Part shown: positions 1 to 64,000 of the stretch, in pieces | Layout of the letters: each line of letters starts with the position of its first letter | How positions within the stretch are numbered: the stretch's first letter is position 1 | The notes under the pieces: model-generated | Told to the model about the DNA's origin: nothing | The model's database searches: none | What the model saw: the letters and a program-made list of their open reading frames with translations, nothing else | Position numbers and translations under genes: made by a program | DNA from: Escherichia coli | Lineage (GTDB): Bacteria; Pseudomonadota; Gammaproteobacteria; Enterobacterales; Enterobacteriaceae | Assembly: GCF_013315695.1 (NCBI RefSeq) | Contig: NZ_CP054353.1 | Direction: 5' to 3' (one strand) | Length of the DNA: 64,000 bases

Positions 1-40
1 GGATCAACTATCGCAAACGAGCATAAACAGGATCGCCATC

Positions 41-1111
41 ATGCAAAAAGACGCGCTGAATAACGTACATATTACCGACGAACAAGTTTTAATGACTCCG
101 GAACAACTGAAGGCCGCTTTTCCATTAAGCCTGCAACAGGAAGCCCAGATTGCTGACTCGCGTAAAACCATTTCAGATATTATCGCCGGGCGCGATCCTC
201 GTCTGTTGGTAGTATGTGGTCCTTGTTCCATTCATGATCCGGAAACTGCTCTGGAATATGCTCGTCGATTTAAAGCCCTTGCCGCAGAGGTCAGCGATAG
301 CCTCTATCTGGTAATGCGCGTCTATTTTGAAAAACCCCGTACCACTGTCGGTTGGAAAGGGTTGATTAACGATCCCCATATGGATGGCTCTTTTGATGTA
401 GAAGCCGGGCTGCAGATCGCGCGTAAATTGCTGCTTGAGCTGGTGAATATGGGACTGCCACTGGCGACGGAAGCGTTAGATCCGAATAGCCCGCAATACC
501 TGGGCGATCTGTTTAGCTGGTCAGCAATTGGTGCTCGTACAACGGAATCGCAAACACACCGTGAAATGGCCTCCGGGCTTTCCATGCCGGTTGGTTTTAA
601 AAACGGCACCGACGGCAGCCTTGCAACGGCTATTAACGCTATGCGTGCCGCCGCCCAGCCGCACCGTTTTGTTGGCATTAACCAGGCAGGGCAGGTTGCG
701 TTGCTACAAACTCAGGGGAATCCGGACGGGCATGTGATCCTGCGCGGTGGTAAAGCGCCGAACTATAGCCCTGCGGATGTTGCGCAATGTGAAAAAGAGA
801 TGGAACAGGCGGGACTGCGCCCGTCTCTGATGGTAGATTGCAGCCACGGTAATTCCAATAAAGATTATCGCCGTCAGCCTGCGGTGGCAGAATCCGTGGT
901 TGCTCAAATCAAAGATGGCAATCGCTCAATTATTGGTCTGATGATCGAAAGTAATATCCACGAGGGCAATCAGTCTTCCGAGCAACCGCGCAGTGAAATG
1001 AAATACGGTGTATCCGTAACCGATGCCTGCATTAGTTGGGAAATGACCGATGCCTTGCTGCGTGAAATTCATCAGGATCTGAACGGGCAGCTGACGGCTC
1101 GCGTGGCTTAA
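41..1111 (+). CDS. aroF: 3-deoxy-7-phosphoheptulonate (DAHP) synthase, Tyr-sensitive
   Basis: 356-aa ORF recognised as E. coli AroF; followed 10 bp later by tyrA, the known aroF-tyrA operon arrangement. Confidence 0.93.
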
Positions 1112-1121
1112 GAGGTTTATT

Positions 1122-2243
1122 ATGGTTGCTGAATTGACCGCATTACGCGATCAAATTGATGAAGTCGATAAAGCGCTGCTGAATTTATTAGCGAAGCGTC
1201 TGGAACTGGTTGCTGAAGTTGGCGAGGTGAAAAGCCGCTTTGGACTGCCTATTTATGTTCCGGAGCGCGAGGCATCTATGCTGGCCTCGCGGCGTGCAGA
1301 GGCGGAAGCTCTGGGTGTACCGCCAGATCTGATTGAGGATGTTTTGCGTCGGGTGATGCGTGAATCTTACTCCAGTGAAAACGACAAAGGATTTAAAACG
1401 CTTTGTCCGTCACTGCGTCCGGTGGTTATCGTCGGTGGTGGCGGTCAGATGGGACGTCTGTTCGAGAAGATGCTGGCACTCTCGGGTTATCAGGTGCGGA
1501 TTCTGGAGCAACATGACTGGGATCGCGCAGCTGATATTGTTGCCGATGCCGGAATGGTGATTGTTAGTGTGCCCATCCACGTTACTGAACAAGTTATTGG
1601 CAAATTACCGCCTTTACCGAAAGATTGTATTCTGGTCGATCTGGCATCAGTGAAAAATGGGCCATTACAGGCCATGCTGGCGGCGCATGATGGTCCGGTG
1701 CTGGGGCTACACCCGATGTTCGGTCCGGACAGCGGTAGCCTGGCAAAGCAAGTTGTGGTCTGGTGTGATGGACGTAAGCCGGAAGCATACCAATGGTTTC
1801 TGGAGCAAATTCAGGTCTGGGGCGCTCGGCTGCATCGTATTAGCGCTGTCGAGCACGATCAGAATATGGCGTTTATTCAGGCTCTGCGCCACTTTGCTAC
1901 TTTTGCTTATGGGCTGCACCTGGCAGAAGAAAATGTTCAGCTTGAGCAACTTCTGGCGCTCTCTTCGCCGATTTACCGCCTTGAACTGGCGATGGTTGGG
2001 CGACTGTTTGCTCAGGATCCGCAGCTTTATGCCGACATTATTATGTCGTCAGAGCGTAATCTGGCGTTAATCAAACGTTACTATAAGCGTTTCGGCGAGG
2101 CGATTGAGTTGCTGGAGCAGGGCGATAAGCAGGCGTTTATTGACAGTTTCCGCAAGGTGGAGCACTGGTTCGGCGATTACGCACAGCGTTTTCAGAGTGA
2201 AAGCCGCGTGTTATTGCGTCAGGCGAATGACAACCGTCACTAA
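1122..2243 (+). CDS. tyrA: bifunctional chorismate mutase / prephenate dehydrogenase
   Basis: 373-aa ORF; N-terminal chorismate mutase region plus NAD-binding G-rich motif ([11 protein letters not shown]); matches TyrA length and context. Confidence 0.93.
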
Positions 2244-2250
2244 TAATCCA

Positions 2251-2285
2251 GTGCCGGGTGATTCACATCATCCGGCACCTTTTCA
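2251..2285 (+). terminator. rho-independent terminator after tyrA (possibly shared with convergent pheA)
   Basis: Inverted repeat gtgccgggtga...tcacatccggcac followed by cttttc, immediately after the tyrA stop and abutting the pheA stop. Confidence 0.6.
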
Positions 2286-3446
2286 TCAGGTTGGATCAAC
2301 AGGCACTACGTTCTCACTTGGGTAACAGCCCAATACCTTCATCGAACGGGTGATGTCCCCTAACTCTTTCAATGCTTTTTGCATTTCCGCTGATTCAAGA
2401 TTGGCCTGAATATCCAGATAAAACATCTCTTCCCATGGATTACCGTGAATCGGGCGTGACTCCAGACGGGTCATAATCAGATTGTGGTTGCGCAGTACCA
2501 GCAACGCTTCAACCAGCGCACCAGCTTGTTGCCCGGTCGCCATTAACAACGTCGTTTTCGCTGGAACCTGGTCAGACACGTTAATGGCTTTACGTGCCAA
2601 CACCACAAATCGGGTGAAGTTTTGTCGCTGATTCGCTTCAATACGCTCCAGTACCTGCAAACCGTACAAAGTGCCGCCAGCTTCGCTTCCCAACGCAGCA
2701 ACATGCGGTGATTTTGCCTGTGCAACCTTTTCCATTGCCGCAGACGTACTTTCGGTATATTCAATCTTCCAGTGCGGATAACGATTAAGGAATTTGCTGC
2801 ATTGCTGGAATGGCTGCGGATGGCTGTAGACCGTATTGATGGTGGATAAATCAGTAGTGCCGGAGACCAACAAACAATGGTCGATAGTTAACGTCATCTC
2901 GCCAACAATCGACAAACTGGTATGTTGCAGCAGATCGTAAACGTCGTTTATGGCACCGGAGCTGGTATTTTCAATCGGTACGACGGCATAGTCGGCCTGG
3001 CCGGTTTCCACCTGATTAAAAATATCGGCAAATTTGGCGCAGCCACTTTCAATGAATTGCTCAAAGTGACGCGCAGCGTACTGACGAGCGGCAAGATGTG
3101 AATAGGAGCCTTTGGGGCCGAGAAAAGCGATGCGTGCTGAGTGCGGATTAATTTTATTGAGATGTTGCTGGAGCAGTGCCTGCTGAGTTAATACGGAATC
3201 TTCAATGATGAGCTGGAACAGGCGAGTAATGTAATGGGCGTCCAGATGGTGCGCTTTACCGAGCGTAATTAATCTTTCCAGCAAATCGCGTTCGCGATCA
3301 ATATTACGTACCGGGCGATGCGAGAGCAGTTTGGCTTTTCCCACCTCGACGGCCAGTTCGCGTCGCTCTGCCAGTAATGCTAATAATTTTTCATCCAGCG
3401 CGCTGATTTTCTCTCGCAGCGCCAGTAACGGGTTTTCCGATGTCAT
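2286..3446 (-). CDS. pheA: bifunctional chorismate mutase / prephenate dehydratase
   Basis: 386-aa ORF recognised as PheA; preceded on the same strand by the pheL leader peptide and attenuator. Confidence 0.93.
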
Positions 3447-3466
3447 AGTGTTGCCTTTTTGTTATC

Positions 3467-3496
3467 AATAAAAAAGGCCCCCCGATTTGGGAGGCC
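3467..3496 (-). terminator. pheA attenuator terminator
   Basis: On the minus strand GGCCTCCCAAATCGGGGGGCC followed by TTTTTTATT, lying between pheL and pheA. Confidence 0.8.
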
Positions 3497-3544
3497 TTAT
3501 TGTTCGTCTTCGCATTCTGTTTCACACGACGAAACGCCTCCCAT

Positions 3545-3592
3545 TCAGGGGAAGGTAAAAAAGAATGCGAAGAAAAACGGTGTGTGTTTCAT
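3545..3592 (-). CDS. pheL: phe operon leader peptide ([15 protein letters not shown])
   Basis: Reverse complement reads ATG AAA CAC ATA CCG TTT TTC TTC GCA TTC TTT TTT ACC TTC CCC TGA, a 15-codon Phe-rich leader; too short for the ORF track. Confidence 0.9.
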   Translation of the reverse strand: [15 protein letters not shown]

Positions 3593-3646
3593 GTTTGTTT
3601 CCTTAAGTGACTTTAGTACAGTACCCGTACTGTTTTCACGCTGTCA

Positions 3647-3673
3647 ACAAAAAACGCGCCCGAAGGCGCGTTG
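3647..3673 (-). terminator. rho-independent terminator downstream of raiA
   Basis: Minus strand AACGCGCCTTCGGGCGCGTT followed by TTTTTTG, just past the raiA stop. Confidence 0.7.
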
Positions 3674-3695
3674 GCGATACACTCAATATAAAGGA

Positions 3696-4091
<396 letters not shown>

Positions 4092-4284
4092 TCAAAATGT
4101 GTGATGGAAATCTCATAATTTTGTCACTTTTTGTCAACGAATCTTTTTTGTGAGAAATCGCAGGAAGAGGTGTTTTTTACTTGAGGAATATCTCAAAGCG
4201 AGCCATATTTGATGAGATCGATAGTGACTAAATCGCTTCAGTTTCACAACTAACAGAATAAAAAAACGGCAGCTCAAGGGCTGT

Positions 4285-5709
4285 AATGCCAGTCAGTTAA
4301 GCAACTGACTGGCTCTTTTTCGGGGCTGTGGGGTATTTCCAGGGCCTCTCCTTTACCACTCTCGGGAAGGCCCTTTCCCTTCTTGTCGGTAATTTCACAA
4401 GTTGTCCCATACTTGCAAGATCGCGCATCAGCTCCGGTATACGTCCCGGTGAAGCGCCCTGCAATGTCATCAGCATTCTCATCACCATTCCGCATGATTC
4501 TGAGAAACTCAGTTGATTCGGCCAGTAACCTTTCAGATGTTCCGCCATTTTAATCATCTGATATCTCACCAGATTATAAGCCAGTAAGACACCCCACAGC
4601 TCTTGCTCCACAAGCTCCGGTTTTTTACTTCTCAGCGTCAGCCTGCTCAGTTGCATCGTCTGTTTTATCTCCCTGTATCCCAGTTCGATTTCCCAGCGAT
4701 GACTGTACAGATCCGCCATTTCTCCTCCGGGGAAGCGCATGGCGTCCGTCATCGACGTCAGCAGATGGCAGACTTTTCCTTTGCGCGTCACGGTCAGCAG
4801 GCGGGCTGTCACTTCATTTCCCAGTCCCGGCCACTTTTTTCGTGCCTGCGGGCTGGTTTTCAGCTTCACCAGATGATCGCCTTTACCCAGTTTTCTGATC
4901 TCTTCATATTGCGCTCCCTTTCTGAGAGGTATCATCCAGTGGCGGTGTTCTCCCGCCAGGCTCCAGGCATTTAACAGTCCCAGTGAGTAATAACCTTTAT
5001 CCATTAACGTCAGAGTGTTATCGCCGGTTTGTTCTATAAGTTGCTCAGCAAGCTCATTTTCGCTGTTCTTCATCGTGCCGAAGGCTGCAGCCGTCAGCAG
5101 ATGGCTGGTCAGTTCCATCTGGCAGACCATTTTGACCTGCGGGTAGAGCGCCGGGTTCCCGGCATGTGTCTGGCGGGGGAAGGCTGCATCGTTCTCTGGT
5201 GTATCCGGTGTGCGCCAGAACACACCATCGATGGCCAGCAGGGTCAGGCCGCACCAGTGCGGATGCGGCGTGGCGTTATGCCAGAGCTGCGCTGTTTTCG
5301 TGAACACGCGGCGGACAGCCTCACTTCCCAGGCGCTGGCGGGCCTGAATAACGGCACTGGGGGCAACGAAGGGGCGATTGCCCGGCAGCATGATGTCCAG
5401 GCGATTCACAATCTGGTGAAGAGGTTCTTTACGCTCAAGCGCCATGCCAACAATACACCAGACCATCATTTCGAGGGGAAGACGGCGCTTGCGTAGCGTT
5501 ACAGTACCTGATTCGGCAAGGCAACGAGAGATGAGTTCGGGGTCGAGGTAATCCCCCAGAGAAGTCAGTGGGTTACGCAGAGAATCGTAACGGGATACCA
5601 GATCAAGAGCCTGTCCAATGTGCATAAAAAAATCCGGAAACAAGTGAGCGTTTCCGGATTCTTACACAGCCACTGGATCGGTCAACTGATCCTTAACTGA
5701 TCGGCATTA
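4285..5709 (-). mobile_element. IS4 insertion sequence, complete (about 1425 bp)
   Basis: Imperfect terminal inverted repeats TAATGCCAGTCAGTTAAG (left, from 4285) and TAATGCCGATCAGTTAAG (right, reverse complement ending 5709), 16 of 18 identical, enclosing a single DDE transposase ORF. Confidence 0.88.
4297..5625 (-). CDS. insG: IS4 family transposase
   Basis: ORF 4297..5643; recognised as the IS4 transposase, with the likely start at the internal [16 protein letters not shown] (track ORF is 6 aa longer). Confidence 0.85.
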
Positions 5710-5750
5710 CAGCCCGAAGGCTGGCATTTTTAAATCAGATAAAGTCAGAC

Positions 5751-7064
<1,314 letters not shown>

Positions 7065-7135
7065 TCACTAGTTAAACTGAAACTCCAGACAAACAACGCG
7101 TACCCAGGGTACGCGTTGCCGTTCTAACTTTTTTC

Positions 7136-8788
<1,653 letters not shown>

Positions 8789-9000
8789 TTAGGTTGAAAA
8801 GACGATGGAATAACCAGGACGGGAAAGCAGTATACCCGAACATGACCTGTGCCACAAACTTTCATTATCCCTCCTCTTCGCCAGCGCACTATTGAAATCA
8901 GGAGTGAGAAAATAGCCCCTTTGGGGTAAATGTTTTTGACGCAAATCAAGCGCTTGTCATTTAAAAAATGACACAAATGGCGCTTGACCACGTAATTCCC

Positions 9001-9792
9001 TTAGAGATCAATTTCCTGCCGTTTTACCTGTTGCCAGACTTCTTCCATTGTTTCGAGGTCAACACCTGTCATTTCCAGTCCACGCGCGGCAACAATACGC
9101 TCCACTTCGCGAAAACGGCGCTCGAATTTTTCATTGGCTTTTTGTAGTGCAATCTCTGCTTTTGTCCCTAAATGGCGGGCCATGTTGACCGTGGCAAACA
9201 GCAGGTCACCCATTTCCTCCTCCAGTTTAGCCTGGTCGACAACAGCCTGCCGCGCCTCGTACATCACCTCGTCGATCTCTTCGTAGACTTTATCGACTAC
9301 CGGACCAAGCGTCGTCCAGTCGAAACCAACGTTGGCGCAACGTTTCTGGATTTTTTGCGCACGCATTAAAGCCGGTAAACTACGAGGAATATCGTCCAGC
9401 GCCGAATGCTGCGCTTTCTGCGCGCGCTCTTCGGTTTTGATTTGCTCCCAACGGGCAAGCACTTCACTACTGTTTTCGGCAGAACTGTCAGCAAAAACAT
9501 GCGGATGGCGACGTTCTAATTTATCGCTGATCGCGGCGCAAATATCATTAAAGTCAAAGCGCCCTTCTTCCTGGGCCATTTGTGCGTAAAACACCACCTG
9601 GAACAGCAGATCGCCCAGTTCACCGCGCAGATCGTCAAAATCTTCACGGGCGATGGCGTCCAGCACCTCGTAGGTTTCTTCAAGGGTGTAAGGCGCAATG
9701 GTGGCAAATGTCTGCTCTTTATCCCACGGGCAGCCGTTTTCCGGATCGCGCAGGCGCTGCATAATAGTGAGCAAACGGTCGATTTGATTCAT
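9001..9792 (-). CDS. mazG: nucleoside triphosphate pyrophosphohydrolase MazG
   Basis: 263-aa ORF immediately downstream of mazEF; recognised as MazG. Confidence 0.9.
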   Translation of the reverse strand: MNQIDRLLTIMQRLRDPENGCPWDKEQTFATIAPYTLEETYEVLDAIAREDFDDLRGELGDLLFQVVFYAQMAQEEGRFDFNDICAAISDKLERRHPHVFADSSAENSSEVLARWEQIKTEERAQKAQHSALDDIPRSLPALMRAQKIQKRCANVGFDWTTLGPVVDKVYEEIDEVMYEARQAVVDQAKLEEEMGDLLFATVNMARHLGTKAEIALQKANEKFERRFREVERIVAARGLEMTGVDLETMEEVWQQVKRQEIDL

Positions 9793-9863
9793 TAGAATGT
9801 CCTGAAAATTGCGGGTCTGTCAGGTGGAAACCTGTGACCAGAATAGAAGTGAGTTAGTAACAC

Positions 9864-10199
9864 CTAGCCAATCAGCACGTTAATTTTGGCTTTAATGAGT
9901 TGTAATTCCTCTGGGGCAACCGTTCCTTTCTTCGTTACTCCTCTTGCCCGCCAGGCGATTCTTTTTACCTGATCAGCTAACGCTACGCCATCACGTTCCT
10001 GACCGGATAGAACAACTTCAAACGGATATCCTTTTGATTGCGTTGTACAAGGAACACACAGACACATACCTGTTTTGTTGTTGTACATGAACGGACTGAG
10101 GACAACAGCCGGACGATGTCCGGCTTGCTCGCTACCTTTTGTCGGGTCAAAATCAACCCAAATCAGATCGCCCATATCGGGTACGTATCGGCTTACCAT
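9864..10199 (-). CDS. mazF: toxin MazF (mRNA interferase, ACA-specific endoribonuclease)
   Basis: 111-aa [22 protein letters not shown]...; start overlaps the mazE stop by 1 nt. Confidence 0.93.
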   Translation of the reverse strand: MVSRYVPDMGDLIWVDFDPTKGSEQAGHRPAVVLSPFMYNNKTGMCLCVPCTTQSKGYPFEVVLSGQERDGVALADQVKRIAWRARGVTKKGTVAPEELQLIKAKINVLIG

Positions 10200-10447
10200 T
10201 ACCAGACTTCCTTATCTTTCGGCTCCCCCCAGTCGATATTCTCGTGGAGGTTTTCCGGCGTGATGTCGCTGACCAGTTCAGCAAGCGTAAATACGGGCTC
10301 TTTACGTACTGGCTCAATAATTAATTTGCCATCCACCAGGTCAATCTTCACTTCATCATCAATATTCAGATTGAGCGCCTGCATTAACGTAGCTGGGATC
10401 CGCACTGCAGGAGAATTTCCCCAACGCTTTACGCTACTGTGGATCAT
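10199..10447 (-). CDS. mazE: antitoxin MazE
   Basis: 82-aa [30 protein letters not shown]... (AbrB/SpoVT-type fold), directly upstream of mazF. Confidence 0.93.
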
Positions 10448-10524
10448 AACCCTTTCCTCAAACCGCTATCATATGTAGATACAGTATATATCAATCTACA
10501 TTGTAGATACGAGCAAATTTCGGC

Positions 10525-12759
10525 CTAACTCCCGTGCAACCGACGTGCGTCGATAACATCCGGCACCTGGTTGAGTTTACCCAGCACGCGGCCCAGCACT
10601 TGCAGGTTGTAAATCTCAATGGTCATGTCGATGGTCGCCAGTTGCTGTTTGGTGTCGCTACGGCTGGCAACGCCAAGCACGTTCACTTTCTCATTGGCGA
10701 GAATGGTTGTGATATCACGTAACAACCCACTACGATCATTAGCCACCACGCGGACCACCAGCGAATATCCGGCGGAGTAGCTCTCGCCCCATACCGCATC
10801 AACAATACGTTCTGGCGCATGGGAGCGCAGTTCCGCTAGTTGTTCGCAATCGGCGCGGTGTACTGAAATACCGCGTCCCTGAGTAATGAAACCAACTATT
10901 TCATCACCAGGAATCGGCTGGCAGCAGCGCGCGATGTGGTGCATCAGGTTACCGACACCTTCAACCACCACACGACCGTTATCTTTACTGCGGTTTTGCG
11001 GCGTATAGCTTTTTTGCTGAAGTTGCTTCAGCGCGGCGGCATCCTGCTCTTCGGCACTCGGCTTATTAAATTGCGATTGCAGGAAGTTCACCATCTGATT
11101 GAGACGGATATCCCCGCCACCAATCGCCGCCAGCAACTCGTCGACATCATTGAAGTTGTAACGCGGCAGCAGATGTTTTTCTGCTTCTTTCAGGCTGATC
11201 CCCAGATGTTCCAGCTCGTCGTCAAGGATTTGCCGCCCAGCCAGAATGTTTTTGTCACGGTCCTGTTTACGGAACCAGGCGTGAATTTTCGAACGCCCAC
11301 GGCTGGTTGTGACGTAACCGAGGTTTGGGTTTAACCAGTCACGGCTGGGGTTCGGCTGTTTCTGGGTGATAATTTCAATCTGGTCGCCCATCTGCAGCTG
11401 GTAGGTGAACGGCACAATGCGCCCGCCAATTTTTGCCCCGATGCAGCGGTGTCCGACATCACTGTGGATGTGGTAAGCGAAGTCCAGCGGTGTTGATCCC
11501 GCAGGCAAATCAACGACATCACCTTTCGGCGTAAAGACGTACACCCGGTCGTCAAAGACCTGGCTACGTACTTCGTCGAGCATTTCGCCGGAATCAGCCA
11601 TCTCTTCCTGCCACGCAATCAGTTTACGCAGCCAGGCAATCCGGTCTTCATGTCCCGAACGTGCGCCGCCAGCTGCCGCGCCCTCTTTATATTTCCAGTG
11701 CGCAGCAACACCCAACTCTGCATCTTCATGCATCTGTTTAGTGCGGATTTGGATCTCTACGGTTTTGCCACCCGGCCCCAGAACCACGGTATGAATAGAC
11801 TGATAACCGTTTGGTTTCGGGTTAGCGACGTAATCGTCAAACTCATCCGGCAGGTGGCGATAGTGAGTGTGCACTATCCCCAGTGCGGCATAACAATCCT
11901 GTAAACGCTCGGCGACAATACGTACCGCACGCACATCAAACAGCTCATCGAAGGCGAGGTTCTTTTTCTGCATTTTGCGCCAGATGCTGTAGATATGTTT
12001 CGGTCGACCATACACTTCAGCTTTAACGCCTTCAGCTTTCATCTCAGCGCGCAGATGACCGACAAACTCTTCGATATAGTGTTCGCGGTCGAGACGGCGT
12101 TCATGCAGCAGTTTTGCGATGCGTTTGTATTCGGTCGGGTGGAGATAACGGAAGCAGTAATCTTCCAGCTCCCATTTCAGTTGTCCAATCCCAAGACGGT
12201 TCGCCAACGGCGCGTAGATATTGGTGCACTCTTTTGCCGCCAGTACGCGTTCATCTTCCGGCGCGTCTTTTACTTCGCGCAGATGAGCAATACGCTCTGC
12301 CAGTTTGATGACCACGCAGCGAAAATCATCGACCATCGCCAATAACATCCGGCGAACGTTATCGACCTGTTCGGAGGAAACAGAATCGGTATGCGTCGCT
12401 TTCAGCTGGCGGATCGCCGCCATATCACGCACGCCGTGAATAAGGTTAACGACCGACTTACCGACGCTCTCACGCAGCACATCTTCGCTGACTACGTTGG
12501 CATCGGCCAGAGGGAACAGCAGCGCCGCCCGCAGCGTGTCAATGTCCATACTTAATGTCGAGAGGATCTCCACCATCTCAACACCACGCCACAATAACAG
12601 ACTGGCATCCGGATGCCCCTGCGTCTGTTGCAGACAATACGCCCAGGTTTCGGCTAAGCACTCACACGACTTCTGGCTGGTAATACCCAGACTTGCGATC
12701 CATTTTTCCGGATCAAATTCACCAGCCTTATTGATATGTGCACTTCTTACCGCAACCAT
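10525..12759 (-). CDS. relA: GTP pyrophosphokinase, (p)ppGpp synthetase I
   Basis: 744-aa ORF with HD-like and synthetase domains and C-terminal ACT region; relA-mazEF-mazG order. Confidence 0.96.
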   Translation of the reverse strand: MVAVRSAHINKAGEFDPEKWIASLGITSQKSCECLAETWAYCLQQTQGHPDASLLLWRGVEMVEILSTLSMDIDTLRAALLFPLADANVVSEDVLRESVGKSVVNLIHGVRDMAAIRQLKATHTDSVSSEQVDNVRRMLLAMVDDFRCVVIKLAERIAHLREVKDAPEDERVLAAKECTNIYAPLANRLGIGQLKWELEDYCFRYLHPTEYKRIAKLLHERRLDREHYIEEFVGHLRAEMKAEGVKAEVYGRPKHIYSIWRKMQKKNLAFDELFDVRAVRIVAERLQDCYAALGIVHTHYRHLPDEFDDYVANPKPNGYQSIHTVVLGPGGKTVEIQIRTKQMHEDAELGVAAHWKYKEGAAAGGARSGHEDRIAWLRKLIAWQEEMADSGEMLDEVRSQVFDDRVYVFTPKGDVVDLPAGSTPLDFAYHIHSDVGHRCIGAKIGGRIVPFTYQLQMGDQIEIITQKQPNPSRDWLNPNLGYVTTSRGRSKIHAWFRKQDRDKNILAGRQILDDELEHLGISLKEAEKHLLPRYNFNDVDELLAAIGGGDIRLNQMVNFLQSQFNKPSAEEQDAAALKQLQQKSYTPQNRSKDNGRVVVEGVGNLMHHIARCCQPIPGDEIVGFITQGRGISVHRADCEQLAELRSHAPERIVDAVWGESYSAGYSLVVRVVANDRSGLLRDITTILANEKVNVLGVASRSDTKQQLATIDMTIEIYNLQVLGRVLGKLNQVPDVIDARRLHGS

Positions 12760-12806
12760 CGTCCTCTCCTTTAGGGACCAGACCTGCCGAAATCGGCAAA
12801 TCGTAA

Positions 12807-14108
12807 CTATTTAACGCGCGAGAAAAGTACCATCGATTCCAGATGTCCCGTGTGTGGGAACATATCCAGCATCGCCAGTCGCGCAATGGTATATCCTGCT
12901 TTTAATAACGCTTCGCTATCCCGAGCCAGCGTTGCAGGATTACAGGATACATAAACTATACGAATAGGTTCCAGTTTTATAATTTGCTGCATAACACCTG
13001 CGGCACCTGCTCGCGCCGGGTCCAGCAACACTTTATCGAAGCCGTTTTTCGCCCACGGCTGCTTTGTGACATCTTCTTCAAGATTTTCGTGATAAAACGT
13101 CACATTGTGTAAGCCATTAAGACGCGCATTCTGCTGGCCTTTTTCCACCAGCGCCGGAACACCTTCTACACCCACCACACTGGCAGCTTGTGTCGCCAAT
13201 GGCAGTGTAAAGTTGCCCATACCGCAGAACAGATCCAGTACGCGATCTTCAGGTTGTACATCCAGCCATTCCAACGCACGCGCTACCATTTTTTGGTTCA
13301 CACCCGCATTGACCTGAATAAAATCGCGCGGGCTAAAAGTTAAGCGCAACCCGTTTGAGTCATACCAGGGCATCTCACCAGAGACGGTTTCGAGTATCTC
13401 ACTATCGGGGGCGAGATACAGATCCAGTCCTTCAGAATGCGAAAAGCGTTCCAGTTTTTCGCGATCTGCCGAACTTAGCGGTGCGGTATGGCGCAAAATC
13501 ATCAGCGTGCCGCTGGTTGCCTGTACCAGTTCAACATGACCAAGATGGCGCATAGCTTGTAAGCTGCCCAGGCATGCCCTGACTTTGGGCAGCAATGCTT
13601 CAAGTTGGGGCACTAAAATGGGGCATTGTTTAACGTCGACAATGTCACTGGAGCCCGCTTTGCGAAACCCCATCTGAAGTTGCTGTGTTTTCGGTAAGTA
13701 GTTCAGACTTAAACGCGCGCGACGGCGATAGCCCCAGGGAACATCGGCGATCACTTCAGAGACTTCGTGTTTCATTAATCGGGCGAGTGCCGCACTTTTG
13801 CTTCGCTGCTGTAAATCCACACTGGCGTGTTGTTGCTGACAGCCGCCGCATACGCCAAAATGAGGGCAGCGTGGCGTTTCGCGTTCCGGGCTATCGCTTA
13901 ACCGGCGCACGACTTTAGCGCGGGCGTATTGTTTTTTATCTTCAGTAACAGTAACTTCCGCGTTTTCCTGTGGCAATAATCCAGGAATAAATAACGTTTT
14001 GCCGTTATGTCGCGCCACGCCCTGACCAAAAGAGTCGAGGTCATTGACTGAAACGGTTATGATCTGACGCGTCGTCGTGTGTCGTTTTGCAGAGTAGAAT
14101 TGCGCCAT
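12807..14108 (-). CDS. rlmD: 23S rRNA (uracil1939-C5)-methyltransferase
   Basis: 433-aa ORF with TRAM domain and Cys cluster ([11 protein letters not shown]) plus SAM-methyltransferase fold; divergent from barA. Confidence 0.9.
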
Positions 14109-14164
14109 TGGCGAGACTTTCTCAATTTAACAGTGTGACCTTAATTGTCCCATAACGGAACTCC

Positions 14165-16921
14165 ATGACCAACTACAGCCTGCGCGCACGCATGATGATT
14201 CTGATCCTGGCACCGACCGTCCTGATTGGTTTATTGCTGAGTATCTTTTTCGTCGTGCATCGCTATAACGACTTGCAGCGTCAACTGGAAGATGCCGGTG
14301 CCAGCATTATTGAGCCGCTTGCAGTTTCTACTGAATATGGCATGAGCCTGCAAAATCGCGAATCTATCGGTCAGTTAATAAGCGTACTGCATCGCCGCCA
14401 TTCCGATATTGTTCGCGCAATTTCGGTTTATGATGAAAATAACCGACTCTTTGTCACCTCCAATTTTCATCTTGATCCTTCATCAATGCAGCTCGGTAGC
14501 AACGTGCCGTTTCCTCGCCAGCTCACTGTCACACGTGACGGCGATATTATGATCCTCCGCACGCCGATTATTTCTGAGAGTTACTCCCCCGACGAATCGC
14601 CCAGTAGCGATGCCAAAAATAGTCAAAATATGTTGGGATATATTGCGCTTGAGCTGGATCTTAAATCGGTTCGCTTGCAGCAATATAAAGAGATCTTTAT
14701 TTCCAGCGTGATGATGCTGTTTTGTATCGGTATTGCGCTTATTTTTGGCTGGCGCTTAATGCGCGATGTAACCGGTCCGATTCGCAATATGGTGAATACC
14801 GTCGACCGCATCCGTCGCGGGCAACTCGACAGCCGGGTGGAAGGATTTATGCTCGGCGAGCTGGATATGCTGAAAAACGGTATCAACTCGATGGCAATGT
14901 CGCTGGCTGCTTATCACGAAGAGATGCAACACAATATCGACCAGGCGACGTCCGATCTGCGTGAAACGCTGGAGCAAATGGAGATTCAGAACGTTGAGTT
15001 GGATCTGGCGAAAAAGCGCGCCCAGGAAGCGGCGCGTATTAAATCCGAGTTTCTGGCAAATATGTCACACGAGCTGCGTACACCACTGAATGGTGTTATT
15101 GGCTTTACCCGCCTGACGCTGAAAACAGAATTAACACCAACGCAGCGCGATCACCTGAATACGATTGAACGTTCGGCAAATAATTTGCTGGCAATTATTA
15201 ATGATGTTCTCGACTTCTCGAAACTGGAAGCCGGTAAGCTGATTCTGGAAAGTATTCCATTCCCACTACGCAGCACGCTGGATGAAGTCGTTACCCTGCT
15301 GGCACATTCTTCTCACGATAAAGGGCTGGAACTGACGCTCAATATTAAAAGCGACGTGCCTGATAACGTGATCGGCGACCCACTACGATTACAGCAAATC
15401 ATCACTAACCTGGTGGGGAATGCAATTAAATTCACCGAGAATGGCAACATTGATATTCTGGTAGAAAAACGTGCGCTGAGTAATACCAAAGTGCAAATTG
15501 AAGTGCAGATTCGGGATACCGGCATTGGTATTCCTGAACGCGATCAATCGCGCTTATTCCAGGCCTTCAGACAGGCTGATGCCAGTATTTCCCGCCGTCA
15601 TGGTGGCACCGGGCTGGGGCTGGTGATTACACAAAAACTGGTTAATGAAATGGGCGGTGATATTTCGTTCCATAGCCAGCCGAATCGTGGTTCAACTTTC
15701 TGGTTCCACATTAATCTCGATCTGAACCCGAACATTATTATCGAAGGGCCATCCACCCAGTGCCTCGCCGGTAAGCGCCTGGCCTATGTCGAACCAAATT
15801 CCGCAGCAGCGCAATGCACGCTGGATATTTTAAGTGAAACGCCGCTGGAAGTGGTTTATAGCCCAACGTTCTCCGCGCTGCCTCCCGCGCATTACGACAT
15901 GATGTTATTAGGCATAGCGGTGACCTTCCGCGAGCCGCTAACAATGCAACATGAGCGATTAGCGAAAGCAGTATCGATGACCGATTTCCTGATGCTGGCA
16001 CTTCCTTGCCATGCACAAGTCAATGCTGAAAAACTTAAGCAAGATGGTATCGGCGCGTGTCTGCTGAAACCATTAACACCTACGCGCCTGTTGCCTGCCC
16101 TGACGGAATTTTGTCATCACAAACAAAACACGCTTTTGCCTGTAACCGATGAAAGTAAGCTGGCAATGACAGTCATGGCGGTTGATGACAACCCCGCTAA
16201 CCTGAAACTTATCGGCGCATTGCTGGAAGATATGGTGCAACATGTGGAACTTTGCGATAGCGGGCATCAGGCGGTTGAACGGGCGAAACAGATGCCGTTC
16301 GATTTGATCTTAATGGATATTCAAATGCCGGACATGGATGGCATTCGGGCCTGCGAACTCATCCACCAACTCCCGCATCAGCAACAAACGCCGGTTATCG
16401 CGGTAACGGCGCATGCAATGGCCGGGCAAAAAGAGAAGCTGCTTGGCGCAGGGATGAGCGATTATCTGGCGAAACCGATTGAAGAAGAGCGATTGCATAA
16501 TTTGTTGTTGCGCTACAAGCCTGGCAGCGGTATTTCCTCTCGCGTCGTGACGCCCGAAGTCAACGAAATTGTGGTGAACCCGAATGCGACCCTCGACTGG
16601 CAACTGGCACTACGCCAGGCAGCAGGAAAAACCGATTTAGCGCGCGATATGCTGCAAATGTTACTCGATTTCCTGCCTGAAGTTCGCAACAAAGTTGAGG
16701 AACAGCTGGTTGGAGAAAACCCGGAAGGCCTGGTTGATTTGATTCATAAACTGCATGGCAGTTGCGGCTATAGCGGTGTGCCGCGTATGAAGAATCTCTG
16801 CCAACTGATCGAACAACAGCTACGTAGCGGTACTAAAGAAGAAGATTTGGAGCCGGAGCTGCTGGAACTGTTAGACGAGATGGATAATGTAGCGCGCGAA
16901 GCCAGCAAAATTCTCGGGTAA
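14165..16921 (+). CDS. barA: hybrid sensor histidine kinase BarA (BarA/UvrY two-component system)
   Basis: 918-aa ORF with N-terminal transmembrane segments, HAMP, HisKA (SHELRTPLN), HATPase, receiver and Hpt domains. Confidence 0.95.
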
Positions 16922-16995
16922 CGGACGTCTTGTCGAGTAGCAATCGGCTTTTTATGAAGCTGGTTTCAGACTGGTGACAAAGTGCCTGTGTTTAT

Positions 16996-17029
16996 GCCGG
17001 ATGCGGCGTTAACGCCTTATCCTGCCTAC
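16996..17029. repeat. REP (repetitive extragenic palindromic) element
   Basis: gccggatgcggcgttaacgccttatcctgcctac, the canonical REP consensus, in the barA-gudD intergenic region. Confidence 0.7.
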
Positions 17030-17114
17030 AAAACCAATTAAATTCAATGAATTAAAAAGTATGTTGGCCTGATACGTAGCGCAACAGGCAATTTTGCGTT
17101 TGGCATCAGTCTCA

Positions 17115-17147
17115 AACCGGCTCCTGACAGAGCCGGTTTTTGTTTTC
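17115..17147. terminator. bidirectional rho-independent terminator between barA and gudD
   Basis: aaaccggctc...gagccggttt hairpin flanked by A-run upstream and T-run downstream. Confidence 0.7.
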
Positions 17148-17151
17148 AGTC

Positions 17152-18492
17152 TTAACGCACCATGCACGGGCGCTTGTTATCAAACGTCCAGCCAGGAATC
17201 AGGTACTGCATTCCCATCGCATCGTCACGCGCGCCAAGCCCGTGTTTCTGATACAGCTCGTGGGCTTTCATCACCTGATCCATATCGATTTCTACGCCCA
17301 ATCCTGGTTTTTGCGGCACCTGTACCAGCCCGCCTTTGATCTCAAACGGTTCTTTGGTCAGACGCTGATTGCCTTCCTGCCAGATCCAGTGCGTATCAAT
17401 AGCAGTAATTTTACCCGGTGCAGCAGCGGCTACATGGGTAAACATCGCCAGGGAAATATCGAAGTGGTTGTTAGAGTGTGAACCCCAGGTCAGGCCAAAT
17501 TCATGGCACATTTGCGCCACACGTACCGAACCTTGCATCGTCCAGAAATGCGGATCCGCCAGCGGGATATCAACGGATTGCAGGGAGAGCGTATGGCCCA
17601 TCTGCCGCCAGTCGGTGGCGATCATATTGGTTGCGGTCGGCAGGCCTGTCGCGCGACGGAACTCTGCCATCACTTCACGCCCGGAGAAACCTTGCTCCGC
17701 ACCACACGGATCTTCTGCATAAGCCAGCGAACCTTTCAGGTATGTACCAATTTTAATCGCTTCGTTCAGCGACCAGGCACCGTTAGGATCGAGGGTAATA
17801 CGCGCCTGTGGGAAGCGTTGCGCCAGTGCCACAATAGATTCTGCTTCTTCTTCCCCGGCCAGTACACCGCCCTTCAGTTTGAAATCGTTGAAGCCATATT
17901 TTTCATATGCCGCTTCCGCCAGGCGCACCACCGCATCCGGCGTCATCGCTTCTTCGTGACGCAGGCGATACCAGTCACATTGATCATCCGGCTGGCTTTG
18001 ATACGGCAGCGGTGTGGCTTTGCGATTACCGACGAAGAACAGATAACCGAGCATTTCGACTTCGCTACGCTGTTGACCATCGCCCAGCAGCGATGCCACG
18101 TTAACCCCCAGATGCTGCCCCAGCAGATCCAGCATTGCCGCTTCTATCCCGGTAACCACATGAATAGTGGTCCGCAGGTCAAATGTCTGCAAACCGCGCC
18201 CGCCGGCATCACGATCGGCAAATGTATTACGCACCAGCGTCAGAACGTTTTTGTATTCACCCAGCGTTTTACCCACCACCAGCGGAATCGCATCTTCCAG
18301 CGTTTTACGGATTTTCTCGCCGCCGGGAATTTCCCCTACCCCAGTGTGACCAGAATTATCTTTGATAATCACAATATTACGCGTGAAGAACGGTGCGTGT
18401 GCACCACTCAGATTCATCAGCATACTGTCATGGCCCGCCACCGGGATGACCTGCATTTCAGTAACAACAGGCGTCGAAAATTGAGAACTCAT
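17152..18492 (-). CDS. gudD: glucarate dehydratase
   Basis: Enolase-superfamily ORF; track ORF (454 aa) starts 8 codons early, probable true start at MSSQF...; paralogous to the adjacent gudX. Confidence 0.9.
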
Positions 18493-18512
18493 CTTTATGT
18501 CCTTTTTCAAAA

Positions 18513-19853
18513 TCAATGACGGCCGAAAACGGGACGTTTACGGTCAAAGGTCCAGCCGGGGATCAGGTACTGCATCGGGCCCGCGTCGTTACGCGCACCG
18601 CCAGGCAGACGTTTATAGGCCTCATGCGCCTTTTGTACCTGCTCCCAGTCCAGTTCCACGCCCAGACCGGGCGCATCAGGAACGGCAATTTTTCCATTTT
18701 TAATCTCCAGCGGATTTTTGGTCAGGCGACAATCGCCCTCCTGCCAAATCCAGTGGGTATCGATAGCGGTAGGATTACCCGGTGCCGCCGCGCCCACATG
18801 GGTAAACATCGCCAGAGAGATATCAAAGTGGTTATTGGAATGGCAGCCCCAGGTCAGCCCCCAGTCGTCGCAAAGCTGCGCTACGCGGACTGCACCGGAA
18901 AGCGTCCAGAAGTGCGGGTCGGCAAGTGGAATATCTACCGCATTGAGCATCACCGCATGGCCCATTTCGCGCCAGTTGGTGGCGATCATATTAGTCGCGA
19001 CGGGCAAGCCGGTCGCCCGCCGAAATTCCGCCATCACTTCACCTCCGGAGAAACCCTGTTCTGCGCCACACGGATCTTCGGCATAGGTGAGAACATCATT
19101 CAGCCCTTTGCACAGAGAAATAGCTTCATCAAGCAGCCATGCTCCGTTGGGATCAACGGTAATCCGCGCATCCGGGAAGCGTTTCTTCAATGCACGAACA
19201 GTGTCGATTTCTTGCTCGCCAGGTAACACTCCGCCCTTAAGTTTGAAATCTTTAAAGCCATAGCGATCCTGTGAAGCTTCCGCCAGACGCACAACGGCTT
19301 CGCTGTTCATCGCTTTCTGATGCCGCAATTGATACCACTCATGGTTGCCCGGCGTATTTTCCAGATAAGGAAGATCGGTTTTGGTCCGATCACCGATATA
19401 AAACAGATAACCGAGAACGGTAATAGCATCACGTTGCTTGCCTGGCCCTAACAGTTCGCAGACCGGAACATTCAGCGCCTTACCTAGCAGGTCAAGCAAG
19501 GCGGCTTCCAGCGCCGCCACGGCATTAACGCGCAATTCAAAAGTCCAGGCACCTTTGCCGAAGGTATCAAAATCGGCTGCCTGATTACCTTTATGCACCT
19601 GCTGAACCACTTTATTCAGGCGCGCAACTTCCTGGCCCAGCACCATCGGAATAGCCTCGACCAGTGTCTGATAAATCACCTCTCCGCCCGGCGCTTCACC
19701 AATGCCGGTATGCCCGGCGTTATCGGTGAGTACCACAATATTGCGGGTGAAATATGCGTTATGTGCACCACCAATATTAAGCAACATGCTATCGTGCCCG
19801 GCGACCGGAATGACTTTCATATCAGTAATAACAGGACTGGATTGTGTCGTCAT
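18513..19853 (-). CDS. gudX: glucarate dehydratase-related protein
   Basis: 446-aa ORF highly similar to the downstream gudD product (shared [20 protein letters not shown] motifs). Confidence 0.9.
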
Positions 19854-19854
19854 C

Positions 19855-21207
19855 TTATTGCCCCGCGACAGGTTTCAGCTCGATACGCTTGATATCGCCC
19901 ACCAGCACCAGGTAGCTCAGTACCGCGATTAAGGCATGAACACCAACATAAATCAGCGCCCCATTAAAGGAGCCAGTCGTGCCAACGATATAACCAATTG
20001 CGATTGGCGTGACGATGCCAGAAATGTTACCAAACATGTTGAACAGGCCACCGGAAAGACCGCTGATCTCTTTTGGCGCAGTATCAGCCATTACAGCCCA
20101 ACCCAGCGCCCCGATCCCCTTACCGAAGAAGGCCAGCGCCATAAAGCCGATGATCATCCACTCAACGTTGACGTAGTTGCAGAACACCATCACCATCGAC
20201 AGCAACATGCCCATTACGATCGGTGTTTTACGCGCAATGTTCAGCGATCCCGTGCGGCGCATCAGCCAGTCGGAAATAATCCCACCCAGCACACCGCCGA
20301 TAAAACCGCAAACCGCCGGAACGGAAGCCACAAAGCCCGCTTTCAGAATCGACATCCCACGCGCCTGCACCAGATAAACCGGAAACCAGGTAATGAAAAA
20401 GTAAGTCAGGGCGTTGATACAGTACTGACCGATATAAACGCCGATCATCATCCGTGACCCGAGCAGCTGTTTGATCTGCCCCCACTTCACGCTGAACGGC
20501 ACTTTAACTTTGGTGTTTTGCTGATCCATATTGATCAGCGCGCCACCCGCGGCGATGTACTCCAGCTCTTTCTGATTTACACCCGGATGTTGATTTGGCT
20601 CGTGGATGACTTTCAACCAGATAAAGCTGATGACAATGCCCAGACCGCCCATAAAGAAAAAGACGTGTGACCAGCCCACTTCATGCGTCAGCCAGCCCAT
20701 AATCGGCGCGAAGATCACCGTTGCGAAGTATTGAGCGGAGTTAAAAATCGACACCGCCGTTCCCCTTTCCTGCGCCGGAAACCAGGCCGCAACAATGCGA
20801 CTGTTGCCGGGGAAAGAGGGCGCTTCAGCAAGCCCGACCAGGAAGCGCAGCGTAAACAGGGCAACGATAATGCCGAATCCACTAAAGATATCGACGAAGC
20901 CTTGCAGCAAGGTAAACATCGACCAGATAAAGATCGACCAGAAGTAGACGCGTTTTGAACCAAAACGATCCAGCAACCAACCACCAGGGATCTGCCCGAT
21001 AACATAAGCCCATGAGAAAGCAGAGAACACATAGCCCATTCCCACAGGATCAAGGCCGATATCTTTGGCCATTTCCGAACCGGCGATAGAGAGCGTAGCG
21101 CGGTCGCCGTAGTTGAAGGATGTGACGATAAACAACATCACCACTATCCAGTAACGAGCATTCGTGCGTTTTTCCACACTGCTCGCAGCCTGACTTAAAG
21201 AACTCAT
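19855..21207 (-). CDS. gudP: MFS glucarate/galactarate transporter
   Basis: 450-aa polytopic membrane protein upstream of gudX/gudD, stop 1 nt from gudX start. Confidence 0.9.
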
Positions 21208-21641
21208 TGTTGCACTCCTGAAAATTCGCGTTAGCCACGCTCACTCTGGACTGCGACATCGCCAGGAAATCAGAGGTGACGTAGGGTGTTTTTTGCCGTT
21301 TTTATAGGTCGTTCGCCGAATGCGGCGCGTGTTTATATCTGGCAATAGCAGTATAAAAAGCGCGCCATAGCGGCTCACCGTGCAACAACACAACATTAAT
21401 GCGTTCAATGAGGCCCGATTTTGGCATTAGCCCTGGACGGTGGAATCCACTTCACGGAAATGAAAACAAGAACAAGAAAGGAAGGGTTAAAACGAAGAAA
21501 TAAAGAAGAGTATGAAATGGATCGCTTGACTCCAGGCAAACGCCAGTAAAAATCCGCACTATGAAGCAGTTTTTACTGGCATTTGCCTGAAAAGATTCGA
21601 TTCAGCACTGCTAAAACGGCATTTACCGCTTGCTGAACATA

Positions 21642-22091
21642 TCAGGACAACAGCGTGCCCCAATGTTCGACCCACGGATTTGATTCCGTTTCCGGTTCCG
21701 GGTTCTCACTGGCGTCAATCAACAGCATTTCTCCCACTCGCTGAGCGCTCTGTTCCTGCAACAAGGCATCGAACTGTTTGCCGCCATTGCAGAAATTCAC
21801 ATAACTACTGTCGCCGAGCGCAATCACGCCATAACGCAGATTCGGCTGGAAGCCCAGGGTATCTTTAATTCCCTGAAAGAGCGGCACAATGCAATCAGGA
21901 AGGTCACCCTGCCCGGTCGTGGACGTAACCACCAGAACATACTTATCCTGATAGGGCAGCCAGTCGCTTAATTCAGGATCTTCAAATACCGTTGCTTTGT
22001 GGCCCTGCGCGGTCAGAATTGCTTCCGCTTCTTCCGCCACTAACAGCGAATTTCCGTACATAGTGCCGACAAAAATACCAATTTCCGCCAT
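21642..22091 (-). CDS. yqcA: flavodoxin-like protein YqcA
   Basis: 149-aa [29 protein letters not shown]... with flavodoxin fold signature. Confidence 0.85.
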
Positions 22092-22108
22092 ACCGTTTTC
22101 TCCCTGGA

Positions 22109-22891
22109 TTAGGAACTTATCTCTCCATCCTGACCCGATGGCGCACTGAACTCAACCCTTTCATTTTCAGGAAGCAGACCCCGCCAGCCAAATTGTGATA
22201 ACGCCTGCATCCAGGTGTCGTCCAGGCCCGCGTGAATAGTCAGCGGCTCGCCAGTAAAAGGATGCGTCAATGACAACTGACTGGCATGCAGCATTAACCG
22301 CTGAAGGCCAAAATGTTCAGCACCGCTGCGATTCTGGCGTAAATCACCATGTTTGCTGTCGCCAATAATCGGGTGGCGCAAATGGGCAAGATGGCGACGG
22401 AGCTGGTGCTTACGTCCGGTTTTCGGCTCCAGTTCCACCAGGCCGTAGCGCGTGGTCGGGTAACGTCCGGTCGCTACCGGCATTTCTACGGTCGCCAGAC
22501 CGCGATAATGCGTCACTGCTGGCTGCGGGCCTTTATCTTCGCGGGCAAATTTATCAGCGATTTTGTCCAGTTCTTCCACCAGTGGATAATCCAGCACCGC
22601 TTCTTCCATCAACCAGCCGCGCACAATCGCATGATAACGTTTCTGGATTTGGTGCTGTTCAAACTGTTGTGCCAGCAGCCGTCCGGCCTCGCTGGATAAT
22701 CCCATCAACAACACACCAGAAGTGGGTCGGTCCAGACGATGAGCAGTAAACACATGCTGGCCTATCTGGTCACGCACGGTTTGCATGACCACTACTTTCT
22801 CGTCGCGATCCAGCCAGCTGCGGTGAACCAGCCAGCCGGAGGGTTTATTTACCGCAACCAGCCATTCATCCTGATAGAGTATTTCCAGCAT
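22109..22891 (-). CDS. truC: tRNA pseudouridine65 synthase
   Basis: 260-aa ORF with RluA-family pseudouridine synthase motif ([12 protein letters not shown]). Confidence 0.88.
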
Positions 22892-23220
22892 TAGCTCGCA
22901 TCATCCGCAAAAAGAGCATCCAGTTTTTCCAGCTCAGCCAGAATAAGCGCGCGTTGCGGGTGGTCCGTCGCCAGCGCCATTTCATAATAGGGAGCAACGG
23001 CAAAAGCGCCCGGTAACGGCTGGTTGTTTTCTAACAAATCGTGCATTCGCGGGATCAGCACCCACTGCAACCACTCCAGTGGTTCCATGGTGTCCATAAA
23101 GAACGGTTGGGTACTATTAAATTGATGCGGCTGGGGTTCATCGTTTCGCCAGTGCTGATGTTCACGCAGTAACGCTTCAAGCGCCTGCAACTGGAAACGA
23201 ACGCGGTCATGAGTGGTCAT
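22891..23220 (-). CDS. yqcC: DUF446 family protein YqcC
   Basis: 109-aa ORF, overlaps truC start by 1 nt; position between truC and csrB as in E. coli. Confidence 0.8.
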   Translation of the reverse strand: MTTHDRVRFQLQALEALLREHQHWRNDEPQPHQFNSTQPFFMDTMEPLEWLQWVLIPRMHDLLENNQPLPGAFAVAPYYEMALATDHPQRALILAELEKLDALFADDAS

Positions 23221-23262
23221 AAAGCAACCTCAATAAGAAAAACTGCCGCGAAGGATAGCAGG

Positions 23263-23622
23263 AATAAAAAAAGGGAGCACTGTATTCACAGTGCTCCCGG
23301 TTCGTTTCGCAGCATTCCAGCTACTTTTGTTGCTCCCTGCTCATCCTTGACAACTTTTCCTCTGGCCTTGCGGCCAATCGTTCATCCTGAACTATTGCTT
23401 CCTGCTCACACCACCCCGATGTGATACTTCATCCTGAAGTGTCCCTGGCCTTCCTGACCCACCGAATCATCCTGACCGGTTCTCATTCTCCATCCTGGAG
23501 GTGTCCTTTAACGCGTCCTGCGTCATCCTCTTCGCTTCATCCAGAAGCCTTTCCCTGAAACACCATCCTGGTGTGTCCTTCAGAAGTGTCATCATCCTGA
23601 TGTTCACTTCGTTGTCTGACTC
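23263..23622 (-). ncRNA. csrB: CsrB small RNA (CsrA-sequestering)
   Basis: Minus strand begins GAGTCAGACAACGAAGTGAACATCAGGATGATG... and ends in GGAGCACTGTGAATACAGTGCTCCC + T-run; many repeated CAGGATG/AGGA motifs (plus strand shows repeated catcctg). Confidence 0.93.
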
Positions 23623-23841
23623 CCTGTCGACGAAGATAGAATCGTCTTTTTCGCGAAGTCTTACAAGGCGCTTACAGACAATGCCTTAAGGAAAATTTCA
23701 TATGAAAGTTAAGAATTGACAAGCAATATATTGATTTTAAATGAAAATAACGATTCTTATCTTTTTAAGTATTCGCTTATTTCCTGGCGATCTCCTACAG
23801 AGTCTGTAAGAGATCTCTCACAACAAGATGGGGTATTTGGA

Positions 23842-24387
23842 TTACAGAAGAGGCTTAAGTTGATTAAGGAATTCCGCAAGATTTGAGGCTAAATGCGTCC
23901 GTTTGCGTGTTCCCAGCGTCTCTTTGCACACTTCACCGGAGAGATTACACACCGAGATGACCTCTAACTCTTCTTCCAGCGTCGCGATAAATAGCGTGGG
24001 CGGCAGTTTTAGCCTTTTCTGAGTCACCAGATGACCAATCAGATTTTCCTGCACCCGACGGAAGTCGTCTTCACTCCAGGTTTGCAGCAATGTCAGTTTG
24101 ATATCGCCAAACTGCGCGTGCATATCCCCGGCAAACTGAGTCGTATAAAAGGTATGAATTGTGGGTTGTATCACAATATCAAAAGCGCGTTCAACCGCGT
24201 TTACATTTTGTTCCCCGGTAAACGGCTGGGGTTGCCAGTATACGGCGTCTTCGGTGGTTGAAATAATGCACGGTGAAGGAACGCCGTACAGTTCCTCACT
24301 CAACGGCCAGCTTTTATGCTCTTCATGCCACGCATCGCAGTAGCGTGCAGTAAAATCTTTCAGGGCTTGTGCGGTCAAATCGTCCAC
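23842..24387 (-). CDS. syd: SecY-interacting protein Syd
   Basis: 181-aa [26 protein letters not shown]...; recognised as Syd. Confidence 0.88.
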
Positions 24388-24454
24388 TAATTTCTCTCTT
24401 CACTTAAACCAGATACACTTGTCGTTTAGTTTATCTGGTTTATGACGGTGAAAC

Positions 24455-25303
24455 ATGTCTTCTTATGCAAACCATCAGGCACTTGCGGGCCTGACTCTTG
24501 GAAAATCAACCGATTACCGGGATACCTATGACGCCAGCCTACTGCAAGGCGTTCCGCGTAGTCTGAATCGCGATCCGCTGGGTCTGAAAGCGGATAACCT
24601 GCCTTTTCACGGTACGGATATCTGGACGCTATATGAACTTTCCTGGCTGAATGCGAAAGGTTTGCCGCAGGTCGCCGTCGGTCATGTTGAACTTGATTAC
24701 ACCAGCGCAAATCTGATTGAGTCGAAGAGTTTTAAGCTCTATCTCAACAGTTTTAACCAGACGCGTTTTAATAACTGGGATGAGGTGCGCCAGACGCTGG
24801 AGCGCGACTTAAGCACTTGCGCTCAGGGTAAGGTTAGCGTGGCGTTATATCGTCTTGATGAACTGGAAGGCCAACCGATAGGTCATTTCAATGGCACTTG
24901 CATTGATGACCAGGATATCACTATCGATAACTATGAATTCACTACTGACTATCTGGAGAATGCCACCAGTGGCGAAAAAGTAGTAGAAGAGACGCTCGTC
25001 AGCCACCTGCTGAAATCAAACTGCCTGATCACCCATCAACCAGATTGGGGATCGATCCAAATTCAGTATCGTGGACGCCAAATTGACAGAGAAAAACTGC
25101 TGCGTTACCTGGTTTCTTTCCGTCATCACAACGAGTTCCACGAACAGTGCGTGGAACGCATCTTTAATGACCTGTTACGCTTCTGCCAGCCAGAGAAATT
25201 GAGCGTTTACGCACGTTATACCCGTCGTGGCGGTCTGGACATTAACCCGTGGCGCAGTAATAGCGATTTTGTCCCATCGACCACAAGACTGGTTCGGCAA
25301 TAA
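24455..25303 (+). CDS. queF: NADPH-dependent 7-cyano-7-deazaguanine reductase
   Basis: 282-aa ORF, two-domain (type II) QueF; divergent from syd. Confidence 0.9.
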
Positions 25304-25414
25304 ATTTTTTCTCAATTTTGCGTGCTGGATTCACGCAGAAGGTTGTGAAAGGTCATCAGGCAGGGCTATTGTAATCAAAGGGAATGACGATATTCGTCCC
25401 ATAAGGAGTTTTTC

Positions 25415-26779
25415 TTGATTACACATATTAGCCCGCTTGGCTCCATGGATATGTTGTCGCAGCTGGAAGTGGATATGCTTAAACGCACCGCCAGCAGCGA
25501 CCTCTATCAACTGTTTCGCAACTGTTCACTTGCCGTACTGAACTCCGGTAGTTTGACCGATAACAGCAAAGAATTGCTGTCTCGTTTTGAAAATTTCGAT
25601 ATTAACGTCCTGCGCCGTGAACGCGGCGTAAAGCTGGAACTGATTAATCCCCCGGAAGAGGCTTTTGTCGATGGGCGAATTATTCGCGCTTTGCAGGCCA
25701 ACTTGTTCGCGGTTCTGCGCGACATTCTCTTCGTTTACGGGCAAATCCATAACACCGTTCGTTTTCCCAACCTGAATCTCGACAACTCCGTCCACATCAC
25801 TAACCTGGTCTTTTCCATCTTGCGTAACGCTCGCGCGCTGCATGTTGGTGAAGCGCCAAATATGGTGGTCTGCTGGGGCGGGCACTCAATTAACGAAAAC
25901 GAGTATTTGTATGCCCGTCGCGTCGGGAATCAGCTGGGCCTGCGTGAGCTGAATATCTGCACCGGCTGTGGTCCGGGAGCGATGGAAGCGCCGATGAAAG
26001 GTGCTGCGGTCGGACACGCACAGCAGCGTTACAAAGACAGTCGTTTTATTGGTATGACAGAGCCGTCGATTATCGCCGCTGAACCGCCTAACCCGCTGGT
26101 CAACGAATTGATCATCATGCCGGATATCGAAAAACGTCTGGAAGCGTTTGTCCGTATCGCTCACGGTATCATTATCTTCCCTGGCGGTGTGGGTACGGCA
26201 GAAGAGTTGCTGTATTTGCTGGGAATTTTAATGAACCCGGCCAACAAAGATCAGGTTTTACCATTGATCCTCACCGGCCCGAAAGAGAGCGCCGACTACT
26301 TCCGCGTACTGGACGAGTTTGTCGTGCATACGCTGGGTGAAAACGCGCGCCGCCATTACCGCATCATCATTGATGACGCCGCAGAAGTCGCTCGTCAGAT
26401 GAAAAAATCGATGCCGCTGGTGAAAGAAAATCGCCGCGACACAGGCGATGCCTACAGCTTTAACTGGTCAATGCGCATTGCGCCAGATTTGCAAATGCCG
26501 TTTGAGCCGTCTCACGAGAATATGGCTAATCTGAAGCTTTACCCGGATCAACCCGTTGAAGTGCTGGCTGCCGACCTGCGCCGTGCGTTCTCCGGTATTG
26601 TGGCGGGTAACGTAAAAGAAGTCGGTATTCGCGCCATTGAAGAGTTTGGTCCTTATAAAATCAACGGCGATAAAGAGATTATGCGTCGTATGGATGACCT
26701 GCTACAGGGTTTTGTTGCCCAGCATCGTATGAAGTTGCCAGGCTCAGCCTACATCCCTTGCTACGAAATCTGCACGTAA
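25415..26779 (+). CDS. ppnN: pyrimidine/purine nucleotide 5'-monophosphate nucleosidase (LOG-family, YgdH)
   Basis: 454-aa ORF with LOG/Rossmann-like core ([24 protein letters not shown]). Confidence 0.88.
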
Positions 26780-27334
26780 TCTCCCTCCCCCGGTGACGTT
26801 TGTTGCCGGGTTTTCTCGTTTTTGGTCACATACCCATCAATTTATTTCATTTGTTATATGAATGTTTCTTACCACCCTCACGCGATAAATATCATTATAG
26901 TTAATATGTCATACAATTTATGTTGTAACGCAAACGTTTCCCTATTTTCATAAACCACATTTTATCGCTATGAAAAAGAAATTATCGCCATGATTAACTA
27001 AAAGTATTGATTTTTTCAGTTCAACCTACATATATTGCGCGCCCCGGAAGAAGTCAGATGTCGTTTAATGGGCAAATATTGCCCTTAAATTCTCTTTTAC
27101 TTTTGATTTACAGAGTAAAGCGTTGGGATAATCTATCTTCCAAGTAGATTATTGTATTTGGGATCAAGATCACTGATAGATACATAACTTGTGTGTATCT
27201 TTCCGCCCTCAAATTATTACGGCGGTAAATGATTAAGCCATCGCCGATAGACAGATTTCATTTTTACGGTCAGGCACCTTCCCGGGCTGAACTGGCTAAA
27301 AGCTGAATTATTTGCATTCCTCCAGGAGAAATAG

Positions 27335-28624
27335 ATGGAAACGACTCAAACCAGCACGATTGCGTCGAAAGACTCTCGTAGTGCCTGGCGCAAGACAGAC
27401 ACCATGTGGATGCTGGGCCTTTACGGCACGGCAATCGGCGCGGGCGTGCTGTTCCTGCCAATCAACGCCGGTGTTGGCGGTATGATCCCGCTGATCATCA
27501 TGGCTATCCTTGCGTTCCCGATGACATTTTTTGCTCACCGCGGCCTGACTCGCTTCGTACTGTCTGGTAAAAACCCAGGCGAAGACATCACCGAGGTTGT
27601 AGAAGAACACTTTGGTATTGGCGCAGGTAAACTGATTACCCTGCTCTACTTCTTCGCTATCTACCCGATCCTGCTGGTTTATAGCGTGGCAATCACCAAT
27701 ACAGTTGAAAGCTTCATGTCTCACCAGCTGGGTATGACACCACCGCCGCGTGCGATTCTGTCGCTGATCCTGATCGTGGGTATGATGACCATCGTTCGCT
27801 TCGGTGAGCAGATGATCGTTAAAGCGATGAGCATTCTGGTATTCCCGTTTGTTGGCGTACTGATGCTGCTGGCTCTGTACCTGATCCCGCAGTGGAACGG
27901 CGCAGCACTGGAAACACTGTCTCTGGACACTGCATCTGCAACCGGAAACGGTCTGTGGATGACCCTGTGGCTGGCAATTCCGGTAATGGTGTTCTCGTTC
28001 AACCACTCTCCGATCATCTCTTCTTTCGCCGTTGCGAAGCGTGAAGAGTACGGCGATATGGCAGAACAGAAATGCTCTAAGATCCTGGCATTCGCACACA
28101 TCATGATGGTGCTGACCGTAATGTTCTTCGTCTTCAGCTGCGTACTGAGCCTGACTCCGGCAGACCTGGCTGCGGCTAAAGAGCAGAACATCTCGATTCT
28201 GTCTTACCTGGCTAACCACTTTAACGCGCCGATCATCGCGTGGATGGCTCCGATTATCGCGATTATCGCTATCACCAAATCCTTCCTCGGCCACTACCTG
28301 GGCGCACGTGAAGGCTTCAACGGTATGGTGATTAAATCTCTGCGTGGTAAAGGTAAGTCTATCGAAATCAACAAGCTGAACCGTATCACTGCGCTGTTCA
28401 TGCTGGTAACGACCTGGATTGTTGCCACCCTGAACCCGAGCATCCTGGGTATGATTGAAACCCTGGGCGGCCCAATCATCGCGATGATCCTGTTCCTGAT
28501 GCCGATGTACGCAATTCAGAAAGTACCGGCAATGCGTAAGTACAGCGGTCACATCAGCAACGTATTCGTTGTCGTGATGGGTCTGATTGCAATCTCCGCA
28601 ATCTTCTACTCTCTGTTCAGCTAA
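27335..28624 (+). CDS. sdaC: serine:H+ symporter
   Basis: 429-aa HAAAP-family membrane protein; immediately upstream of sdaB. Confidence 0.93.
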
Positions 28625-28681
28625 GTCCTTTCGCGCCGCTTTCGGGCGGCGCTTCCTCCGTTTTAACGCGATGTATTTCCT

Positions 28682-30049
28682 ATGATTAGCGTATTCGATA
28701 TTTTCAAAATCGGCATTGGCCCTTCCAGTTCTCATACCGTTGGACCGATGAAAGCGGGTAAACAATTTACCGACGATCTGATTGCCCGTAACCTGCTTAA
28801 AGACGTGACCCGCGTGGTGGTTGACGTGTACGGCTCGCTCTCTCTGACCGGTAAAGGCCACCACACAGATATCGCCATAATTATGGGTCTGGCGGGTAAC
28901 CTGCCGGATACCGTGGATATCGATTCCATCCCTGGTTTTATTCAGGATGTGAATACTCATGGTCGCCTGATGCTGGCAAACGGTCAGCATGAAGTGGAGT
29001 TCCCGGTTGATCAGTGCATGAACTTCCATGCCGACAACCTTTCTCTGCATGAAAACGGTATGCGCATTACCGCACTGGCGGGCGATAAAGTCGTTTACAG
29101 CCAGACTTATTACTCTATCGGCGGTGGCTTTATTGTTGATGAAGAACATTTTGGTCAGCAGGATAGCGCACCGGTTGAAGTTCCTTATCCGTACAGTTCA
29201 GCAGCCGATCTGCAAAAACATTGTCAGGAAACCGGGCTGTCACTCTCTGGCCTGATGATGAAAAACGAGCTGGCGCTGCACAGCAAAGAAGAGCTGGAAC
29301 AGCACCTGGCGAACGTCTGGGAAGTCATGCGTGGCGGTATTGAGCGCGGTATTTCTACCGAAGGCGTGTTACCTGGCAAACTGCGCGTTCCACGCCGTGC
29401 TGCGGCACTACGCCGGATGCTGGTCAGCCAGGATAAAACCACCACTGACCCGATGGCGGTTGTTGACTGGATCAACATGTTTGCACTGGCAGTGAACGAA
29501 GAGAATGCTGCTGGCGGTCGTGTGGTGACTGCGCCGACTAACGGTGCGTGCGGGATTATTCCGGCCGTGCTGGCGTACTACGACAAGTTTATCCGCGAAG
29601 TGAACGCTAACTCACTGGCTCGTTACCTGCTGGTAGCCAGCGCCATTGGTTCTCTTTATAAGATGAACGCGTCGATTTCTGGTGCCGAAGTGGGTTGCCA
29701 GGGTGAAGTTGGCGTGGCGTGCTCAATGGCGGCGGCTGGTCTGGCAGAGCTGTTAGGCGCAAGCCCGGCGCAGGTGTGCATCGCGGCGGAAATCGCCATG
29801 GAGCACAACCTCGGTCTGACGTGTGATCCGGTTGCTGGACAGGTCCAGGTGCCATGCATCGAGCGTAACGCCATTGCGGCAGTAAAAGCGGTGAACGCCG
29901 CACGTATGGCACTGCGCCGTACCAGCGAGCCGCGCGTCTGCCTCGATAAAGTTATCGAAACTATGTACGAAACAGGTAAAGATATGAACGCCAAGTACCG
30001 CGAAACCTCTCGCGGCGGCCTGGCAATGAAGATCGTTGCCTGCGATTAA
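28682..30049 (+). CDS. sdaB: L-serine dehydratase 2 (Fe-S)
   Basis: 455-aa ORF MISVFDIFKIGIGPSSSHTVGPMKAG... typical of Fe-S L-serine dehydratases. Confidence 0.93.
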   Translation: MISVFDIFKIGIGPSSSHTVGPMKAGKQFTDDLIARNLLKDVTRVVVDVYGSLSLTGKGHHTDIAIIMGLAGNLPDTVDIDSIPGFIQDVNTHGRLMLANGQHEVEFPVDQCMNFHADNLSLHENGMRITALAGDKVVYSQTYYSIGGGFIVDEEHFGQQDSAPVEVPYPYSSAADLQKHCQETGLSLSGLMMKNELALHSKEELEQHLANVWEVMRGGIERGISTEGVLPGKLRVPRRAAALRRMLVSQDKTTTDPMAVVDWINMFALAVNEENAAGGRVVTAPTNGACGIIPAVLAYYDKFIREVNANSLARYLLVASAIGSLYKMNASISGAEVGCQGEVGVACSMAAAGLAELLGASPAQVCIAAEIAMEHNLGLTCDPVAGQVQVPCIERNAIAAVKAVNAARMALRRTSEPRVCLDKVIETMYETGKDMNAKYRETSRGGLAMKIVACD

Positions 30050-30916
<867 letters not shown>

Positions 30917-30920
30917 CGAC

Positions 30921-31005
30921 GTGCCGGATGCAAACGATTACCAGCACATTGAATTTAATGCACTTATATGCCGGATAAGACGCGGCTAGCGTCGCATCCG
31001 GCATT
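30921..31005. repeat. REP elements between xni and fucO
   Basis: gccggataagacgcggctagcgtcgcatccggca and an upstream gtgccggatgc copy; canonical REP palindromes. Confidence 0.7.
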
Positions 31006-31020
31006 ATCACATCAGCGCAT

Positions 31021-32172
31021 TTACCAGGCGGTATGGTAAAGCTCTACAATATCCTCAAGCGTTGCTTCACGCGGGTTGCCACCGGTACAAACATCATCCA
31101 GTGCCGCCTGCGCCAGTGCCGGAATGTCTTCCTTGCGTACACCAACATCACGCAAATGTGGCGGAATACCGACATCACGGTTGAGAGCAAACACCGCTTC
31201 AACAGCGGCATTACGCGCCTCTTCCAGGCTCATACCTTCCGCTTTCACGCCCATAACGCGCGCGATATCGCGGTACTTCTCACCGGTACAGTCAGCGTTA
31301 TAGCGCATGACATGCGGTAACAGGATGGCGTTCGCAACACCGTGTGGCGTGTTGTAAAACGCGCCCAGTGGATGCGCCATACCATGCACCAACCCTAACC
31401 CAACATTCGAGAAGCCCATACCCGCAACATACTGCCCGAGCGCCATTTCTTCTCCGGCATCCTTATCACCAGCAACCGATCCTCGCAGCGCCCCAGCAAT
31501 GATTTCAATCGCTTTAATGTGCAGTGCATCAGTTAGTGCCCACGCGCCACGGGTAATATACCCCTCAATAGCATGAGTGAGCGCATCGACACCCGTCGCG
31601 GCTTTCAGCGCTGGAGGCATACCATCCATCATGTCAGCGTCAATAAACGCCACCTGCGGGATATCATGCGGATCAACGCAAACAAACTTGCGCCGTTTTT
31701 CTTCGTCAGTGATCACGTAGTTAATGGTCACTTCTGCCGCAGTACCTGCTGTGGTGGGGATTGCCAGAATCGGTACACTGGGTTTATTGGTCGGGGAAAG
31801 CCCTTCCAGGCTACGCACATCGGCAAACTCCGGGTTGTTGCTGATAATGCCAATCGCTTTACACGTATCCTGTGGAGAACCACCACCAATAGCGATCAGG
31901 TAATCCGCGCCGCTATTCTGGAATACATCGAGCCCTTCTTTGACGACAGTAATTGTTGGGTTGGGCACGACGCCGTCGTAAATCGCCCATGCCAGTCCTG
32001 CCGCATCCATCTTATCGGTCACTTTCGCCACCACGCCGCATTGCACCAGCGTTTTATCGGTGACGATCAGCGCCTTCTGATAACCACGGCGTTTCACCTC
32101 ATCGGTTAAAGCCCCAACAGCACCCCGACCAAACCATGCCGTTTCGTTCAGAATCATTCTGTTAGCCATCAT
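31021..32172 (-). CDS. fucO: L-1,2-propanediol oxidoreductase (lactaldehyde reductase)
   Basis: 383-aa iron-containing alcohol dehydrogenase; fucA-fucO operon. Confidence 0.93.
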   Translation of the reverse strand: MMANRMILNETAWFGRGAVGALTDEVKRRGYQKALIVTDKTLVQCGVVAKVTDKMDAAGLAWAIYDGVVPNPTITVVKEGLDVFQNSGADYLIAIGGGSPQDTCKAIGIISNNPEFADVRSLEGLSPTNKPSVPILAIPTTAGTAAEVTINYVITDEEKRRKFVCVDPHDIPQVAFIDADMMDGMPPALKAATGVDALTHAIEGYITRGAWALTDALHIKAIEIIAGALRGSVAGDKDAGEEMALGQYVAGMGFSNVGLGLVHGMAHPLGAFYNTPHGVANAILLPHVMRYNADCTGEKYRDIARVMGVKAEGMSLEEARNAAVEAVFALNRDVGIPPHLRDVGVRKEDIPALAQAALDDVCTGGNPREATLEDIVELYHTAW

Positions 32173-32196
32173 CCTTCTCCTTGTTGCTTTACGAAA

Positions 32197-32844
32197 TTAC
32201 TCTTCAATCCGTAACCCGTAGGTTTTGAATTTCTCCAGCACTACGGCAATCTCTTCATCGCTCAGCACTGGCACCGGGTCCGTAATCGCCAGGGTCGTCA
32301 GGTAAAGTTGTGCCAGCACTTCAACTTCATGCGCCAGCCATAACGCTTTCTCCAGATTCGCCTCACAAGCGATAAGCCCATGATGTTGTAACAAAGTTGC
32401 CTTACGATTTTTGAGAGCCAGCGCAACATGTTCAGAAAGTTCGCGTGTTCCAAAGGTCGCATAAGGCGCGCAAGGAATAGAATTACCGCCAGCCGCCGCA
32501 ATCATGTAGTGAATCGCGGGGATCGGGCGGTTAAGAATGGAAACTGCCGTACAATGAACGGCATGATTGTGAACAACCGCGTTGGCATCCGGTCTGCTTT
32601 GATAGGCCGCCATATGGAAACGCCACTCGCTTGAGGGGAGCTTTCCTTCCTCATGTTTGCCGTTGCCATCAATAAAGACAATATGCGACTCCGTCAGTTT
32701 TTCATATGGAATACCTGTAGGCGTAATCAGCATCCCATCCTGATAACGTACACTGACGTTACCCGCTGTCCCCTGGTTCAGCCCCAGGCGAGTCATTTCC
32801 AGGCAAGTGTCAATAATCTGACGAGCAAGTTTATTTCGTTCCAT
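32197..32844 (-). CDS. fucA: L-fuculose-1-phosphate aldolase
   Basis: 215-aa class II aldolase ORF upstream of fucO. Confidence 0.93.
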   Translation of the reverse strand: MERNKLARQIIDTCLEMTRLGLNQGTAGNVSVRYQDGMLITPTGIPYEKLTESHIVFIDGNGKHEEGKLPSSEWRFHMAAYQSRPDANAVVHNHAVHCTAVSILNRPIPAIHYMIAAAGGNSIPCAPYATFGTRELSEHVALALKNRKATLLQHHGLIACEANLEKALWLAHEVEVLAQLYLTTLAITDPVPVLSDEEIAVVLEKFKTYGLRIEE

Positions 32845-33390
32845 TAGCTACCTCTCTCTGATTCAAAACAGGGCAATAATGTTGTTCCTTTCACACTATT
32901 GAATTAGCCGTTTAATTACCCACCATCTTCTTCCTGATTAACCAGAAAGAAATTCACAAGCTTATATTTTGTGACCTGGTTCAACTAATCACAGTAAATA
33001 ACTGCAATTTCTCTTTTTATAACCCCATTAAAAATGACCGCTCTTAAAAATATTTATCAAAACGGTCATTTTTATACTCCTCCCTGCCAGGAATGCCCGT
33101 TTTCGGCACAAACAATTAATACGGTCATCTGGTTTGTGTTTTTTATGATTTATTTTCTGAAACGGGCATGAAATTTCGATTATTAAAGTGATGGTAGTCA
33201 CATAAAGTCACCTTCCGGCTAATAAGTGTGACCGCCGTCATATTACAGAGCGTTTTTTATTTGAAAATGAATCCATGAGTTCATTTCAGACAGGCAAATA
33301 TTCACTGATATGAAGCCCGAACTCGCTGGTTTTGCACTTTTGAAAACATAACTGATTACGTGCTTAAGCTTCTGAACCTAAGAGGATGCT
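32845..33390. promoter_or_regulatory. divergent fucAO / fucPIKUR control region
   Basis: 546-bp AT-rich intergenic region between divergently oriented fucA and fucP; individual CRP/FucR sites not resolved by eye. Confidence 0.6.
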
Positions 33391-34707
33391 ATGGGAAACA
33401 CATCAATACAAACGCAGAGTTACCGTGCGGTAGATAAAGATGCAGGGCAAAGCAGAAGTTACATTATTCCATTCGCACTGCTGTGCTCACTGTTTTTTCT
33501 TTGGGCGGTAGCCAATAACCTTAACGACATTTTATTGCCTCAATTCCAGCAGGCTTTTACGCTGACAAATTTCCAGGCTGGCCTGATCCAATCGGCCTTT
33601 TACTTTGGTTATTTCATTATCCCAATCCCTGCCGGGATATTGATGAAAAAACTCAGTTATAAAGCAGGGATTATTACCGGATTGTTTTTATATGCCTTCG
33701 GCGCTGCATTATTCTGGCCCGCCGCAGAAATAATGAACTACACCTTGTTTTTAGTTGGCCTATTTATTATTGCAGCCGGATTAGGTTGTCTGGAAACTGC
33801 CGCAAACCCTTTTGTTACGGTATTAGGGCCGGAAAGCAGTGGTCACTTCCGCTTAAATCTTGCGCAAACATTTAACTCATTTGGCGCAATTATCGCGGTT
33901 GTCTTTGGGCAAAGTCTTATTTTGTCTAACGTGCCACATCAATCGCAAGACGTTCTCGATAAAATGTCTCCAGAGCAATTGAGTGCGTATAAACACAGCC
34001 TGGTATTATCGGTACAGACACCTTATATGATCATCGTGGCTATCGTGTTACTGGTCGCCCTGCTGATCATGCTGACGAAATTCCCGGCATTGCAGAGTGA
34101 TAATCACAGTGACGCCAAACAAGGATCGTTCTCCGCATCGCTTTCTCGCCTGGCGCGTATTCGCCACTGGCGCTGGGCAGTATTAGCGCAATTCTGCTAC
34201 GTTGGCGCACAAACGGCCTGCTGGAGCTATTTAATTCGCTACGCTGTAGAAGAAATTCCTAGTATGACAGCAGGCTTTGCCGCTAACTATTTAACCGGAA
34301 CCATGGTGTGCTTCTTTATTGGTCGTTTCACCGGTACCTGGCTCATCAGTCGCTTCGCGCCACACAAAGTCCTGGCAGCCTACGCATTAATCGCTATGGC
34401 ACTGTGCCTGATCTCAGCCTTCGCTGGCGGTCATGTGGGCTTAATAGCCCTGACTTTATGCAGTGCCTTTATGTCGATTCAGTACCCAACAATCTTCTCG
34501 CTGGGCATTAAGAATCTCGGCCAAGACACCAAATACGGTTCGTCCTTCATCGTTATGACCATTATTGGCGGCGGTATTGTCACTCCGGTCATGGGGTTTG
34601 TCAGTGACGCAGCGGGCAACATCCCCACTGCTGAACTGATCCCCGCACTCTGCTTCGCGGTCATCTTTATCTTTGCCCGTTTCCGTTCTCAAACGGCAAC
34701 TAACTGA
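33391..34707 (+). CDS. fucP: L-fucose:H+ symporter (MFS)
   Basis: 438-aa polytopic membrane protein; first gene of fucPIKUR. Confidence 0.93.
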   Translation: MGNTSIQTQSYRAVDKDAGQSRSYIIPFALLCSLFFLWAVANNLNDILLPQFQQAFTLTNFQAGLIQSAFYFGYFIIPIPAGILMKKLSYKAGIITGLFLYAFGAALFWPAAEIMNYTLFLVGLFIIAAGLGCLETAANPFVTVLGPESSGHFRLNLAQTFNSFGAIIAVVFGQSLILSNVPHQSQDVLDKMSPEQLSAYKHSLVLSVQTPYMIIVAIVLLVALLIMLTKFPALQSDNHSDAKQGSFSASLSRLARIRHWRWAVLAQFCYVGAQTACWSYLIRYAVEEIPSMTAGFAANYLTGTMVCFFIGRFTGTWLISRFAPHKVLAAYALIAMALCLISAFAGGHVGLIALTLCSAFMSIQYPTIFSLGIKNLGQDTKYGSSFIVMTIIGGGIVTPVMGFVSDAAGNIPTAELIPALCFAVIFIFARFRSQTATN

Positions 34708-34739
34708 ACATATTTTCCGAATAAAGTGAGGAATCTGTA

Positions 34740-36515
34740 ATGAAAAAAATCAGCTTACCGAAAATTGGTATCCGCCCGGTTATTGACGGTCGTCGCATGG
34801 GTGTTCGTGAGTCGCTTGAAGAACAAACAATGAATATGGCGAAAGCTACGGCCGCACTGCTGACCGAGAAACTGCGCCATGCCTGCGGAGCTGCCGTCGA
34901 GTGTGTCATTTCCGATACCTGTATCGCGGGTATGGCTGAAGCCGCTGCTTGCGAAGAAAAATTCAGCAGTCAGAATGTAGGCCTCACCATTACGGTAACG
35001 CCTTGCTGGTGCTATGGCAGTGAAACCATCGACATGGATCCAACCCGCCCGAAAGCCATTTGGGGCTTTAACGGCACTGAACGCCCCGGCGCTGTTTACC
35101 TGGCAGCGGCTCTGGCAGCTCACAGCCAGAAAGGCATCCCGGCATTCTCCATTTACGGTCATGACGTTCAGGATGCCGATGACACATCGATTCCTGCTGA
35201 TGTTGAAGAAAAACTGCTGCGCTTTGCCCGCGCCGGTTTGGCCGTCGCCAGCATGAAAGGTAAAAGCTATCTGTCGCTGGGCGGCGTTTCGATGGGTATC
35301 GCCGGTTCTATTGTTGATCACAACTTCTTTGAATCCTGGCTGGGAATGAAAGTCCAGGCGGTGGATATGACCGAACTGCGTCGCCGTATCGATCAGAAGA
35401 TTTACGACGAAGCCGAACTGGAAATGGCGCTGGCCTGGGCTGATAAAAACTTCCGCTATGGCGAAGATGAAAATAACAAACAGTATCAACGCAATGCCGA
35501 GCAAAGCCGCGCAGTTCTGCGCGAAAGTTTACTGATGGCAATGTGTATCCGCGACATGATGCAAGGCAACAGCAAACTGGCCGATATTGGTCGCGTGGAA
35601 GAATCACTTGGCTACAACGCCATCGCTGCGGGCTTCCAGGGACAACGCCACTGGACCGATCAATATCCCAATGGTGACACCGCCGAAGCGATCCTCAACA
35701 GTTCATTTGACTGGAATGGCGTGCGCGAACCCTTTGTCGTGGCGACCGAAAACGACAGTCTTAACGGCGTGGCAATGCTAATGGGTCACCAACTCACCGG
35801 CACCGCTCAGGTATTTGCCGATGTGCGTACCTACTGGTCACCAGAAGCAATTGAGCGTGTAACGGGGCATAAACTCGATGGACTGGCAGAACACGGCATC
35901 ATCCATTTGATCAACTCCGGTTCTGCTGCGCTGGACGGTTCCTGTAAACAACGCGACAGCGAAGGTAACCCGACGATGAAGCCGCACTGGGAAATCTCTC
36001 AGCAAGAGGCTGACGCTTGCCTCGCCGCTACCGAATGGTGCCCGGCGATCCACGAATACTTCCGTGGCGGCGGTTACTCTTCCCGCTTCCTTACCGAAGG
36101 CGGCGTCCCGTTCACCATGACTCGTGTCAACATCATCAAAGGCCTGGGACCGGTACTGCAAATCGCGGAAGGCTGGAGCGTGGAATTGCCGAAGGATGTG
36201 CATGACATCCTCAACAAACGCACCAACTCAACCTGGCCAACCACCTGGTTTGCACCGCGCCTCACCGGTAAAGGGCCGTTTACGGATGTGTACTCGGTAA
36301 TGGCGAACTGGGGCGCTAACCACGGGGTTCTGACCATCGGCCACGTTGGCGCAGACTTTATCACTCTTGCCTCCATGCTGCGTATCCCGGTATGTATGCA
36401 CAACGTTGAAGAGACCAAAGTGTATCGTCCTTCTGCCTGGGCCGCGCACGGCATGGATATTGAAGGCCAGGATTACCGCGCTTGCCAGAACTACGGCCCG
36501 TTGTACAAGCGTTAA
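34740..36515 (+). CDS. fucI: L-fucose isomerase
   Basis: 591-aa [29 protein letters not shown]...; recognised as FucI. Confidence 0.95.
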
Positions 36516-36623
36516 TACATTACTCCCTGATGTGATGCCCGGTCGCTCCGGCTACCGGGCCTGAACAAGCAAGAGTGGTTAGCCGGATAAGCAATGTTAT
36601 CCGGCTATATTGCAGGAGCGATT

Positions 36624-38042
36624 ATGAAACAAGAAGTTATCCTGGTACTCGACTGTGGCGCGACCAATGTCAGGGCCATCGCGGTTAATCGGCAGGGAAA
36701 AATTGTTGCCCGCGCCTCAACGCCTAATGCCAGCGATATCGCGATGGAAAACAACACCTGGCACCAGTGGTCTTTAGACGCCATTTTGCACCGCTTTGCT
36801 GATTGCTGTCGGCAAATCAATAGTGAACTGACTGATTGCCACATCCGCGGTATCGCCGTCACCACCTTTGGTGTGGATGGCGCTCTGGTAGATAAGCAAG
36901 GCAATCTGCTCTATCCGATCATTAGCTGGAAATGTTCGCGAACAGCCGCGGTAATGGACAATATTGAACGGTTGATCTCCGCACAGCAGTTGCAGGCTAT
37001 TTCTGGAGTCGGAGCCTTTAGTTTCAATACGTTATATAAGTTGGTGTGGTTGAAAGAAAATCATCCACAACTGCTGGAACGCGCGCACGCCTGGCTCTTT
37101 ATTTCGTCGCTGATTAACCACCGTTTAACCGGCGAATTCACTACTGATATTACGATGGCCGGAACCAGCCAGATGCTGGATATCCAGCAACGCGATTTCA
37201 GTCCGCAAATTTTACAAGCCACCGGTATTCCACGCCGACTCTTCCCTCGTCTGGTGGAAGCGGGTGAACAGATTGGTACGCTACAGAACAGCGCCGCAGC
37301 AATGCTCGGCTTACCCGTTGGCATACCGGTGATTTCCGCAGGTCACGATACCCAGTTCGCCCTTTTTGGCGCTGGTGCCGAACAAAATGAACCCGTGCTC
37401 TCTTCCGGTACATGGGAAATTTTAATGGTCCGCAGCGCCCAGGTTGATACTTCGCTGTTAAGTCAGTACGCCGGTTCTACCTGCGAACTGGATAGCCAGG
37501 CAGGGTTGTATAACCCAGGTATGCAATGGCTGGCATCCGGCGTGCTGGAATGGGTGAGAAAACTGTTCTGGACGGCTGAAACTCCCTGGCAAATGTTGAT
37601 TGAAGAAGCTCGTCTGATCGCTCCTGGCGCAGATGGAGTGAAAATGCAGTGTGATTTATTGTCGTGTCAGAACGCTGGCTGGCAAGGAGTGACGCTTAAT
37701 ACCACGCGGGGGCATTTCTATCGCGCGGCGCTGGAAGGGTTAACCACGCAATTACAGCGCAATCTACAGATGCTGGAAAAAATCGGGCACTTTAAAGCCT
37801 CTGAATTATTGTTAGTTGGCGGAGGAAGTCGCAACACATTGTGGAATCAGATTAAAGCCAATATGCTTGATATTCCGGTAAAAGTTCTCGACGACGCAGA
37901 AACGACCGTCGCAGGAGCTGCGCTGTTCGGTTGGTATGGCGTAGGGGAATTTAACAGCCCGGAAGAAGCCCGCGCGCAGATTCATTATCAGTACCGTTAT
38001 TTCTACCCGCAAACTGAACCTGAATTTATAGAGGAAGTGTGA
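36624..38042 (+). CDS. fucK: L-fuculokinase
   Basis: FGGY-family sugar kinase; track ORF begins at 36594 but probable start is [15 protein letters not shown] at 36624. Confidence 0.92.
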
Positions 38043-38043
38043 A

Positions 38044-38466
38044 ATGCTGAAAACAATTTCGCCGTTAATTTCTCCCGAACTATTGAAAGTGCTGGCAGAG
38101 ATGGGGCATGGAGATGAAATTATTTTTTCCGATGCTCACTTTCCCGCCCATTCGATGGGACCGCAGGTGATCCGCGCTGATGGCCTGTTGGTGAGTGACT
38201 TGCTCCAGGCGATTATCCCGTTATTTGAACTGGACAGTTATGCACCGCCGCTGGTGATGATGGCGGCGGTAGAAGGTGACACTCTCGATCCTGAAGTAGA
38301 ACGACGTTATCGTAATGCGCTTTCACTACAAGCCCCCTGTCCTGACATCATCCGCATCAATCGTTTTGCGTTTTATGAACGGGCGCAAAAAGCCTTTGCG
38401 ATCGTTATCACAGGCGAACGAGCGAAGTACGGGAATATTCTTTTAAAAAAAGGGGTAACACCGTAA
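38044..38466 (+). CDS. fucU: L-fucose mutarotase
   Basis: 140-aa RbsD/FucU-family ORF following fucK. Confidence 0.92.
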
Positions 38467-38523
38467 TCTCATACCGGTACGCCCGCATGACGCGGGCGGT
38501 TATCGAATGATGGGGTGAAAAAT

Positions 38524-39255
38524 ATGAAAGCGGCACGCCAGCAAGCGATAGTCGACCTGCTGCTGAACCATACCAGCCTGACCACGGAAGCTCTCTCTGA
38601 ACAGCTAAAGGTCAGTAAAGAAACCATTCGTCGCGATCTCAATGAATTACAGACGCAGGGTAAAATTCTGCGCAATCATGGACGCGCTAAATATATCCAC
38701 CGTCAAAATCAAGACAGTGGCGATCCCTTTCACATCCGGTTGAAAAGCCATTATGCGCATAAAGCAGATATCGCGCGCGAGGCGCTCGCGTGGATTGAAG
38801 AAGGGATGGTAATAGCATTAGACGCCAGTTCAACCTGCTGGTATCTGGCACGCCAGTTGCCTGACATCAACATCCAGGTCTTCACCAATAGCCATCCGAT
38901 TTGCCATGAACTCGGTAAACGTGAACGCATTCAACTGATCAGTTCCGGCGGCACACTTGAGCGCAAATATGGTTGTTACGTCAATCCCTCGCTGATTTCC
39001 CAGCTTAAATCGCTGGAAATCGATCTGTTTATTTTTTCTTGTGAAGGGATCGATAGCAGCGGCGCACTGTGGGACTCCAATGCCATCAACGCTGATTACA
39101 AATCAATGCTATTAAAACGCGCCGCACAATCGTTGTTATTGATTGATAAAAGTAAATTTAATCGTTCAGGGGAAGCCCGCATCGGGCATCTGGATGAGGT
39201 CACGCACATTATTTCTGATGAGCGCCAGGTTGCAACTTCTTTGGTAACAGCCTGA
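38524..39255 (+). CDS. fucR: DeoR-family activator of the fucose regulon
   Basis: DeoR-type HTH; track ORF starts at 38515, probable start MKAARQQAIVDLL at 38524. Confidence 0.9.
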   Translation: MKAARQQAIVDLLLNHTSLTTEALSEQLKVSKETIRRDLNELQTQGKILRNHGRAKYIHRQNQDSGDPFHIRLKSHYAHKADIAREALAWIEEGMVIALDASSTCWYLARQLPDINIQVFTNSHPICHELGKRERIQLISSGGTLERKYGCYVNPSLISQLKSLEIDLFIFSCEGIDSSGALWDSNAINADYKSMLLKRAAQSLLLIDKSKFNRSGEARIGHLDEVTHIISDERQVATSLVTA

Positions 39256-39298
39256 CGGAAAGGGTAGCAGGCCGGAGACGACGCCCCGGCCTTGCCTG

Positions 39299-40399
39299 TT
39301 ATCGCTCGTCGCGACGACCACCCACCGCAGCCCAGATACGGCGGACGTGCACCGTCACTTCTTCGCGATCGTGATACAACTGCCGCGCCTGGATCTGAGC
39401 ATTTATGCCATGTTCATCAAGCTGTGCCTGAATATACGCCAGATTGTGTGACACTTCTTCGTAGCGTTTTTTCATCGGCAGTTTGAGGTTGAAAATGCTT
39501 TCACGGCACCAGCCATTAACCAGCCACTGCGCCATCAATGCCGCAACTTTCGCCGGTTTTTCAACCATATCGCATACCATCCAGGAGATATTGCTGCGTG
39601 TCGGACGGAATTTGAAACCGTCTTCCCGCAGCCACGTCACCTGTCCGGTATCCATCAGACTTTGCGCCATCGGGCCGTTGTCGACGGAATAAACCCACAT
39701 GTTGCGCTTCACCAGTTGGTAGGTCCAGCCGCCTGGGCAAGCGCCTAAATCCACCGCCCACATCCCGTTCGCCAGGCGTTCATCCCACTCATCCGCAGGA
39801 ATAAACACATGAAATGCCTCTTCCAGTTTGAGCGTGGAACGACTCGGCGCATCTGCCGGAAATTTCAGGCGCGGAATGCCCATATAGAACGGCGAATTAT
39901 TGTTGCTGTATGAGTAACCAGTATAGCAACAGCCTGGTGCAATAAAGAATACATGCACAACCGGACGCTTCGGCGTTTCATAGTTCGCCAGCACACCCGC
40001 ATCACGCAAGGCAGCGCGTAGCGGCACGGTGAATTTACGGCAGAATTTCAGCAACTCTTTGCTTTCGTTGGTATCGGCAACTTCAACACGCAGTTCACCG
40101 CCCTTCTCTACTACGCCCTGTAACATGCCGACAATGGGGGTAATACGATCTTCTGGCGGCAAATGCTGCAGGAGTTCCCCCACTACAAACCACTGGCGGG
40201 CAAAAATTAATGAATTGAACGGCAGCTCACGGATTAACTTATCGCCATCATCAGGTTGATAACATTCATAAATGACATAACCCGCATTCTCTTTCACGCG
40301 GGCAAAACCGAAAATTTCCCGCTGGCCGGCTTTATCGGTAATTTCTGCGGCGCACTCTTTTTCAAAGCCCGGACGGCACAGCAATACAACCTTATTCAT
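39299..40399 (-). CDS. rlmM: 23S rRNA 2'-O-ribose C2498 methyltransferase
   Basis: 366-aa ORF (YgdE) with SAM-MTase fold; overlaps ygdD by 8 nt. Confidence 0.88.
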
Positions 40400-40787
40400 G
40401 ACTTACGCCCTTGCGCTTTAAACGGATAGCACCAACTAACATTAACGCCCAGCCCGCGAGGAAGCTCACGCCGCCAACCGGTGTGACAAATGCCCACAAA
40501 CGCAGATGGGACAGCGCCAGGCAATAAAGGCTGCCGCTGAACAGCACCGTGCCTAACGCGAGGAAAACGCTACTCCAGTAAAACCAGATACTGATGCGAC
40601 GCTGCATTGCCACCGCCAGACCTAAGATCGCCAGCGTGTGGAACGCCTGGTATTCGAGACCGGTCTGGATCCAGCCCATCTCAACGGCCCCCATGGTTTT
40701 ACTTAACACATGCGCGCCAAAAGCGCCCAGAGCCACAAAAATGAAGCCGCTAATGGCGGCGAAAATCAGCATAAAACGGCTGGTCAT
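40392..40787 (-). CDS. ygdD: DUF423 inner-membrane protein
   Basis: 131-aa hydrophobic ORF between gcvA and rlmM. Confidence 0.85.
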
Positions 40788-40805
40788 GGTCGTACCCTAC
40801 GTAAA

Positions 40806-41723
40806 TTATTGTTCATAACGAAAGCGGAATTTTTCTTGTTCAGCAGCGGCTTTCGCCAGGATCCATTGGCGAAAGGCGGCTATTTTACCCAGTTCTGCCT
40901 GGCTGTCATGACAAACCAGATAAAAAGCGTTTTTACTGACCAGAACATCATTAAACGGGCAAACAAGACGTCCGGCCTCGATTTCAGATTGCGCCATCAC
41001 GTTATTTGCCAGCGCCACTCCCTGCCCGTGGATAGCCGCTTGCAGCACCATGGCGCTATGGCTAAAAATTGGCCCTTGCTGAACGTTGATATGATTTAAC
41101 CCCAACTGTCGGGTATATGTCTGCCAGTCACGGCGTGACGCATCATGTAATAACGTATGTTTAGCCAGATCTTCCGGGGTCTTCAAGGGTTTTTCGCCAG
41201 TCAGCAGTAGCGGCGAGCACACCGGCAATAAATATTCGGCGTACAGTTTTTCCACCCGTAGCCCCGGCCAGTTGCCCCGACCATAAAATATCGCCACATC
41301 AACATCATCCGCCAGCTTATCTTCCTGACGATCAACCGCCTGGATTCGAACGTCAATTCCCGGATAAGCTGAATTAAAGCTGGAAAGTCGCGGAACCAAC
41401 CAATGAATGGCGAAACTGGGGAGTAAACTGACCGTCAACGCCCCCTTGGCGCTACGGGCCTGGAGTTTACGCGTCGCTTCGGTTAATTGCGAAAATATCT
41501 CTTTGATATCGAGGAAATAGCTTTGCCCTTCCTCGGTCAGCAGGAGTGAACGATTACGGCGGCGGAACAGTTTTAGCCCCAAAAAATCCTCAAGAGACTT
41601 GATTTGATGACTTACTGCGGCCTGGGTCACAAAAAGCTCTTCTGCTGCGCGAGTGAAACTTAAATGGCGTGCTGCGGCATCAAAAACTCGTAAGGCATTT
41701 AGCGGTGGTAATCGTTTAGACAT
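40806..41723 (-). CDS. gcvA: LysR-family regulator of the glycine cleavage system
   Basis: 305-aa ORF with N-terminal LysR HTH (FDAAARHLSFTRAAEELFVTQAAVSHQIK); divergent from gcvB. Confidence 0.95.
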   Translation of the reverse strand: MSKRLPPLNALRVFDAAARHLSFTRAAEELFVTQAAVSHQIKSLEDFLGLKLFRRRNRSLLLTEEGQSYFLDIKEIFSQLTEATRKLQARSAKGALTVSLLPSFAIHWLVPRLSSFNSAYPGIDVRIQAVDRQEDKLADDVDVAIFYGRGNWPGLRVEKLYAEYLLPVCSPLLLTGEKPLKTPEDLAKHTLLHDASRRDWQTYTRQLGLNHINVQQGPIFSHSAMVLQAAIHGQGVALANNVMAQSEIEAGRLVCPFNDVLVSKNAFYLVCHDSQAELGKIAAFRQWILAKAAAEQEKFRFRYEQ

Positions 41724-41851
41724 GGCTTTTAAACTTTGATGTTAAATGAATTTAACAATTAGATCACACTGTGTAACCTATTAGTTTTTTTAATCTGAGC
41801 CATTATAAATTGTCCGTTGAGCTTCTACCAGCAAATACCTATAGTGGCGGC

Positions 41852-42057
41852 ACTTCCTGAGCCGGAACGAAAAGTTTTATCGGAATGCGTGTTCTGGTGA
41901 ACTTTTGGCTTACGGTTGTGATGTTGTGTTGTTGTGTTTGCAATTGGTCTGCGATTCAGACCATGGTAGCAAAGCTACCTTTTTTCACTTCCTGTACATT
42001 TACCCTGTCTGTCCATAGTGATTAATGTAGCACCGCCTAATTGCGGTGCTTTTTTTT
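41852..42057 (+). ncRNA. gcvB: GcvB small RNA (Hfq-dependent)
   Basis: Starts ACTTCCTGAGCCGGAACG a few bp after a TATAGT -10; contains GU-rich block GTTGTGATGTTGTGTTGTTGTGTTTG; ends in GCACCGCCTAATTGCGGTGC + T8 terminator. Confidence 0.92.
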
Positions 42058-42073
42058 ACCTTGCGATCGCGAA

Positions 42074-42301
42074 TTACTGATCCAGTTCGACCATCTCTTT
42101 CACGTCAGTACGGTTGATCTGCTGTTTGTTGCCATTAGCGTCTTTATACGAAATCATACCGGTATCGTTATCAGTCTGTGGTTTGCCGTCAGAGACGATG
42201 GTACGTCCGTCATTGGTGTGCATCACATAGTTCGAACCGGAACAGGCGCTCAGGGCAAAAGTCAGCATACAGGCAGAAATAATTGCGGCAGTCTTTTTCA
42301 T
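42074..42301 (-). CDS. ygdI: small lipoprotein YgdI (DUF903)
   Basis: 75-aa ORF with lipoprotein signal and lipobox (LSAC|SGS); convergent with gcvB. Confidence 0.85.
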
Positions 42302-42492
42302 CATCTTCTCCTTAAAGCGATTAATAAATCTTAATAGTATTGATTAACAGGCTAAAATTAACGCCTAACACTATTCAGCATATGTTACTGACGCAGCTTC
42401 GCCAGGATATCCAGATAATTCTGATGGTTAGCACTCTCCTTGTATCAAAGTGAATTTTGCGTCACGATCGGTGCATCAAGCCGAGGAGTACC

Positions 42493-43698
42493 ATGAACGT
42501 TTTTAATCCCGCGCAGTTTCGCGCCCAGTTTCCCGCGCTACAGGATGCGGGCGTCTATCTCGACAGCGCCGCGACCGCGCTTAAACCTGAAGCCGTGGTT
42601 GAAGCCACCCGACAGTTTTATAGCCTGAGCGCCGGAAACGTCCATCGCAGCCAGTTTGCCGAAGCCCAACGCCTGACCGCGCGTTACGAAGCTGCGCGGG
42701 AAAAAGTGGCACAATTACTGAATGCATCGGATGACAAAAATATCGTCTGGACGCGCGGCACCACTGAATCCATCAACATGGTGGCGCAATGCTATGCCCG
42801 TCCGCGTCTGCAACCGGGCGATGAAATTATTGTCAGTGTGGCAGAACACCACGCCAACCTCGTCCCCTGGCTGATGGTCGCCCAACAAACGGGGGCCAAA
42901 GTGGTGAAATTGCCGCTTAATGCGCAGCGACTGCCGGATGTCGATTTGTTGCCAGAACTGATTACTCCCCGTAGTCGGATTCTGGCGTTGGGCCAGATGT
43001 CGAACGTCACTGGCGGTTGCCCGGATCTGGCGCGAGCGATTACCTTTGCTCATTCAGCCGGGATGGTGGTGATGGTTGATGGTGCTCAGGGGGCGGTGCA
43101 TTTCCCCGCAGATGTTCAGCAACTGGATATCGATTTCTATGCTTTCTCTGGTCACAAACTGTATGGCCCGACGGGTATCGGCGTGCTGTATGGCAAATCA
43201 GAACTGCTGGAAGCGATGTCACCCTGGCTGGGTGGCGGCAAAATGATTCACGAAGTGAGTTTTGACGGCTTCACGACTCAATCTGCGCCGTGGAAACTGG
43301 AAGCCGGAACGCCAAATGTCGCTGGTGCTATAGGATTAAGCGCGGCGCTGGAATGGCTGGCAGATTACGATATCAACCAGGCCGAAAGCTGGAGCCGTAG
43401 CTTAGCAACGCTTGCAGAAGAAGCGCTGGCAAAACGTCCTGGCTTCCGCTCATTTCGCTGCCAGGATTCCAGCCTGCTGGCCTTTGATTTTGCTGGAGTT
43501 CATCACAGCGATATGGTGACGCTGCTGGCGGAGTACGGTATTGCCCTGCGGGCCGGGCAGCATTGCGCTCAGCCGCTACTGGCAGAATTAGGCGTAACCG
43601 GCACACTGCGCGCCTCTTTTGCGCCATATAATACAAAGAGTGATGTGGATGCGCTGGTGAATGCCGTTGACCGCGCGCTGGAATTATTGGTGGATTAA
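42493..43698 (+). CDS. csdA: cysteine desulfurase / sulfinate desulfinase
   Basis: Class V aminotransferase fold; track ORF starts at 42457, probable true start [16 protein letters not shown] at 42493 (401 aa). Confidence 0.92.
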
Positions 43699-44141
43699 TG
43701 ACGAACCCGCAATTCGCCGGACATCCGTTCGGCACAACCGTAACCGCAGAAACGTTACGCAATACCTTCGCACCGTTGACGCAATGGGAAGATAAATATC
43801 GCCAGTTGATCATGCTGGGGAAACAGCTTCCGGCTTTGCCAGACGAGTTAAAAGCGCAGGCTAAAGAGATTGCCGGATGCGAAAACCGCGTCTGGCTGGG
43901 ATATACCGTGGCTGAAAACGGTAAAATGCACTTCTTTGGCGACAGCGAAGGGCGCATTGTGCGCGGCCTGCTGGCAGTGTTGTTGACTGCCGTTGAGGGG
44001 AAAACCGCCGCCGAATTGCAGGCACAGTCGCCGCTGGCATTGTTTGATGAGCTGGGATTGCGTGCGCAGCTTAGCGCCTCACGCAGCCAGGGGTTGAATG
44101 CGTTAAGCGAGGCGATTATCGCTGTGGCGAAGCAGGTTTAA
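43698..44141 (+). CDS. csdE: sulfur acceptor protein CsdE (SufE-like)
   Basis: 147-aa SufE-family ORF, start overlapping the csdA stop. Confidence 0.9.
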
Positions 44142-44191
44142 GCACAGAACCAGGTCGGATAAGACGTTCGCGTCGCATCCGACCTGATTGT

Positions 44192-44998
44192 TTACCCCTG
44201 ACGCGCCGCTTTCGCCATCATCTTCTTCAGCGCATGAGAAACCGCAACAAAACCAAAGGTGGCGGTCACCATCGTCGCGGCACCAAATCCAGATGCACAA
44301 TCCATCCGCTTTGGCCCTTCCGCCGTAGCTTTCATTGCACAGACCGAGCCATCTGACTGCGGGTACACCAGCGCTTCGGTAGAGAACACGCAATCCACGC
44401 CGAGCTTACCTTTGCTGTTTTTCACTACGCCAAAATCGCTTTTCAGGCGCTCGCGCAACTTCGCCGCCAGCGGGTCCTGAATCGTTTTCGCCAGATCGGT
44501 AACCTGAATCTGCGTCGGGTCAATCTGCCCACCCGCGCCACCAGTCGTGACCAGCGGGATTTTATTGCGCCGACAATAAGCAATCAGCGCCGCTTTGGGC
44601 CGTACGCTATCAATGGCATCAATCACGTACGAATAACCCACGCTCATATACTGCGCTACGTTATCCGGCGTCACGAAGTCATCCACTACCGTTACACGGC
44701 ACTCCGGGTTAATCTGGCGAATACGCTCCGCCATTACTTCCGCTTTTGCCAGCCCAACGTTATCGCGCAGGGCGTGAATTTGCCGATTGGTATTGGTGAC
44801 GCACACATCATCCATATCGATAAGCGTGATTGCGCCAATCCCCGTGCGCGCCAGCGCTTCCGCCGCCCAGGAACCGACACCACCGATACCAACCACACAA
44901 ATATGCGCGTCAGCAAACAGTTGCAATGCTTTTTCACCATACAGACGCGCTGTGCCACCAAAACGCTGACGCCATGCATCACTAATTACCACAGACAT
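44192..44998 (-). CDS. tcdA: tRNA threonylcarbamoyladenosine dehydratase (ThiF/MoeB-like E1)
   Basis: 268-aa ORF with Rossmann motif VVGIGGVGSW; convergent with csdAE. Confidence 0.9.
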   Translation of the reverse strand: MSVVISDAWRQRFGGTARLYGEKALQLFADAHICVVGIGGVGSWAAEALARTGIGAITLIDMDDVCVTNTNRQIHALRDNVGLAKAEVMAERIRQINPECRVTVVDDFVTPDNVAQYMSVGYSYVIDAIDSVRPKAALIAYCRRNKIPLVTTGGAGGQIDPTQIQVTDLAKTIQDPLAAKLRERLKSDFGVVKNSKGKLGVDCVFSTEALVYPQSDGSVCAMKATAEGPKRMDCASGFGAATMVTATFGFVAVSHALKKMMAKAARQG

Positions 44999-45074
44999 AG
45001 CACCTCAGAATTAAAAAGGGTGAGGTTACCCCTCACCCTGTCATATCCGTAAAAACGGCATACAGAATATCACA

Positions 45075-46172
45075 TCAGCCGCTAAAGACGTTACCTGCGC
45101 CCGGGGCGGTTTTCAGCACCCAGACACGTCCATAGTGGTTGTACCAACCTGCGCGGTGTCCGGCTTCCGGCCCGATCCCTTGATAGATATCGAAGTGTTG
45201 GCCTTTGATTGCGCCACCGACATCCAGCGCCACCATCAGACGCAATTCGTACTGACCGTTAAATTTGCCGTTATTATCCAGCAGCGGCACTTCTGCCAGC
45301 AAGGTAGTACCTGGCGGAATAATTGAACGATCGGAGGCAACAGAAGCACGGCCAACCAGCGGCACCGCACTTGCCCCTTTCACCGGTGCAAAAGATTGCG
45401 GTTTAAAGAAGACGAAAGACGGGTTCTGTTCCAGCAGCTCGCGAACCTCGGCTTCACTGTGTGTTTCACCCCAGTGACGAATCGCCTGCATCGACATATC
45501 TTCTTTTTTCACTTCGCCACGGTCGATCAGCACCTTACCAATGCTGCGATAGGCATGACCGTTTTTCCCTGCATAGCTGAAAAAGTTAAGCGGACTGCCA
45601 TCACCAAAGTCGATATACCCACTACCCTGCACATCCATAATGAAGTTATCCATCAGAGAGTTGCTGTAAGCGAGGATGTATTTATCGCTCAATGCCCCCG
45701 CGTAGATCTCCGCACGAGACGGCAGACGACCACGTTTTGGCGGCATACGGTAAATCGGATACTGAAACTCGCCCTGGCGGGTATGGCGCGCCTGAATTAC
45801 TGGCGTGTAATAACCGGTAAACTGCACGTTACCATAGTTGTCGGCACCTTCCATCTGCCAGGCATCAATGCCGAACTGGCGCATATTGCGGGTATCACCG
45901 CCTGCGCGCAGCCACTCTTGCACCGCGTTATAAACATTACTCTGGTTGCCATACAGACGCGGTGACGAATTACGGATATGGTTAATTTGCTCGGCAAAAT
46001 CACCGGCGTTAATCGGCGCGCCAACGGCATCTGGCTGGTTCACCAGAGAGAAAGGCTGGGTAAATTTCCCGTCTTTATATTGCTGTCCGCGATCGGTTGG
46101 TTTGGAAGAGCAGGCGGCAAGCATTGCCACAACCGTGCCCATAAGAAGGTACTTTACCCAACGTCCTTTCAT
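45075..46172 (-). CDS. mltA: membrane-bound lytic murein transglycosylase A
   Basis: Track ORF runs to 46454 through the tRNA promoter and first tRNA; true start is almost certainly MKGRWVKYLLMGTVVAMLAACSS (lipoprotein signal) at 46172, giving 365 aa. Confidence 0.92.
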   Translation of the reverse strand: MKGRWVKYLLMGTVVAMLAACSSKPTDRGQQYKDGKFTQPFSLVNQPDAVGAPINAGDFAEQINHIRNSSPRLYGNQSNVYNAVQEWLRAGGDTRNMRQFGIDAWQMEGADNYGNVQFTGYYTPVIQARHTRQGEFQYPIYRMPPKRGRLPSRAEIYAGALSDKYILAYSNSLMDNFIMDVQGSGYIDFGDGSPLNFFSYAGKNGHAYRSIGKVLIDRGEVKKEDMSMQAIRHWGETHSEAEVRELLEQNPSFVFFKPQSFAPVKGASAVPLVGRASVASDRSIIPPGTTLLAEVPLLDNNGKFNGQYELRLMVALDVGGAIKGQHFDIYQGIGPEAGHRAGWYNHYGRVWVLKTAPGAGNVFSG

Positions 46173-46339
46173 TGTTCTCTTCTTCAGGTTAAAAAATAAG
46201 GCGCAACGAAGATAACAAACCGCCGCGTTTAATGAAATGAGCAGCCTCTCCCTGACGCAAATTTTGCACAAAAAATAGGCTTTAGTGATTTGTTTTTGCT
46301 CAAAATCATACCAAATCCGTGATCTGGGTAAAAAAAAGG

Positions 46340-46367
46340 TTGCATGAAAACGCGAGCGGAGTATAGT
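46340..46367 (+). promoter_or_regulatory. sigma70 promoter of the tRNA-fMet cluster
   Basis: TTGCAT, 16-bp spacer, TATAGT, followed by GC-rich discriminator GCGCATCC typical of stringently controlled stable-RNA promoters; about 13 bp upstream of the first tRNA. Confidence 0.7.
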
Positions 46368-46380
46368 GCGCATCCACGGA

Positions 46381-46457
<77 letters not shown>

Positions 46458-46490
46458 ATTAAAATTTGATGAAGTAAAGCAGTACGGTGA

Positions 46491-46567
<77 letters not shown>

Positions 46568-46600
46568 ATCAAAATTTAATGAAGTAAAGTAGTACGGTGA

Positions 46601-46677
<77 letters not shown>

Positions 46678-46694
46678 ACACTTATGATGCTGAT

Positions 46695-46729
46695 AAACCG
46701 CAATGTGTTTCACAGATTGCGGTTTTTTT
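46695..46729 (+). terminator. rho-independent terminator of the tRNA-fMet operon
   Basis: aaaccgcaat...attgcggttt hairpin followed by T-run. Confidence 0.8.
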
Positions 46730-46755
46730 GTATTTAAAATCTTTGTTCGCTGAAC

Positions 46756-47712
46756 TCACAACACGTTTTTTATCTCCCTTCCTGCGAAGTAATCAATTAT
46801 CGACTGGGCAACGTGTATCCCGGTTTGCTGGTATGACTCAACGGTGGCTGCCGCGATATGCGGCGTTGTAATGATATTTTTGGCATGTAGCAGTGGGCTA
46901 AATTGCGCCAACGGTTCAGAGCTAAACACATCCAGCGCCGCAAACACATTTCGTTCTTCAATCACCTGAAGTAAAGCGCCCTCATCCAGCAACTTTCCCC
47001 TTGCGGCATTGATGATCAGAGCACCATTGCGCATCATCGACAAATATTTATGACTAATGAAGTTCTCCAGCTCCGGAGAAAATGGCAAAAGAACGATGAT
47101 GACATGAGACTGCATAAAGATATCTTCAATTGATACGAACTGAACTCCATCTTTGCCTGCGGCCTGGAAATCGGGTTGTTTGTCAAAAGCTAAAAGCTCA
47201 ACATCAAAACCAGATAACCTTTTCGCCAGTGTTTTGCCAATATTGCCGTAGCCAAGCAGGCCAATACGTTTACCTTGTAACTCGCAGCCATGCGACTCGC
47301 CCCAATAACCATTTTGCATCGCATGATAGCTACCGGGGATATTTCTCATGCTCGCGAAGATAAGTCCAATGATAAATTCCGCAACCGCATTTGAATTAAT
47401 CCCAACCGCATTATTGACAACAATACCGGATTGCTGTGCCGCACGAAGATCAATATTGTCTATCCCCGTCCCGAATCTCGATATTATTTTCACACCAGAC
47501 AGCAATGATAGCGTGTCCGCCTGATAACAATCTTTTCCGGCGATGACCGCGCAAATAGATTCTCGTAATGCAGTGGATTCTGATTTAAGCAGATGCTCCA
47601 CATTATTCTTAATAATAAGATTAAAATTATTCTCTCTTAGCAACTTGCTGGCGGAAACACAGCGTGCTGAAAAGCTGGGGACGGTGACCAGAACATTTTT
47701 CATAGCTGACAC
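46756..47712 (-). CDS. D-isomer-specific 2-hydroxyacid dehydrogenase family protein (accessory island)
   Basis: 318-aa ORF with NAD-binding GxGxxG (GLLGYGNIG) and catalytic-domain layout of SerA/GhrA-type dehydrogenases; AT-rich codon usage. Confidence 0.75.
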   Translation of the reverse strand: MSAMKNVLVTVPSFSARCVSASKLLRENNFNLIIKNNVEHLLKSESTALRESICAVIAGKDCYQADTLSLLSGVKIISRFGTGIDNIDLRAAQQSGIVVNNAVGINSNAVAEFIIGLIFASMRNIPGSYHAMQNGYWGESHGCELQGKRIGLLGYGNIGKTLAKRLSGFDVELLAFDKQPDFQAAGKDGVQFVSIEDIFMQSHVIIVLLPFSPELENFISHKYLSMMRNGALIINAARGKLLDEGALLQVIEERNVFAALDVFSSEPLAQFSPLLHAKNIITTPHIAAATVESYQQTGIHVAQSIIDYFAGREIKNVL

Positions 47713-47773
47713 TCACTTCAAAGAACGCCACCCCAAAAGATGGCGTGACCGGTTACTGTTTTATATTCTAAAA

Positions 47774-48370
47774 TTATGAGTTTGCTTTAATACCGAGCGC
47801 ACCTCCTGGATGATATAAGCCGAAATCAGCACGAGTAAACTTTTTCAATTCGGAGAGCGCAAGCGCCACCGCATCACCAACAACCAGAACGACTGTTGAT
47901 GAGCATGACGGCGCTAAACCTAAATTATCCGCCTCACTTTTTACGGGAATTTCAACGGATAAATCACAACTTATCGCAAGCGATGAGTGATGACTGCGTG
48001 TAAAAGAGATCAAATAATTACCCATTTTTTTCAGACTAGGCAGTGTCGCCAGGATTTCCGCCGTCTCACCACTGTTTGAAATAAGAATAACAACATCGTC
48101 TTTCGCCACCATTCCAAGGTCGCCGTGTACCGCTTCCGTACCGTGAACAAAAAACGAGGGAGTTCCGGTACTGGCAAAAGTTGCTGCGAGTTTTCTGGCA
48201 ATAATACCGGACTTACCAACACCAATAAAAACAACTTTTCCCTGACAAGATTGTAATACTTTAATTAAATTTGCGACCTCCGAAAGGGGGGAATCAATAA
48301 CTTCTTCAACTGCTTTATATTCGTTACGCATAAAATGTTTAATGAGATGGATAAGATCCGTGCTGTTCAT
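47774..48370 (-). CDS. SIS-domain sugar-phosphate isomerase (KpsF/GutQ-like SIS domain without CBS domains)
   Basis: 198-aa ORF with SIS motifs GVGKSG...SNSGET; closest in memory to arabinose-5-P isomerase or hexulose-6-P isomerase SIS domains. Confidence 0.7.
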   Translation of the reverse strand: MNSTDLIHLIKHFMRNEYKAVEEVIDSPLSEVANLIKVLQSCQGKVVFIGVGKSGIIARKLAATFASTGTPSFFVHGTEAVHGDLGMVAKDDVVILISNSGETAEILATLPSLKKMGNYLISFTRSHHSSLAISCDLSVEIPVKSEADNLGLAPSCSSTVVLVVGDAVALALSELKKFTRADFGLYHPGGALGIKANS

Positions 48371-48372
48371 TT

Positions 48373-49554
48373 TTATTTTCCTTGATTAATATTTTTAATT
48401 ACACTCGCAAGACGCGTAAGCCCCATATATAATTTTTCTCGACCGCAGGCCAGGTTCAGACGAAGGTAGCCCTCCCCCTCCGTTCCATAGACATGCCCCG
48501 CCATAATGCCCACTTTGCCTTCATGAATTAATCGACTGTAAAATTCATCAAAAGGATAACCAATAGCAGAACAATCTATCCAGGAAAAATAGCAACCATC
48601 AGCTGGCCTTACGATCAATTCTGGAATATTTTCATTCAGATACTGCTGGGTGAATTGAATGTTAGAGGCAATATGTACCTTTAATGACTTTAACCATCCC
48701 TCACATTCGTTATAGGCAATAATAGTTGCAATTATATTCAGTACTGATGGGGAGTTTACAAAATCGCGATACCTCGATATCGTTCTGAACTTATGATTAA
48801 AATTATCGTCAGTTGAAATCATATACGATCCTGTTAGTGCAGGAACATTAAATGTTTTCGATATCGAGTTAAATACTACTACTTTTTCTTTTTTTATTTT
48901 AAGCGCGGATGTAAAGCTACGATTAAAAACAAAATCACTATGGATTTCATCTGAACATAACCAGACATTATGCCTTGTACAGCTTGCAGCGATTTTATGC
49001 AGTTCTTCTTCCGACCAGACTGTTCCTGTCGGGTTATGAGGATTACATAATAACACCATCTTTGCGCCTTTAATCTTAAGTTCAAAATCTTGCCAGTTGA
49101 TAGCGTAGCCCCCCTCATTTTTTATAATCAAAGAGGCTGTCAGAATATTTCGCTCGCTATGTTTAATTACATCAAAAAATGCATTATAGACAGGTGTAAA
49201 AACGAGAATATTATCACCATGTGATGTCAATAACTCTATTGCTTTTGCAATAGAGTACATCACACTGGGGCTATAGGTGATCCATTCTGGTTTGATTTCA
49301 GTTTTATATTGTTGATGATACCAGTTTACTATCGCATTCAGATAGTCATCATGCTGCCAACGGCTGTACCCTAAAATCGGGTGTTCCAGACGTTTTCTTA
49401 ATGCCCTGATGATAGCGTCCGGTATCGGAAGATCCATATCTGAAATAGAGAATGGTAATACATCTTTTACACCAAATCTGTCCTCGCAAAAGTCCCATTG
49501 GGTACAATATGTTCCTTTGCGGGAAACAGGAGTATTAAAAACATCCATCAGCAT
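48373..49554 (-). CDS. PLP-dependent C-S lyase / aminotransferase, MalY/PatB family
   Basis: 393-aa ORF that aligns by eye along its length with E. coli MalY (TQWD, LPF.ISDMD, LLC.P.NPTG, SDEIH, SK.FN.PAL). Confidence 0.75.
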   Translation of the reverse strand: MLMDVFNTPVSRKGTYCTQWDFCEDRFGVKDVLPFSISDMDLPIPDAIIRALRKRLEHPILGYSRWQHDDYLNAIVNWYHQQYKTEIKPEWITYSPSVMYSIAKAIELLTSHGDNILVFTPVYNAFFDVIKHSERNILTASLIIKNEGGYAINWQDFELKIKGAKMVLLCNPHNPTGTVWSEEELHKIAASCTRHNVWLCSDEIHSDFVFNRSFTSALKIKKEKVVVFNSISKTFNVPALTGSYMISTDDNFNHKFRTISRYRDFVNSPSVLNIIATIIAYNECEGWLKSLKVHIASNIQFTQQYLNENIPELIVRPADGCYFSWIDCSAIGYPFDEFYSRLIHEGKVGIMAGHVYGTEGEGYLRLNLACGREKLYMGLTRLASVIKNINQGK

Positions 49555-51128
49555 ATCCCCATGTAGTTATCCATATCCCGACGCAAGGCGATGACTTTAG
49601 TACCGATAATGACTTGTAGGGTATTTTGATCAAGTTTAACAACCGCAATCCCGCCAGCTCTTTTTATTGCAACTTCGTCAATCAATCCCATATCTGCGAT
49701 TGTTAAACGTAAACGAGTTACGCAATTATCCAGTGACTTAATATTCTCTTTACCACCAAGTGCCTTAACCATCTGCTCCGCCGCTTGCAGCTCTGATTTA
49801 TCAGGAGTTGGGATATCCGCTATAGCCGTATCTTCGTGAACGTTCAGCGTGACAGGACTGGACTCTTCACGGCCTACGGTCATCAGGTTAAATTTAAGAA
49901 TGGTCCAACGGAACACAAAGTAATAAATGAAGAAATAGGCCACTTCGACACACACCGCGATCGGCCAACCTGTTCTTGTGCCACGCAATACGCCAAAGCT
50001 AATAAATTGAATCAGATCGCCAGTAAATCCCATCTTCACGCCCATATATGGCAGAACCATGTTAGCGAATCCATTCATAAAGGCATGGAAGACAAACAGC
50101 AGTGGACTGACAAATAAGAACAGAAACTCAATCGGTTCGCTGACGCCGCCAATAATCACCGTAAGCACCCCGGAAATAAGCAATGCTTTGATAGCCTTTC
50201 TGTTTTGAGCATGAGCAGTGCGATACATCGCCAGCGCGGCACCAGCCAGACCATACTGAATCATCAGTTTGCCCTGCTCCATTTTCCCCGCCAAATCCAG
50301 CGGAATGACCGCATTCTCTTTAACGTATGCCATAAACATGTTCAGGGTGCCGTAATATTCTTCGCCGCCAATCACAGCCGAACCGCCGATTGGCGTAAAG
50401 CGGAAAACTGACGTCACCAGATGGTTTAAGCCAAAAGGAATCGTCACGCGTTCGGCAACTGCATAGAAGAAATAACCAACAGGACCGGAAGTTGATATCC
50501 AGTGGCCAATGAGCATGAAGAGATTGAAAAACGGCGGCCAGATAAAAGGAATGATCAGACCAAATCCACTCATCACAATCAGTGTAATGATAGGCACCAG
50601 ACGTGGGCCGCTATAAAAACCTAATGATTCAGGAATGCGTAAATTAACGATCTTTTTATACATGCTGGCGACTAATAACCCAGCAACAATTCCCCCTAAC
50701 ACGCTGGTATTGTAGGACTGGATCCCCAGAATGATGGTTTGCCCATGTGTCGACATTTGGTCAGCAGCGACCAATAAGTCGTGCTGTTTAAGATAAAAGT
50801 TCGTTCCCAGATGCATCGCCATAAAACCAATTAAGCCAGAAAAAGCGCCATAGGCTTTATCCTCTTTCTCTTTTAATAATCCTAAGGGAATTGCTATCGC
50901 AAACAATACAGGTAAATTAACAAAGGCAAACAAACCAAGGCTAACAATGAAATCAAGTATGGTTTTAATTATTGGAATAGTCAGAAATGGAATTAACTTT
51001 GCCATATCATCACTGGCTAAACCACTTCCCAGCCCTAGCATCATGCCACATACACTTAGCAGAGCAATGGGATACATAAATGCCTTCCCCAGGCTCTGAA
51101 AAAAACTCCAGGCTTTCTTTTGTTTCAT
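49548..51128 (-). CDS. PTS glucose-family EIICB component, MalX-like
   Basis: 526-aa polytopic ORF with C-terminal EIIB phosphocysteine motif (NCVTRLRL); strong resemblance to MalX/PtsG EIICB. Confidence 0.8.
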   Translation of the reverse strand: MKQKKAWSFFQSLGKAFMYPIALLSVCGMMLGLGSGLASDDMAKLIPFLTIPIIKTILDFIVSLGLFAFVNLPVLFAIAIPLGLLKEKEDKAYGAFSGLIGFMAMHLGTNFYLKQHDLLVAADQMSTHGQTIILGIQSYNTSVLGGIVAGLLVASMYKKIVNLRIPESLGFYSGPRLVPIITLIVMSGFGLIIPFIWPPFFNLFMLIGHWISTSGPVGYFFYAVAERVTIPFGLNHLVTSVFRFTPIGGSAVIGGEEYYGTLNMFMAYVKENAVIPLDLAGKMEQGKLMIQYGLAGAALAMYRTAHAQNRKAIKALLISGVLTVIIGGVSEPIEFLFLFVSPLLFVFHAFMNGFANMVLPYMGVKMGFTGDLIQFISFGVLRGTRTGWPIAVCVEVAYFFIYYFVFRWTILKFNLMTVGREESSPVTLNVHEDTAIADIPTPDKSELQAAEQMVKALGGKENIKSLDNCVTRLRLTIADMGLIDEVAIKRAGGIAVVKLDQNTLQVIIGTKVIALRRDMDNYMGIC

Positions 51129-51159
51129 GTGGGTTATCTCATATAAATGTTATATATAA

Positions 51160-51984
51160 TTAGTCCATTAATACTTTGGTACGAATAGAGAGATATAGTT
51201 TTTCTTCTAAAATTAATTCATATTTAAAAGTGGCATACAGATACCGTTCAATTTCATGAATTGCGCGCTGTAAAAGGATGTCCTTTTCAAGAAACTGTTC
51301 ATAGATATCACCAATATCTTTCTGTTTTATTTTTTCATTGCATAACACGCGACTTGAAAAATATTTAAGGTGTATCATGAACCTGGAATAATTAAATGAA
51401 CTTCTGTCCACCTTTCTGTTATAAACAACTTCAATAAGCCCCGTGATTATTTGCGACAACTCAATAATCCGTACTGATTCATAATCAACTGAATTTTCAT
51501 AATTATTTAAAATATGCAATGCTATAAAACCAATCTCATCATCAGGAAGTTGAACGCTGAATTGCTCATTAATGATAGTTAATGCATCGCGACTTATCGC
51601 ATACTCTGCTTTGTACAACGCTTTGATTTCATCAAGGAAAACATTATTAATTTGTATGCCTGAAGCGACTCTGGATATTGCATTCGAAATGTGATCAGCA
51701 AGAATCAATAGTAGCGATGGATTGAGATTTTTTTCGAGATTGTTCTCCGCATATTGCACTATTTTTTCGGCAACAAAAACATACTCAATATCCACATGTT
51801 CAATCAATTTGTAGAGTTTATTTTTTTGTTCATTTCTGACATAAAAAATCCGGTTAGCCGGATGCTCAGGGACCGACATTCCATATTTTTTGTTGTAACC
51901 GACGCCAGGCCCAGAAATGATAACCTCCTGTCCATTCATCGATGCCTGTACACAATTATTGTTCATGACTTTTTCGATGATCAT
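51160..51984 (-). CDS. BglG/LicT-family transcription antiterminator (CAT RNA-binding domain + PRDs)
   Basis: N-terminus MIIEKVMNNNCVQASMNGQEVIISGPGVGY matches the co-antiterminator domain signature; track ORF starts 19 codons upstream (52041) inside the leader terminator, and GGAG precedes the ATG at 51984. Confidence 0.7.
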   Translation of the reverse strand: MIIEKVMNNNCVQASMNGQEVIISGPGVGYNKKYGMSVPEHPANRIFYVRNEQKNKLYKLIEHVDIEYVFVAEKIVQYAENNLEKNLNPSLLLILADHISNAISRVASGIQINNVFLDEIKALYKAEYAISRDALTIINEQFSVQLPDDEIGFIALHILNNYENSVDYESVRIIELSQIITGLIEVVYNRKVDRSSFNYSRFMIHLKYFSSRVLCNEKIKQKDIGDIYEQFLEKDILLQRAIHEIERYLYATFKYELILEEKLYLSIRTKVLMD

Positions 51985-51995
51985 TCCATGGCTCC

Positions 51996-52068
51996 AAAAA
52001 AAAAGGCAAGGCACGTCAGAAGTAATAACTACTTCAAACATTGCCTTGCCTGATTTAACAGTTACAAG
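51996..52068 (-). promoter_or_regulatory. RAT (ribonucleic antiterminator) overlapping a rho-independent terminator in the antiterminator leader
   Basis: Minus strand CTTGTAACTGTTAAATCAGGCAAG resembles the BglG/LicT RAT consensus (GGATTGTTACTG...CAGGCAAAACC); its 3' half forms the 5' arm of hairpin GGCAAGG...CCTTGCC followed by T9. Confidence 0.6.
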
Positions 52069-52241
52069 ATGATTAACTAATGCGTATACATTACACGGAA
52101 TTGTGCTTAATTAAAGAGATGGTCGGCTTATTTTTCAAGCCGACATTCAAATATCCGACATCAGTCACAAAACCAGCGTCTAATATTCAGGTAAATGTTA
52201 TCTATTCAACGAAATATAAATTCATTGAATAAATAAAAACA

Positions 52242-53495
52242 TTATCCCCTTCTCGCCAGCGTCGCCCCATCGGCAAAATACGCTTTAATTCCCGCAAGAA
52301 TAGACTCCGCAACTTCCTGCTGGAAAGTCGCCGTTTTCAGTTTACGCTCTTCCTCAACGTTACTGATAAACGCCGTTTCGACCAGAATGGAGGGAATATC
52401 TGGTGCCTTTAGTACGGCAAACCCGGCCTGTTCAACTTGATTTTTATGCAGCTTGTTGATTTTACCGAGCTTATTCAGCACCGCTTTACCAAACTTCAGG
52501 CTGTCAGCAATGGTCAGCGACTGCACCATATCGAACATGGTGTGGTCGACATAGCGGTCACCGCTTTTGCTTACGCCACCAATCAAGTCCGAGGCGTTCT
52601 GGGTTTGTGCCAGATATTTTGCCGCAGTACTGGTTGCGCCTTTGGTTGAGAGCGCAAACACCGAGGAACCGCTCGGCTGGCGACTGGTAAAGGCGTCGGC
52701 ATGGATAGAGACAAACAAGTCAGCACGCTGTTTCTGGGCTTTTGCTACGCGCACTTGCAACGGAATGAAGATGTCTTCATTGCGCGTCATGTACACCTTC
52801 ATATTGCCCTCTTTCTCGATCAGAGAGCGCAGACGGCGAGCTATTTGCAATACCACGTCTTTTTCGCGTGTTTTGTATTTCCCCACCGCACCGGAGTCTT
52901 CGCCACCGTGGCCAGGGTCAAGCATAATGACAATCGGACGATCCCGCCCAGCTTTACCCGGTTGTGGACCACTTTGTGCTGGCGGCACCTGCTTTTCGAG
53001 GTCGCCTTTGTTGTAATCCTCCAGCAGCGCCAGCAGCGGGTCCTGCATGTCCTGAGCATTGGCAGGATAGAGATCCATCACCAGACGCTCTTTAAACCCG
53101 GCGACCGGAGCAAGGGCAAACAGCTGCGGTTTTACGTTTTGCTTTAACTCAAAAACCATCCGCACGGTTTGCGGGTCAAACTGCCCGACGCGCGCCGACT
53201 TGATGAACGGGTCATCAGCACGAATTTGTGCCGCCATCCCCTTGAGCACTGAGTTCAGGTTTACATCTTCGATATCCACCACCACGCGTTCAGGGTTACT
53301 CAACGCGAACTGCTTATATTTCAGCTGACGATTAGATTCTACCGTCACACGGGTGTAGCTGGACGCAGGCCAGACGCGCACCGCCACGACCTGGCTGACC
53401 GCAGCCAGACTGACCTGACTTACGCTCAATAGCCACATGGCACCCGCGCCTTGCAGTAAACGACGACGGCTGATTGCAGTGTTGGATCCTGACAT
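52242..53495 (-). CDS. amiC: N-acetylmuramoyl-L-alanine amidase AmiC (Tat-exported)
   Basis: Amidase_3 domain; N-terminal twin-arginine signal ([11 protein letters not shown]); track ORF is 5 codons longer, probable start MSGSNTAI. Confidence 0.9.
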
Positions 53496-53654
53496 GCCTC
53501 TCCCGAGCAAAAAAATCTAAGCTGTGTAACAAATAAACGACTAATTTGACCGGAAACTTTAGCGAAAGACGCATAATCTGTCATCTAATAAACGGTAAAC
53601 ATTCTTTTTATATTCACGGCATTACTGATAAAAAAGTTGCTCATGCGTAAAATT

Positions 53655-53700
53655 TGCACTTGCACCCAGTGAAAAAACAGAATAAAAATACAATAATTAC
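53655..53700. promoter_or_regulatory. putative ArgR operator (ARG boxes) upstream of argA
   Basis: AT-rich near-palindromic motifs (gaataaaaatacaat / acgaataatcatgca) resembling the ARG-box consensus directly upstream of argA; not verified. Confidence 0.4.
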
Positions 53701-53724
53701 GAATAATCATGCAAGAGGTGTGCC

Positions 53725-55056
53725 GTGGTAAAGGAACGTAAAACCGAGCTGGTCGAGGGGTTCCGCCATTCGGTTCCTTATATCAATACCCACCGGGGAA
53801 AAACGTTTGTCATCATGCTCGGCGGTGAAGCCATTGAGCATGAGAATTTCTCCAGTATCGTTAATGATATCGGGTTGCTGCACAGCCTCGGCATCCGTCT
53901 GGTCGTGGTCTATGGAGCGCGCCCGCAGATCGATGCAAATCTGGCAGCGCATCACCACGAACCGCTATATCACAAAAATATACGCGTGACCGACGCCAAA
54001 ACACTAGAACTGGTGAAGCAGGCTGCGGGAACATTGCAACTGGATATTACTGCTCGCCTGTCGATGAGTCTCAATAACACGCCGCTGCAGGGCGCGCATA
54101 TCAACGTCGTCAGTGGCAATTTTATTATTGCCCAGCCGCTGGGCGTGGATGACGGTGTGGATTACTGCCATAGCGGGCGTATCCGGCGGATTGACGAAGA
54201 TGCGATTCATCGTCAACTGGACAGCGGTGCGATAGTGCTGCTGGGGCCGGTCGCGGTTTCAGTCACTGGCGAGAGCTTTAATCTGACCTCGGAAGAGATT
54301 GCCACTCAACTGGCCATCAAACTGAAAGCTGAGAAGATGATTGGTTTTTGCTCTTCACAGGGCGTCACTAATGACGACGGTGATATTGTCTCAGAACTTT
54401 TCCCTAACGAAGCGCAAGCGCGGGTAGAAGCCCAGGAAGAGAAAGGCGATTACAACTCCGGTACGGTGCGCTTTTTGCGTGGCGCAGTGAAAGCCTGCCG
54501 CAGCGGCGTGCGTCGCTGTCATTTAATCAGTTATCAGGAAGATGGCGCGCTGTTGCAAGAGTTGTTCTCACGTGACGGTATCGGTACGCAGATTGTGATG
54601 GAAAGCGCCGAGCAAATTCGTCGCGCAACAATCAACGATATTGGCGGCATTCTGGAGTTGATTCGCCCACTGGAGCAGCAAGGTATTCTGGTACGCCGTT
54701 CTCGCGAGCAGCTGGAGATGGAAATCGACAAATTCACCATTATTCAGCGCGATAACACGACTATTGCCTGCGCCGCGCTCTATCCGTTCCCGGAAGAGAA
54801 GATTGGGGAAATGGCCTGTGTGGCAGTTCACCCGGATTACCGCAGCTCATCACGGGGCGAGGTTCTGCTGGAACGCATTGCCGCTCAGGCGAAGCAGAGC
54901 GGCTTAAGCAAATTGTTTGTGCTGACCACGCGCAGTATTCACTGGTTCCAGGAACGTGGATTTACCCCAGTGGATATTGATTTACTGCCCGAGAGCAAAA
55001 AGCAGTTGTACAACTACCAGCGTAAATCCAAAGTTTTGATGGCGGATTTAGGGTAA
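53725..55056 (+). CDS. argA: N-acetylglutamate synthase
   Basis: 443-aa ORF with amino-acid kinase domain plus C-terminal GNAT domain; GTG start. Confidence 0.95.
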
Positions 55057-55117
55057 GCGATGAAAATCGCCGGATGCGACATGCGTAACACTCGTGCGTC
55101 GCATCCGGCAATTACGT

Positions 55118-56944
55118 TTATCCCCGTGAACTAAACAACGCCGCCAGACCGCTGCGCCGCTCGGTGCGCGTGGCAATTGCCGCACTTAAAATGCGCTCAT
55201 CGGCATACAGCGACAGACGGCGACGCGCGCGGGTCACCGCAGTGTAAACCAGCTCTCGTGTTACTACTGGCGTGCGTTGGCTCGGTAAAATCAACGCCGC
55301 ATGGTCGAACTCCGATCCCTGCGATTTATGTACCGTCATCGCCCACGTCGTTTCGTGCTCTGGCAAGCGACTCGGTTGCACAGACTTAATATTGCCGTCC
55401 GGCATCGCAAACCAGACGCGCGTCCCCTGCCCGCGATCCAGCGCAATACCGATATCGCCATTAAACAACCCAAGCGCGCTGTCATTACGGGCAATCATCA
55501 CCGGTCGGCCTTCGTACCAACGAGAGTGCGGATTACGATGAATTTTGCGCTTCTGTTGCATAAACTGCTCAATTCGCTCATTCAGTCCAGCCACGCCAAA
55601 CGGCCCTTCCCGCAGGGCGCACAAAAGCTGGTACTCATTGAACGCCTGAATGATTAAATCCGGCTCGGCACGCGCTTGCAGCAGATCCAGATAACGTCCG
55701 TAACCCGAAAGAGCTTCCTCAAGCATCGCAATATAATCTTCGCCGCTCTGTAAAAGCCGTTTTTCGATATCAGTAAAATCCTGCTGAAAAACGGTTTTCA
55801 CTGCCATTTTATCACCACGGTTAATCGCCGCAGCTAACTGACCAATGCCAGAATCGCTGCCGAAACGATAGCTTTTTTGCAGCAGGCAGAGACTGTCGCG
55901 CAAAGATGCCGCTTCTGTGCCAGTTCCTGACGGAATGTGAGTTCCCGTCAGGCGGCTTAGCTGCCCGGCACGCTCGGCGGTAAAGCCGGCATTGGCATAA
56001 GCACAAATATCGCCCAGCACAGCCCCAGCCTCAACCGAGGCCAGTTGATCACGATCGCCGAGAAAGATCACTCGCGCATGATCGGGCAAGGCGTCTATCA
56101 GTCTCGACATCATCGGCAGATCGATCATTGACGCTTCATCTACTACCAGCACATCAAGATGCAGCGGGTTACCGGCATGATGACGTAAACGCTGGCTACC
56201 CGGCTGTGCGCCCAGCAATCGGTGCAAAGTACTGGCATCTTCCGGAATGCGTTTCTTTTGTTCATCGGTCAGCGGTAACTGGCGCAAAGCCTTGCCGAGA
56301 GATTCGGTTAAGCGCGCGGCAGCTTTACCCGTTGGTGCAGCCAGACGGATACGGCAGCGTTCTCCGTCGGCCATTTGAATTAAGGCTGCCAGCAACTTCG
56401 CTACGGTGGTCGTTTTACCGGTGCCAGGACCGCCGGAAATCACCGAAATCCGCCGCGTCAGCGCCACTGCCGCCGCCACTTTTTGCCAGTTAATGTCATC
56501 GCTTACTGGAAAAAGTTTGTCCAGGGTTTGCGCCAGTAGAGCTTCATCAACCTCAATGGCATGATTCACTTCGTTGAAAAAGCGTGCCACTGTGCGCTCG
56601 TTACACCACATGCGATTCAAATAAAGACGATCGCCACAGAGGATCATCGGCGTTGGTTCATCTCCCCGGCTGACCGCTTGTGAAGCCAGCAAGCATTCTT
56701 CCCAATTTTGTAGCTCACCGATTTCACTGACACAGGTCGCCAACAGCGGATGCGATGCCTCGTTATTTTCCAGTCGTGAAAGCGGCAAACAAACGTGTCC
56801 CTCTCCGGCATCATGACTTAACAGTGCCGCCGCGAGGGTGACGGCAGGATGTTCATCTCCCGCCACGGTCAGGGCAAACTGCACGTCCAGCGGGCGTAGC
56901 TGTTTGTGCTCCACAGCTTCCAGTAATTGCTTTTGCAATTTCAT
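55118..56944 (-). CDS. recD: exodeoxyribonuclease V alpha subunit
   Basis: 608-aa SF1 helicase with Walker A (GGPGTGKTT); follows recB with 1-nt overlap. Confidence 0.95.
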
Positions 56945-59900
56945 TACGCCTCCTCCAGGGTCATACCGGCAAACATCTCATCCATCAGGTCAATCAACCC
57001 GGCGTTGGGTCGGGTCGCGTAGATCCCTTGTTGCGGATGTTCTTTATCAACGCCACGCAGGAACAGATAAATAACGCCGCCAAAGTGGCGCTCATAGTCA
57101 TAATCAGCAATGCGATGGCGCAGATAACGGTGCAGCGCCAGGGTATAAAGCTGATATTGCAGATCATAGCGGTGTGCCTGCATTGCCGCTGCCATAGCCT
57201 GTTGGGTGTAAGCCGAACTGTCTTCACCCAACCAGTTGGATTTATAGTCGAGCAGGTAATAACGCCCTTCGTGGCGGAATACCAGGTCGATAAAGCCTTT
57301 TAACATGCCGCGTACCTGCATGAACTCCAGCGGCGGGCAGCCAGCGGATAGCGGGTCAAACTGGCGAATTAGTGCATCAAGCTGGCTGGCGATAAGCGGT
57401 TCACTAATCGGCAGGTAAAACTCCATCTCCACCTGTTTATCGCGATCGGAAAGCTGATTCAGGCTAACACCCGTTTCATTGAGAGGTGCCTGGAGGACAG
57501 CCGTGATCCACTCAGTCAACACCGGTTCCCACTGCGGTTCAAAGCCACCGAGCTCCAGTTTTTCCTGTACCCAGTTCGGGTCAACCGGCTGGGTAAAATC
57601 GAGGTCTTCAAACAAACTGTGCAAGAATGTCCCCGGTGACGCACCGCGCGGGAACTGATGCGGTGTTAACGTCGGTTCTTCAACGACGCTGACCACGCCT
57701 GCGGCATCAACATCCAACCGTGGCATCAGATCCTGAGCGATACCGTGACCACGCTGCTGCAAACCGGAGTAGCTGGTGACACGCCAGTTATCGCCGGGCA
57801 ATCGTTGTAGCGTCCTCGCATTCAGTTCTGCAGTTAATGCATCATTAACCTGCCAGGGCTGGTTATCACCAGTTTGTGCCGTTTGCCAGGCAATATCATC
57901 ATCGCATAACGCTTCAATACAGGTGCGAAGCCCTGCCGCATCTTGCGGTTCCCCTTTTTGCAGCAAACGCCCGAGCGCACTTTGGTGGACGTCGGTATCA
58001 CCTTTTTTATCGCCACGACGGCGCACCAGCGGTGCAACGCCGAGACTGCAATGCCAAACCGAACGCGTCAGCGCCACGTAAAGCAAACGCAGATCTTCCG
58101 CCAGACGTTCGGCCTCCGCGAGGTCGACGCTTTCTGGCGCAGCATTAAGATCCAGAACAGCCTCAAACGAGTGGCGATCGTGATAAAACGCCTGATCCTG
58201 GACGCGGAAATTGGTGATAAACGGCAGCCAGACCAATGGATATTCCAGCCCTTTCGATTTGTGGATCGTGACAATCTGCACGAGATGTTTATCACTTTCG
58301 AGACGCATTTGTTGGCTGGAGGCATTACTGTCTGGCTCGAGGATATGTTGCGATAACCAGCGTACCAGCGCATGTTCACTTTCCAGCTGCGTGCCGGCTT
58401 CTTGTAGCAATTCGCTGATATGCAAGATATCGGTAAGACGCCGCTCACCGCCTGCTGTTGCCAGCAAGTTTTCTGCAATGTTACGCGCCGACATCAGCGC
58501 CCGCAGCATCGGCATAACGCCACGTTTGCGCCAGATTTGCCGATAACCATCGAACTCTTCGACTACCGCATCCCACGCATGTTCGTCATTATTCAGCGTT
58601 TCAATATCCAGCGCATTCAGCCCCATCATTGACGTTGCCAGCGCACTGCGCAGGGTGTTCTCACGTTCGGGTGTCATCACCGCCTGCAACAGCCAAAGCA
58701 TCTCCTGTGCTTCCAGAGTTTCAAAAACACTGTCGCGGTTCGAAAGGTAAACGGAAGGGATTTCCAGCAGCGTTAAGGCATCGCGCACCTGAGCGGCCTC
58801 CTGGCGGCTGCGCACCAGCACACTGATGTCCGAAGCACGCACCGGACGCGCGTCGTCGCCGTTCATCAGCAACGCTTCGCCCCGCTGTCCGGCTTGTAGC
58901 CAGTCGCGGATTTGCGCAGCACATACCTGCGCCATGGTACTTTGATAGTCGCCAACGCCGCAGCTTTCGCCTTCCATCAGCCACATTTTCATCGCAGGCT
59001 GCGTTTCACCTTTAAACACAAAACGTAACGCCTGATTTTTCCCGGCTGATTTCACTGGAATAAAAGGAATTTCGCGAAACATGAACGCGTCATCAGTCTG
59101 ACTGAAAAGCTTGTTAACGCTGTTCACCATTCCTGGTGCGGAGCGCCAGTTGGTATCTAAGGTGTAGTGGGCGTGAACTTCGCTACGCGCCTTCATATAA
59201 GTGAAGATATCCGCACCCCGGAATGCATAAATAGCCTGTTTCGGGTCACCAATCAGCAACAATGCGGTTTCCGGCTGATGGTGCCAGATACGGCGAAAAA
59301 TTCGGTACTGCTGGGGGTCGGTATCCTGAAATTCATCGATCATTGCCACCGGGAATCGCGTACGGATCGCCGCTGCCAATACCTCGCCGCTTTCACTACG
59401 CAGCGCGGAATCGAGCCGACTTAACATGTCATCAAAACCCAATTCGCCACGGCGGCGTTTTTCACGCGCTACTGTTTCGCGGATCTCAGCTAATGCGCGA
59501 GTGATCACCAGATCGCGGATCGACAATGGTTCTGCAAGCAGTTGATCGATCGCCTCAAACAGTGGATGTCGCGGGGTTTCCCCCCCGGCTTTCGTGCGAT
59601 CTTCTAAGAAACGCTGAGAGAATTTTTCCAGCGACTCTGGCAACTGATAACTGTTGGTCTCTTCTTCTGCCCAGGCGCTGATCTTGTCGATCCATTTAGC
59701 CTGATTGCTACGGTTAAACTTGCGTCGATCAATACCAGAAGATTCGATCAGCGCATCCAGTTCACCCACCGCATCGCGCCACTGCTGTTTTACCGTATCA
59801 ATACGCGCCACAATTTGCGCGTGGCGGGAAGCCAGCGTTTCATCATCGGGCGGCGGCGCTTTGATAACCGGCGCTTCGCCTTGCAGATAACGATTAATAT

Positions 59901-60486
59901 CGCGCAGTAACGCCTGCGGCCCTTTCCAGGTTTCAAAGACGACCTGGGCAATTTCACGCGGCAGCGGGTAGCAGTGGCGACGCCAGAAATCGGCGCAGGC
60001 CTGGTAACGTAGCAGAGACTCATCTTCAATCAGCTGCTGCTCAAACAGCATGCCGGATTCAAAGGCATTCAGGTTGAGCATGCGCTGGCAAAAGCCGTGA
60101 ATAGTAAAGACTGCCGCTTCATCCATCTGCCGCTCGGCTAACAACAACCACTGCGCGGCTTGCGCTTTATCGTCGATCTCTTCCAGCAGGCGTTTGTACA
60201 GTGGATTGTCGGTGGTTTCACGCAGACAGGCGATGCGCAACTCGTGGATATTGCTACGGATACGACCGCGCAATTCTGCCGTGGCAGCCTCGGTAAAGGT
60301 GACCACCAGCAGTTCTTCAACGGTCAGCGGGCGGGGAAAGGCGGCAGAACCGCCTAGTCCAAGTAACAGGCGCAAATAGAGCGCCGCAATCGTAAAGGTT
60401 TTGCCTGTGCCGGCAGAGGCTTCAATCAGGCGCTCGCCCTGTAAGGGCAAGCGCAAAGGATCTAGTGTCTCGGCGACATCACTCAT
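56944..60486 (-). CDS. recB: exodeoxyribonuclease V beta subunit (helicase/nuclease)
   Basis: UvrD-like helicase ([11 protein letters not shown]) with C-terminal nuclease domain; track ORF starts 3 codons early, probable start [13 protein letters not shown]. Confidence 0.95.
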
Positions 60487-63367
60487 TCTTTTCACTCATC
60501 AGGGGCATTGTTTGCTGCAACGCGCTGACGTTCTCCCACACTTTCCAGCCTTCAGGATGCACATATTCGGCTTTCCCGTTCTGGCTGCCGGAAATCTGCG
60601 ACAGAATAGCCATACCTTGCGGCTCGACCACCGCCTGATGGAAGAAATCAGCAAGTTTTTGCGGCGTCAGCAGTTTTATCTGGGCCACGATTTTATCACG
60701 CGAATCGAAGCGCATATTGCCGCGATCGAAATCTTTACTTAACTTCGATGCTTCTTCGCCGAGCGTTTGCGGTGCCTGCAGCATCTGGGTAATTACCGCC
60801 TGCTGGATTTGCGCAAACTCTTCTGGCTTCATCGCCCGCAGTTTCGCTTCTGCGGTCGGGAAAAACGCCTTGTAACGCTCCCACAGATACGATGGCTGTT
60901 TTTCGTTGCTTTGCAGCAGGAAGCCCATGCCCCACTGACGCCCCACGCTCATTGGGAACGCGAACACGGCATAGCCCAACTGTTCTTCGGTACGCAACTG
61001 ATTGTAGAACCACGGCTGTACAATCTGCCCCAGCAGAGAACTATACGCTGAACTGGTGTATTCATCGTAGCCAGTCGGTACAAATACCGCTGCCAGTGCG
61101 GAGTCAGTGCTGTTACCGGCTTTTTCAAAGATGACGGATTGTTTTTTATCGATCAGTACATCTTTGTTACGACACCACTCTGAACCATCAGCGCCCAACT
61201 GTTTTTGCACATCGCGTGCCAGCGTTGTTGCCTGGGCTTCAGTCATGTTGCCGATAACCATAAACTCTGGTCGAGCCCCTGATTTTAAGGCGTCGCGATA
61301 GGTCAGCACCTCTTTCAACGTAATGGAGGGCAAAATTTTGCGCCGTTCATCTCGCGAGAAGTACGGCACTTGCGAGAGCATCTGCGCGGGCATAATCGCC
61401 TGCTCGAACGCTTTGCCCTTTTCTGCGGAATCCATCATCTGGTTATACCAGGACTTCGCCTGCTCAAGCTGATCTTCCGTAGCGGTATAGCTAAAGTAGC
61501 CCTCCAGCAGAGCCTGGAACAGCTGCGGCAGGCGCTGAGTGTAACCATTGGCATTAACCATAAGGCCGTTGTTAGCATTGGTGGAAAAACTTATGCCACC
61601 AACCGACGCCTGGTTGCTTAACTGATCAAGCGCCAGCCCTGCGAGATAATCATTGAGCGCAAACATCACCTGATTGCGGGCGCTGTTCATGGCTTTCGGA
61701 TTACGCAAAATCAGGCTGACATCAGCTTTGGGCTCACTGGCAAAATAACGGCTTGGCGCATACACCACGCGCAGATTCGACTCATCAACAATCAACTCTG
61801 GATGGTCGTATTTCTTCTCTGACTTAATCAGCGAGAAATCGTCAGGAATATAGGGGTTAAGCTCCGGTAAGGAGAGCGCAATATTGGCGGCTTTTTTCTG
61901 CCAGTCCGCGAAAGTTTGTTCGCTGATTTTATCGACTTGATACGGCGCATCGACAAAATAAGCCGTTTTATTGTGCGGCTCTTTCGGGCTGATATACCAG
62001 ATACGCGCATTCTGCGGCGTCATCATCGCCAGACGTTCTTTTACTGCTTTAGCATCGTACCGATCGGCAATATTGACTGCATCCAGTGTATGCTCAACAG
62101 GAACGCGAATCATGGTATCAGCCAGCCATTCGACGTAATCCATATCACGGGTGATTGACGGATAACGGAAGTCGATATCCAGCACATTCGCCAGTTCATC
62201 GAAGTATTGTTTATCGATCCCTTTTTCACGTAACAGATTGAGGTAGCTAAAAATGGCCGCCACAACCTGATCGCGATTCGCCAGACCTTTATCGGTTAAA
62301 GACGCAGAGATCGCTAATACGCCGCTGTTGCCGTTGACGATAGGATCGGAATTGGCGCTAATACCCTCAACTAATCCCTGCTTTTGCAGCCAGTCAGAAA
62401 GTGTACCTGGGCTGCGATTACCAATCAGATAGGTAATCAATTCATCCGTTTTACTACGGAACTTCGCTGAATTGTTATCGATGCGAAACTCAACGCGCAG
62501 AACTTTACGCGGCAACGCCGGGACGTAATGAATGATAATGCCCTTTTGCGCGTCGGTGACTACCGGCACGGTGATTTCCGGTTTTTTGCTCTCTTTGTTC
62601 GGCACGCGACCAAAGGTGTCCGCCGCCATTTTCGCCAACTCCGGCAACGGTTTATTGCTGTAAATAACCGCCTTCATCAGATTGGCGGAATAGTACTTCT
62701 CGTGGAAATCTTTCAGCGCCTGCTGTACCGGATTACCTGGTTTGTCGCTTAAAGTTTCGAGGTTACCACCAGAAAACTTTGAACCGGGGTGTGCCGGGTT
62801 AATGGTTTCTGCGCTGACCTGTGCCATGCGCATCCCGTCACGCGTACGCGCCATGGTTAATTCGGCATTCACTGCATTACGTTCACGTTCGGCGTATTTC
62901 TTGTCGAGCAAGGGTTCTGCAATAGCATCGGCCAGGCGGTCTACCGCACCGGGTAAGGCATCGTTCTCAACTTCCAGATAGAAAGCCGTGCGATACGGTG
63001 CCGTGCTGGCATTGTGACTGCCGCCGTGCATTTTGAGATATTCGGCCAGACTGTCAGCCTGCGGGTACTTTTTCGACCCCATCAGACTCATGTGTTCAAG
63101 GTAATGCGCCAGCCCCTGATACGCCTCGGGATCTTCCAGCGACCCAACGGACACCACCAGCGCCGAGAGCGATTTAACTGCCTGCGGATCAGAAACCAGT
63201 AAGACCACCATACCGTTATCCAGATGTATAGCCTGATACTGGCGGTTATCTTTATCACTTTTACGGATGGTTTCCTGAATCGGCTGCCATCCCGTTTCTG
63301 CCTGACTAAAGGGTGCCCAAAGGGCAACAAACAACAATAATGCTTTGAACCAGATGCTGCGGGGCAT
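60479..63367 (-). CDS. ptrA: protease III (pitrilysin), periplasmic M16 zinc metalloprotease
   Basis: 962-aa ORF with signal peptide and inverted zinc-binding motif HYLEH; located between recC and recB. Confidence 0.95.
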   Translation of the reverse strand: MPRSIWFKALLLFVALWAPFSQAETGWQPIQETIRKSDKDNRQYQAIHLDNGMVVLLVSDPQAVKSLSALVVSVGSLEDPEAYQGLAHYLEHMSLMGSKKYPQADSLAEYLKMHGGSHNASTAPYRTAFYLEVENDALPGAVDRLADAIAEPLLDKKYAERERNAVNAELTMARTRDGMRMAQVSAETINPAHPGSKFSGGNLETLSDKPGNPVQQALKDFHEKYYSANLMKAVIYSNKPLPELAKMAADTFGRVPNKESKKPEITVPVVTDAQKGIIIHYVPALPRKVLRVEFRIDNNSAKFRSKTDELITYLIGNRSPGTLSDWLQKQGLVEGISANSDPIVNGNSGVLAISASLTDKGLANRDQVVAAIFSYLNLLREKGIDKQYFDELANVLDIDFRYPSITRDMDYVEWLADTMIRVPVEHTLDAVNIADRYDAKAVKERLAMMTPQNARIWYISPKEPHNKTAYFVDAPYQVDKISEQTFADWQKKAANIALSLPELNPYIPDDFSLIKSEKKYDHPELIVDESNLRVVYAPSRYFASEPKADVSLILRNPKAMNSARNQVMFALNDYLAGLALDQLSNQASVGGISFSTNANNGLMVNANGYTQRLPQLFQALLEGYFSYTATEDQLEQAKSWYNQMMDSAEKGKAFEQAIMPAQMLSQVPYFSRDERRKILPSITLKEVLTYRDALKSGARPEFMVIGNMTEAQATTLARDVQKQLGADGSEWCRNKDVLIDKKQSVIFEKAGNSTDSALAAVFVPTGYDEYTSSAYSSLLGQIVQPWFYNQLRTEEQLGYAVFAFPMSVGRQWGMGFLLQSNEKQPSYLWERYKAFFPTAEAKLRAMKPEEFAQIQQAVITQMLQAPQTLGEEASKLSKDFDRGNMRFDSRDKIVAQIKLLTPQKLADFFHQAVVEPQGMAILSQISGSQNGKAEYVHPEGWKVWENVSALQQTMPLMSEKNE

Positions 63368-63542
63368 TCACGGACCTCATAATCAACTTTATTTTCTGGC
63401 CAGATTCAACACGTTAACGCAAATCATCTGCCAGAATTTAATCTTGTGCTGCACGAGTCAGCCTATGTCTATATATCCATCAGTCCGTGACTGGTGCGCA
63501 TCATAAAGCAAGCAGATATATTGCGCAATTTTTATACAGCAC

Positions 63543-64000
63543 TCATGACTGATTAAAGCGAAACAGCGGTAACAGGAAACGTTGCGACTGTTCAACGATA
63601 GCCTCCATTGTCTCTGGTGTTAATTGCCGCCAGAGCCGTTGATACCAGATATCATCACCTTCGCCACGCACCATCATGTTGCCTTCGTAAGCCTGAAGGA
63701 ATTTCGTACGGGCTTTTTGCAACGTGGAATCGTCATCCAGCATGGCATCGTTTTGCGCGTCATAACAGGTTTTTAGCCACGCGCCGCCACTTTCAGGTAA
63801 CACCAGCAATGGCGCGGACATTCCTTCACGATACCCCTCAATCAGTTGTGAGAGGTAATGCAAAGCCTGTTCGGCTGCAAGCGGCGGAAAACGCCACTCG
63901 CCGTCTTTGCGTAGAAAAAGGCGACTTTCACCATTACCACCGCTGGCACAGTAGACAAGGTGTTCCAGCCAAAGTTGCATTCCCTGCGCCACACTTAATA
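63543..64000 (-). CDS. recC: exodeoxyribonuclease V gamma subunit, C-terminal portion (gene continues beyond window end)
   Basis: Open reading frame on the minus strand from the window edge to the stop at 63543; recC-ptrA-recB-recD order. Confidence 0.85.
   Translation of the reverse strand, partial: LSVAQGMQLWLEHLVYCASGGNGESRLFLRKDGEWRFPPLAAEQALHYLSQLIEGYREGMSAPLLVLPESGGAWLKTCYDAQNDAMLDDDSTLQKARTKFLQAYEGNMMVRGEGDDIWYQRLWRQLTPETMEAIVEQSQRFLLPLFRFNQS

Follow-up and report, generated by a model that had tools for sequence, protein, structure and literature searches.

The minus-strand interval that runs from the A of the pheL ATG to the base preceding the pheA ATG (3592 to 3447, with the pheA ATG at 3446) is almost certainly the pheL-pheA ribosome-mediated transcription attenuator of Escherichia coli; positions are those of the window, by which we mean the whole stretch of 64,000 nucleotides that was analysed. 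The element is already known: it is a classic attenuator, curated in Rfam, annotated in RefSeq, and studied experimentally, and RefSeq annotation in E. coli carries the labels 'Phe leader region' and 'pheL: pheA operon leader peptide PheL', with pheA annotated too. An earlier note on this DNA had proposed ribosome-mediated attenuation of pheA and left the strand of the feature unstated; the proposal is borne out by the NF007910 gene downstream, the Rfam match, a modelled switch that depends on the ribosome, and the identity of 270 of 271 bases, from the raiA stop codon into the start of pheA, with the K-12 pheL-pheA locus (b2598/b2599). None of the analyses run yielded evidence that contradicts the attenuation model. 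The coordinates of the features are collected in Table 1.

Table 1. Positions in the window of the pheL-pheA attenuator, its surroundings, and other RNA features
Feature	Position	Strand	Basis	Remarks
raiA	4037..3696	-		directly upstream of pheL, same strand
raiA terminator stem	3672..3653	-	terminator scan	strong; 5' of the pheL promoter region
Candidate pheL -35 hexamer	3647..3642	-	read by eye	TTGACA, perfect consensus
Candidate pheL -10	3623..3618	-	read by eye	TACTGT, 18-nt spacer
Shine-Dalgarno-like AAGGA	3604..3600	-	sequence reading	7 nt 5' of the pheL ATG
RF01859 (Phe_leader) match	3593..3468	-	Rfam	full length, model positions 1-125 of 125
pheL ORF	3592..3545	-	translation	ATG at 3592; TGA at 3547..3545 (sequence)
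pheL Phe codons	3577..3569, 3565..3557, 3553..3551	-	translation	
UUC_CCC_UGA 'shifty stop' ending of pheL	3553..3545	-	sequence	TTC CCC TGA
Protector/pause hairpin 1:2	3578..3502	-	MFE structure	5' strand 3578..3549, 3' strand 3525..3502; fits Rfam consensus structure
Inner hairpin of 1:2	3554..3549 with 3542..3537	-		CUUCCC with GGGAGG
Antiterminator 2:3	3543..3488	-		8-bp core, 3543..3536 with 3495..3488
Terminator 3:4 (attenuator)	3498..3474	-	terminator scan	stem 3498..3489 with 3483..3474, loop AAAUC
T run of the terminator	3475..3470	-		6 T
Ala-codon compensatory pair	3566 and 3513	-	116-row alignment	alignment A1 columns 36/89
pheA	3446..2286	-	NCBIfam NF007910	bifunctional chorismate mutase/prephenate dehydratase, 386 aa
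CsrB	23263-23622	-	Rfam scan	
GcvB	41852-42057	+	Rfam scan	
tRNA-Met (CAU) trio	46381-46677	+	Rfam scan	

The pheL open reading frame has 15 sense codons, seven of them for Phe, just as the earlier note had read it; the Phe codons are arranged FFF-A-FFF-T-F. The ORF is translatable, with a Shine-Dalgarno-like sequence, and stands 5' of a biosynthetic gene, pheA, to whose own pathway the clustered amino acid (7 of 15 residues) belongs. Its peptide is identical to RefSeq WP_001386991.1, 'pheA operon leader peptide PheL', from E. coli strain E2865. The earlier note was also right that the ORF track had missed it: pheL, at 15 aa, is absent from the ORF list because the lister has a floor of 20 aa, and it falls below the 60-aa cut-off of the track as well. 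The window contains 851 ORFs of 8-40 codons that start with ATG; pheL alone among them has seven or more Phe codons, and it also has the highest fraction of any single amino acid. First-order Markov simulation of the window, repeated 200 times, gave ORFs of 8-20 codons with at most six Phe, a number seen once. Neither a screen of short ORFs for amino-acid bias nor the Rfam scan turned up another leader peptide in the window. In K-12, ribosome footprints fall on pheL in vivo, with heavy density at the UGA (PMC5373646).

The leader scores 132.2 bits (E = 1.5e-23) against the Rfam family RF01859, whose gathering score is 55, and NCBIfam NF007910 matches the downstream ORF over its full length with 823 bits against a cut-off of 577. 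RaiA, TyrA, and AroF are the neighbours of pheA; aroF and tyrA of E. coli are controlled by the TyrR repressor. When complete E. coli genomes were queried with 341 nt across the leader, 5425 of 5426 gave a match with a query coverage of 80% or more; identity is at least 99% in 5126 of these genomes and, among the matches listed, 100% in several.

No difference from K-12 MG1655 touches any helix, the Phe codons, the UUC_CCC_UGA ending, the terminator, or the distance to pheA. The sole base difference is at 3582 (-), in codon 4, which is ACA (Thr) here and in E2865 and ATA (Ile) in K-12; the change lies in the freely variable N terminus of the peptide and 5' of every helix. The genomic context, unlike the element itself, does differ from that of K-12, because of an apparent IS4-associated inversion (see below).

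With TTC CCC TGA at the end of pheL, the leader falls in the UUC_CCC_UGA group of enterobacterial pheL genes (Gurvich et al. 2011; PMC3082878, Fig. 2A), with which it shares length, 10-residue core, ending, and helix layout; there is no substantive difference, residues 2-5 being freely variable across the group. The trpL, hisL, leuL, thrL, and ilvL leaders of E. coli have other regulatory codons and unrelated sequences; their logic is shared, with a short ORF rich in the cognate codon, a 1:2 pause hairpin, and a choice of 2:3 versus 3:4 (PMC1183508, PMC9291695). Beside these other leaders, phe stands out for the unusual length and stability of its 1:2 hairpin (-32.7 kcal/mol alone), which has been classed as 'hyperstable' (PMC9291695).

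The 139-nt leader has a minimum free energy of -51.7 kcal/mol, versus -29.5 +/- 3.8 kcal/mol for dinucleotide shuffles (z = -5.8, with 0 of 200 as good). In the minimum free energy structure the 1:2 protector sequesters segment 2, and its 5' strand lies in the regulatory codons, spanning the Phe codons (codons 6-14). The antiterminator 2:3 is formed by a core of UGGGAGGC with GCCUCCCA (-14.6 kcal/mol) plus inner pairs, which bring the whole structure to -22.8 kcal/mol. Between the leader ORF and pheA lies an intrinsic terminator, the attenuator 3:4, whose 5' arm is shared with the antiterminator: it is a 10-bp GC-rich hairpin of -19.0 kcal/mol (AAGGCCTCCC-AAATC-GGGGGGCCTT in the DNA, AAGGCCUCCC-AAAUC-GGGGGGCCUU in the RNA) with a T run whose first two bases are the last two of the hairpin, and it ends 24 nt 5' of pheA. 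This is the terminator hairpin that the earlier note had placed after the leader.

The antiterminator overlaps the protector at 3542..3537 and the 5' arm of the terminator at 3495..3489, and since these nucleotides are shared, the helices are mutually exclusive. Folding of the leader had been suggested as the check on attenuation, with the absence of mutually exclusive hairpins to count against it; such hairpins are present and switch with the modelled position of the ribosome. The expectation of alternative antiterminator and terminator helices stood, and that of two alternatives did not: there are three, the protector/pause hairpin 1:2 being the other.

In our model the ribosome keeps every base under its footprint from pairing; the footprint began at -15 and ended at +9, +12, or +15 nt relative to the A-site codon, and the transcript that we folded was truncated after segment 3 and before segment 4, which is only an approximation of co-transcriptional kinetics. 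On this transcript the antiterminator has a predicted probability of 0.00 without a ribosome or with a ribosome at the stop codon; when the A site holds one of the Phe codons 6-12, the value is 0.93-0.96 whichever of the three footprints is used. The fold is set, in silico only, by ribosome position. Predictions made separately for each ortholog show this switch in 107 of 116. Equilibrium folding of the full-length leader with a masked ribosome was rejected as a test, since in attenuation the choice falls before segment 4 has been made. It gives a partial switch only: in the window, the antiterminator is disfavoured with the A site on codons 12-14, and with the ribosome on Phe codons it is favoured in just 22 of 116 sequences, the terminator often winning. 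The switch is therefore to be read kinetically (co-transcriptionally), and its partial form at equilibrium is a limit of the calculation that fits a kinetic decision, not evidence against the attenuation model.

We searched one genome per species with a DNA pattern and obtained 120 loci and 115 distinct leaders, in Citrobacter, Enterobacter, Klebsiella, Salmonella, Serratia, Yersinia, Rahnella, Pantoea, Erwinia, and other genera, and the resulting alignment has 116 rows. These orthologous leaders fit the UUC_CCC_UGA pheL group (PMC3082878), although conservation of the 10-residue core carries no weight because the search pattern required it. Most of the 115 have a pheL of 15 codons, with residues 2-5 varying freely, and a PheA homologue (73-98% identity) lies directly downstream in 113 of the 115. 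The distance from the Phe run to the PheA start has a median of 132 nt in the orthologs and is 131 nt in the window. Two of the 115 leaders are without a PheA homologue directly downstream, and the leader-pheA distance reaches up to 321 nt in some; IS1541 lies between pheL and pheA in Yersinia (PMC3082878), an insertion that may explain leaders without an adjacent PheA or with a long distance.

Across the 116 leaders, 95.6% of cells are paired in the terminated-state structure, versus 43-59% in slid controls, and 90.7% in the antiterminator, versus 39-54%, a control that is biased in favour of the structures, which were taken from the window's own sequence; the 1:2 helix has 94.6-99% of cells paired. 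Covariation gives the terminated state 81 compensatory cells (0 of 500 shuffles as high) and the antiterminator a score that 358 of 500 shuffles equal or better, with the shuffle control inflated by relatedness among the leader sequences. The antiterminator, which is conserved and wobble-compatible in the 116 leaders, lacks a covariation signal because both arms are nearly invariant, as is to be expected where each of segments 2 and 3 has two partners (PMC3082878). A C-to-U change in segment 3 respects both partners, giving G-U in 2:3 and a compensated U-A pair in 3:4. Compensatory changes fall at two terminator pairs, one being A-U or G-C in 56 and 51 sequences, respectively, and the other going from C-G to U-A in 16. 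In 13 orthologs an A-U pair of the 1:2 helix becomes U-A, with the synonymous third base of the pheL Ala codon changing from GCA to GCT and segment 2 from T to A; this is direct evidence of selection for RNA structure inside the leader coding sequence.

In an alignment-free check, every one of the 116 leaders has a hairpin no weaker than -12.4 kcal/mol with 5 or more T after it, and in 114 of 116 the 5' arm of the terminator can pair with segment 2 at an energy of -10 kcal/mol or lower, the median being -17.1, versus -7.8 for shuffled segment 2. A column-based simulation gave five leaders (L077, L089, L099, L102, and L103) a score of zero for all helices, which we reject as an alignment-register artefact from indels near the terminator; their alignment-free terminators are -12.4 to -14.9 kcal/mol, and four of the five have strong 2:3 complementarity.

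The pheL promoter may be the pair of candidate hexamers that we read by eye upstream of the ORF. A consensus promoter scan called no sigma-70-like site 5' of pheL, because the candidate -10 matches the consensus at 3 of 6 positions. Directly upstream, the RaiZ sRNA (b4805; a K-12 annotation, from the raiA 3' end) maps by K-12 alignment to ~3810..3649 (-), and its end is the raiA terminator, which directly abuts the candidate -35 hexamer.

Transcription from this candidate promoter would start ~15-20 nt 5' of pheL. As RNA polymerase makes the leader, the 1:2 hairpin would form and, as the literature has it, the polymerase would pause, with a ribosome then beginning pheL translation. When charged tRNA-Phe is ample, the ribosome would pass the seven Phe codons and reach the UGA; there it would cover segment 2, or 1:2 would re-form after its release, and segment 3 would be free for segment 4, so that the 3:4 hairpin and U run would stop transcription 24-30 nt 5' of pheA. 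When charged tRNA-Phe is scarce, a ribosome stalled on the Phe codons would hold segment 1 and free segment 2 (UGGGAGGC...), which would pair with segment 3 (GCCUCCCA) once that is made, and without a terminator the polymerase would enter pheA.

In K-12, pheA expression goes up when Phe is limiting, by this mechanism (PMC3082878, Introduction and Fig. 1), and basal pheA expression is ~10% of the starved level, a figure for which original studies are cited, and depends on ribosome release at the UGA (PMC3082878). Polymerase pauses in the K-12 leader in vitro; NusA lengthens the pause ~1.9-fold, and the hairpin is called the 'protector' (PMC9291695). The Phe response and the pause presumably hold for the window as well, carried over from this literature on a near-identical K-12 sequence.

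Three other accounts of the element were weighed. The one that survives best places the main event at the end of pheL, where slow termination caused by the nascent peptide, or a +1 frameshift, would set pheA expression in the manner of TnaC; we think it very improbable. UUC_CCC_UGA is known to be +1 frameshift-prone and slowly terminating, with 15% +1 frameshifting measured in E. coli, and release-factor mutants alter basal pheA expression (PMC3082878); ribosome density at the UGA is unusually high (PMC5373646). In the window, the +1 frame of pheL is open for 51 codons, through the terminator and into pheA, with its stop at 3393..3391, 53 nt inside the gene, and the ending TTCCCCTGA is kept in 105 of 116 aligned leaders. 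Against this, tRNA-Pro mutants that alter frameshifting left pheA expression unchanged, and the bases of the ending lie in the 1:2 helix, where pairing alone can explain their conservation (PMC3082878, Discussion); such end-of-pheL events would at most modulate the basal level on top of attenuation at the Phe codons. Gurvich et al. held the frameshift to be incidental and without effect on pheA expression, and allowed that a role for the poor termination may await discovery (PMC3082878). The extent of the +1 frame (3391-3546, minus strand) shows a small discrepancy with the about 80 nt given for E. coli in PMC3082878.

That the hairpin and U run are a mere constitutive terminator, serving for example raiA/RaiZ read-through, with a fortuitous and untranslated Phe-rich ORF beside it, has a negligible probability and is effectively refuted. 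Its one attraction is that raiA lies directly upstream on the same strand, but raiA has its own strong terminator, 5' of the pheL promoter region. Further, the Phe content of the ORF far exceeds what chance would give, most of the 115 orthologs retain a length of 15 codons despite free variation at the N terminus, ribosome footprints cover pheL in vivo (PMC5373646), and segment 2 carries a change that compensates a synonymous one in the Ala codon.

A protein repressor, or a riboswitch or T-box, as the main control of pheA in place of leader translation would be in keeping with the neighbouring aromatic-pathway genes aroF and tyrA, but it has next to no chance of being correct, given that the leader has every part of a ribosome-mediated attenuator, that no riboswitch or T-box family matched (Phe_leader being the only cis-regulatory Rfam hit in the window), and that control of the near-identical K-12 sequence is ascribed to attenuation (PMC3082878).

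The surroundings of the attenuator are altered beyond raiA, where synteny with K-12 is lost. A hybrid IS4 copy at 4284..5709 (4262-5731 with flanks), whose ends read TAATGCC... and whose transposase ORF is at 4297..5643 (-), links the region upstream of raiA to eno-pyrG-mazG-relA-rlmD-barA-gud...csrB, which here take the place of bamD-rluD-clpB. One flank is the raiA-proximal half of the bamD terminator, where K-12 homology ends at 2,736,907, and the other is the eno-proximal half of the ygcG/eno terminator, where it resumes at 2,906,602; the two flanks are in opposite K-12 orientations, and comparison of the window flanks with K-12 gave no direct target duplication at the IS4 ends. Compared with K-12, this arrangement implies what appears to be an inversion of ~170 kb between two IS4 copies in inverted orientation; pheL-pheA lies at the edge of the inverted segment.

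The raiA-IS4 junction by itself occurs in 317 of 5426 complete E. coli genomes, and the IS4-eno junction is also found in other genomes, such as MSB1_4I; both junctions together, raiA-IS4-eno, occur in 1 of 5426, TW10690. The IS4 sites (4262-4283 and 5710-5731) lie inside similar terminator hairpins, CGGCAGCCCTTGAGCTGCCG after bamD and TGCCAGCCCGGAGGCTGGCA at ygcG/eno in K-12, both cut by IS4 just 5' of CAGCCC, which suggests that the IS4 copies may have targeted similar palindromic terminators. The attenuator and raiA are intact, and therefore no effect of the inversion on the mechanism is expected.

The Rfam scan also finds full-length CsrB (383 bits) and GcvB (199 bits) in the window, together with three tandem tRNA-Met (CAU) genes of 110-nt period, presumably akin to the metZWV initiator-tRNA cluster. 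The apparent IS4-associated inversion is the reason that csrB is only 20 kb from pheA; we therefore reject the idea, prompted by this odd spacing, that the window comes from a species other than E. coli.

As a discovery the element has small value; it makes a good positive control, being a functional 15-codon ORF invisible to a 60-aa ORF-track cut-off. The UUC_CCC_UGA ending is the only opening for anything new at the attenuator, and a small one. It is unlikely, though worth stating, that this near-invariant ending is kept beyond the needs of pairing, with slow termination and a dwell at the stop codon over segment 2 tuning basal read-through; such a role for the termination rate is inseparable from structural constraint because the bases of the ending are also in the 1:2 helix. 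If it did hold, translation termination would be a second input to the pheA attenuator.

What the first reader, a model, noticed from the sequence alone, without database searches (positions are those of the whole stretch)
4271..5723. IS4 flanks are non-identical but 12/14 similar near-palindromes, not a clean target-site duplication
The 14 bp immediately left of IS4 (cagctcaagggctg) and right of it (cagcccgaaggctg) are direct repeats with two mismatches; each is itself hairpin-like (cagc...gctg). A fresh transposition should leave an identical 11-13 bp duplication. Non-identical but related flanks fit recombination between two IS4 copies that had each inserted at similar preferred target sequences (IS4 has been described as target-selective; recalled, not checked here). 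This supports the rearrangement reading.
Basis: partly seen in the sequence, partly recalled or inferred. Interest (0 to 1): 0.5.

Follow-up and report, generated by a model that had tools for sequence, protein, structure and literature searches.

The report
IS4 recombination scar from chromosomal inversion
A jumping gene (IS4) sits between two E. coli chromosome regions that normally lie 170 kb apart, and its mismatched flanks show that two IS4 copies recombined and flipped the DNA between them, which is a well-understood and ordinary kind of bacterial genome rearrangement.

Summary
IS4 is window 4284-5709 (1426 bp). Its flanks are cagctcaagggctg (4270-4283, not 4271) and cagcccgaaggctg (5710-5723). 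They match at 11/14 positions, not 12/14.

- **Two separate loci.** In K-12 each flank is the single-copy tip of a different intrinsic terminator hairpin, the bamD-raiA one and the ygcG-eno one, about 170 kb apart.
- **Parental state.** Close relatives (MSB1_4I, GCA_964055605.1) carry an identical IS4 at both sites, each with a perfect 14-bp duplication, in inverted orientation.
- **Reciprocal junction.** GCA_964052565.1 matches the window with 0 substitutions over 10.4 kb. It also holds the predicted junction ygcG...cagcccgaaggctg|IS4|cagctcaagggctg...bamD, 166 kb away.
- **Independent recurrence.** Strain TW10690 made the same inversion independently (13-bp eno duplication, different IS4 allele).

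The flanks resemble each other because IS4 is target-selective. In 11 of 12 distinct sites in the first survey its left cut lies 3 bp inside an A-run, and in 9 of 12 its right cut lies 3 bp before a T-run; four more sites sampled later mostly fit. The duplication is 11-14 bp, and most targets are terminator hairpins.

This is homologous recombination between inverted IS copies, which is textbook biology, so interest is low.

The parts
4284..5709 (-). Complete IS4 element (1426 bp); the transposase gene is on the minus strand
   Evidence: 100% identical over its full length to annotated 'IS4-like element IS4 family transposase' loci in many E. coli genomes. The end 30-mer occurs once in the window. 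The exact protein carries Pfam Nterm_IS4 + DDE_Tnp_1.
4300..5643 (-). IS4 transposase ORF (448 aa from TTG at 5643; 442 aa from ATG at 5625)
   Evidence: ORF list. Both protein lengths are annotated in public genomes.
4284..4301 (.). IS4 terminal inverted repeat at the transposase 3' end (TAATGCCAGTCAGTTAAG)
   Evidence: Pairs with 5692-5709 at 16 of 18 positions; part of inverted repeat I1.
5692..5709 (.). IS4 terminal inverted repeat at the transposase 5' end (reverse complement TAATGCCGATCAGTTAAG)
4270..4283 (.). Left flank cagctcaagggctg: one copy of the 14-bp target duplication made when IS4 entered the bamD terminator hairpin
   Evidence: Single copy in the empty K-12 site. Present on both sides of IS4 in MSB1_4I and four other genomes. 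The second copy sits at the reciprocal junction in L030.
4260..4269 (.). Left target arm: A7 run plus cgg (outer half-stem and U-tract template of the bamD terminator)
   Evidence: The terminator is called in K-12 and its RNA folds at -17.3 kcal/mol.
5710..5723 (.). Right flank cagcccgaaggctg: one copy of the 14-bp target duplication made when IS4 entered the ygcG/eno terminator hairpin
   Evidence: Single copy in empty sites L028 and L035 and in K-12, where the loop allele is cgga. Duplicated around IS4 in MSB1_4I and five other loci.
5724..5731 (.). Right target arm: gca plus T5 (outer half-stem and A/T tract of the eno terminator)
   Evidence: The intact hairpin RNA folds at -21.7 kcal/mol, z = -4.5.
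3696..4037 (-). raiA, the gene on the left side of the junction (in K-12 it lies downstream of bamD)
5751..7049 (-). eno, the gene on the right side of the junction; its terminator was the second IS4 target
5628..5663 (-). IS4-internal hairpin followed by U7, directly upstream of the transposase ATG. It is terminator-like and faces transcription entering from eno.
   Evidence: Inverted repeat I13. A 15-bp stem within a -34.8 kcal/mol fold, z = -4.8.
4288..4313 (+). IS4-internal hairpin followed by UCUUUUU at the other end. It is terminator-like and faces inward.
   Evidence: Terminator scan hit. 11-bp stem, -18.7 kcal/mol.

Best explanation
The window holds one of the two junctions of a roughly 166-kb chromosomal inversion made by homologous recombination between two identical IS4 copies in inverted orientation.

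Step 1. In an ancestor, IS4 transposed into the bamD intrinsic terminator upstream of raiA, duplicating 14 bp (cagctcaagggctg). This step is inferred from sister genomes that still show the state.

Step 2. Another IS4 transposed into the bidirectional ygcG/eno terminator in the opposite chromosomal orientation, duplicating 14 bp (cagcccgaaggctg). This step is inferred in the same way.

Step 3. Recombination somewhere inside the two identical 1426-bp elements flipped the segment between them. Each IS4 now carries one half of each duplication: raiA-side a | IS4 | t-eno in the window, and ygcG-t | IS4 | a-bamD at the sister junction. The end state is shown directly. The crossover itself, and its dependence on host recombination, is inferred.

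The two flanks look alike and are hairpin-like because IS4 is target-selective. It inserts where an A-run and a T-run lie 18-20 bp apart and cuts about 3 bp inside each run. The duplicated 11-14 bp is therefore the apex of a GC-rich stem-loop, typically an intrinsic terminator. The flank similarity plays no part in the recombination.
For: **Flanks map to two loci.** K-12 shows each flank as a single copy at a different locus about 170 kb apart, with the raiA side inverted.

**Parental state exists in relatives.**
- MSB1_4I is 99.8-99.9% identical to the window on both sides.
- It has an IS4 with 0 differences from the window's at both sites, each with a perfect 14-bp duplication, on opposite strands.
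- GCA_964055605.1 shows the same arrangement.

**Reciprocal junction exists in the source-like genome.**
- GCA_964052565.1 contains the window junction (L040) with 0 substitutions over 10,446 bp.
- It also contains the reciprocal junction with the predicted flank pair (L030).
- The two IS4 copies are inverted and 166 kb apart.

**Independent recurrence.** TW10690 has both junctions. Its eno duplication is 13 bp (agcccggaggctg), it carries the K-12-type loop allele, and its IS4 differs from the window's at 9 positions. The matching 13-bp parental insertion is seen in L067 and L070.

**Frequencies among 5426 complete E. coli genomes.**

| Junction | Genomes |
|---|---|
| raiA\|IS4 | 336 |
| IS4\|eno | 83 |
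| hybrid raiA-IS4-eno | 1 |
| hybrid ygcG-IS4-bamD | the same 1 |

**Target rule.**
- In 12 distinct E. coli sites the left cut is 3 bp from an A-run in 11, and the right cut is 3 bp before a T-run in 9. Duplication length equals spacer minus 6.
- Four more sites mostly fit.
- 13 of 18 flanks in Kosakonia, Photorhabdus and Methylobacterium have a T-run starting at +15 to +18, against 6% of control positions (p = 1e-12).
- The same hairpins were hit independently in both orientations.

**Literature.** De Palmenaer et al. [quoted passage not shown] Lee et al. 2016 describe homologous recombination between direct and between inverted IS copies as the two routine types of IS recombination event in E. 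coli (PMC5009759).
Against: - The two IS4 copies are identical, so the crossover point cannot be mapped, and RecA dependence cannot be tested here.
- It is not proven that the window comes from GCA_964052565.1. There is one T6/T7 homopolymer difference at about window 4179.
- No reads were available to rule out a mis-join across the 1.4-kb repeat, or a population mixed for the two orientations.
- The 11/14 flank identity is higher than for any other pair of IS4 targets surveyed. Part of it is coincidence rather than being explained by target preference.
Confidence: 0.9

Rival explanations
1. One-step intramolecular transposition. A single IS4 at one terminator attacked the other terminator on the same chromosome, and this produced the second copy and the inversion together, without any prior second insertion.
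For: The final structure (a|IS|t and t|IS|a, with the copies inverted) is the same as that expected from replicative intramolecular inversion. The second site is a bona fide IS4 target. Rearrangements coupled to IS movement that leave no matched duplications are reported for other IS families (PMC11708052).
Against: Close relatives already carry both IS4 copies with perfect duplications, so the substrates for simple recombination existed. Across E. coli, 83 and 336 genomes carry the two insertions without the inversion. From general knowledge, not tested here: the studied members of the IS4 family (IS10, IS50) transpose by cut-and-paste rather than replicatively.
Confidence: 0.04
2. Assembly artefact or mixed population. 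The 166-kb segment between two inverted 1.4-kb repeats was placed in the wrong orientation, or the culture holds both orientations.
For: Inverted identical repeats are classic sites of mis-orientation. Only one other genome in 5426 shows the arrangement. The window differs from L040 by a homopolymer indel typical of long-read error.
Against: Both junctions are internally consistent in a chromosome-scale contig of 5.19 Mb. A 1.4-kb repeat is easily spanned by long reads. An independent finished genome (TW10690) shows the same inversion with different flank and IS4 alleles.
Confidence: 0.05
3. A single ordinary IS4 insertion whose target duplication later decayed by point mutation.
For: Such decay does occur. 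In strain TCM3e1 the bamD-raiA IS4 has cagctcaagggctg on one side and cagctcaaggActg on the other.
Against: The genes on the two sides (raiA and eno) are 170 kb apart in K-12, and the bamD-raiA and ygcG-eno loci are contiguous in essentially all other E. coli genomes. Each flank is an exact match to a different empty site.
Confidence: 0.01

Closest known systems
E. coli IS4 (ISfinder IS4 family, IS4 subgroup; the single insG copy of K-12)
   Same: Same 1426-bp element, 100% identical to annotated copies, with 18-bp inverted repeats (16/18) and a DDE transposase with an Nterm_IS4 domain. Strong target selectivity with conserved left and right target arms, as noted for this subgroup (PMC2266710). 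From memory only: an AAA-N20-TTT target consensus from the early 1980s (Klaer 1981, Mayaux 1984); those papers are not in the library.
   Different: The duplications at these two sites are 14 bp, one more than the 10-13 bp listed for the subgroup. The element here is a recombinant with hybrid flanks.
IS-mediated inversion by homologous recombination between inverted IS copies (seen in E. coli mutation-accumulation lines, Shigella, Yersinia pestis, Bordetella pertussis)
   Same: Two identical copies in inverted orientation, exchanged halves of the target duplications at the two junctions, and the parental arrangement present in relatives (PMC5009759).
   Different: IS4 is usually low-copy and rarely recombines: 0 recombinations from the single IS4 copy in the K-12 lines. 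This lineage has about 15-18 copies. Because IS4 is site-selective, the same end points recurred independently in TW10690.
Mobile elements that home to extragenic hairpins (IS1397/IS621/ISPpu9 into REP sequences; class C group II introns next to terminators)
   Same: Insertion into GC-rich intergenic stem-loops rather than genes. IS targeting of REP sequences is reviewed in PMC3184786 and described for ISPpu9 in an abstract listed.
   Different: IS4 is a DDE IS4-family transposase that makes an 11-14-bp duplication centred on the hairpin axis. It appears to read the flanking A and T tracts, whereas those elements belong to other families and recognise other features.

Membership tests
IS4 (E. 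coli insertion sequence IS4) | About 1426-bp element, near-identical to the reference IS4 | tested here: met
   1426 bp, 100% identical to annotated IS4 in many genomes.
IS4 (E. coli insertion sequence IS4) | 18-bp imperfect terminal inverted repeats beginning TAATGCC | tested here: met
   4284-4301 against 5692-5709, 16/18 complementary.
IS4 (E. coli insertion sequence IS4) | Single long ORF encoding a DDE transposase of the IS4 family | tested here: met
   442/448-aa ORF. The exact protein is on record with PF13006 Nterm_IS4 + PF01609 DDE_Tnp_1.
IS4 (E. coli insertion sequence IS4) | Identical direct target duplication of 10-13 bp flanking the element | tested here: not met
   This copy has non-identical flanks (11/14) because it is a recombinant. 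The parental copies have perfect duplications, but of 14 bp. Other sites give 11-14 bp.
Inversion by homologous recombination between inverted IS copies | The two flanks of one copy derive from two different loci | tested here: met
   bamD-raiA and ygcG-eno terminators in K-12.
Inversion by homologous recombination between inverted IS copies | A second copy carries the reciprocal flank pair, in inverted orientation | tested here: met
   L030 in GCA_964052565.1, the genome whose L040 equals the window. Also TW10690 L001/L006. It is not proven that the window is that very assembly.
Inversion by homologous recombination between inverted IS copies | The un-recombined configuration (both copies with matched duplications) exists in relatives | tested here: met
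   MSB1_4I (L002, L007), GCA_964055605.1 (L027, L039) and others.
Inversion by homologous recombination between inverted IS copies | Dependence on host homologous recombination (RecA), not on transposase | not testable with these tools
   Needs genetics. The copies are identical, so no crossover tract is visible.
Intrinsic (rho-independent) terminator as the insertion target | GC-rich stem-loop followed by a U-tract at the 3' end of a gene | tested here: met
   bamD: called by the terminator scan, -17.3 kcal/mol. eno/ygcG: 13-bp stem, -21.7 kcal/mol, flanked by A6/T5-6. Both have z near -4.5. The simple scan did not call the eno site. Termination activity itself was not tested.

The most novel reading that the evidence does not exclude
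IS4 may be, in effect, a terminator-homing element with three linked properties.
- Its transposase reads an A-tract and a T-tract and cuts about 3 bp inside each. The 'variable' 11-14-bp duplication would then simply be the tract spacing minus six.
- It carries inward-facing terminator-like hairpins at both ends. These could replace the bidirectional terminator it destroys and shield its transposase from read-through.
- Because the target set is small and shared between lineages, different E. coli lineages independently acquire inverted IS4 pairs at the same loci and so undergo the same inversion in parallel.

The target arms are already in the literature. The cut-position rule, the terminator replacement and the parallel inversions may not be.
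Probability: 0.25. Interest if true: 0.4.

Novelty: already known. Interest (0 to 1): 0.18.

Why it matters
It is a clean, fully documented example of how hybrid target-site duplications reveal an IS-mediated inversion. All three states are visible in public genomes: the empty sites, the parental double insertion and the recombinant.

In practice it flags a 166-kb inversion that includes recA, mutS, rpoS and the CRISPR-cas region in K-12 terms. Anyone comparing synteny or assemblies in this lineage should expect it.

The wider point is modest. A site-selective IS pre-wires the same recombination end points in unrelated lineages, so identical structural variants can arise repeatedly and should not be read as shared ancestry.

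Tried and rejected
- **Literature on the IS4 target consensus.** Searches found only the general statement in PMC2266710. The 1981/1984 primary papers and the 1998 review (PMC98933) are not held, so the AAA-N20-TTT consensus is cited from memory only.
- **Scan of species-representative genomes with the IS4 end.** It did not find the source genome, but it gave 18 one-sided flanks (mostly Kosakonia oryziphila) that I used as an independent test of the T-run rule.
- **Terminator scan on the K-12 eno site.** It failed to call the terminator, probably because A:T pairs extend the stem into the T-run. I used folding instead.
- **Decayed single-locus duplication.** Considered and rejected.
- **Role of flank similarity in the recombination.** Rejected. 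The exchange needs only the 1426-bp identical IS4 copies. The same raiA-side IS4 has also recombined with a copy at a dissimilar target (ggggataattcccc, next to a MASE1-EAL gene) in GCA_964047195.1.
- **A second IS4 in the window.** There is none.
- **Other rearrangements in the window.** None. The rest is collinear with K-12 apart from a 5.5-kb island and small indels.

Full report
**What is in the window.**
Bases 4284-5709 are a complete IS4. It is 1426 bp long, has 18-bp terminal inverted repeats matching at 16/18, and has one long ORF on the minus strand. It is 100% identical to loci annotated as IS4 in many E. coli genomes. The exact protein carries the Nterm_IS4 and DDE_Tnp_1 domains. 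It is the only IS4 in the window.

The 14 bases to its right are cagcccgaaggctg (5710-5723). They agree at 11 of 14 positions, with mismatches at positions 5, 7 and 9, not 12 of 14. The left side carries aroF, tyrA, pheA, pheL and raiA. The right side carries eno, pyrG, mazG and onward.

**Where the flanks come from.**
In E. coli K-12 the left flank occurs once, inside aaaaaaacggCAGCTCAAGGGCTGccgtttt. This lies between bamD and raiA and is the bamD intrinsic terminator.

The right flank occurs once, inside aaaaaatgcCAGCCCGGAGGCTGgcattttt. This lies between the convergent genes ygcG and eno. The loop reads cgga in K-12 and cgaa in the window's lineage, as the empty sites L028 and L035 show.

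The two sites are about 170 kb apart in K-12, and the raiA side of the window is inverted relative to the eno side. As RNA the intact hairpins fold at -17.3 and -21.7 kcal/mol, with z near -4.5. The halves left beside IS4 in the window fold no better than shuffled sequence. Each flank is therefore the apex of a different terminator hairpin, which is why each looks hairpin-like.

**Parental and reciprocal states.**
- **Parental state.** MSB1_4I is 99.8-99.9% identical to the window on both sides. It has an IS4 with zero differences from the window's at both sites, each with a perfect 14-bp duplication, and the two copies lie on opposite strands. GCA_964055605.1 and several others show the same arrangement.
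- **Window junction elsewhere.** GCA_964052565.1 contains the window's junction. Locus L040 matches window 1-10445 with no substitutions and one T6/T7 homopolymer difference.
- **Reciprocal junction.** The same 5.19-Mb contig holds ygcG...gccagcccgaaggctg | IS4 | cagctcaagggctgccg...bamD (L030). That copy is in inverted orientation, and the two elements are 166 kb apart.

**Frequencies.**

| Junction in 5426 complete RefSeq E. coli genomes | Genomes |
|---|---|
| raiA\|IS4 | 336 |
| IS4\|eno | 83 |
| hybrid raiA-IS4-eno | 1 (TW10690) |
| hybrid ygcG-IS4-bamD | the same 1 (TW10690) |

**An independent recurrence.**
TW10690 has both hybrid junctions about 235 kb apart. Its event differs from the window's in three ways:
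- Its eno duplication is 13 bp (agcccggaggctg).
- The loop allele is the K-12 type.
- Both IS4 copies differ from the window's at the same nine positions.

The matching 13-bp parental insertion is seen in other genomes (L067, L070). The same inversion therefore arose at least twice.

In GCA_964047195.1 the raiA-side IS4 is instead joined to a third locus, next to a MASE1-EAL gene, with flank ggggataattccccggtttttt. This shows that the recombination does not depend on similar flanks.

**Why the flanks resemble each other.**
I reconstructed 12 distinct E. coli IS4 target sites from loci returned for the exact transposase protein, and four more later.
- In 11 of 12 the left cut is exactly 3 bp after an A-run.
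- In 9 of 12 the right cut is exactly 3 bp before a T-run.
- The duplication is 11-14 bp and equals the spacing between the tracts minus six.
- Most sites are strongly self-complementary stem-loops at gene ends or between convergent genes: adhE-tdk, rpoD-mug, degS-mdh, yceK-mdoH, aroA-ycaL, tynA-feaB and the site upstream of bipA.
- The later sites fit within plus or minus 1 bp, except one short hairpin (spacer 15) where the cut abuts the A-run.

Independent flanks from Kosakonia oryziphila, Photorhabdus khanii and a Methylobacterium contig support the rule. In 13 of 18 a T-run starts at +15 to +18, against 6% of control positions (p about 1e-12).

Several hairpins were hit more than once, in both orientations or with cuts shifted by one base. 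These are eno (four insertion alleles), bamD (two), yceK-mdoH (two) and a phage-integrase-adjacent site (two).

This agrees with the published remark that some IS4-subgroup elements show striking specificity in the left and right target arms (PMC2266710). It also agrees with my recollection, not verifiable in the library, of an AAA-N20-TTT consensus.

Among 66 pairs of target sites, the bamD and eno pair is the most similar (11/14; the next is 9). Target preference therefore explains the shared architecture, and the shared CAGC...GCTG stem is partly coincidence.

**Mechanism.**
The best explanation is two ordinary IS4 insertions into two terminators, followed by homologous recombination between the inverted, identical copies. 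This flipped the intervening 166 kb.

The end states are shown directly. The crossover itself is inferred, and it cannot be mapped because the copies are identical. Homologous recombination between IS copies, direct or inverted, is a routine class of event in E. coli (PMC5009759), and loss of matched duplications through IS-IS recombination is a standard explanation (PMC11708052). Only inverted pairs are likely to be seen here, because a direct pair would delete 170 kb that, from knowledge of the K-12 map rather than a test here, includes essential genes.

The rivals are each unlikely for the reasons given in their entries: one-step intramolecular transposition, misassembly or a mixed culture, and a decayed single-site duplication.

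**Verdict.**
The count is 11/14 and the left coordinate is off by one. The phenomenon is textbook biology, so novelty and interest are low. The modestly interesting residue is the simple cut-position rule, IS4's own terminal hairpins, and the parallel recurrence of the same inversion.

Noticed in passing
window 4288-4313 (+) and 5628-5663 (-): IS4 carries a strong inward-facing hairpin followed by a U-run just inside each end (11-bp stem + UCUUUUU; 15-bp stem + U7 directly before the transposase ATG). An element that lands in terminators may thereby restore termination for the flanking genes and block read-through into its transposase.
   Followed up: partly
window 46679-52240: A 5.5-kb segment absent from K-12 lies between the three tRNA-Met genes (metZWV) and amiC. 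It has five minus-strand genes: a BglG-type antiterminator (CAT_RBD + PRD), PTS EIIBC, an aminotransferase, a SIS-domain protein and a 2-hydroxyacid dehydrogenase. It looks like an accessory sugar or amino-sugar utilisation cluster next to a tRNA.
   Followed up: partly
window ~4173-4179 (T-run upstream of raiA): The window has T6 where GCA_964052565.1 has T7. K-12 also reads T7, and the best RefSeq raiA|IS4 hits align 301 bases to the 300-base query, consistent with the same one-base difference. It is the only difference from GCA_964052565.1 in 10.4 kb and may be a homopolymer sequencing error or a real indel in the raiA upstream region.
   Followed up: no
L042 (GCA_964047195.1), IS4 at 9000-10425 of the reverse strand: The same raiA-side IS4 is joined on its other side to a different locus (a MASE1-EAL protein and YfeC-like genes) with flank ggggataattccccggtttttt. 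This is a second, different IS4 x IS4 rearrangement in this lineage.
   Followed up: partly
L003 (strain TCM3e1), flanks of the bamD-raiA IS4: The duplication there is imperfect (cagctcaagggctg against cagctcaaggActg), an example of a point change in one copy after insertion.
   Followed up: no
L008-L023 (Kosakonia oryziphila REICA_142), L024 (Photorhabdus khanii), L025 (Methylobacterium mesophilicum): An exact 30-nt IS4 end occurs at 16 contig ends in a Kosakonia draft genome, suggesting an IS4 expansion outside Escherichia. It also occurs once each in Photorhabdus and in a 265-bp Methylobacterium contig, which may be contamination.
   Followed up: partly
L070 (GCA_045165505.1): There, eno-IS4 is followed by an IS3-family transposase instead of ygcG. 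This is either another rearrangement or a nested insertion at this hotspot.
   Followed up: no
window 30930-30979 and 45020-45039: There are small differences from K-12. About 50 bp is extra between the xni (ygdG) and fucO regions, and about 140 bp of K-12 sequence is missing between tcdA and mltA.
   Followed up: no

Follow-up and report, generated by a model that had tools for sequence, protein, structure and literature searches.

Does the gene pair between relA and mazG in this Escherichia coli chromosome form an intact toxin–antitoxin module, and can it be expected to behave like the K-12 pair at the same site? We addressed this question in a 64,000-nucleotide stretch of contig NZ_CP054353.1 (hereafter the window), for which an original prediction, made without database searches, had proposed a mazEF type II module. 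Positions 9864–10447 almost certainly hold the canonical chromosomal type II module mazEF (chpA) of E. coli, intact and at its usual relA–mazG site. Four consecutive genes occur on the minus strand in the order relA, mazE, mazF, mazG. The list of open reading frames and the sequence define mazE (10199–10447, minus strand) as a gene for an 82-residue antitoxin and mazF (9864–10199, minus strand) as a gene for a 111-residue toxin, each with an ATG start. The upstream gene relA (10525–12759, minus strand) codes for GTP diphosphokinase ((p)ppGpp synthetase I, 744 aa), and the downstream operon partner mazG (9001–9792, minus strand) codes for a nucleoside triphosphate pyrophosphohydrolase (263 aa), both assigned from the list of reading frames and from profile matches.

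These flanking assignments are secure. RelA and MazG both match NCBIfam equivalog profiles over their full length. RelA scores 1678 bits against NF008124 (residues 1–744 of 744), contains the Pfam domains HD_4, RelA_SpoT, TGS and ACT, and carries the accession WP_000226815.1, which is common to the window and a K-12-like strain. MazG matches the Pfam family MazG (E = 2.2e-39) and the NCBIfam profiles TIGR00444 (418 bits) and NF007113 (369 bits). Positions 4261–64000 of the window are 99.98–100% identical to complete E. coli genomes such as NZ_OZ547117.1, and in RefSeq a genome with 100% identity is annotated with these four genes under the same names and at the same coordinates. With reading frames, profiles and annotation in agreement, the proposed location between relA and mazG was confirmed, and the coordinates and strand logic of the original prediction proved to be exact. 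Its wording of a relA–mazG stringent-response operon is right as to position; the term operon is historical in this case, and the module has its own promoters P2/P3 (PMC4803016). A review writes the operon as relA–mazEFG (PMC7167474).

To identify the pair, we searched both proteins against curated profiles of the MazF/PemK and MazE families, and both scored above the cut-offs over their full length, as expected for the type II module that had been claimed. MazF reaches 82.7 bits against the Pfam family PF02452 (PemK_toxin; cut-off 23.1) and 223.8 bits against the NCBIfam equivalog NF007386 (endoribonuclease MazF; cut-off 120; residues 1–111 of 111; E = 2.6e-67). MazE reaches 52.9 bits against PF04014 (MazE_antitoxin; cut-off 24.7) and 194.3 bits against the equivalog NF007312 (antitoxin MazE; cut-off 113; residues 1–82 of 82; E = 2.6e-58). 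MazF aligns end to end with the crystallized E. coli protein (PDB 3nfc, 1ub4 and 5ck9; best E = 3.4e-72), from which it differs only by the substitutions S80R and A88V. MazE aligns with PDB 1mvf and 1ub4 (E = 2.1e-51) with the single substitution N60S. The second MazEF-like pair of E. coli, ChpBI–ChpBK (ChpS–ChpB), belongs to the same protein families and gives weak NCBIfam matches: 52.5 bits for ChpB (cut-off 129) and 35.1 bits for ChpS (cut-off 101). Since these scores lie far below the cut-offs, we can eliminate the possibility that the pair is chpB, which resides at a different chromosomal locus from mazEF.

The closest characterized system is MazE–MazF (ChpAI–ChpAK; PDB 1ub4, 1mvf, 3nfc, 5ck9/5cr2) of E. 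coli K-12. The two modules share the locus, the protein lengths (82 and 111 aa) and a one-nucleotide gene overlap; the window proteins are 98–99% identical to those of K-12, and the upstream spacer and operator are identical. Besides the three substitutions in MazF (S80R, A88V) and MazE (N60S), the differences from K-12 include four in a 75-bp region that corresponds to the promoter of the antisense RNA aMEF. MazF from this locus is described as a dimeric, cofactor-independent endoribonuclease that cuts single-stranded RNA at ACA (PMC10864209, PMC4803016, PMC8749433, PMC7167474). The literature on the same locus describes cleavage products with a 2',3'-cyclic phosphate and a 5'-OH end, and a consequent block of translation. 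The protein has the PemK/MazF endoribonuclease fold and retains the catalytic residues Arg29 and Thr52, which are invariant in our homologue alignment and have been reported to sit at the scissile phosphate (PMC10864209). MazE combines an N-terminal DNA-binding domain of the AbrB/SpoVT type with a C-terminal tail that binds MazF, and is known to be proteolytically labile via ClpP and Lon (PMC10864209). Because both proteins are 98–99% identical to characterized ones, we infer that MazF of the window would cleave RNA at ACA independently of the ribosome and would be neutralized by MazE. The genes themselves are not depleted of ACA triplets: mazE contains 2 (4.4 expected) and mazF contains 8 (5.6 expected). 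Therefore, MazF could cut its own transcript, an activity which is the topic of PMC5888573.

Frameshifts or truncations would be signs of a decayed module. In comparison with a K-12-like allele, we found no internal stop, frameshift or truncation in mazE or mazF, and both proteins are of full length, with two substitutions in MazF and one in MazE relative to K-12. The two genes together differ from K-12 mazEF at 18 nucleotides, 15 of which are synonymous. Relative to the K-12-like strain (L005), mazE contains seven changed codons (six synonymous, plus N60S), and mazF contains eleven (nine synonymous, plus S80R and A88V). Given full-length genes, equivalog matches, the absence of internal stops and mostly synonymous differences, a pseudogene or truncated module can be rejected. 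Being intact, the module is presumably active.

The junction of the two genes provides a second recognizable feature. Antitoxin and toxin genes share a strand, with the antitoxin gene directly upstream, and the predicted overlap of one nucleotide can be read from the sequence as TAATG (10197–10201, minus strand). Within the junction GTCTGGTAATGGTAAGC, the last A of the mazE stop codon TAA, at position 10199, also serves as the first base of the mazF start codon ATG. A Shine–Dalgarno-like AAGGAAG (10207–10213, minus strand; AAGGA at 10209–10213) inside the 3' end of mazE is located 8–14 nucleotides upstream of this ATG and probably serves as the ribosome-binding signal of mazF. A corresponding GAGGA at 10455–10459 (minus strand) may play this role for mazE. 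The same one-nucleotide overlap (TGATG or TAATG) occurs in homologues of 50–73% identity from plasmids of Pantoea and Pectobacteriaceae and from Pantoea phage G19, and in the plasmid and phage homologues a conserved AAGGA motif precedes the start by an equal distance. Since overlap and motif recur in these distant relatives, mazE and mazF are likely coupled in translation through TAATG.

The DNA on either side of the pair matches what is known about its regulation. The 77-bp spacer between relA and mazE (10448–10524, minus strand) is 100% identical to that of the K-12-like locus. Promoters P2/P3 and the operator have been located upstream of mazE (PMC4803016). Positions 10473–10508 (minus strand) contain two inverted repeats, I1 and I2, which share one arm: the middle arm (10494–10501) is complementary to both the arm at 10502–10508 and the arm at 10473–10480. 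These arms match the published "alternating palindrome" operator, in its a/b/c description by Marianovsky et al. (2001) as summarized in PMC4803016, and mark the predicted binding site. P2/P3 are repressed by MazE and more strongly by the MazE–MazF complex, and are activated by FIS, which binds further upstream (PMC4803016). The promoter fragment "Sense_MazEF" of PMC8749433 corresponds to positions 10551–10477 of the window with 74 identities in 75 positions, and the single mismatch falls within relA. A consensus scan for promoters returned a single weak sigma-70-like site that overlaps the mazE start; fewer matches were found than in shuffled sequence, and the scan is uninformative. On the other side, the 71-bp spacer between mazF and mazG (9793–9863, minus strand) contains no terminator-like site on the minus strand, and its predicted fold is not more stable than that of shuffled sequence (z = -0.46). 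This observation is consistent with the published co-transcription of mazEFG (PMC4803016).

A further regulatory element lies inside mazF. The antisense RNA aMEF starts within this gene and promotes the synthesis of MazE and MazF (PMC8749433). By comparison with the oligonucleotide used in that study, the homologous 75-bp promoter region maps to positions 10085–10159 on the plus strand. This region is identical to the K-12 oligonucleotide (PMC8749433, Data Set S1) at 71 of 75 positions, with an unchanged -10 part, and to the "Shig" version from the same study at 74 of 75. One natural difference, an A>G exchange 38 nucleotides upstream of the aMEF transcription start site, is among the five silent mutations with which the promoter was knocked down in PMC8749433. 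Because of this coincidence, the balance between MazE and MazF could differ from that in K-12. An Rfam scan of the whole window detected no RNA family that overlaps mazEF. We also noted a stop-free antisense frame of 146 codons with a TTG start (10038–10478, plus strand), which spans mazF and mazE and overlaps the region of the aMEF transcript. This frame is open in all eight alleles compared, an observation without weight because these alleles are approximately 97% identical. Long antisense frames are common in the window, as exemplified by one of 331 aa opposite eno.

According to the original prediction, no other defence or stress-type module could be seen in the window. This remark was loose, being weakened by the presence of relA, raiA (3696–4037), barA and a block that comprises recD, recB and ptrA together with the end of recC (55118–64000, minus strand). 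The RecBCD nuclease complex has a recognized role against phage DNA. The accessory genes that we scanned gave no defence match. A search against PADLOC-DB 2.0.0 returned no family that matches MazF, MazE or MazG at E ≤ 0.001, and a scan of raiA, recD and a five-gene accessory island described below gave no system-specific match, RecD being recognized only by generic helicase-type models. The null result for MazEF reflects a catalogue without a matching model and does not show that MazEF is incapable of anti-phage action. Since PADLOC offers no such model, labelling mazEF as a defence module rests on the literature.

Outside the mazEF locus, the first part of the window has an unusual arrangement. 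Positions 1–4260, with aroF, tyrA, pheA, the Phe leader and raiA, are joined to eno through a copy of IS4 (terminal inverted repeats at 4262–4301 and 5692–5731; transposase at 4297–5643). In the closest complete genomes, raiA and bamD are separated by one IS4, and a second copy in inverted orientation, at a distance of about 167 kb, separates ygcG from eno. Because of these two inverted copies, the arrangement of positions 1–5731 looks like an inversion by IS4 recombination, or like an assembly join across IS4 copies. In one further genome, TW10690, the match extends over the full query of positions 1–5800 at 98.6% identity, which suggests that this genome carries the same raiA–IS4–eno junction. 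In NZ_OZ547117.1 an annotated CRISPR array (L001, 1008–2074) lies between ygcE and queE, just past the eno-side IS4. A repeat search in positions 1–5800 of the window detected no CRISPR array, and we reject one at this place, positions 1–4260 being a different region joined through IS4. The array of the closest genomes is absent from the window because of the IS4-associated rearrangement. Further downstream, a five-gene accessory island for sugar utilization (46756–52041, minus strand) lies between three tRNA-Met genes (46381–46677) and amiC. It codes for a PRD-domain regulator, a PTS EIIC component, a MalY/PatB-family protein, a KpsF/GutQ-like isomerase and a phosphoglycerate dehydrogenase, and 1686 of the 5426 complete E. 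coli genomes carry it. Rfam models located the small RNAs CsrB (23263–23622, minus strand, 382.9 bits) and GcvB (41852–42057, plus strand, 199 bits) and the Phe leader (3468–3593, minus strand, 132.2 bits).

With the components identified, the molecular mechanism of mazEF is near certain, as judged from work on the same locus. MazE would bind MazF and neutralize the toxin, while MazE, and more strongly MazE–MazF, would bind the alternating palindrome to repress P2/P3, with FIS acting as activator. When MazE synthesis falls, free MazF would accumulate and cut RNA at ACA, with a block of translation as the outcome. The downstream gene mazG would be co-transcribed, and aMEF would modulate the output of mazE and mazF. 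MazG is considered part of the operon, with an activity tied to ppGpp levels (PMC4803016). What this mechanism is for is a different matter. Programmed cell death, specialized ribosomes, persistence and exclusion of phage P1 are among the disputed roles of mazEF (PMC7167474). The candidates under debate are growth arrest or death in response to stress, abortive infection as a protection against phage P1, and a selfish addictive insert, and the present sequence does not discriminate among them.

The distribution of the cassette bears on this debate. Of 5426 complete E. coli genomes, 4415 (81%) carry the mazEF cassette with both flanks. The relA–mazG site is empty in 1001, which include Nissle 1917 and ETEC6333. 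That mazEF may be present or absent, with relA–mazG as an undisturbed operon in UTI89, had already been described (PMC7167474), and our counts put numbers on a polymorphism which reviews had noted. In the empty site the spacer between relA and mazG measures 95 bp (positions 701–795 of both L003 and L004). Following relA, about 50 bp form a strong hairpin (-30.4 kcal/mol, z = -4.76) with a 12-bp stem (GCUGGAUAUGGC/GCCGUAUCCAGC) and a U-rich tail, after which the sequence shared upstream of mazG resumes. This hairpin looks like a terminator of relA, as judged from its predicted fold, and mazEF-positive strains contain the cassette in its place. We found no copy of the cassette on E. coli plasmids. 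The nearest plasmid-borne MazF proteins are 72–73% identical and are encoded on mobilizable and conjugative plasmids; the nearest phage-borne protein, from a Pantoea phage, is 50% identical. The only near-identical MazF in the plasmid collection (96.4%) belongs to NZ_OL790696.1, a record whose length, 4.8 Mb, almost certainly marks it as a misfiled chromosome. Known relatives on plasmids and phages comprise MazEF/PemIK modules of Pantoea dispersa megaplasmids, Citrobacter freundii pF1917-3, Pectobacteriaceae IncFII plasmids and Pantoea phage G19, as well as Kis–Kid/PemIK of R1/R100. They resemble the window module in the order of antitoxin and toxin, in the stop/start overlap or abutment with AAGGA, and in the conserved MazF residues R29, T52, D76 and Q77. 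They differ from it by their low identity (MazF only 50–73%, MazE 41–54%) and by their residence on mobile elements instead of at relA–mazG. Even Kid (PDB 1m1f) is detectable from the window MazF (E = 2.9e-08).

It is quite possible, if somewhat short of probable, that the module is intact but selfish: a horizontally acquired addictive cassette in the relA–mazG spacer, functionally unconnected with either the stringent response or defence, that persists because its loss is costly. The many empty sites, in which relA is followed by a terminator-like hairpin and then by mazG, and the MazF homologues on mobile plasmids and in a phage speak for this reading. The same case is argued in PMC7167474, based on the undisturbed relA–mazG of UTI89 and on the absence of a fitness defect upon deletion of five toxin–antitoxin systems. 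However, the cassette is intact in 81% of the genomes, its divergence is mostly synonymous, and published observations link mazEF to P1 infection load and to ADP-ribosylation of MazF by T4 (PMC7167474, PMC4803016). These last observations would fit a module that acts mainly in anti-phage abortive infection, with phage shut-off of host expression depleting the labile MazE and thereby freeing MazF. P1 infection loads are higher when mazEF is deleted (PMC7167474), and MazF is a target of ADP-ribosylation by phage T4 (PMC4803016). We consider this second proposal rather unlikely, given that no PADLOC model exists for MazE, MazF or MazG and that the neighbours of mazEF are the housekeeping genes relA, mazG, pyrG and eno and not a defence island. 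The idea of a selfish cassette concerns only the role of the module and leaves the molecular mechanism uncontradicted.

A third objection is directed at function instead of role: the substitutions S80R and A88V in MazF and N60S in MazE may weaken or alter the module by changing RNA binding, specificity or the affinity between toxin and antitoxin. The closest differing allele of mazF (IAI39) differs at four nucleotides, two of these differences being non-synonymous, and S80R introduces a charged residue three positions past the conserved D76–Q77 motif, which studies on homologues place near the RNA (PMC10864209). In another MazF, a neighbouring position sets the specificity for the third base (PMC10864209). 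By motif spacing, and not by direct alignment, Leu74 is the apparent counterpart of this specificity residue, and it is unchanged in the window. A paper on the MazEF pair of Klebsiella makes no mention of S80 or A88. In alignments with homologues from plasmids and phages (50–73% identity for MazF, 41–54% for MazE), the substituted positions are variable: MazF column 80 contains S, C or N, MazF column 88 contains V, I or A, and MazE column 60 contains S, D or A, with V88 and S60 common among the homologues. Every invariant residue is conserved in the window proteins, among them E24, R29, T52, T53, D76, Q77 and R86 of MazF. V88 is shared with E. fergusonii and one further Escherichia species, and R80 with other E. 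coli. Exactly this MazE and exactly this MazF are each encoded on at least 1000 public contigs. Among eight alleles compared, the K-12 MazF protein is the form in most strains, and R80/V88 is a minority allele: at ≥99.9% DNA identity, no more than five complete genomes have it. Taken together, these data render an impaired or altered allele very improbable, and we infer that the mazEF allele of the window behaves like the K-12 allele.

The mazEF module in the window is already known and presents no new component, arrangement or mechanism. As mazEF is among the most studied toxin–antitoxin loci, the present copy has little significance of its own. Natural aMEF promoter alleles that differ at an experimentally mutated base could help to test how aMEF tunes mazEF. 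There is a slim chance that R80 and V88 of MazF, S60 of MazE and the A>G exchange in the aMEF promoter together set MazF activity, RNA preference or the MazE:MazF ratio to values unlike those in K-12. If true, this combination of alleles would represent a natural functional variant of a system that is usually treated as uniform.

Follow-up and report, generated by a model that had tools for sequence, protein, structure and literature searches.

REP and BIME elements in differing states of decay at four convergent gene junctions of Escherichia coli

The palindromes at four gene junctions of the 64-kb stretch of Escherichia coli DNA analysed here (hereafter the window) are ordinary, already-known E. 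coli REP/BIME elements. They are almost certainly resident copies of the Y, z1 and z2 types that stand in differing states of decay, with a local role at the 3′ ends of the neighbouring genes that we infer from the literature. The loci behave as expected and are of little importance beyond their correct annotation, REPs and BIMEs having been known in E. coli since the 1980s. The window does, though, place a decay series of the family side by side, from an intact Y unit through a BIME-1 and a truncated BIME-1 to a collapsed head-head palindrome, and at two of its four junctions the length varies among 5,400 genomes.

Four convergent junctions and the REP family

Gene positions were obtained by annotation transfer and verified by translation, and they place the REP units outside genes throughout, between the stop codons of the following convergent pairs:

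barA, 14165-16921, + strand, with gudD, 17152-18492, − strand
xni, 30161-30916, + strand, with fucO, 31021-32169, − strand
csdE, 43698-44141, + strand, with tcdA, 44192-44998, − strand
argA, 53725-55056, + strand, with recD, 55118-56944, − strand

The original prediction had named these eight genes correctly, and at each of its coordinates a REP-family palindrome does lie in the intergenic gap of the convergent genes; it had spoken of ‘convergent or co-oriented’ junctions, of which all four proved to be convergent and none co-oriented. From about 5.7 kb onward the window matches MS 21-1 (NZ_CP146670.1), with only 10 base differences between 6,001 and 33,999, and the test stretches beyond 33,999 are identical to MS 21-1 except for a 1-nt indel upstream of argA. 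An Rfam scan of the window gave no REP hit, Rfam having no REP family, and returned only CsrB, GcvB, three tRNAs and the Phe leader. The MG1655 RefSeq record has no annotated repeat features, and the supplements of PMC12306157 and PMC3333891 hold no per-locus REP annotation for these genes.

As a reference for the family, a two-arm variable-gap scan of four unrelated 50-kb stretches of K-12 (200 kb) supplied 38 REP units, which were divided into three length classes with one HMM each (Y, short Z and long Z), and both strands of the window were searched with these profiles. The K-12 arrangements also relate the classes to the Y, z1 and z2 REP types (Stern et al., 1984, and the Gilson/Bachellier nomenclature, both as relayed in PMC3333891 and PMC12306157): in the sample each locus with a short unit (5-nt loop gap) has a single one, placed tail to tail with Y across a 32-36-nt linker, and long units (12-13-nt gap) alternate with Y in tandem, for example in REP325 between yjdM and yjdN. 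Because BIME-1 is defined as z1+Y in single copy with a long L linker, and BIME-2 as z2+Y in tandem with short linkers (PMC3333891), we equate the short unit with z1 and the long unit with z2. In the 64 kb these profiles found exactly four full palindromic units, with no fifth full-length REP match on either strand:

16996-17031, + strand: Y profile, E=1.8e-11
31002-30969, − strand: long Z (z2) profile, E=3.3e-9
44183-44152, − strand: Y profile, E=1.2e-6, and long Z (z2) profile, E=2.2e-6
17089-17063, − strand: short Z (z1) profile, E=1.4e-3, over model positions 1-29

The elements are like E. coli REPs in being 30-40-nt imperfect, G+C-rich palindromes with arms GCC(G/T)GATGCG ... CTTATC(C/A)GGC, extragenic between convergent genes and high in copy number. 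Specifically, of 5426 complete E. coli genomes, 5425 have at least 40 hits each to the 42-mer around 16996-17029, and an orthologous element is present at all four junctions in at least 5403 of the 5426. The REP hairpins fold far better than dinucleotide shuffles (z about −3 to −6.9). In 18 Y-length units taken together, the two sides of the stem pair in 97% of cells, and compensatory changes are seen at three pairs, two of them owed to the csdE/tcdA copy; when, as a control, the 3′ partners were slid by 1-3 columns, pairing was only 34-43%. A stem bubble at the GCG/CTT position is seen in the folds of the units at 16996, 30966 and 44150. REP-family membership and high copy number thus support the earlier description of the sites as normal for E. 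coli.

By the published definition a REP is 30-40 nt long and forms an imperfect palindrome, with two mismatched bases in the stem and GTAG at its foot, and both GTAG and the mismatch are needed for binding and cleavage by TnpAREP (Ton-Hoang et al., PMC3333891). When the listed sequences were checked against the published 36-position consensus GCCGGATGCGGCGTGAACGCCTTATCCGGCCTACGA (PMC12306157), 16996-17029 at barA/gudD matched at 33 of 36 positions. The label ‘canonical REP’, given originally to all the listed sites, holds fully for this sequence only, and fails for the other three, where the foot reads ATAT (xni/fucO) or CTGG (csdE/tcdA) or the tail arm is missing (argA/recD). The GTAG/CTAC foot is accordingly kept in a single unit (CTAC, 17026-17029), and elsewhere is replaced by GTTG, ATAT or CTGG or is absent. 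These losses are secondary, since strain MS20645 has an intact GTAG where the window has ATAT at xni/fucO, and K-12 retains GTAG in the z1 unit at barA/gudD.

BIME-1-type elements at barA/gudD and xni/fucO

The 34-nt feature originally reported at barA/gudD is, judged by its sequence and surroundings, one half of a BIME-1-type element made of a Y unit, a 33-nt L linker and a z1 unit:

16996-17029, + strand: Y-type REP unit, GCCGGATGCGGCGTTAACGCCTTATCCTGCCTAC, running head to tail, with CTAC at 17026-17029 and GTAG leading on the − strand
17030-17062, unstranded: L-type A/T-rich linker of 33 nt, between the tails of the Y and z1 units
17063-17089, − strand: degenerate short z1-type unit, tail to tail with the Y unit, with GTTG in place of GTAG and a tail arm shortened by a 2-nt deletion

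Over its full 94 nt, from one end to the other, the element can be aligned with four Y-linker-z1 elements of K-12 (glnQ/ybiO, ybiT/ybiU, ubiA/plsB and melB/yjdF), whose linkers of 32-36 nt have the core AAATTCAAT.AATT in common with that at barA/gudD. As in BIME-1, a Y unit on the + strand and a z1-like unit on the − strand are inversely oriented, in single copy and not in tandem. Blastn found no other copies of the barA/gudD linker, which has diverged too far for that and at blastn sensitivity is essentially single-copy, so that its assignment as an L linker rests on direct alignment with the four K-12 elements. The Y unit has T at 17023 against G in K-12, which adds a stem mismatch, and folds at −15.1 kcal/mol (z=−2.95); the z1-type unit, with its GTTG at 17063-17066, retains the stem bubble and folds at −11.4 kcal/mol (z=−3.0). 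The original prediction had overlooked this second unit at 17063-17089 and the composite layout. Essentially every E. coli genome has the element. In the window it is flanked by two terminator-like hairpins (16932-16948 and 17114-17139), and because these lie on both sides the BIME may be little transcribed.

The linker at barA/gudD includes an IHF-like core, ATTCAATGAATTA at 17042-17054, with one mismatch to the consensus WATCAANNNNTTR, and given the family to which the element belongs it may bind IHF. Convergent junctions accumulate positive supercoils, which would fit a main role at the level of DNA, in which nucleoid-protein sites (IHF at BIME-1 linkers, gyrase or Pol I at the units) organise supercoiling between convergent units. 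The L-type linker with its IHF-like core is common to other BIME-1 elements, and BIME-1 L linkers often carry an IHF site (PMC3333891). However, the IHF motif here is not enriched over chance, as the window contains 67 one-mismatch matches to the consensus where 58 are expected; moreover, the second units are decayed, the linker is present at two sites only, and REP325 was found to have no role in chromosome compaction or long-range contacts (bioRxiv 10.64898/2026.03.23.713779). A chiefly DNA-level role therefore seems rather unlikely, and we prefer to see these elements as resident copies acting, if at all, locally at 3′ ends.

At xni/fucO, a related arrangement is recognizable in a more reduced form:

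30923-30932, + strand: head-arm remnant of a second unit, GCCGGATGCA, with the lone head motif GCCGGATGC at 30923-30931, 6 nt past the xni stop codon
30933-30965, unstranded: L-type linker, with the − strand core CATTAAATTCAATG at 30947-30960
30966-31002, − strand: full REP unit, GCCGGATGCGACGCTAGCCGCGTCTTATCCGGC followed by ATAT, with a z2-type interior (GCGACGC...GCGTC)

In the BIME-1 alignment this long allele presents, on the − strand, a full unit, the shared linker and then only the head arm of a second unit. The remnant falls at the z1 head-arm position of the alignment and has no profile hit of its own in the HMM search of the window, and the linker core holds the same 13 bases, ATTAAATTCAATG, as the barA/gudD linker. 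By this alignment the long allele is a decayed BIME-1, one in which the unit composition of a BIME-1 is partly present, as a z2-type unit and a z1 head remnant. The full unit has ATAT (30966-30969) in the place of CTAC, shows zero mismatches in both 10-nt arms in the two-arm scan and folds at −25.7 kcal/mol (z=−4.7); its hairpin runs from 30968 to 31004, which leaves 16 nt to the fucO stop codon.

Set against the known composite elements, barA/gudD is like BIME-1 (RIP/RIB) in its single-copy, tail-to-tail succession of Y unit, A/T-rich linker and short unit, and the long xni/fucO allele is like it in sharing the linker core. Both sites are unlike BIME-1 in that z1 is degenerate (a 2-nt deletion and GTTG at barA/gudD, a head remnant at xni/fucO), and the main unit at xni/fucO has a z2-type rather than a Y interior. 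With BIME-2 and REP325 the elements have in common the unit family and a proposed role as 3′-UTR terminator or stabiliser; unlike these, they form no tandem arrays in the window, where each site has at most one doublet.

The xni/fucO gap varies in length, at 104 nt in the window versus 54 nt in K-12, and among 40 evenly spaced rows of the 5425 matching genomes 12 (~30%) had the long form and 27 (~70%) a form 50 nt shorter. In an alignment of six alleles the short form is without the second-unit remnant, the linker and the main-unit tail arm, and the GCCGGAT of the remnant is joined directly to the interior of the main unit. The short allele has also lost the stem mismatch, and in K-12 an additional G-to-A change makes the stem perfect. 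We considered a simple deletion between GCCGGAT direct repeats as its origin and rejected it: such an event predicts a 47-nt gap and an unchanged loop, whereas we observe 50 nt and three loop substitutions, which implies that the alleles are old and have diverged further since. In strain cS100a the arm of the hairpin is interrupted by IS1414, whose insertion duplicated the 8-bp target GCCGGATA, a case that fits the preference for REPs that some insertion sequences reportedly show (PMC1525189).

Altered stems at csdE/tcdA and argA/recD and a possible REP relative at fucI/fucK

The remaining two junctions, and a further gap between co-oriented genes, hold palindromes that depart from the Y consensus in the stem itself:

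44150-44183, − strand: REP unit at csdE/tcdA, GTCGGATGCGACGCGAACGTCTTATCCGACCTGG, with tail CTGG for CTAC and the stem bubble present
55065-55113, unstranded: REP-derived symmetric head-head palindrome at argA/recD, with arms GCCGGATGCGAC at 55069-55080 and GTCGCATCCGGC at 55098-55109
36582-36605, + strand: possible REP relative in the fucI-fucK intercistronic gap, a tail-tail perfect palindrome, GCCGGATAAG-CAAT-GTTATCCGGC

Compared with the Y consensus, the csdE/tcdA unit has two compensatory stem changes, one being GTCGGAT/ATCCGAC, which is also found at three unrelated K-12 loci, and the other A-T at pair 11-20. Its hairpin folds at −24.3 and −27.7 kcal/mol (z=−6.4 and −6.9). The element occurs in essentially all genomes, with allelic differences mostly in the loop and the stem kept.

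The argA/recD palindrome, with perfect 12-nt arms about a 17-nt spacer, is unlike a full E. coli REP in having two head arms and no tail arm, stem bubble or CTAC. Against the REP profiles it matches by the head arm only (the first 12-15 model positions, E=0.05 to 3.5), with no significant full-length match, and it folds at −29.6 and −29.8 kcal/mol (z=−6.0 and −4.9). The 61-nt gap of the window form is common to most genomes, and the rows that carry an allele 20 nt longer are without exception below 95% identity, a band of 872 of the 5425 records. Two of these longer alleles, from p1-49 and CS18F, contain a full-length z2-type REP on the − strand (E=7e-6 and 2e-5). Arm identity and the longer alleles of other strains together argue for a REP origin, and the palindrome of the window and K-12 is best read, on this comparison, as a 20-nt deletion derivative in which two head arms survive and the tail arm is gone. 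Beyond these alleles, the argA/recD junction of strain E500002 has a 176-nt duplication, within which lies a canonical Y unit (E=1.3e-12). The sites had been put forward as potential places of REP-associated rearrangement, and the population data bear this out for two of the four, namely xni/fucO (50-nt indel, IS1414) and argA/recD (20-nt and 176-nt alleles).

The palindrome at fucI/fucK is the sole REP-like hairpin at a co-oriented junction and was absent from the original list. It ends 16 nt before the fucK start codon and folds at −17.5 kcal/mol (z=−3.65) with perfect arms and no bubble. It shares an exact 10-mer with the REP tail arm, its matches to the REP profiles are not significant (E=0.64 to 7.6), and the intergenic gap is 100% identical to that of K-12.

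Alternatively, the argA/recD and fucI/fucK palindromes and, with them, the xni/fucO allele in its short form could be hairpins particular to their loci, terminators or attenuators that resemble REPs by coincidence. The first two have no significant full-length REP profile match and have perfect symmetric arms in place of the bubble and CTAC that define REPs, and at argA/recD a T-rich stretch follows on the − strand. More generally, the elements are like intrinsic bidirectional terminators in placing a stable hairpin between convergent stop codons, the only such hairpin at three junctions; they differ from these in lacking a U-run after the hairpin, apart from the weak T-rich tail on the recD side, and in belonging to a dispersed family. 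Against coincidence, each argA/recD arm reproduces a 12-mer of the REP head exactly, and the full-length z2-type REP in the +20-nt alleles excludes the locus-specific reading at that junction. The short xni/fucO allele, in turn, aligns as a 50-nt deletion within a BIME-1. At fucI/fucK only the 10-mer of the tail arm speaks against chance, which is weaker evidence. Taking the three together, we consider coincidental likeness quite improbable, and keep to a derivation from REPs for argA/recD and xni/fucO; the fucI/fucK hairpin may be a locus-specific one.

Probable immobility and the proposed role at 3′ ends

The inverted doublets of REP units resemble REPIN/RAYT systems, and E. coli encodes RayT (b0228). 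On a rival reading they would be DNA that is mobile today, RayT still moving them as REPIN-like doublets. The doublet layout of a BIME is seen at two sites, 3574 of 5426 E. coli genomes (66%) carry rayT, a share that agrees with its reported losses within clades B2 and B1, BIMEs are cut and recombined by TnpAREP in vitro (PMC3333891), and E500002 has gained a canonical Y unit within its 176-nt duplication. In contrast to REPIN/RAYT, however, the copies are fixed at orthologous sites species-wide, as the genome counts given above for all four junctions attest, which points to old fixed insertions, and they mostly lack the GTAG for RayT recognition. CTAC/GTAG survives in one unit only, and the stem mismatch, which TnpAREP needs as well, is missing from the argA/recD palindrome and from the short form of xni/fucO; by sequence, both substrate features are found together in the barA/gudD Y unit alone. 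A mobilisable element would further require an inverted partner or a cleavage site in the linker. Current mobility is thus extremely improbable. Of the five units, full or partial, four lack either GTAG/CTAC or the stem bubble. We regard these as immobile fossils, kept, if at all, for the hairpin and probably no longer recognised by RayT.

As resident REP/BIME copies, the elements belong to a family that, according to the literature, probably owes its spread to TnpAREP/RayT, a domesticated Y1 transposase that acts on REP hairpins in single-stranded form. At a convergent junction the hairpin would be transcribed into the 3′ UTRs of both genes, where, to judge from other REPs in the literature, a G+C-rich hairpin could block 3′-5′ exonucleases and serve as a partial, partly Rho-dependent, bidirectional terminator. 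Where it lies no farther than 15 nt from a stop codon (csdE, tcdA, argA, recD) it may also slow terminating ribosomes, and the L linker of a BIME-1 may bind IHF. Transcription, 3′ ends, IHF binding and ribosome stalling at these particular copies are all matters that we infer. REPs are strongly biased to the 3′ ends of genes, with ~60% between convergent and ~40% between tandem genes, REP325, the best studied of them, is a partly Rho-dependent terminator and mRNA stabiliser, and REPs of convergent genes correlate with higher expression of both neighbours; a general effect of REPs on mRNA half-life was not found, which counts against a stabiliser role (all bioRxiv 10.64898/2026.03.23.713779).

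Between the stop codons at xni/fucO and csdE/tcdA there is no other terminator-like hairpin, and between those at argA/recD the only terminator-like match is a sub-hairpin inside the palindrome itself, so that the REP-derived hairpin is the only candidate 3′-end structure at these three junctions. The distances from stop codon to hairpin foot are as follows:

barA, 74 nt
fucO, 16 nt
csdE, 9 nt
tcdA, 2 nt
argA, 12 nt
recD, 4 nt

REPs no more than 15 nt after a stop codon are described as stalling terminating ribosomes and lowering translation (Liang et al., 2015, as summarized in PMC12306157), a distance within which csdE, tcdA, argA and recD fall and barA and fucO do not. At csdE/tcdA and argA/recD selection might have retained the hairpins as immobilised REP derivatives, serving the two convergent genes together as terminator, exonuclease block and ribosome brake. 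This reading draws on their position 2-12 nt from both stop codons, on the loss of the features required by RayT and on stems that are kept or improved (csdE/tcdA, argA/recD and the K-12 xni/fucO allele), and we hold it to be rather doubtful; were it true, the length alleles of different strains would tune the expression of both neighbours. In either case csdE, tcdA, argA and recD are convenient test cases for the 15-nt stop-codon model.

Hairpins at barA/gudD and between fucI and fucK

Hairpins, one of them with REP-like arms, occupy two of the intergenic regions considered here:

16932-16948, weaker terminator-like hairpin immediately 3′ of barA
17114-17139, strong hairpin 12 nt past the gudD stop codon, AAACCGGCTCCTGACAGAGCCGGTTT, with a + strand T-run
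~36532-36557, hairpin in the fucI-fucK intercistronic gap, ahead of the palindrome
36582-36605 (hairpin 36580-36607), perfect ‘tail-tail’ palindrome GCCGGATAAGCAATGTTATCCGGC in the same gap

The hairpin at 17114-17139 is likely the real terminator of the barA/gudD junction, distinct from the composite of REP units (BIME) at 16996-17089. The arms of the fucI-fucK palindrome are identical to the REP tail arm, and none of the REP profiles reached significance against it. The entire gap is 100% identical to that of K-12. Lying between two cistrons of the fucPIKUR operon, the hairpin may function in mRNA processing or stabilisation.

Insertion and duplication at REP-derived sequences in other strains

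Two strains carry altered forms of REP-derived junctions. In strain cS100a (NZ_CM176582.1), IS1414 of the IS256 family (1165-2541 of comparison stretch L009) lies within the xni/fucO REP-derived hairpin, inserted exactly in the left hairpin arm (orthologous window position ~30923-30930) and flanked by an 8-bp target duplication, GCCGGATA. At the argA/recD junction of strain E500002 (NZ_CM128599.1; 123-389 of comparison stretch L014, the counterpart of window 55043-55133), the final bases of argA and the REP-derived region are repeated in a duplication of 176 nt, through which a canonical Y-type REP, GTCGGATGCGGCGTGAACGCCTTATCCGACCTAC, has been gained (profile E=1.3e-12). Of the 5426 complete E. 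coli genomes, 3574 (66%) gave a megablast match to the K-12 gene for the REP-associated transposase, rayT (L019 238-735), with identities falling into two groups, 99-100% and 90-95%.

The IS4 junction, RNA genes and a strain-variable segment

Other features of the window are as follows:

3468-3593, − strand, Phe_leader (Rfam)
~4278-5731, IS4 copy joining the pheA region directly to eno
23263-23622, − strand, CsrB (Rfam)
41852-42057, + strand, GcvB (Rfam)
46381-46674, + strand, metZWV, three tandem initiator tRNA-Met genes (Rfam)
46756-52000 (approx.), ~5.5-kb segment with a phosphoglycerate dehydrogenase pseudogene, KpsF/GutQ-like isomerase, MalY/PatB, PTS EIIC and PRD-domain regulator

The Phe_leader match arises because the aroF-tyrA-pheA-pheL-raiA region occupies the first ~4.28 kb of the window (within the stretch 1-5731). 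In MS 21-1 (NZ_CP146670.1), the complete genome most similar to the window, ~195 kb separates the pheA region from eno, whereas in the window only IS4 lies between them; moreover, IS4 in MS 21-1 adjoins ygcG in the opposite orientation. On this evidence an inversion or rearrangement bounded by IS4 appears to be present in the source strain; the alternative is a join made at IS4 during assembly. The ygcE-CRISPR-queE-ygcG side is missing from the window. CsrB, GcvB and metZWV are RNA genes expected here. K-12 lacks the ~5.5-kb segment that the window strain has between the tRNA-Met genes and amiC, and a 1-kb probe from it matches only 1688 of 5426 genomes.

Follow-up and report, generated by a model that had tools for sequence, protein, structure and literature searches.

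The window analysed here, a stretch of 64,000 nucleotides from Escherichia coli, carries on its minus strand a gene for an untranslated RNA, csrB, lying between syd and yqcC in the same order as in K-12 (Table 1). A scan of the whole window with Rfam 15 returned a match to the CsrB family (RF00018) at 23263-23622 (minus strand) that scored 382.9 bits against a gathering score of 71 (E = 2.2e-111), covers model positions 1-356 of 356, is not truncated, and has posterior probabilities of about 1 throughout. This covariance-model search had been proposed as a check by a sequence-only reading of the same DNA, which had named csrB from its repeated motifs, and the outcome bears the name out over the full length of the model. 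Alignment with the annotated gene extends the feature slightly: the K-12 MG1655 ncRNA csrB (b4408, 369 nt) maps to 23263-23631 with 367 of 369 nucleotides identical (99.5%), which places the 5' end at 23631, 9 nt upstream of the end of the Rfam match at 23622, and these additional nucleotides contribute a 22nd GGA (within CAGGGAG). The interval first given for the gene, 23263-23622, is consequently right as the extent of the RF00018 model, but stops short of the annotated K-12 transcript. The mapped gene agrees in length with the 369 nt reported for CsrB (PMC5027483), and the RNA of the window agrees in its number of GGA motifs with the 22 reported for that of E. coli (PMC7652899).

Table 1 Features in and around csrB, in window positions (strand as given; distances relative to +1 at 23631)
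Feature	Position	Strand	Evidence or description
syd (upstream neighbour)	23842..24387	-	NF003439, SecY-interacting protein, 286.7 bits; RefSeq annotation
UvrY-P binding site	23805..23822	-	18-nt inverted repeat TGTGAGAGATCTCTTACA; exact match
Partial extra UvrY half-site	23791..23799	-	TGTAGGAGA; 5 bp downstream of the palindrome
IHF-consensus match	23724..23736	-	AATCAATATATTG (consensus WATCAANNNNTTR); perfect match, -105 to -93
Putative weak sigma-70 promoter	23638..23666	-	TTGTAA (-35 to -30), 17-nt spacer, GATTCT (-12 to -7)
GGA sites 20 (+296) and 21 (+314)	23316..23336	-	Sequence identical to K-12
Equivalent of the RNase E 'necessary cleavage site'	23301..23305	-	A327 = 23305, A331 = 23301, in GAAACGAAC
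Intrinsic terminator	23263..23298	-	11-bp stem (23298-23273), 7 G-C pairs, 4-nt loop, UUUUUUU AUU; terminator scan
yqcC (downstream neighbour)	22891..23220	-	Pfam PF04287 (DUF446), 118.8 bits; RefSeq annotation
barA	14165..16921	+	NCBIfam NF008318 (BarA equivalog), 1623.9 bits against a cut-off of 890, residues 1-917

The gene for the sensor kinase BarA had been placed about 6 kb from the RNA, and we indeed find barA at the position of its K-12 counterpart, with its end 6.3 kb from the 3' end of csrB; neither uvrY nor csrD is encoded within the window. Close to barA, an open reading frame at 17152-18516 occupies the position of gudD and encodes 454 aa from an upstream TTG, compared with 446 aa in K-12. 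This reading frame is long enough for a full-length gudD, so the window shows no sign of the truncation present in strain 2016C-3878, where the csrB region is otherwise identical but gudD breaks off and gives way to Mu-like phage genes (Mor activator, gp16 family). Several further structured RNAs were recovered elsewhere in the window. These are a full-length GcvB sRNA (RF00022) at 41852-42057 on the plus strand (199 bits against 42), with its terminator; a Phe leader (RF01859) at 3468-3593 on the minus strand (132.2 bits), which is the pheL attenuator upstream of pheA (2286-3446, minus strand), both features being likewise annotated in matching genomes; and three tandem tRNA-Met (CAU) genes at 46381-46677 on the plus strand, 110 nt apart and each scoring 61.4 bits with Rfam, which we take to be the metZ-metW-metV initiator tRNA cluster of E. 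coli.

The sequence character that first drew attention to the locus, a run of CAGGATG and AGGA units, is genuine and far in excess of chance. We counted 6 CAGGATG, 9 CAGGA[TAC]G, 14 AGGA and 21 GGA on the minus strand of 23263-23622, where the rest of the window leads one to expect 0.04, 0.11, 0.81 and 4.4, respectively, per 360 nt, and the opposite strand of the same interval holds between 0 and 2 copies of each of the four motifs. The window contains 19 CAGGATG in all, a number reached by no dinucleotide-preserving shuffle of it, and 6 of the 19 fall within csrB, all on the minus strand. In sliding scans of both strands csrB ranks first in the window for GGA (22 against 16 per 360 nt for the runner-up) and for CAGGA[TAC]G (9 against 2 per 369 nt). 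The 7-nt motif is the stronger of these two signals, because the 369-nt RNA, with its 22 GGA and 9 CAGGA(U/A/C)G, is 64% purine, and a composition of this kind already yields many GGA: shuffles of its own bases gave 12.3 +/- 2.8, with a maximum of 23 in 2000 shuffles. The second GGA-richest stretch of the window, 4672-5031 on the minus strand (16 GGA per 360 nt), lies within the coding sequence of an IS4 transposase and has no enrichment of CAGGA[UAC]G; its GGA richness probably reflects codon or composition bias.

To describe the repeat as periodic, as had been done, was an overstatement. Tandem Repeats Finder, run at its minimum score, reported no array in the csrB region, and successive GGA motifs are separated by anything from 4 to 32 nt; we therefore rejected a strictly periodic tandem repeat in favour of dispersed motifs.

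Most of the motifs are exposed in the folded RNA. Projected onto the Rfam consensus, which comprises 12 hairpins including the terminator, 11 of the 22 GGA lie in hairpin loops, 9 are single-stranded (8 in consensus linkers, together with site 1 just 5' of the RF00018 model) and 2 are in stems, one of these being site 22, in the terminator. A count of GGA in predicted loops had been suggested as a second check, and most are thus found in loops or single-stranded segments. The RNA also folds well on its own account: its minimum free energy is -118 kcal/mol (z = -4.45), none of 100 shuffles folded as well, and the minimum-free-energy structure places 9 GGA in hairpin loops. The strong terminator claimed for the 3' end is present, its 11-bp stem being followed by TTTTTTT, and it forms the last helix in both the Rfam consensus and the minimum-free-energy fold. 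An absent Rfam match or an absent terminator had been named as grounds for abandoning csrB, and both the match and the terminator are there.

Just upstream of the terminator, the segment GAAACGAAC is unstructured and identical to that of K-12. RNase E cuts CsrB at A327/A331, the 'necessary cleavage site', and CsrA bound at GGA sites 20 and 21 is reported to protect the RNA from this enzyme (PMC5027483).

The region upstream of the gene contains the control elements described for csrB. The palindrome TGTGAGAGATCTCTTACA occurs once in the window, where 0.05 sites would be expected at up to 3 mismatches, and its centre at 23813/23814 corresponds to -182/-183 from a +1 at 23631. The DNase-I-footprinted site for phosphorylated UvrY in E. 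coli csrB is centred at -183/-182 (PMC4682653), and because the two distances are equal, the palindrome provides independent support for the assignment of +1. A partial extra half-site like that in Table 1 has been described for both E. coli and Salmonella csrB (PMC4682653). Further downstream, PMC4682653 places a putative IHF site of csrB between two regions of UvrY crosslinking; by its consensus match, and by its location relative to these regions as given there, the sequence at 23724-23736 is a candidate for this site, in a window that holds 6 matches to the IHF consensus against 2.9 expected by chance. The promoter is likely to be the sigma-70 sequence that we read by eye upstream of the +1 implied by the K-12 annotation. 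A sigma-70 consensus scan of both strands of 23000-24000 called no promoter; the scan missed this one because its -10 element matches the consensus at only 3 of 6 positions, and a weak promoter fits dependence on an activator.

The best explanation of these observations, to which we assign a probability of about 0.98, is that 23631 to 23263 on the minus strand is E. coli csrB, encoding the 369-nt untranslated RNA that sequesters CsrA. CsrB is a textbook global regulator and, to our knowledge, the first sRNA shown to act through protein sequestration. The RNA of the window belongs with the CsrB/RsmB family in that it scores above the gathering threshold on the full RF00018 model, exposes many GGA motifs in hairpin loops and linkers, and is non-coding with a Rho-independent terminator; and it is the csrB orthologue in that it lies between syd and yqcC, is nearly identical to the K-12 gene, and has the UvrY-P palindrome centred near -183. 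Identity, boundaries, motif number and placement, terminator, UvrY site, synteny and conservation were all observed directly, and the earlier identification as csrB accordingly holds on the full-length Rfam match, the K-12 alignment, the synteny, the UvrY site and BarA. That the RNA also binds multiple CsrA dimers and antagonises CsrA in vivo, as is known for the K-12 gene (PMC5027483, PMC7652899), may be expected from its 99.5% identity to the K-12 molecule and its retention of all 22 GGA.

On this basis, and taking the individual steps (CsrA binding, activation by UvrY and IHF, decay through RNase E and CsrD) from the literature (PMC4682653, PMC5027483, PMC7652899), the locus would be expected to work as follows. 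BarA, encoded 6.3 kb away, would phosphorylate UvrY, the activator of csrB transcription, and phosphorylated UvrY would bind the 18-nt palindrome at -183/-182, while a bend introduced at the IHF-type site at about -100 would probably allow it to reach the weak sigma-70 promoter. Transcription would stop at the strong intrinsic terminator, and the 22 GGA of the resulting RNA, presented in hairpin loops and linkers, could bind many CsrA dimers at once, so that CsrA would be titrated from its mRNA targets and its control of them relieved. Turnover of CsrB would begin with an RNase E cut in the unstructured GAAACGAAC before the terminator, a cut that CsrA on GGA sites 20 and 21 would block and for which CsrD would overcome the block.

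The gene shares with K-12 csrB its 369 nt, its 22 GGA, the terminator, the RNase E site, the palindrome at -183/-182, the syd and yqcC neighbours and the distance to barA, and differs from it by 2 substitutions in the RNA and 5 upstream. The first of the former, at +52 (C in K-12, A here), changes CAGGAC to AAGGAC at GGA site 3, and the second, at +340 (G in K-12, A here), turns a G-U pair of the terminator stem into A-U; at both positions it is K-12 that departs from the Rfam family consensus, with which the window agrees. The upstream substitutions relative to MG1655 lie at -194, -99, -96, -92 and -87 (window 23825 and 23718-23730). That at -194 is just beyond the UvrY palindrome. The other four form a cluster, and because -99 and -96 are unspecified positions (NNNN) of the IHF consensus, the core of that site is preserved. 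Elsewhere the 700-bp alignment shows hardly any change. The A at +52, by which site 3 becomes an A-N-GGA, the A-U pair in the terminator and the four changes around the IHF-type site, from -99 to -87, could together slightly shift CsrB levels or the capacity of the RNA to bind CsrA. We nevertheless consider it improbable that this allele differs functionally from that of K-12.

The gene is close to universal in the species. An 801-bp query around the locus matches 5425 of 5426 complete E. coli genomes, flanked by syd and yqcC annotations, and the 369-nt csrB is likewise present in 5425 of 5426, with at least 99% identity in 5176 of the 5425. Copies identical over the 369 nt exist in other complete genomes, and at least eight of them match the whole 801-bp stretch, including the promoter, at 100% identity. 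Among the exceptions, one genome of the 5426 has no match to any query that we used, one record with a csrB match is a plasmid, csrB matches at two places in a few genomes, and the match in MARGA_3 is split, its best place covering only nt 92-369.

These data bear on the notion that the window holds a decayed or silenced copy, recognisable as csrB yet no longer transcribed or functional. Such a copy might be suspected from the five upstream and two internal substitutions relative to K-12, and from the IS4-associated rearrangement 17.6 kb away. The substitutions, however, are poor signs of decay: both of those in the RNA agree with the Rfam consensus, one of them turning G-U into A-U in the terminator stem, and the recurrence of the whole 801-bp stretch, with its promoter, at 100% identity in other complete genomes speaks against decay. 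Furthermore, the cis elements are intact throughout, from the palindrome, the IHF-like site with its core and the -35 and -10 hexamers to the 22 GGA (sites 20 and 21 among them), the A327/A331 segment cut by RNase E and the terminator. We regard loss of function of this kind as very improbable, and an ordinary, intact csrB as the far better account.

A still smaller likelihood attaches to the proposal that the RNA is not CsrB but another RNA of the CsrB/RsmB clan, for instance CsrC or one of the RsmX/Y/Z type. E. coli CsrC resembles CsrB in sequestering CsrA and in being controlled by BarA-UvrY through an upstream inverted repeat (PMC4682653, PMC7652899), but it is encoded at another locus, its repeat, TGTGAGACATTGCCGATA, is less symmetrical, and it has no apparent IHF site (PMC4682653). 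The RsmX, RsmY and RsmZ RNAs of Pseudomonas are similarly hairpin RNAs with GGA loops that titrate RsmA/RsmE under an orthologous two-component system (PMC7652899); they differ in being much shorter, with fewer sites, and the species that carry them have no apparent CsrD orthologue, CsrA-family proteins protecting the sRNAs from decay (PMC5027483). GGA-rich hairpins, a terminator and an upstream site of the UvrY/GacA type are common to all of these, and the upstream repeat of csrC even begins with the same TGTGAGA. Against this, cmscan, which retains the best family per clan, retained CsrB over the full model; the RNA is 99.5% identical to K-12 csrB and occupies the same place between syd and yqcC; and the palindrome equals the csrB version exactly, and not the TGTGAGACATTGCCGATA of csrC. 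The upstream features of the window match the csrB versions generally, rather than those of CsrC, and the Rfam match, the K-12 annotation and the alignment already suffice to refute another clan member.

Finally, that the region encodes a small protein, with the repeats as repeated codons, is no more likely: four ORFs of 45-71 aa do overlap the csrB interval, but none has a match to a Pfam family at E up to 0.1, the irregular motif spacing (4-32 nt) means that no reading frame is held by the motifs, a covariance model of sequence plus structure fits from end to end, and the curated K-12 record gives the gene as ncRNA. We consequently rejected a coding reading, as had been done from the sequence when the region was said to hold no credible ORF, and retain csrB as the identity of the locus.

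Gene order at the left end of the window departs from that of K-12. The sequence there runs through aroF, tyrA, pheA, pheL and raiA (ORFs to 4037) into an IS4 copy (transposase ORF 4297-5643, minus strand), which links raiA directly to eno (junction region 3696-7049) at a distance of about 17.6 kb from csrB. To the right of IS4 come eno, which is annotated in matching genomes, and, further on, relA; relA was assigned by collinearity with the K-12 annotation relA-rlmD-barA, and aroF and tyrA by the annotation of strain AF3. Between eno and relA there presumably lie pyrG, mazG, mazF and mazE, as in the K-12 gene order. The raiA and eno regions are about 170 kb apart in genomes of the K-12 type, and of 5426 complete genomes TW10690 alone spans the raiA-IS4-eno arrangement in one piece. 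Both parental junctions, raiA-IS4-bamD and IS4-eno, occur in strain AF3, where they are about 166 kb apart and their IS4 copies have opposite orientations. Judged from these arrangements, the junction in the window looks like the product of recombination between two IS4 copies, inverting about 166 kb, or else like a join made across IS4 during assembly. A real inversion of this size, if true, would place the whole barA-csrB region in a different replication context.

The csrB described here is already known: a known gene in its known place, intact and ordinary, and its presence confirms only that the window is an ordinary segment of the E. coli chromosome. The practical consequences are minor. 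Coordinates based on Rfam cut the real transcript short by 9 nt at its 5' end and so omit one GGA site. Moreover, no feature was found over csrB in any of the 15 PGAP RefSeq E. coli records listed, and the record of 2016C-3878 (L001, 9060-9680) annotates nothing between syd and yqcC, whereas that of MG1655 does annotate csrB; since the K-12 record annotates it, its omission elsewhere is a gap in annotation, and not an absence of the gene. As long as PGAP records lack it, scans that work from sequence alone will keep flagging csrB. Most PGAP-annotated RefSeq E. coli records leave csrB unannotated, and a well-known sRNA is thereby invisible in most public annotations of the species.

Follow-up and report, generated by a model that had tools for sequence, protein, structure and literature searches.

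GcvB is a small RNA that has been under study since 2000, and GcvA binds the gcvA/gcvB control region. The closest described counterpart of the locus analysed here is gcvB of Escherichia coli K-12 (b4443; Rfam family RF00022). Both loci share the RNA sequence, a divergent gcvA, a convergent ygdI and the same promoter and terminator; there is no difference in the RNA, and the gcvA-ygdI spacer differs from that of K-12 at two positions only, 41728 and 41771, both upstream of the RNA. For the identical K-12 sequence, Hfq binding, expression and repression of amino-acid transport mRNAs have been documented (PMC9299463), and the roles of R1, R2 and R3, the control by GcvA/GcvR, the dependence on Hfq and the decay triggered by SroC were described by Miyakoshi et al. 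2021 (PMC9299463). By pairing through R1, R2 and R3, the RNA would repress many amino-acid transporter and metabolism mRNAs.

Two further described systems resemble the 3′ end of the gene. Bidirectional, collision-type terminators between convergent genes were reportedly found by Ju et al. in 2019 using SEnd-seq. Bidirectional terminators of convergent pairs are also the subject of a preprint by Wang et al. 2022 (bioRxiv 10.1101/2022.10.23.513370), and the present locus resembles the terminators of both studies in having a single hairpin between convergent transcription units, with 3′ ends that overlap on both strands. In the second system, Rho-dependent transcripts have precise ends just past stable stem-loops that lack a U-tract, the stems shielding the RNA from PNPase and RNase II (Dar and Sorek 2018, PMC6061677). 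On the ygdI strand, our locus shares with this class (PMC6061677) a stable stem without a U-tract, a precise 3′ end a few nucleotides past it and a sequence richer in C than in G further downstream.

Here, we describe the spacer between gcvA and ygdI in a 64,000-nucleotide stretch of E. coli DNA (the window). The best overall explanation of this region, to which we assign a probability of roughly 85%, is that it carries gcvB and that the gcvB terminator hairpin is shared as the 3′ boundary of ygdI.

Identity and context of the gene

The spacer is flanked by two genes on the minus strand and divides into a control region, the RNA and a final spacer of 16 bp:

40806..41723, minus strand: gcvA, LysR-family regulator (305-aa ORF; Pfam HTH_1 and LysR_substrate; annotated as gcvA in K-12 and O157:H7)
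41724..41851, no strand assigned: shared gcvA/gcvB control region (promoter scan and conserved block 41780..41823)
42074..42301, minus strand: ygdI, DUF903 lipoprotein, convergent with gcvB (75 aa; Pfam DUF903, 83.9 bits; annotated in K-12 and O157:H7)

The original prediction had read this spacer as gcvB from its letters alone and had named the lack of a covariance-model hit as the result that would speak against it. In an Rfam 15 scan of 39000..45000, GcvB (RF00022) scored 199 bits at 41852..42057 on the plus strand, the gathering score being 42 (E 1.1e-47). The match is complete, with positions 1-204 of the 204 in the covariance model covered, and it recurs in a scan of the whole window at gathering thresholds. 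The RNA is 206 nt long and identical at 206/206 positions to the annotated gcvB of MG1655 (b4443, NC_000913.3 2942696..2942901); together with the synteny to gcvA in Enterobacterales, these matches establish the identity of the gene. The span that had been assigned to gcvB, 41724..42073, has to be narrowed: it is the entire gcvA-ygdI intergenic region, and the RNA itself occupies 41852..42057. Judged by its sequence, this segment is gcvB, an Hfq-dependent sRNA identical to the K-12 copy, thus an already known, textbook sRNA in its usual place.

The order of neighbours (rlmM, ygdD, gcvA, gcvB, ygdI, csdA, csdE, tcdA) is that of K-12. Of 5426 complete E. coli genomes, 5425 carry the 350-bp spacer, 5382 of them with at least 99% identity; it is 100% identical to that of O157:H7 and many other strains, and the source strain is not K-12. 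The curated K-12 record has gcvB, whereas neither the best 10 RefSeq matches nor the O157:H7 record carry any annotation over the spacer, which is probably why ORF tracks place spurious ORFs here. With the spacer unannotated in most RefSeq E. coli records, as judged from the ten best matches, ORF callers may set spurious small ORFs there and a view restricted to annotation misses GcvB.

Four further Rfam matches were rejected since they score below their gathering thresholds: Hrs13 (28 bits vs 52), which covers the terminator only, Twister-sister (24 bits vs 34), CRISPR-DR34 (23 bits vs 35) and naRNA4 (30.3 bits vs 59.5). The latter corresponds to a REP-like palindromic element between csdE and tcdA (44153..44233, plus strand).

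At the 5′ end of ygdI an adjacent pair of ATG codons is seen (42299..42304, minus strand). The ORF list begins with MMKK at the first (76 aa, start 42304); K-12 and RefSeq use the second (75 aa, start 42301).

Control region

As had been predicted, gcvB is divergent from gcvA (40806..41723, minus strand), and this arrangement is conserved in Enterobacterales. The promoter scan revealed a sigma-70-type gcvB promoter, TTGAGC-17-TATAGT, at 41817..41845, which ends 6 nt ahead of the RNA start. The elements in this region are:

41817..41822, plus strand: gcvB −35 element, TTGAGC (promoter scan)
41840..41845, plus strand: gcvB −10 element, TATAGT (promoter scan)
41807..41802, minus strand: perfect TATAAT, putative gcvA −10 element

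In 92 unique gcvA-gcvB spacers taken from other Enterobacterales, all columns of block 41780..41823 and of the −10 element reach at least 95% conservation, and the part of the spacer proximal to gcvA shows none. The block contains the dyad-like ATTAGTTTTTTTAAT and is a putative GcvA-binding site, as it coincides with the GcvA footprint (−76 to −29) reportedly found by Urbanowski et al. 2000. The gcvB promoter would lie back-to-back with the gcvA promoter inside the conserved control region.

Anatomy of the RNA

The RNA as a whole has a predicted folding energy of −62.1 kcal/mol (z −3.6). Its internal elements and its end are the following:

41914..41943, plus strand: R1 seed, G/U-rich GGTTGTGATGTTGTGTTGTTGTGTTTGCAA, the main target-pairing block (core invariant in 96 species; role from PMC9299463)
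41946..41962, plus strand: stem-loop SL2 (fold)
41965..41985, plus strand: internal hairpin GGTAGC-AAA-GCTACC followed by T6 (SL3, internal terminator-like; terminator scan)
41986..42001, plus strand: R2, conserved block CACTTCCTGTACATTT (nearly invariant in 96 species; seed region according to PMC9299463)
42003..42014, plus strand: R3 seed in SL4, CCCTGTCTGTCC, also the SroC sponge site (invariant in 96 species)
42029..42057, plus strand: Rho-independent terminator of GcvB with an 8-bp stem, a 6-nt loop and U8 (terminator scan)

The GU-rich block and the terminal hairpin with T8, from which gcvB had initially been recognised, are both present in the sequence, the former at 41914..41943. R1 lies between SL1 and SL2 and forms no or weak pairs in the computed fold. 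The SL3 hairpin folds with −8.1 kcal/mol, and its tail scores 4.44; a short GcvB form of about 130 nt reportedly ends at this internal site (Urbanowski 2000). For R3, mutations of G156, G160 and C162 and the pairing with SroC have been described (PMC9299463).

Several open reading frames overlap the RNA in the program-made ORF list:

41885..42025, plus strand: ORF of 46 aa
41905..42018, plus strand: ORF of 37 aa
41839..41943, minus strand: ORF of 34 aa
42041..42334, plus strand: ORF of 97 aa that starts within the terminator and is antisense to ygdI

The appearance of 41885..42025 and 41905..42018 in this list could be taken to indicate a small protein, made instead of or besides the non-coding RNA. 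Neither length is conserved: of 96 orthologous sequences, 59 retain a start codon for the 46-aa ORF and 21 its entire length, and the length of the 37-aa ORF is preserved in 21 and shortened to 5 aa in 32, whereas R1, R2, R3 and the terminator are invariant. Conservation tracks the RNA structure and the seed regions and not codons, so both plus-strand ORFs are spurious, as had been assumed, and a protein product is extremely unlikely.

Conservation across Enterobacterales

A pattern scan for the R1 motif in one genome per species returned 120 loci, of which about 9 (Oscillospiraceae, Bacteroidota and Prevotella) were chance matches without gcvA and were excluded. gcvA is divergent upstream in nearly all Enterobacterales loci that have enough flank. 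ygdI is convergent downstream in 77 species, comprising Enterobacteriaceae, Erwinia, Hafnia, Yersinia, Rahnella and most Serratia; among the loci from the scan it is not downstream of gcvB in Morganellaceae or Edwardsiella.

In 96 unique GcvB sequences, the R1 core, R3 and the six core pairs of the terminator, GCACCG/CGGTGC, are invariant, and R2 is nearly so. The terminator stem is identical in 96/96 species with zero compensatory change, and the loop is free to vary. Species without ygdI downstream show the same invariance of the stem, so it is GcvB, and not ygdI, that constrains it. The constraint on the stem appears, at the level of sequence, to exceed what termination alone would need. 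In a MAFFT alignment of the 96 sequences, compensatory changes were seen in 2 of 26 pairs; the stems are either invariant or, in the variable tip of SL1, ill-aligned. Covariation is thus nearly silent on the structure, and we relied on the Rfam model instead.

The distance between the T-run and the ygdI stop codon is only 8-43 nt in 65 of the 77 species. Transcripts of ygdI must therefore enter the palindrome, and there is no room for a separate ygdI terminator. In the species with a longer gap (63-280 nt), a separate canonical ygdI terminator would have suggested that the E. coli hairpin stands in for one; a simple scan found none in 11 of 12.

Mapped 3′ ends at the terminator hairpin

The terminal hairpin, GCACCGC-CTAATT-GCGGTGC, occupies 42030..42049 (42029..42050 with the closing A-U pair) and is followed on the plus strand by exactly eight T (42050..42057). 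The hairpin had been placed 16 bp from the ygdI stop, which is the TAA at 42074..42076 (minus strand); this holds for the end of the T-run (42058..42073 lie in between) and not for the stem, whose end is 24 bp away. The palindrome gives a stable, G+C-rich hairpin on both strands, with −14.3 kcal/mol (z −4.6) on the plus strand and, more stable, −16.2 kcal/mol on the minus strand. The tails differ: U8 on the plus strand has a score of 5.28 (99.99th percentile), whereas on the minus strand there is no U-tract after the stem and UACAUUAAUCAC follows instead, with a score of 1.30 (83rd percentile). These are U-tail scores of the d'Aubenton-Carafa type, with percentiles relative to all 15-mers of the window. 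In line with this, the terminator scan returned sites on the plus strand only and none on the minus strand at the hairpin.

Published Term-seq data from K-12 (Adams et al. 2021, PMC7815308, Supplementary file 1) can be carried over to the window through the identical sequence (offset 2,900,844) and place ends at the hairpin on both strands:

42050 (2942894), plus strand: GcvB 3′ end at the first U, LB OD 0.4, score 134,815
42026 (2942870), minus strand: ygdI "primary" 3′ end, LB OD 0.4, score 36,630
42025 (2942869), minus strand: ygdI "primary" 3′ end, LB OD 2.0, score 1,164,820
42026 (2942870), minus strand: ygdI "primary" 3′ end, M63, score 441,780
42026..42073, minus strand: ygdI 3′ UTR, made up of a 16-nt spacer, A8 and the same palindrome as the hairpin, with the end GCGGUGCUACA (K-12 Term-seq and minus-strand fold)

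The ygdI mRNA thus ends 4-5 nt beyond the stem in all three growth conditions, and the 3′ ends of ygdI and GcvB overlap in antisense by 25-32 nt over the hairpin. Because the palindrome also forms the hairpin of the ygdI 3′ UTR and the mRNA ends just past it, one DNA element delimits both convergent RNAs. The original prediction had stated that the hairpin likely terminates both transcripts; this is borne out for the position of the 3′ ends on the two strands and not for the mechanism, as the minus strand has no U-tract. We conclude that one hairpin marks both 3′ ends, which is experimentally supported for the identical sequence, and that a strict "shared terminator" is only a candidate reading. 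The identity of gcvB, its promoter and control region, its canonical terminator on its own strand and a hairpin delimiting both convergent RNAs are, taken together, a description that we hold with great confidence. A literature search for gcvB with ygdI and for ygdI with terminator found no paper discussing the shared hairpin.

The same Term-seq data contain 3′ ends internal to GcvB and inside R1, at 41919 (2942763, M63) and 41924 (2942768, LB OD 2.0), and in these two conditions the full-length GcvB 3′ end is absent from the listing. The R1-internal ends are consistent with cleavage and decay of GcvB when cells are not growing exponentially in rich medium.

On the plus strand, a strong Rho termination region was reported at 42290 (K-12 2943134), antisense to ygdI (Rho score 10.25, p 2e-71; PMC7815308, Supplementary file 2), with 1860 reads upstream and 44 downstream in untreated cells; under bicyclomycin, the respective counts were 1464 and 355. 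Plus-strand transcription that passes the GcvB terminator, or starts just after it, is thus apparently stopped by Rho before csdA is reached.

The end of the ygdI mRNA

How transcription ends on the ygdI strand is a separate question. Lacking a U-tract after the stem, the hairpin is probably not a self-sufficient terminator of ygdI; a protective stem, or a pause stem, after termination further downstream is more likely. The route that we favour, at somewhat less than even odds, is termination downstream followed by exonucleolytic trimming. RNA polymerase coming from ygdI would read through into antisense gcvB and would be halted further on, where Rho could plausibly load on the antisense of R1, which is rich in C/A and poor in G; 3′-to-5′ exonucleases would then trim the transcript back as far as the hairpin, which would shield the ygdI mRNA. 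In the antisense of R1 (41947..41908 on the minus strand), C minus G amounts to +11 in 40 nt, which is the 99.3rd percentile of the window; this tract lies about 65-110 nt downstream of the hairpin on the minus strand, and its composition is rut-like.

Several observations speak against trimming. The Rho termination regions listed by Adams et al. (PMC7815308) include none on the minus strand at the site; the authors caution that such regions may be underestimated, and transcription of gcvA downstream would mask readthrough on the ygdI strand. On the minus strand, the first ~60 nt past the hairpin are rich in G and not rut-like. Finally, A8 precedes the stem on the ygdI strand, and an A-tract 5′ of the stem was tied to intrinsic rather than Rho-dependent ends (Dar and Sorek, PMC6061677); at this locus, however, A8 is nothing more than U8 of GcvB read on the other strand. 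In the comparison with the protective stem-loops of Rho-dependent transcripts (PMC6061677), the ygdI stem therefore differs by the preceding A-tract, atypical of the class, and by a C-rich tract that starts ~65 nt downstream and not at once; the Rho dependence of ygdI is putative.

A steady-state 3′ end cannot tell termination from processing, and the hairpin could also be a true bidirectional intrinsic terminator in which the stem alone, perhaps with pausing by NusA/NusG, frees the polymerase on the ygdI strand without Rho. Such a mechanism would fit the sharp ygdI end that all three conditions show 4-5 nt past the stem, the high stability of the minus-strand stem (−16.2 kcal/mol), the spacing kept tight in 65/77 species and the blank around the site for minus-strand Rho regions in Supplementary file 2 of Adams et al. 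We nevertheless regard it as rather unlikely, for UACAUUAAUCAC scores only 1.30 compared with 5.28 for the plus-strand tail, and the consensus scan is blank on the minus strand. In canonical intrinsic termination, the RNA is released 7-9 nt into the U-tract, whereas ygdI ends 4-5 nt into mixed sequence. Neither can the conservation of the stem be claimed for this mechanism: it is as invariant in species without ygdI downstream and owes ygdI nothing.

A collision-type bidirectional terminator has to be considered as well. Here the hairpin would pause the converging gcvB and ygdI polymerases, and head-on and trailing collisions would release them. The convergent pair with 3′ ends overlapping at a hairpin, the one strand unlike an intrinsic terminator and the lack of a reported Rho signal are features expected of the class described in bioRxiv 10.1101/2022.10.23.513370. 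In the gcvB direction, however, the locus differs from the terminators in both studies (Ju et al. 2019; Wang et al. 2022) by having a textbook intrinsic terminator with U8, and the expression pattern of gcvB and ygdI argues against a dependence on collisions. The ygdI end is strongest where full-length GcvB was undetected (1,164,820 in LB OD 2.0 and 441,780 in M63, against 36,630 in LB OD 0.4), with the reservation that Term-seq scores are perhaps not comparable between conditions; this agrees with the low level of GcvB in cells that are not growing exponentially in rich medium (PMC9299463). Few gcvB polymerases are then expected to oppose those from ygdI, so the prominence of the ygdI end under just these conditions weakens the collision route, and we consider it improbable. 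Downstream termination with trimming back to the hairpin thus stays our preferred route to the ygdI 3′ end, a small share of the probability being given to none of these three routes.

Possible regulation by the overlap

The tight convergent overlap could itself be regulatory, strong transcription of ygdI or its 3′ UTR lowering GcvB by transcriptional interference or by cis-antisense pairing. The last 25-32 nt of GcvB, its Hfq-binding terminator module, have a perfect complement in the ygdI 3′ UTR, and the 8-43 nt spacing is kept in 65 of 77 species. The Term-seq signals look reciprocal, with the full-length GcvB end listed only in LB OD 0.4 and a ygdI end that is 12-30 times stronger in stationary phase and in minimal medium, if scores are comparable between conditions, which is perhaps not the case. 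We consider such a regulation very doubtful; if true, the ygdI overlap would add a layer of GcvB shut-off beside the SroC sponge.

With a copy identical to the K-12 gene, the locus has little import beyond correct annotation. A GcvB hairpin that doubles as the ygdI 3′ end without a U-tract is a clean, conserved natural case for one-sided "bidirectional" hairpins, and it should be kept in mind that engineering of gcvB, be it a deletion or a terminator swap, also alters the ygdI 3′ UTR.

Other features of the window

Far from gcvB, a break in synteny was observed at an IS4 copy (window ~4298..5700). Positions 2600..5200 (pheA, pheL, raiA and the start of the IS4 transposase) correspond to 1,332,126..1,334,727 of MSB1_4I on the plus strand with 100% identity, and positions 5200..24000 (the rest of IS4, pyrG, relA, barA, the gud genes and on towards csrB) to 1,127,235..1,146,035 on the minus strand. 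The two segments are ~186 kb apart in MSB1_4I and in opposite orientation, a second close reference agrees, and in K-12 pheA and csrB are likewise ~190 kb apart. Compared with the nearest references, the source genome seems to carry an inversion bounded by IS4, or else an assembly join.

Two further RNAs and a tRNA cluster were seen in the window: the Phe leader (RF01859; pheL attenuator of pheA) at 3468..3593 on the minus strand with 132 bits, annotated as such in the matching reference; the CsrB sRNA (RF00018) at 23263..23622 on the minus strand with 383 bits, at full length; and three identical tandem tRNA-Met (CAT) genes at 46381..46677 on the plus strand with a period of 110 bp.
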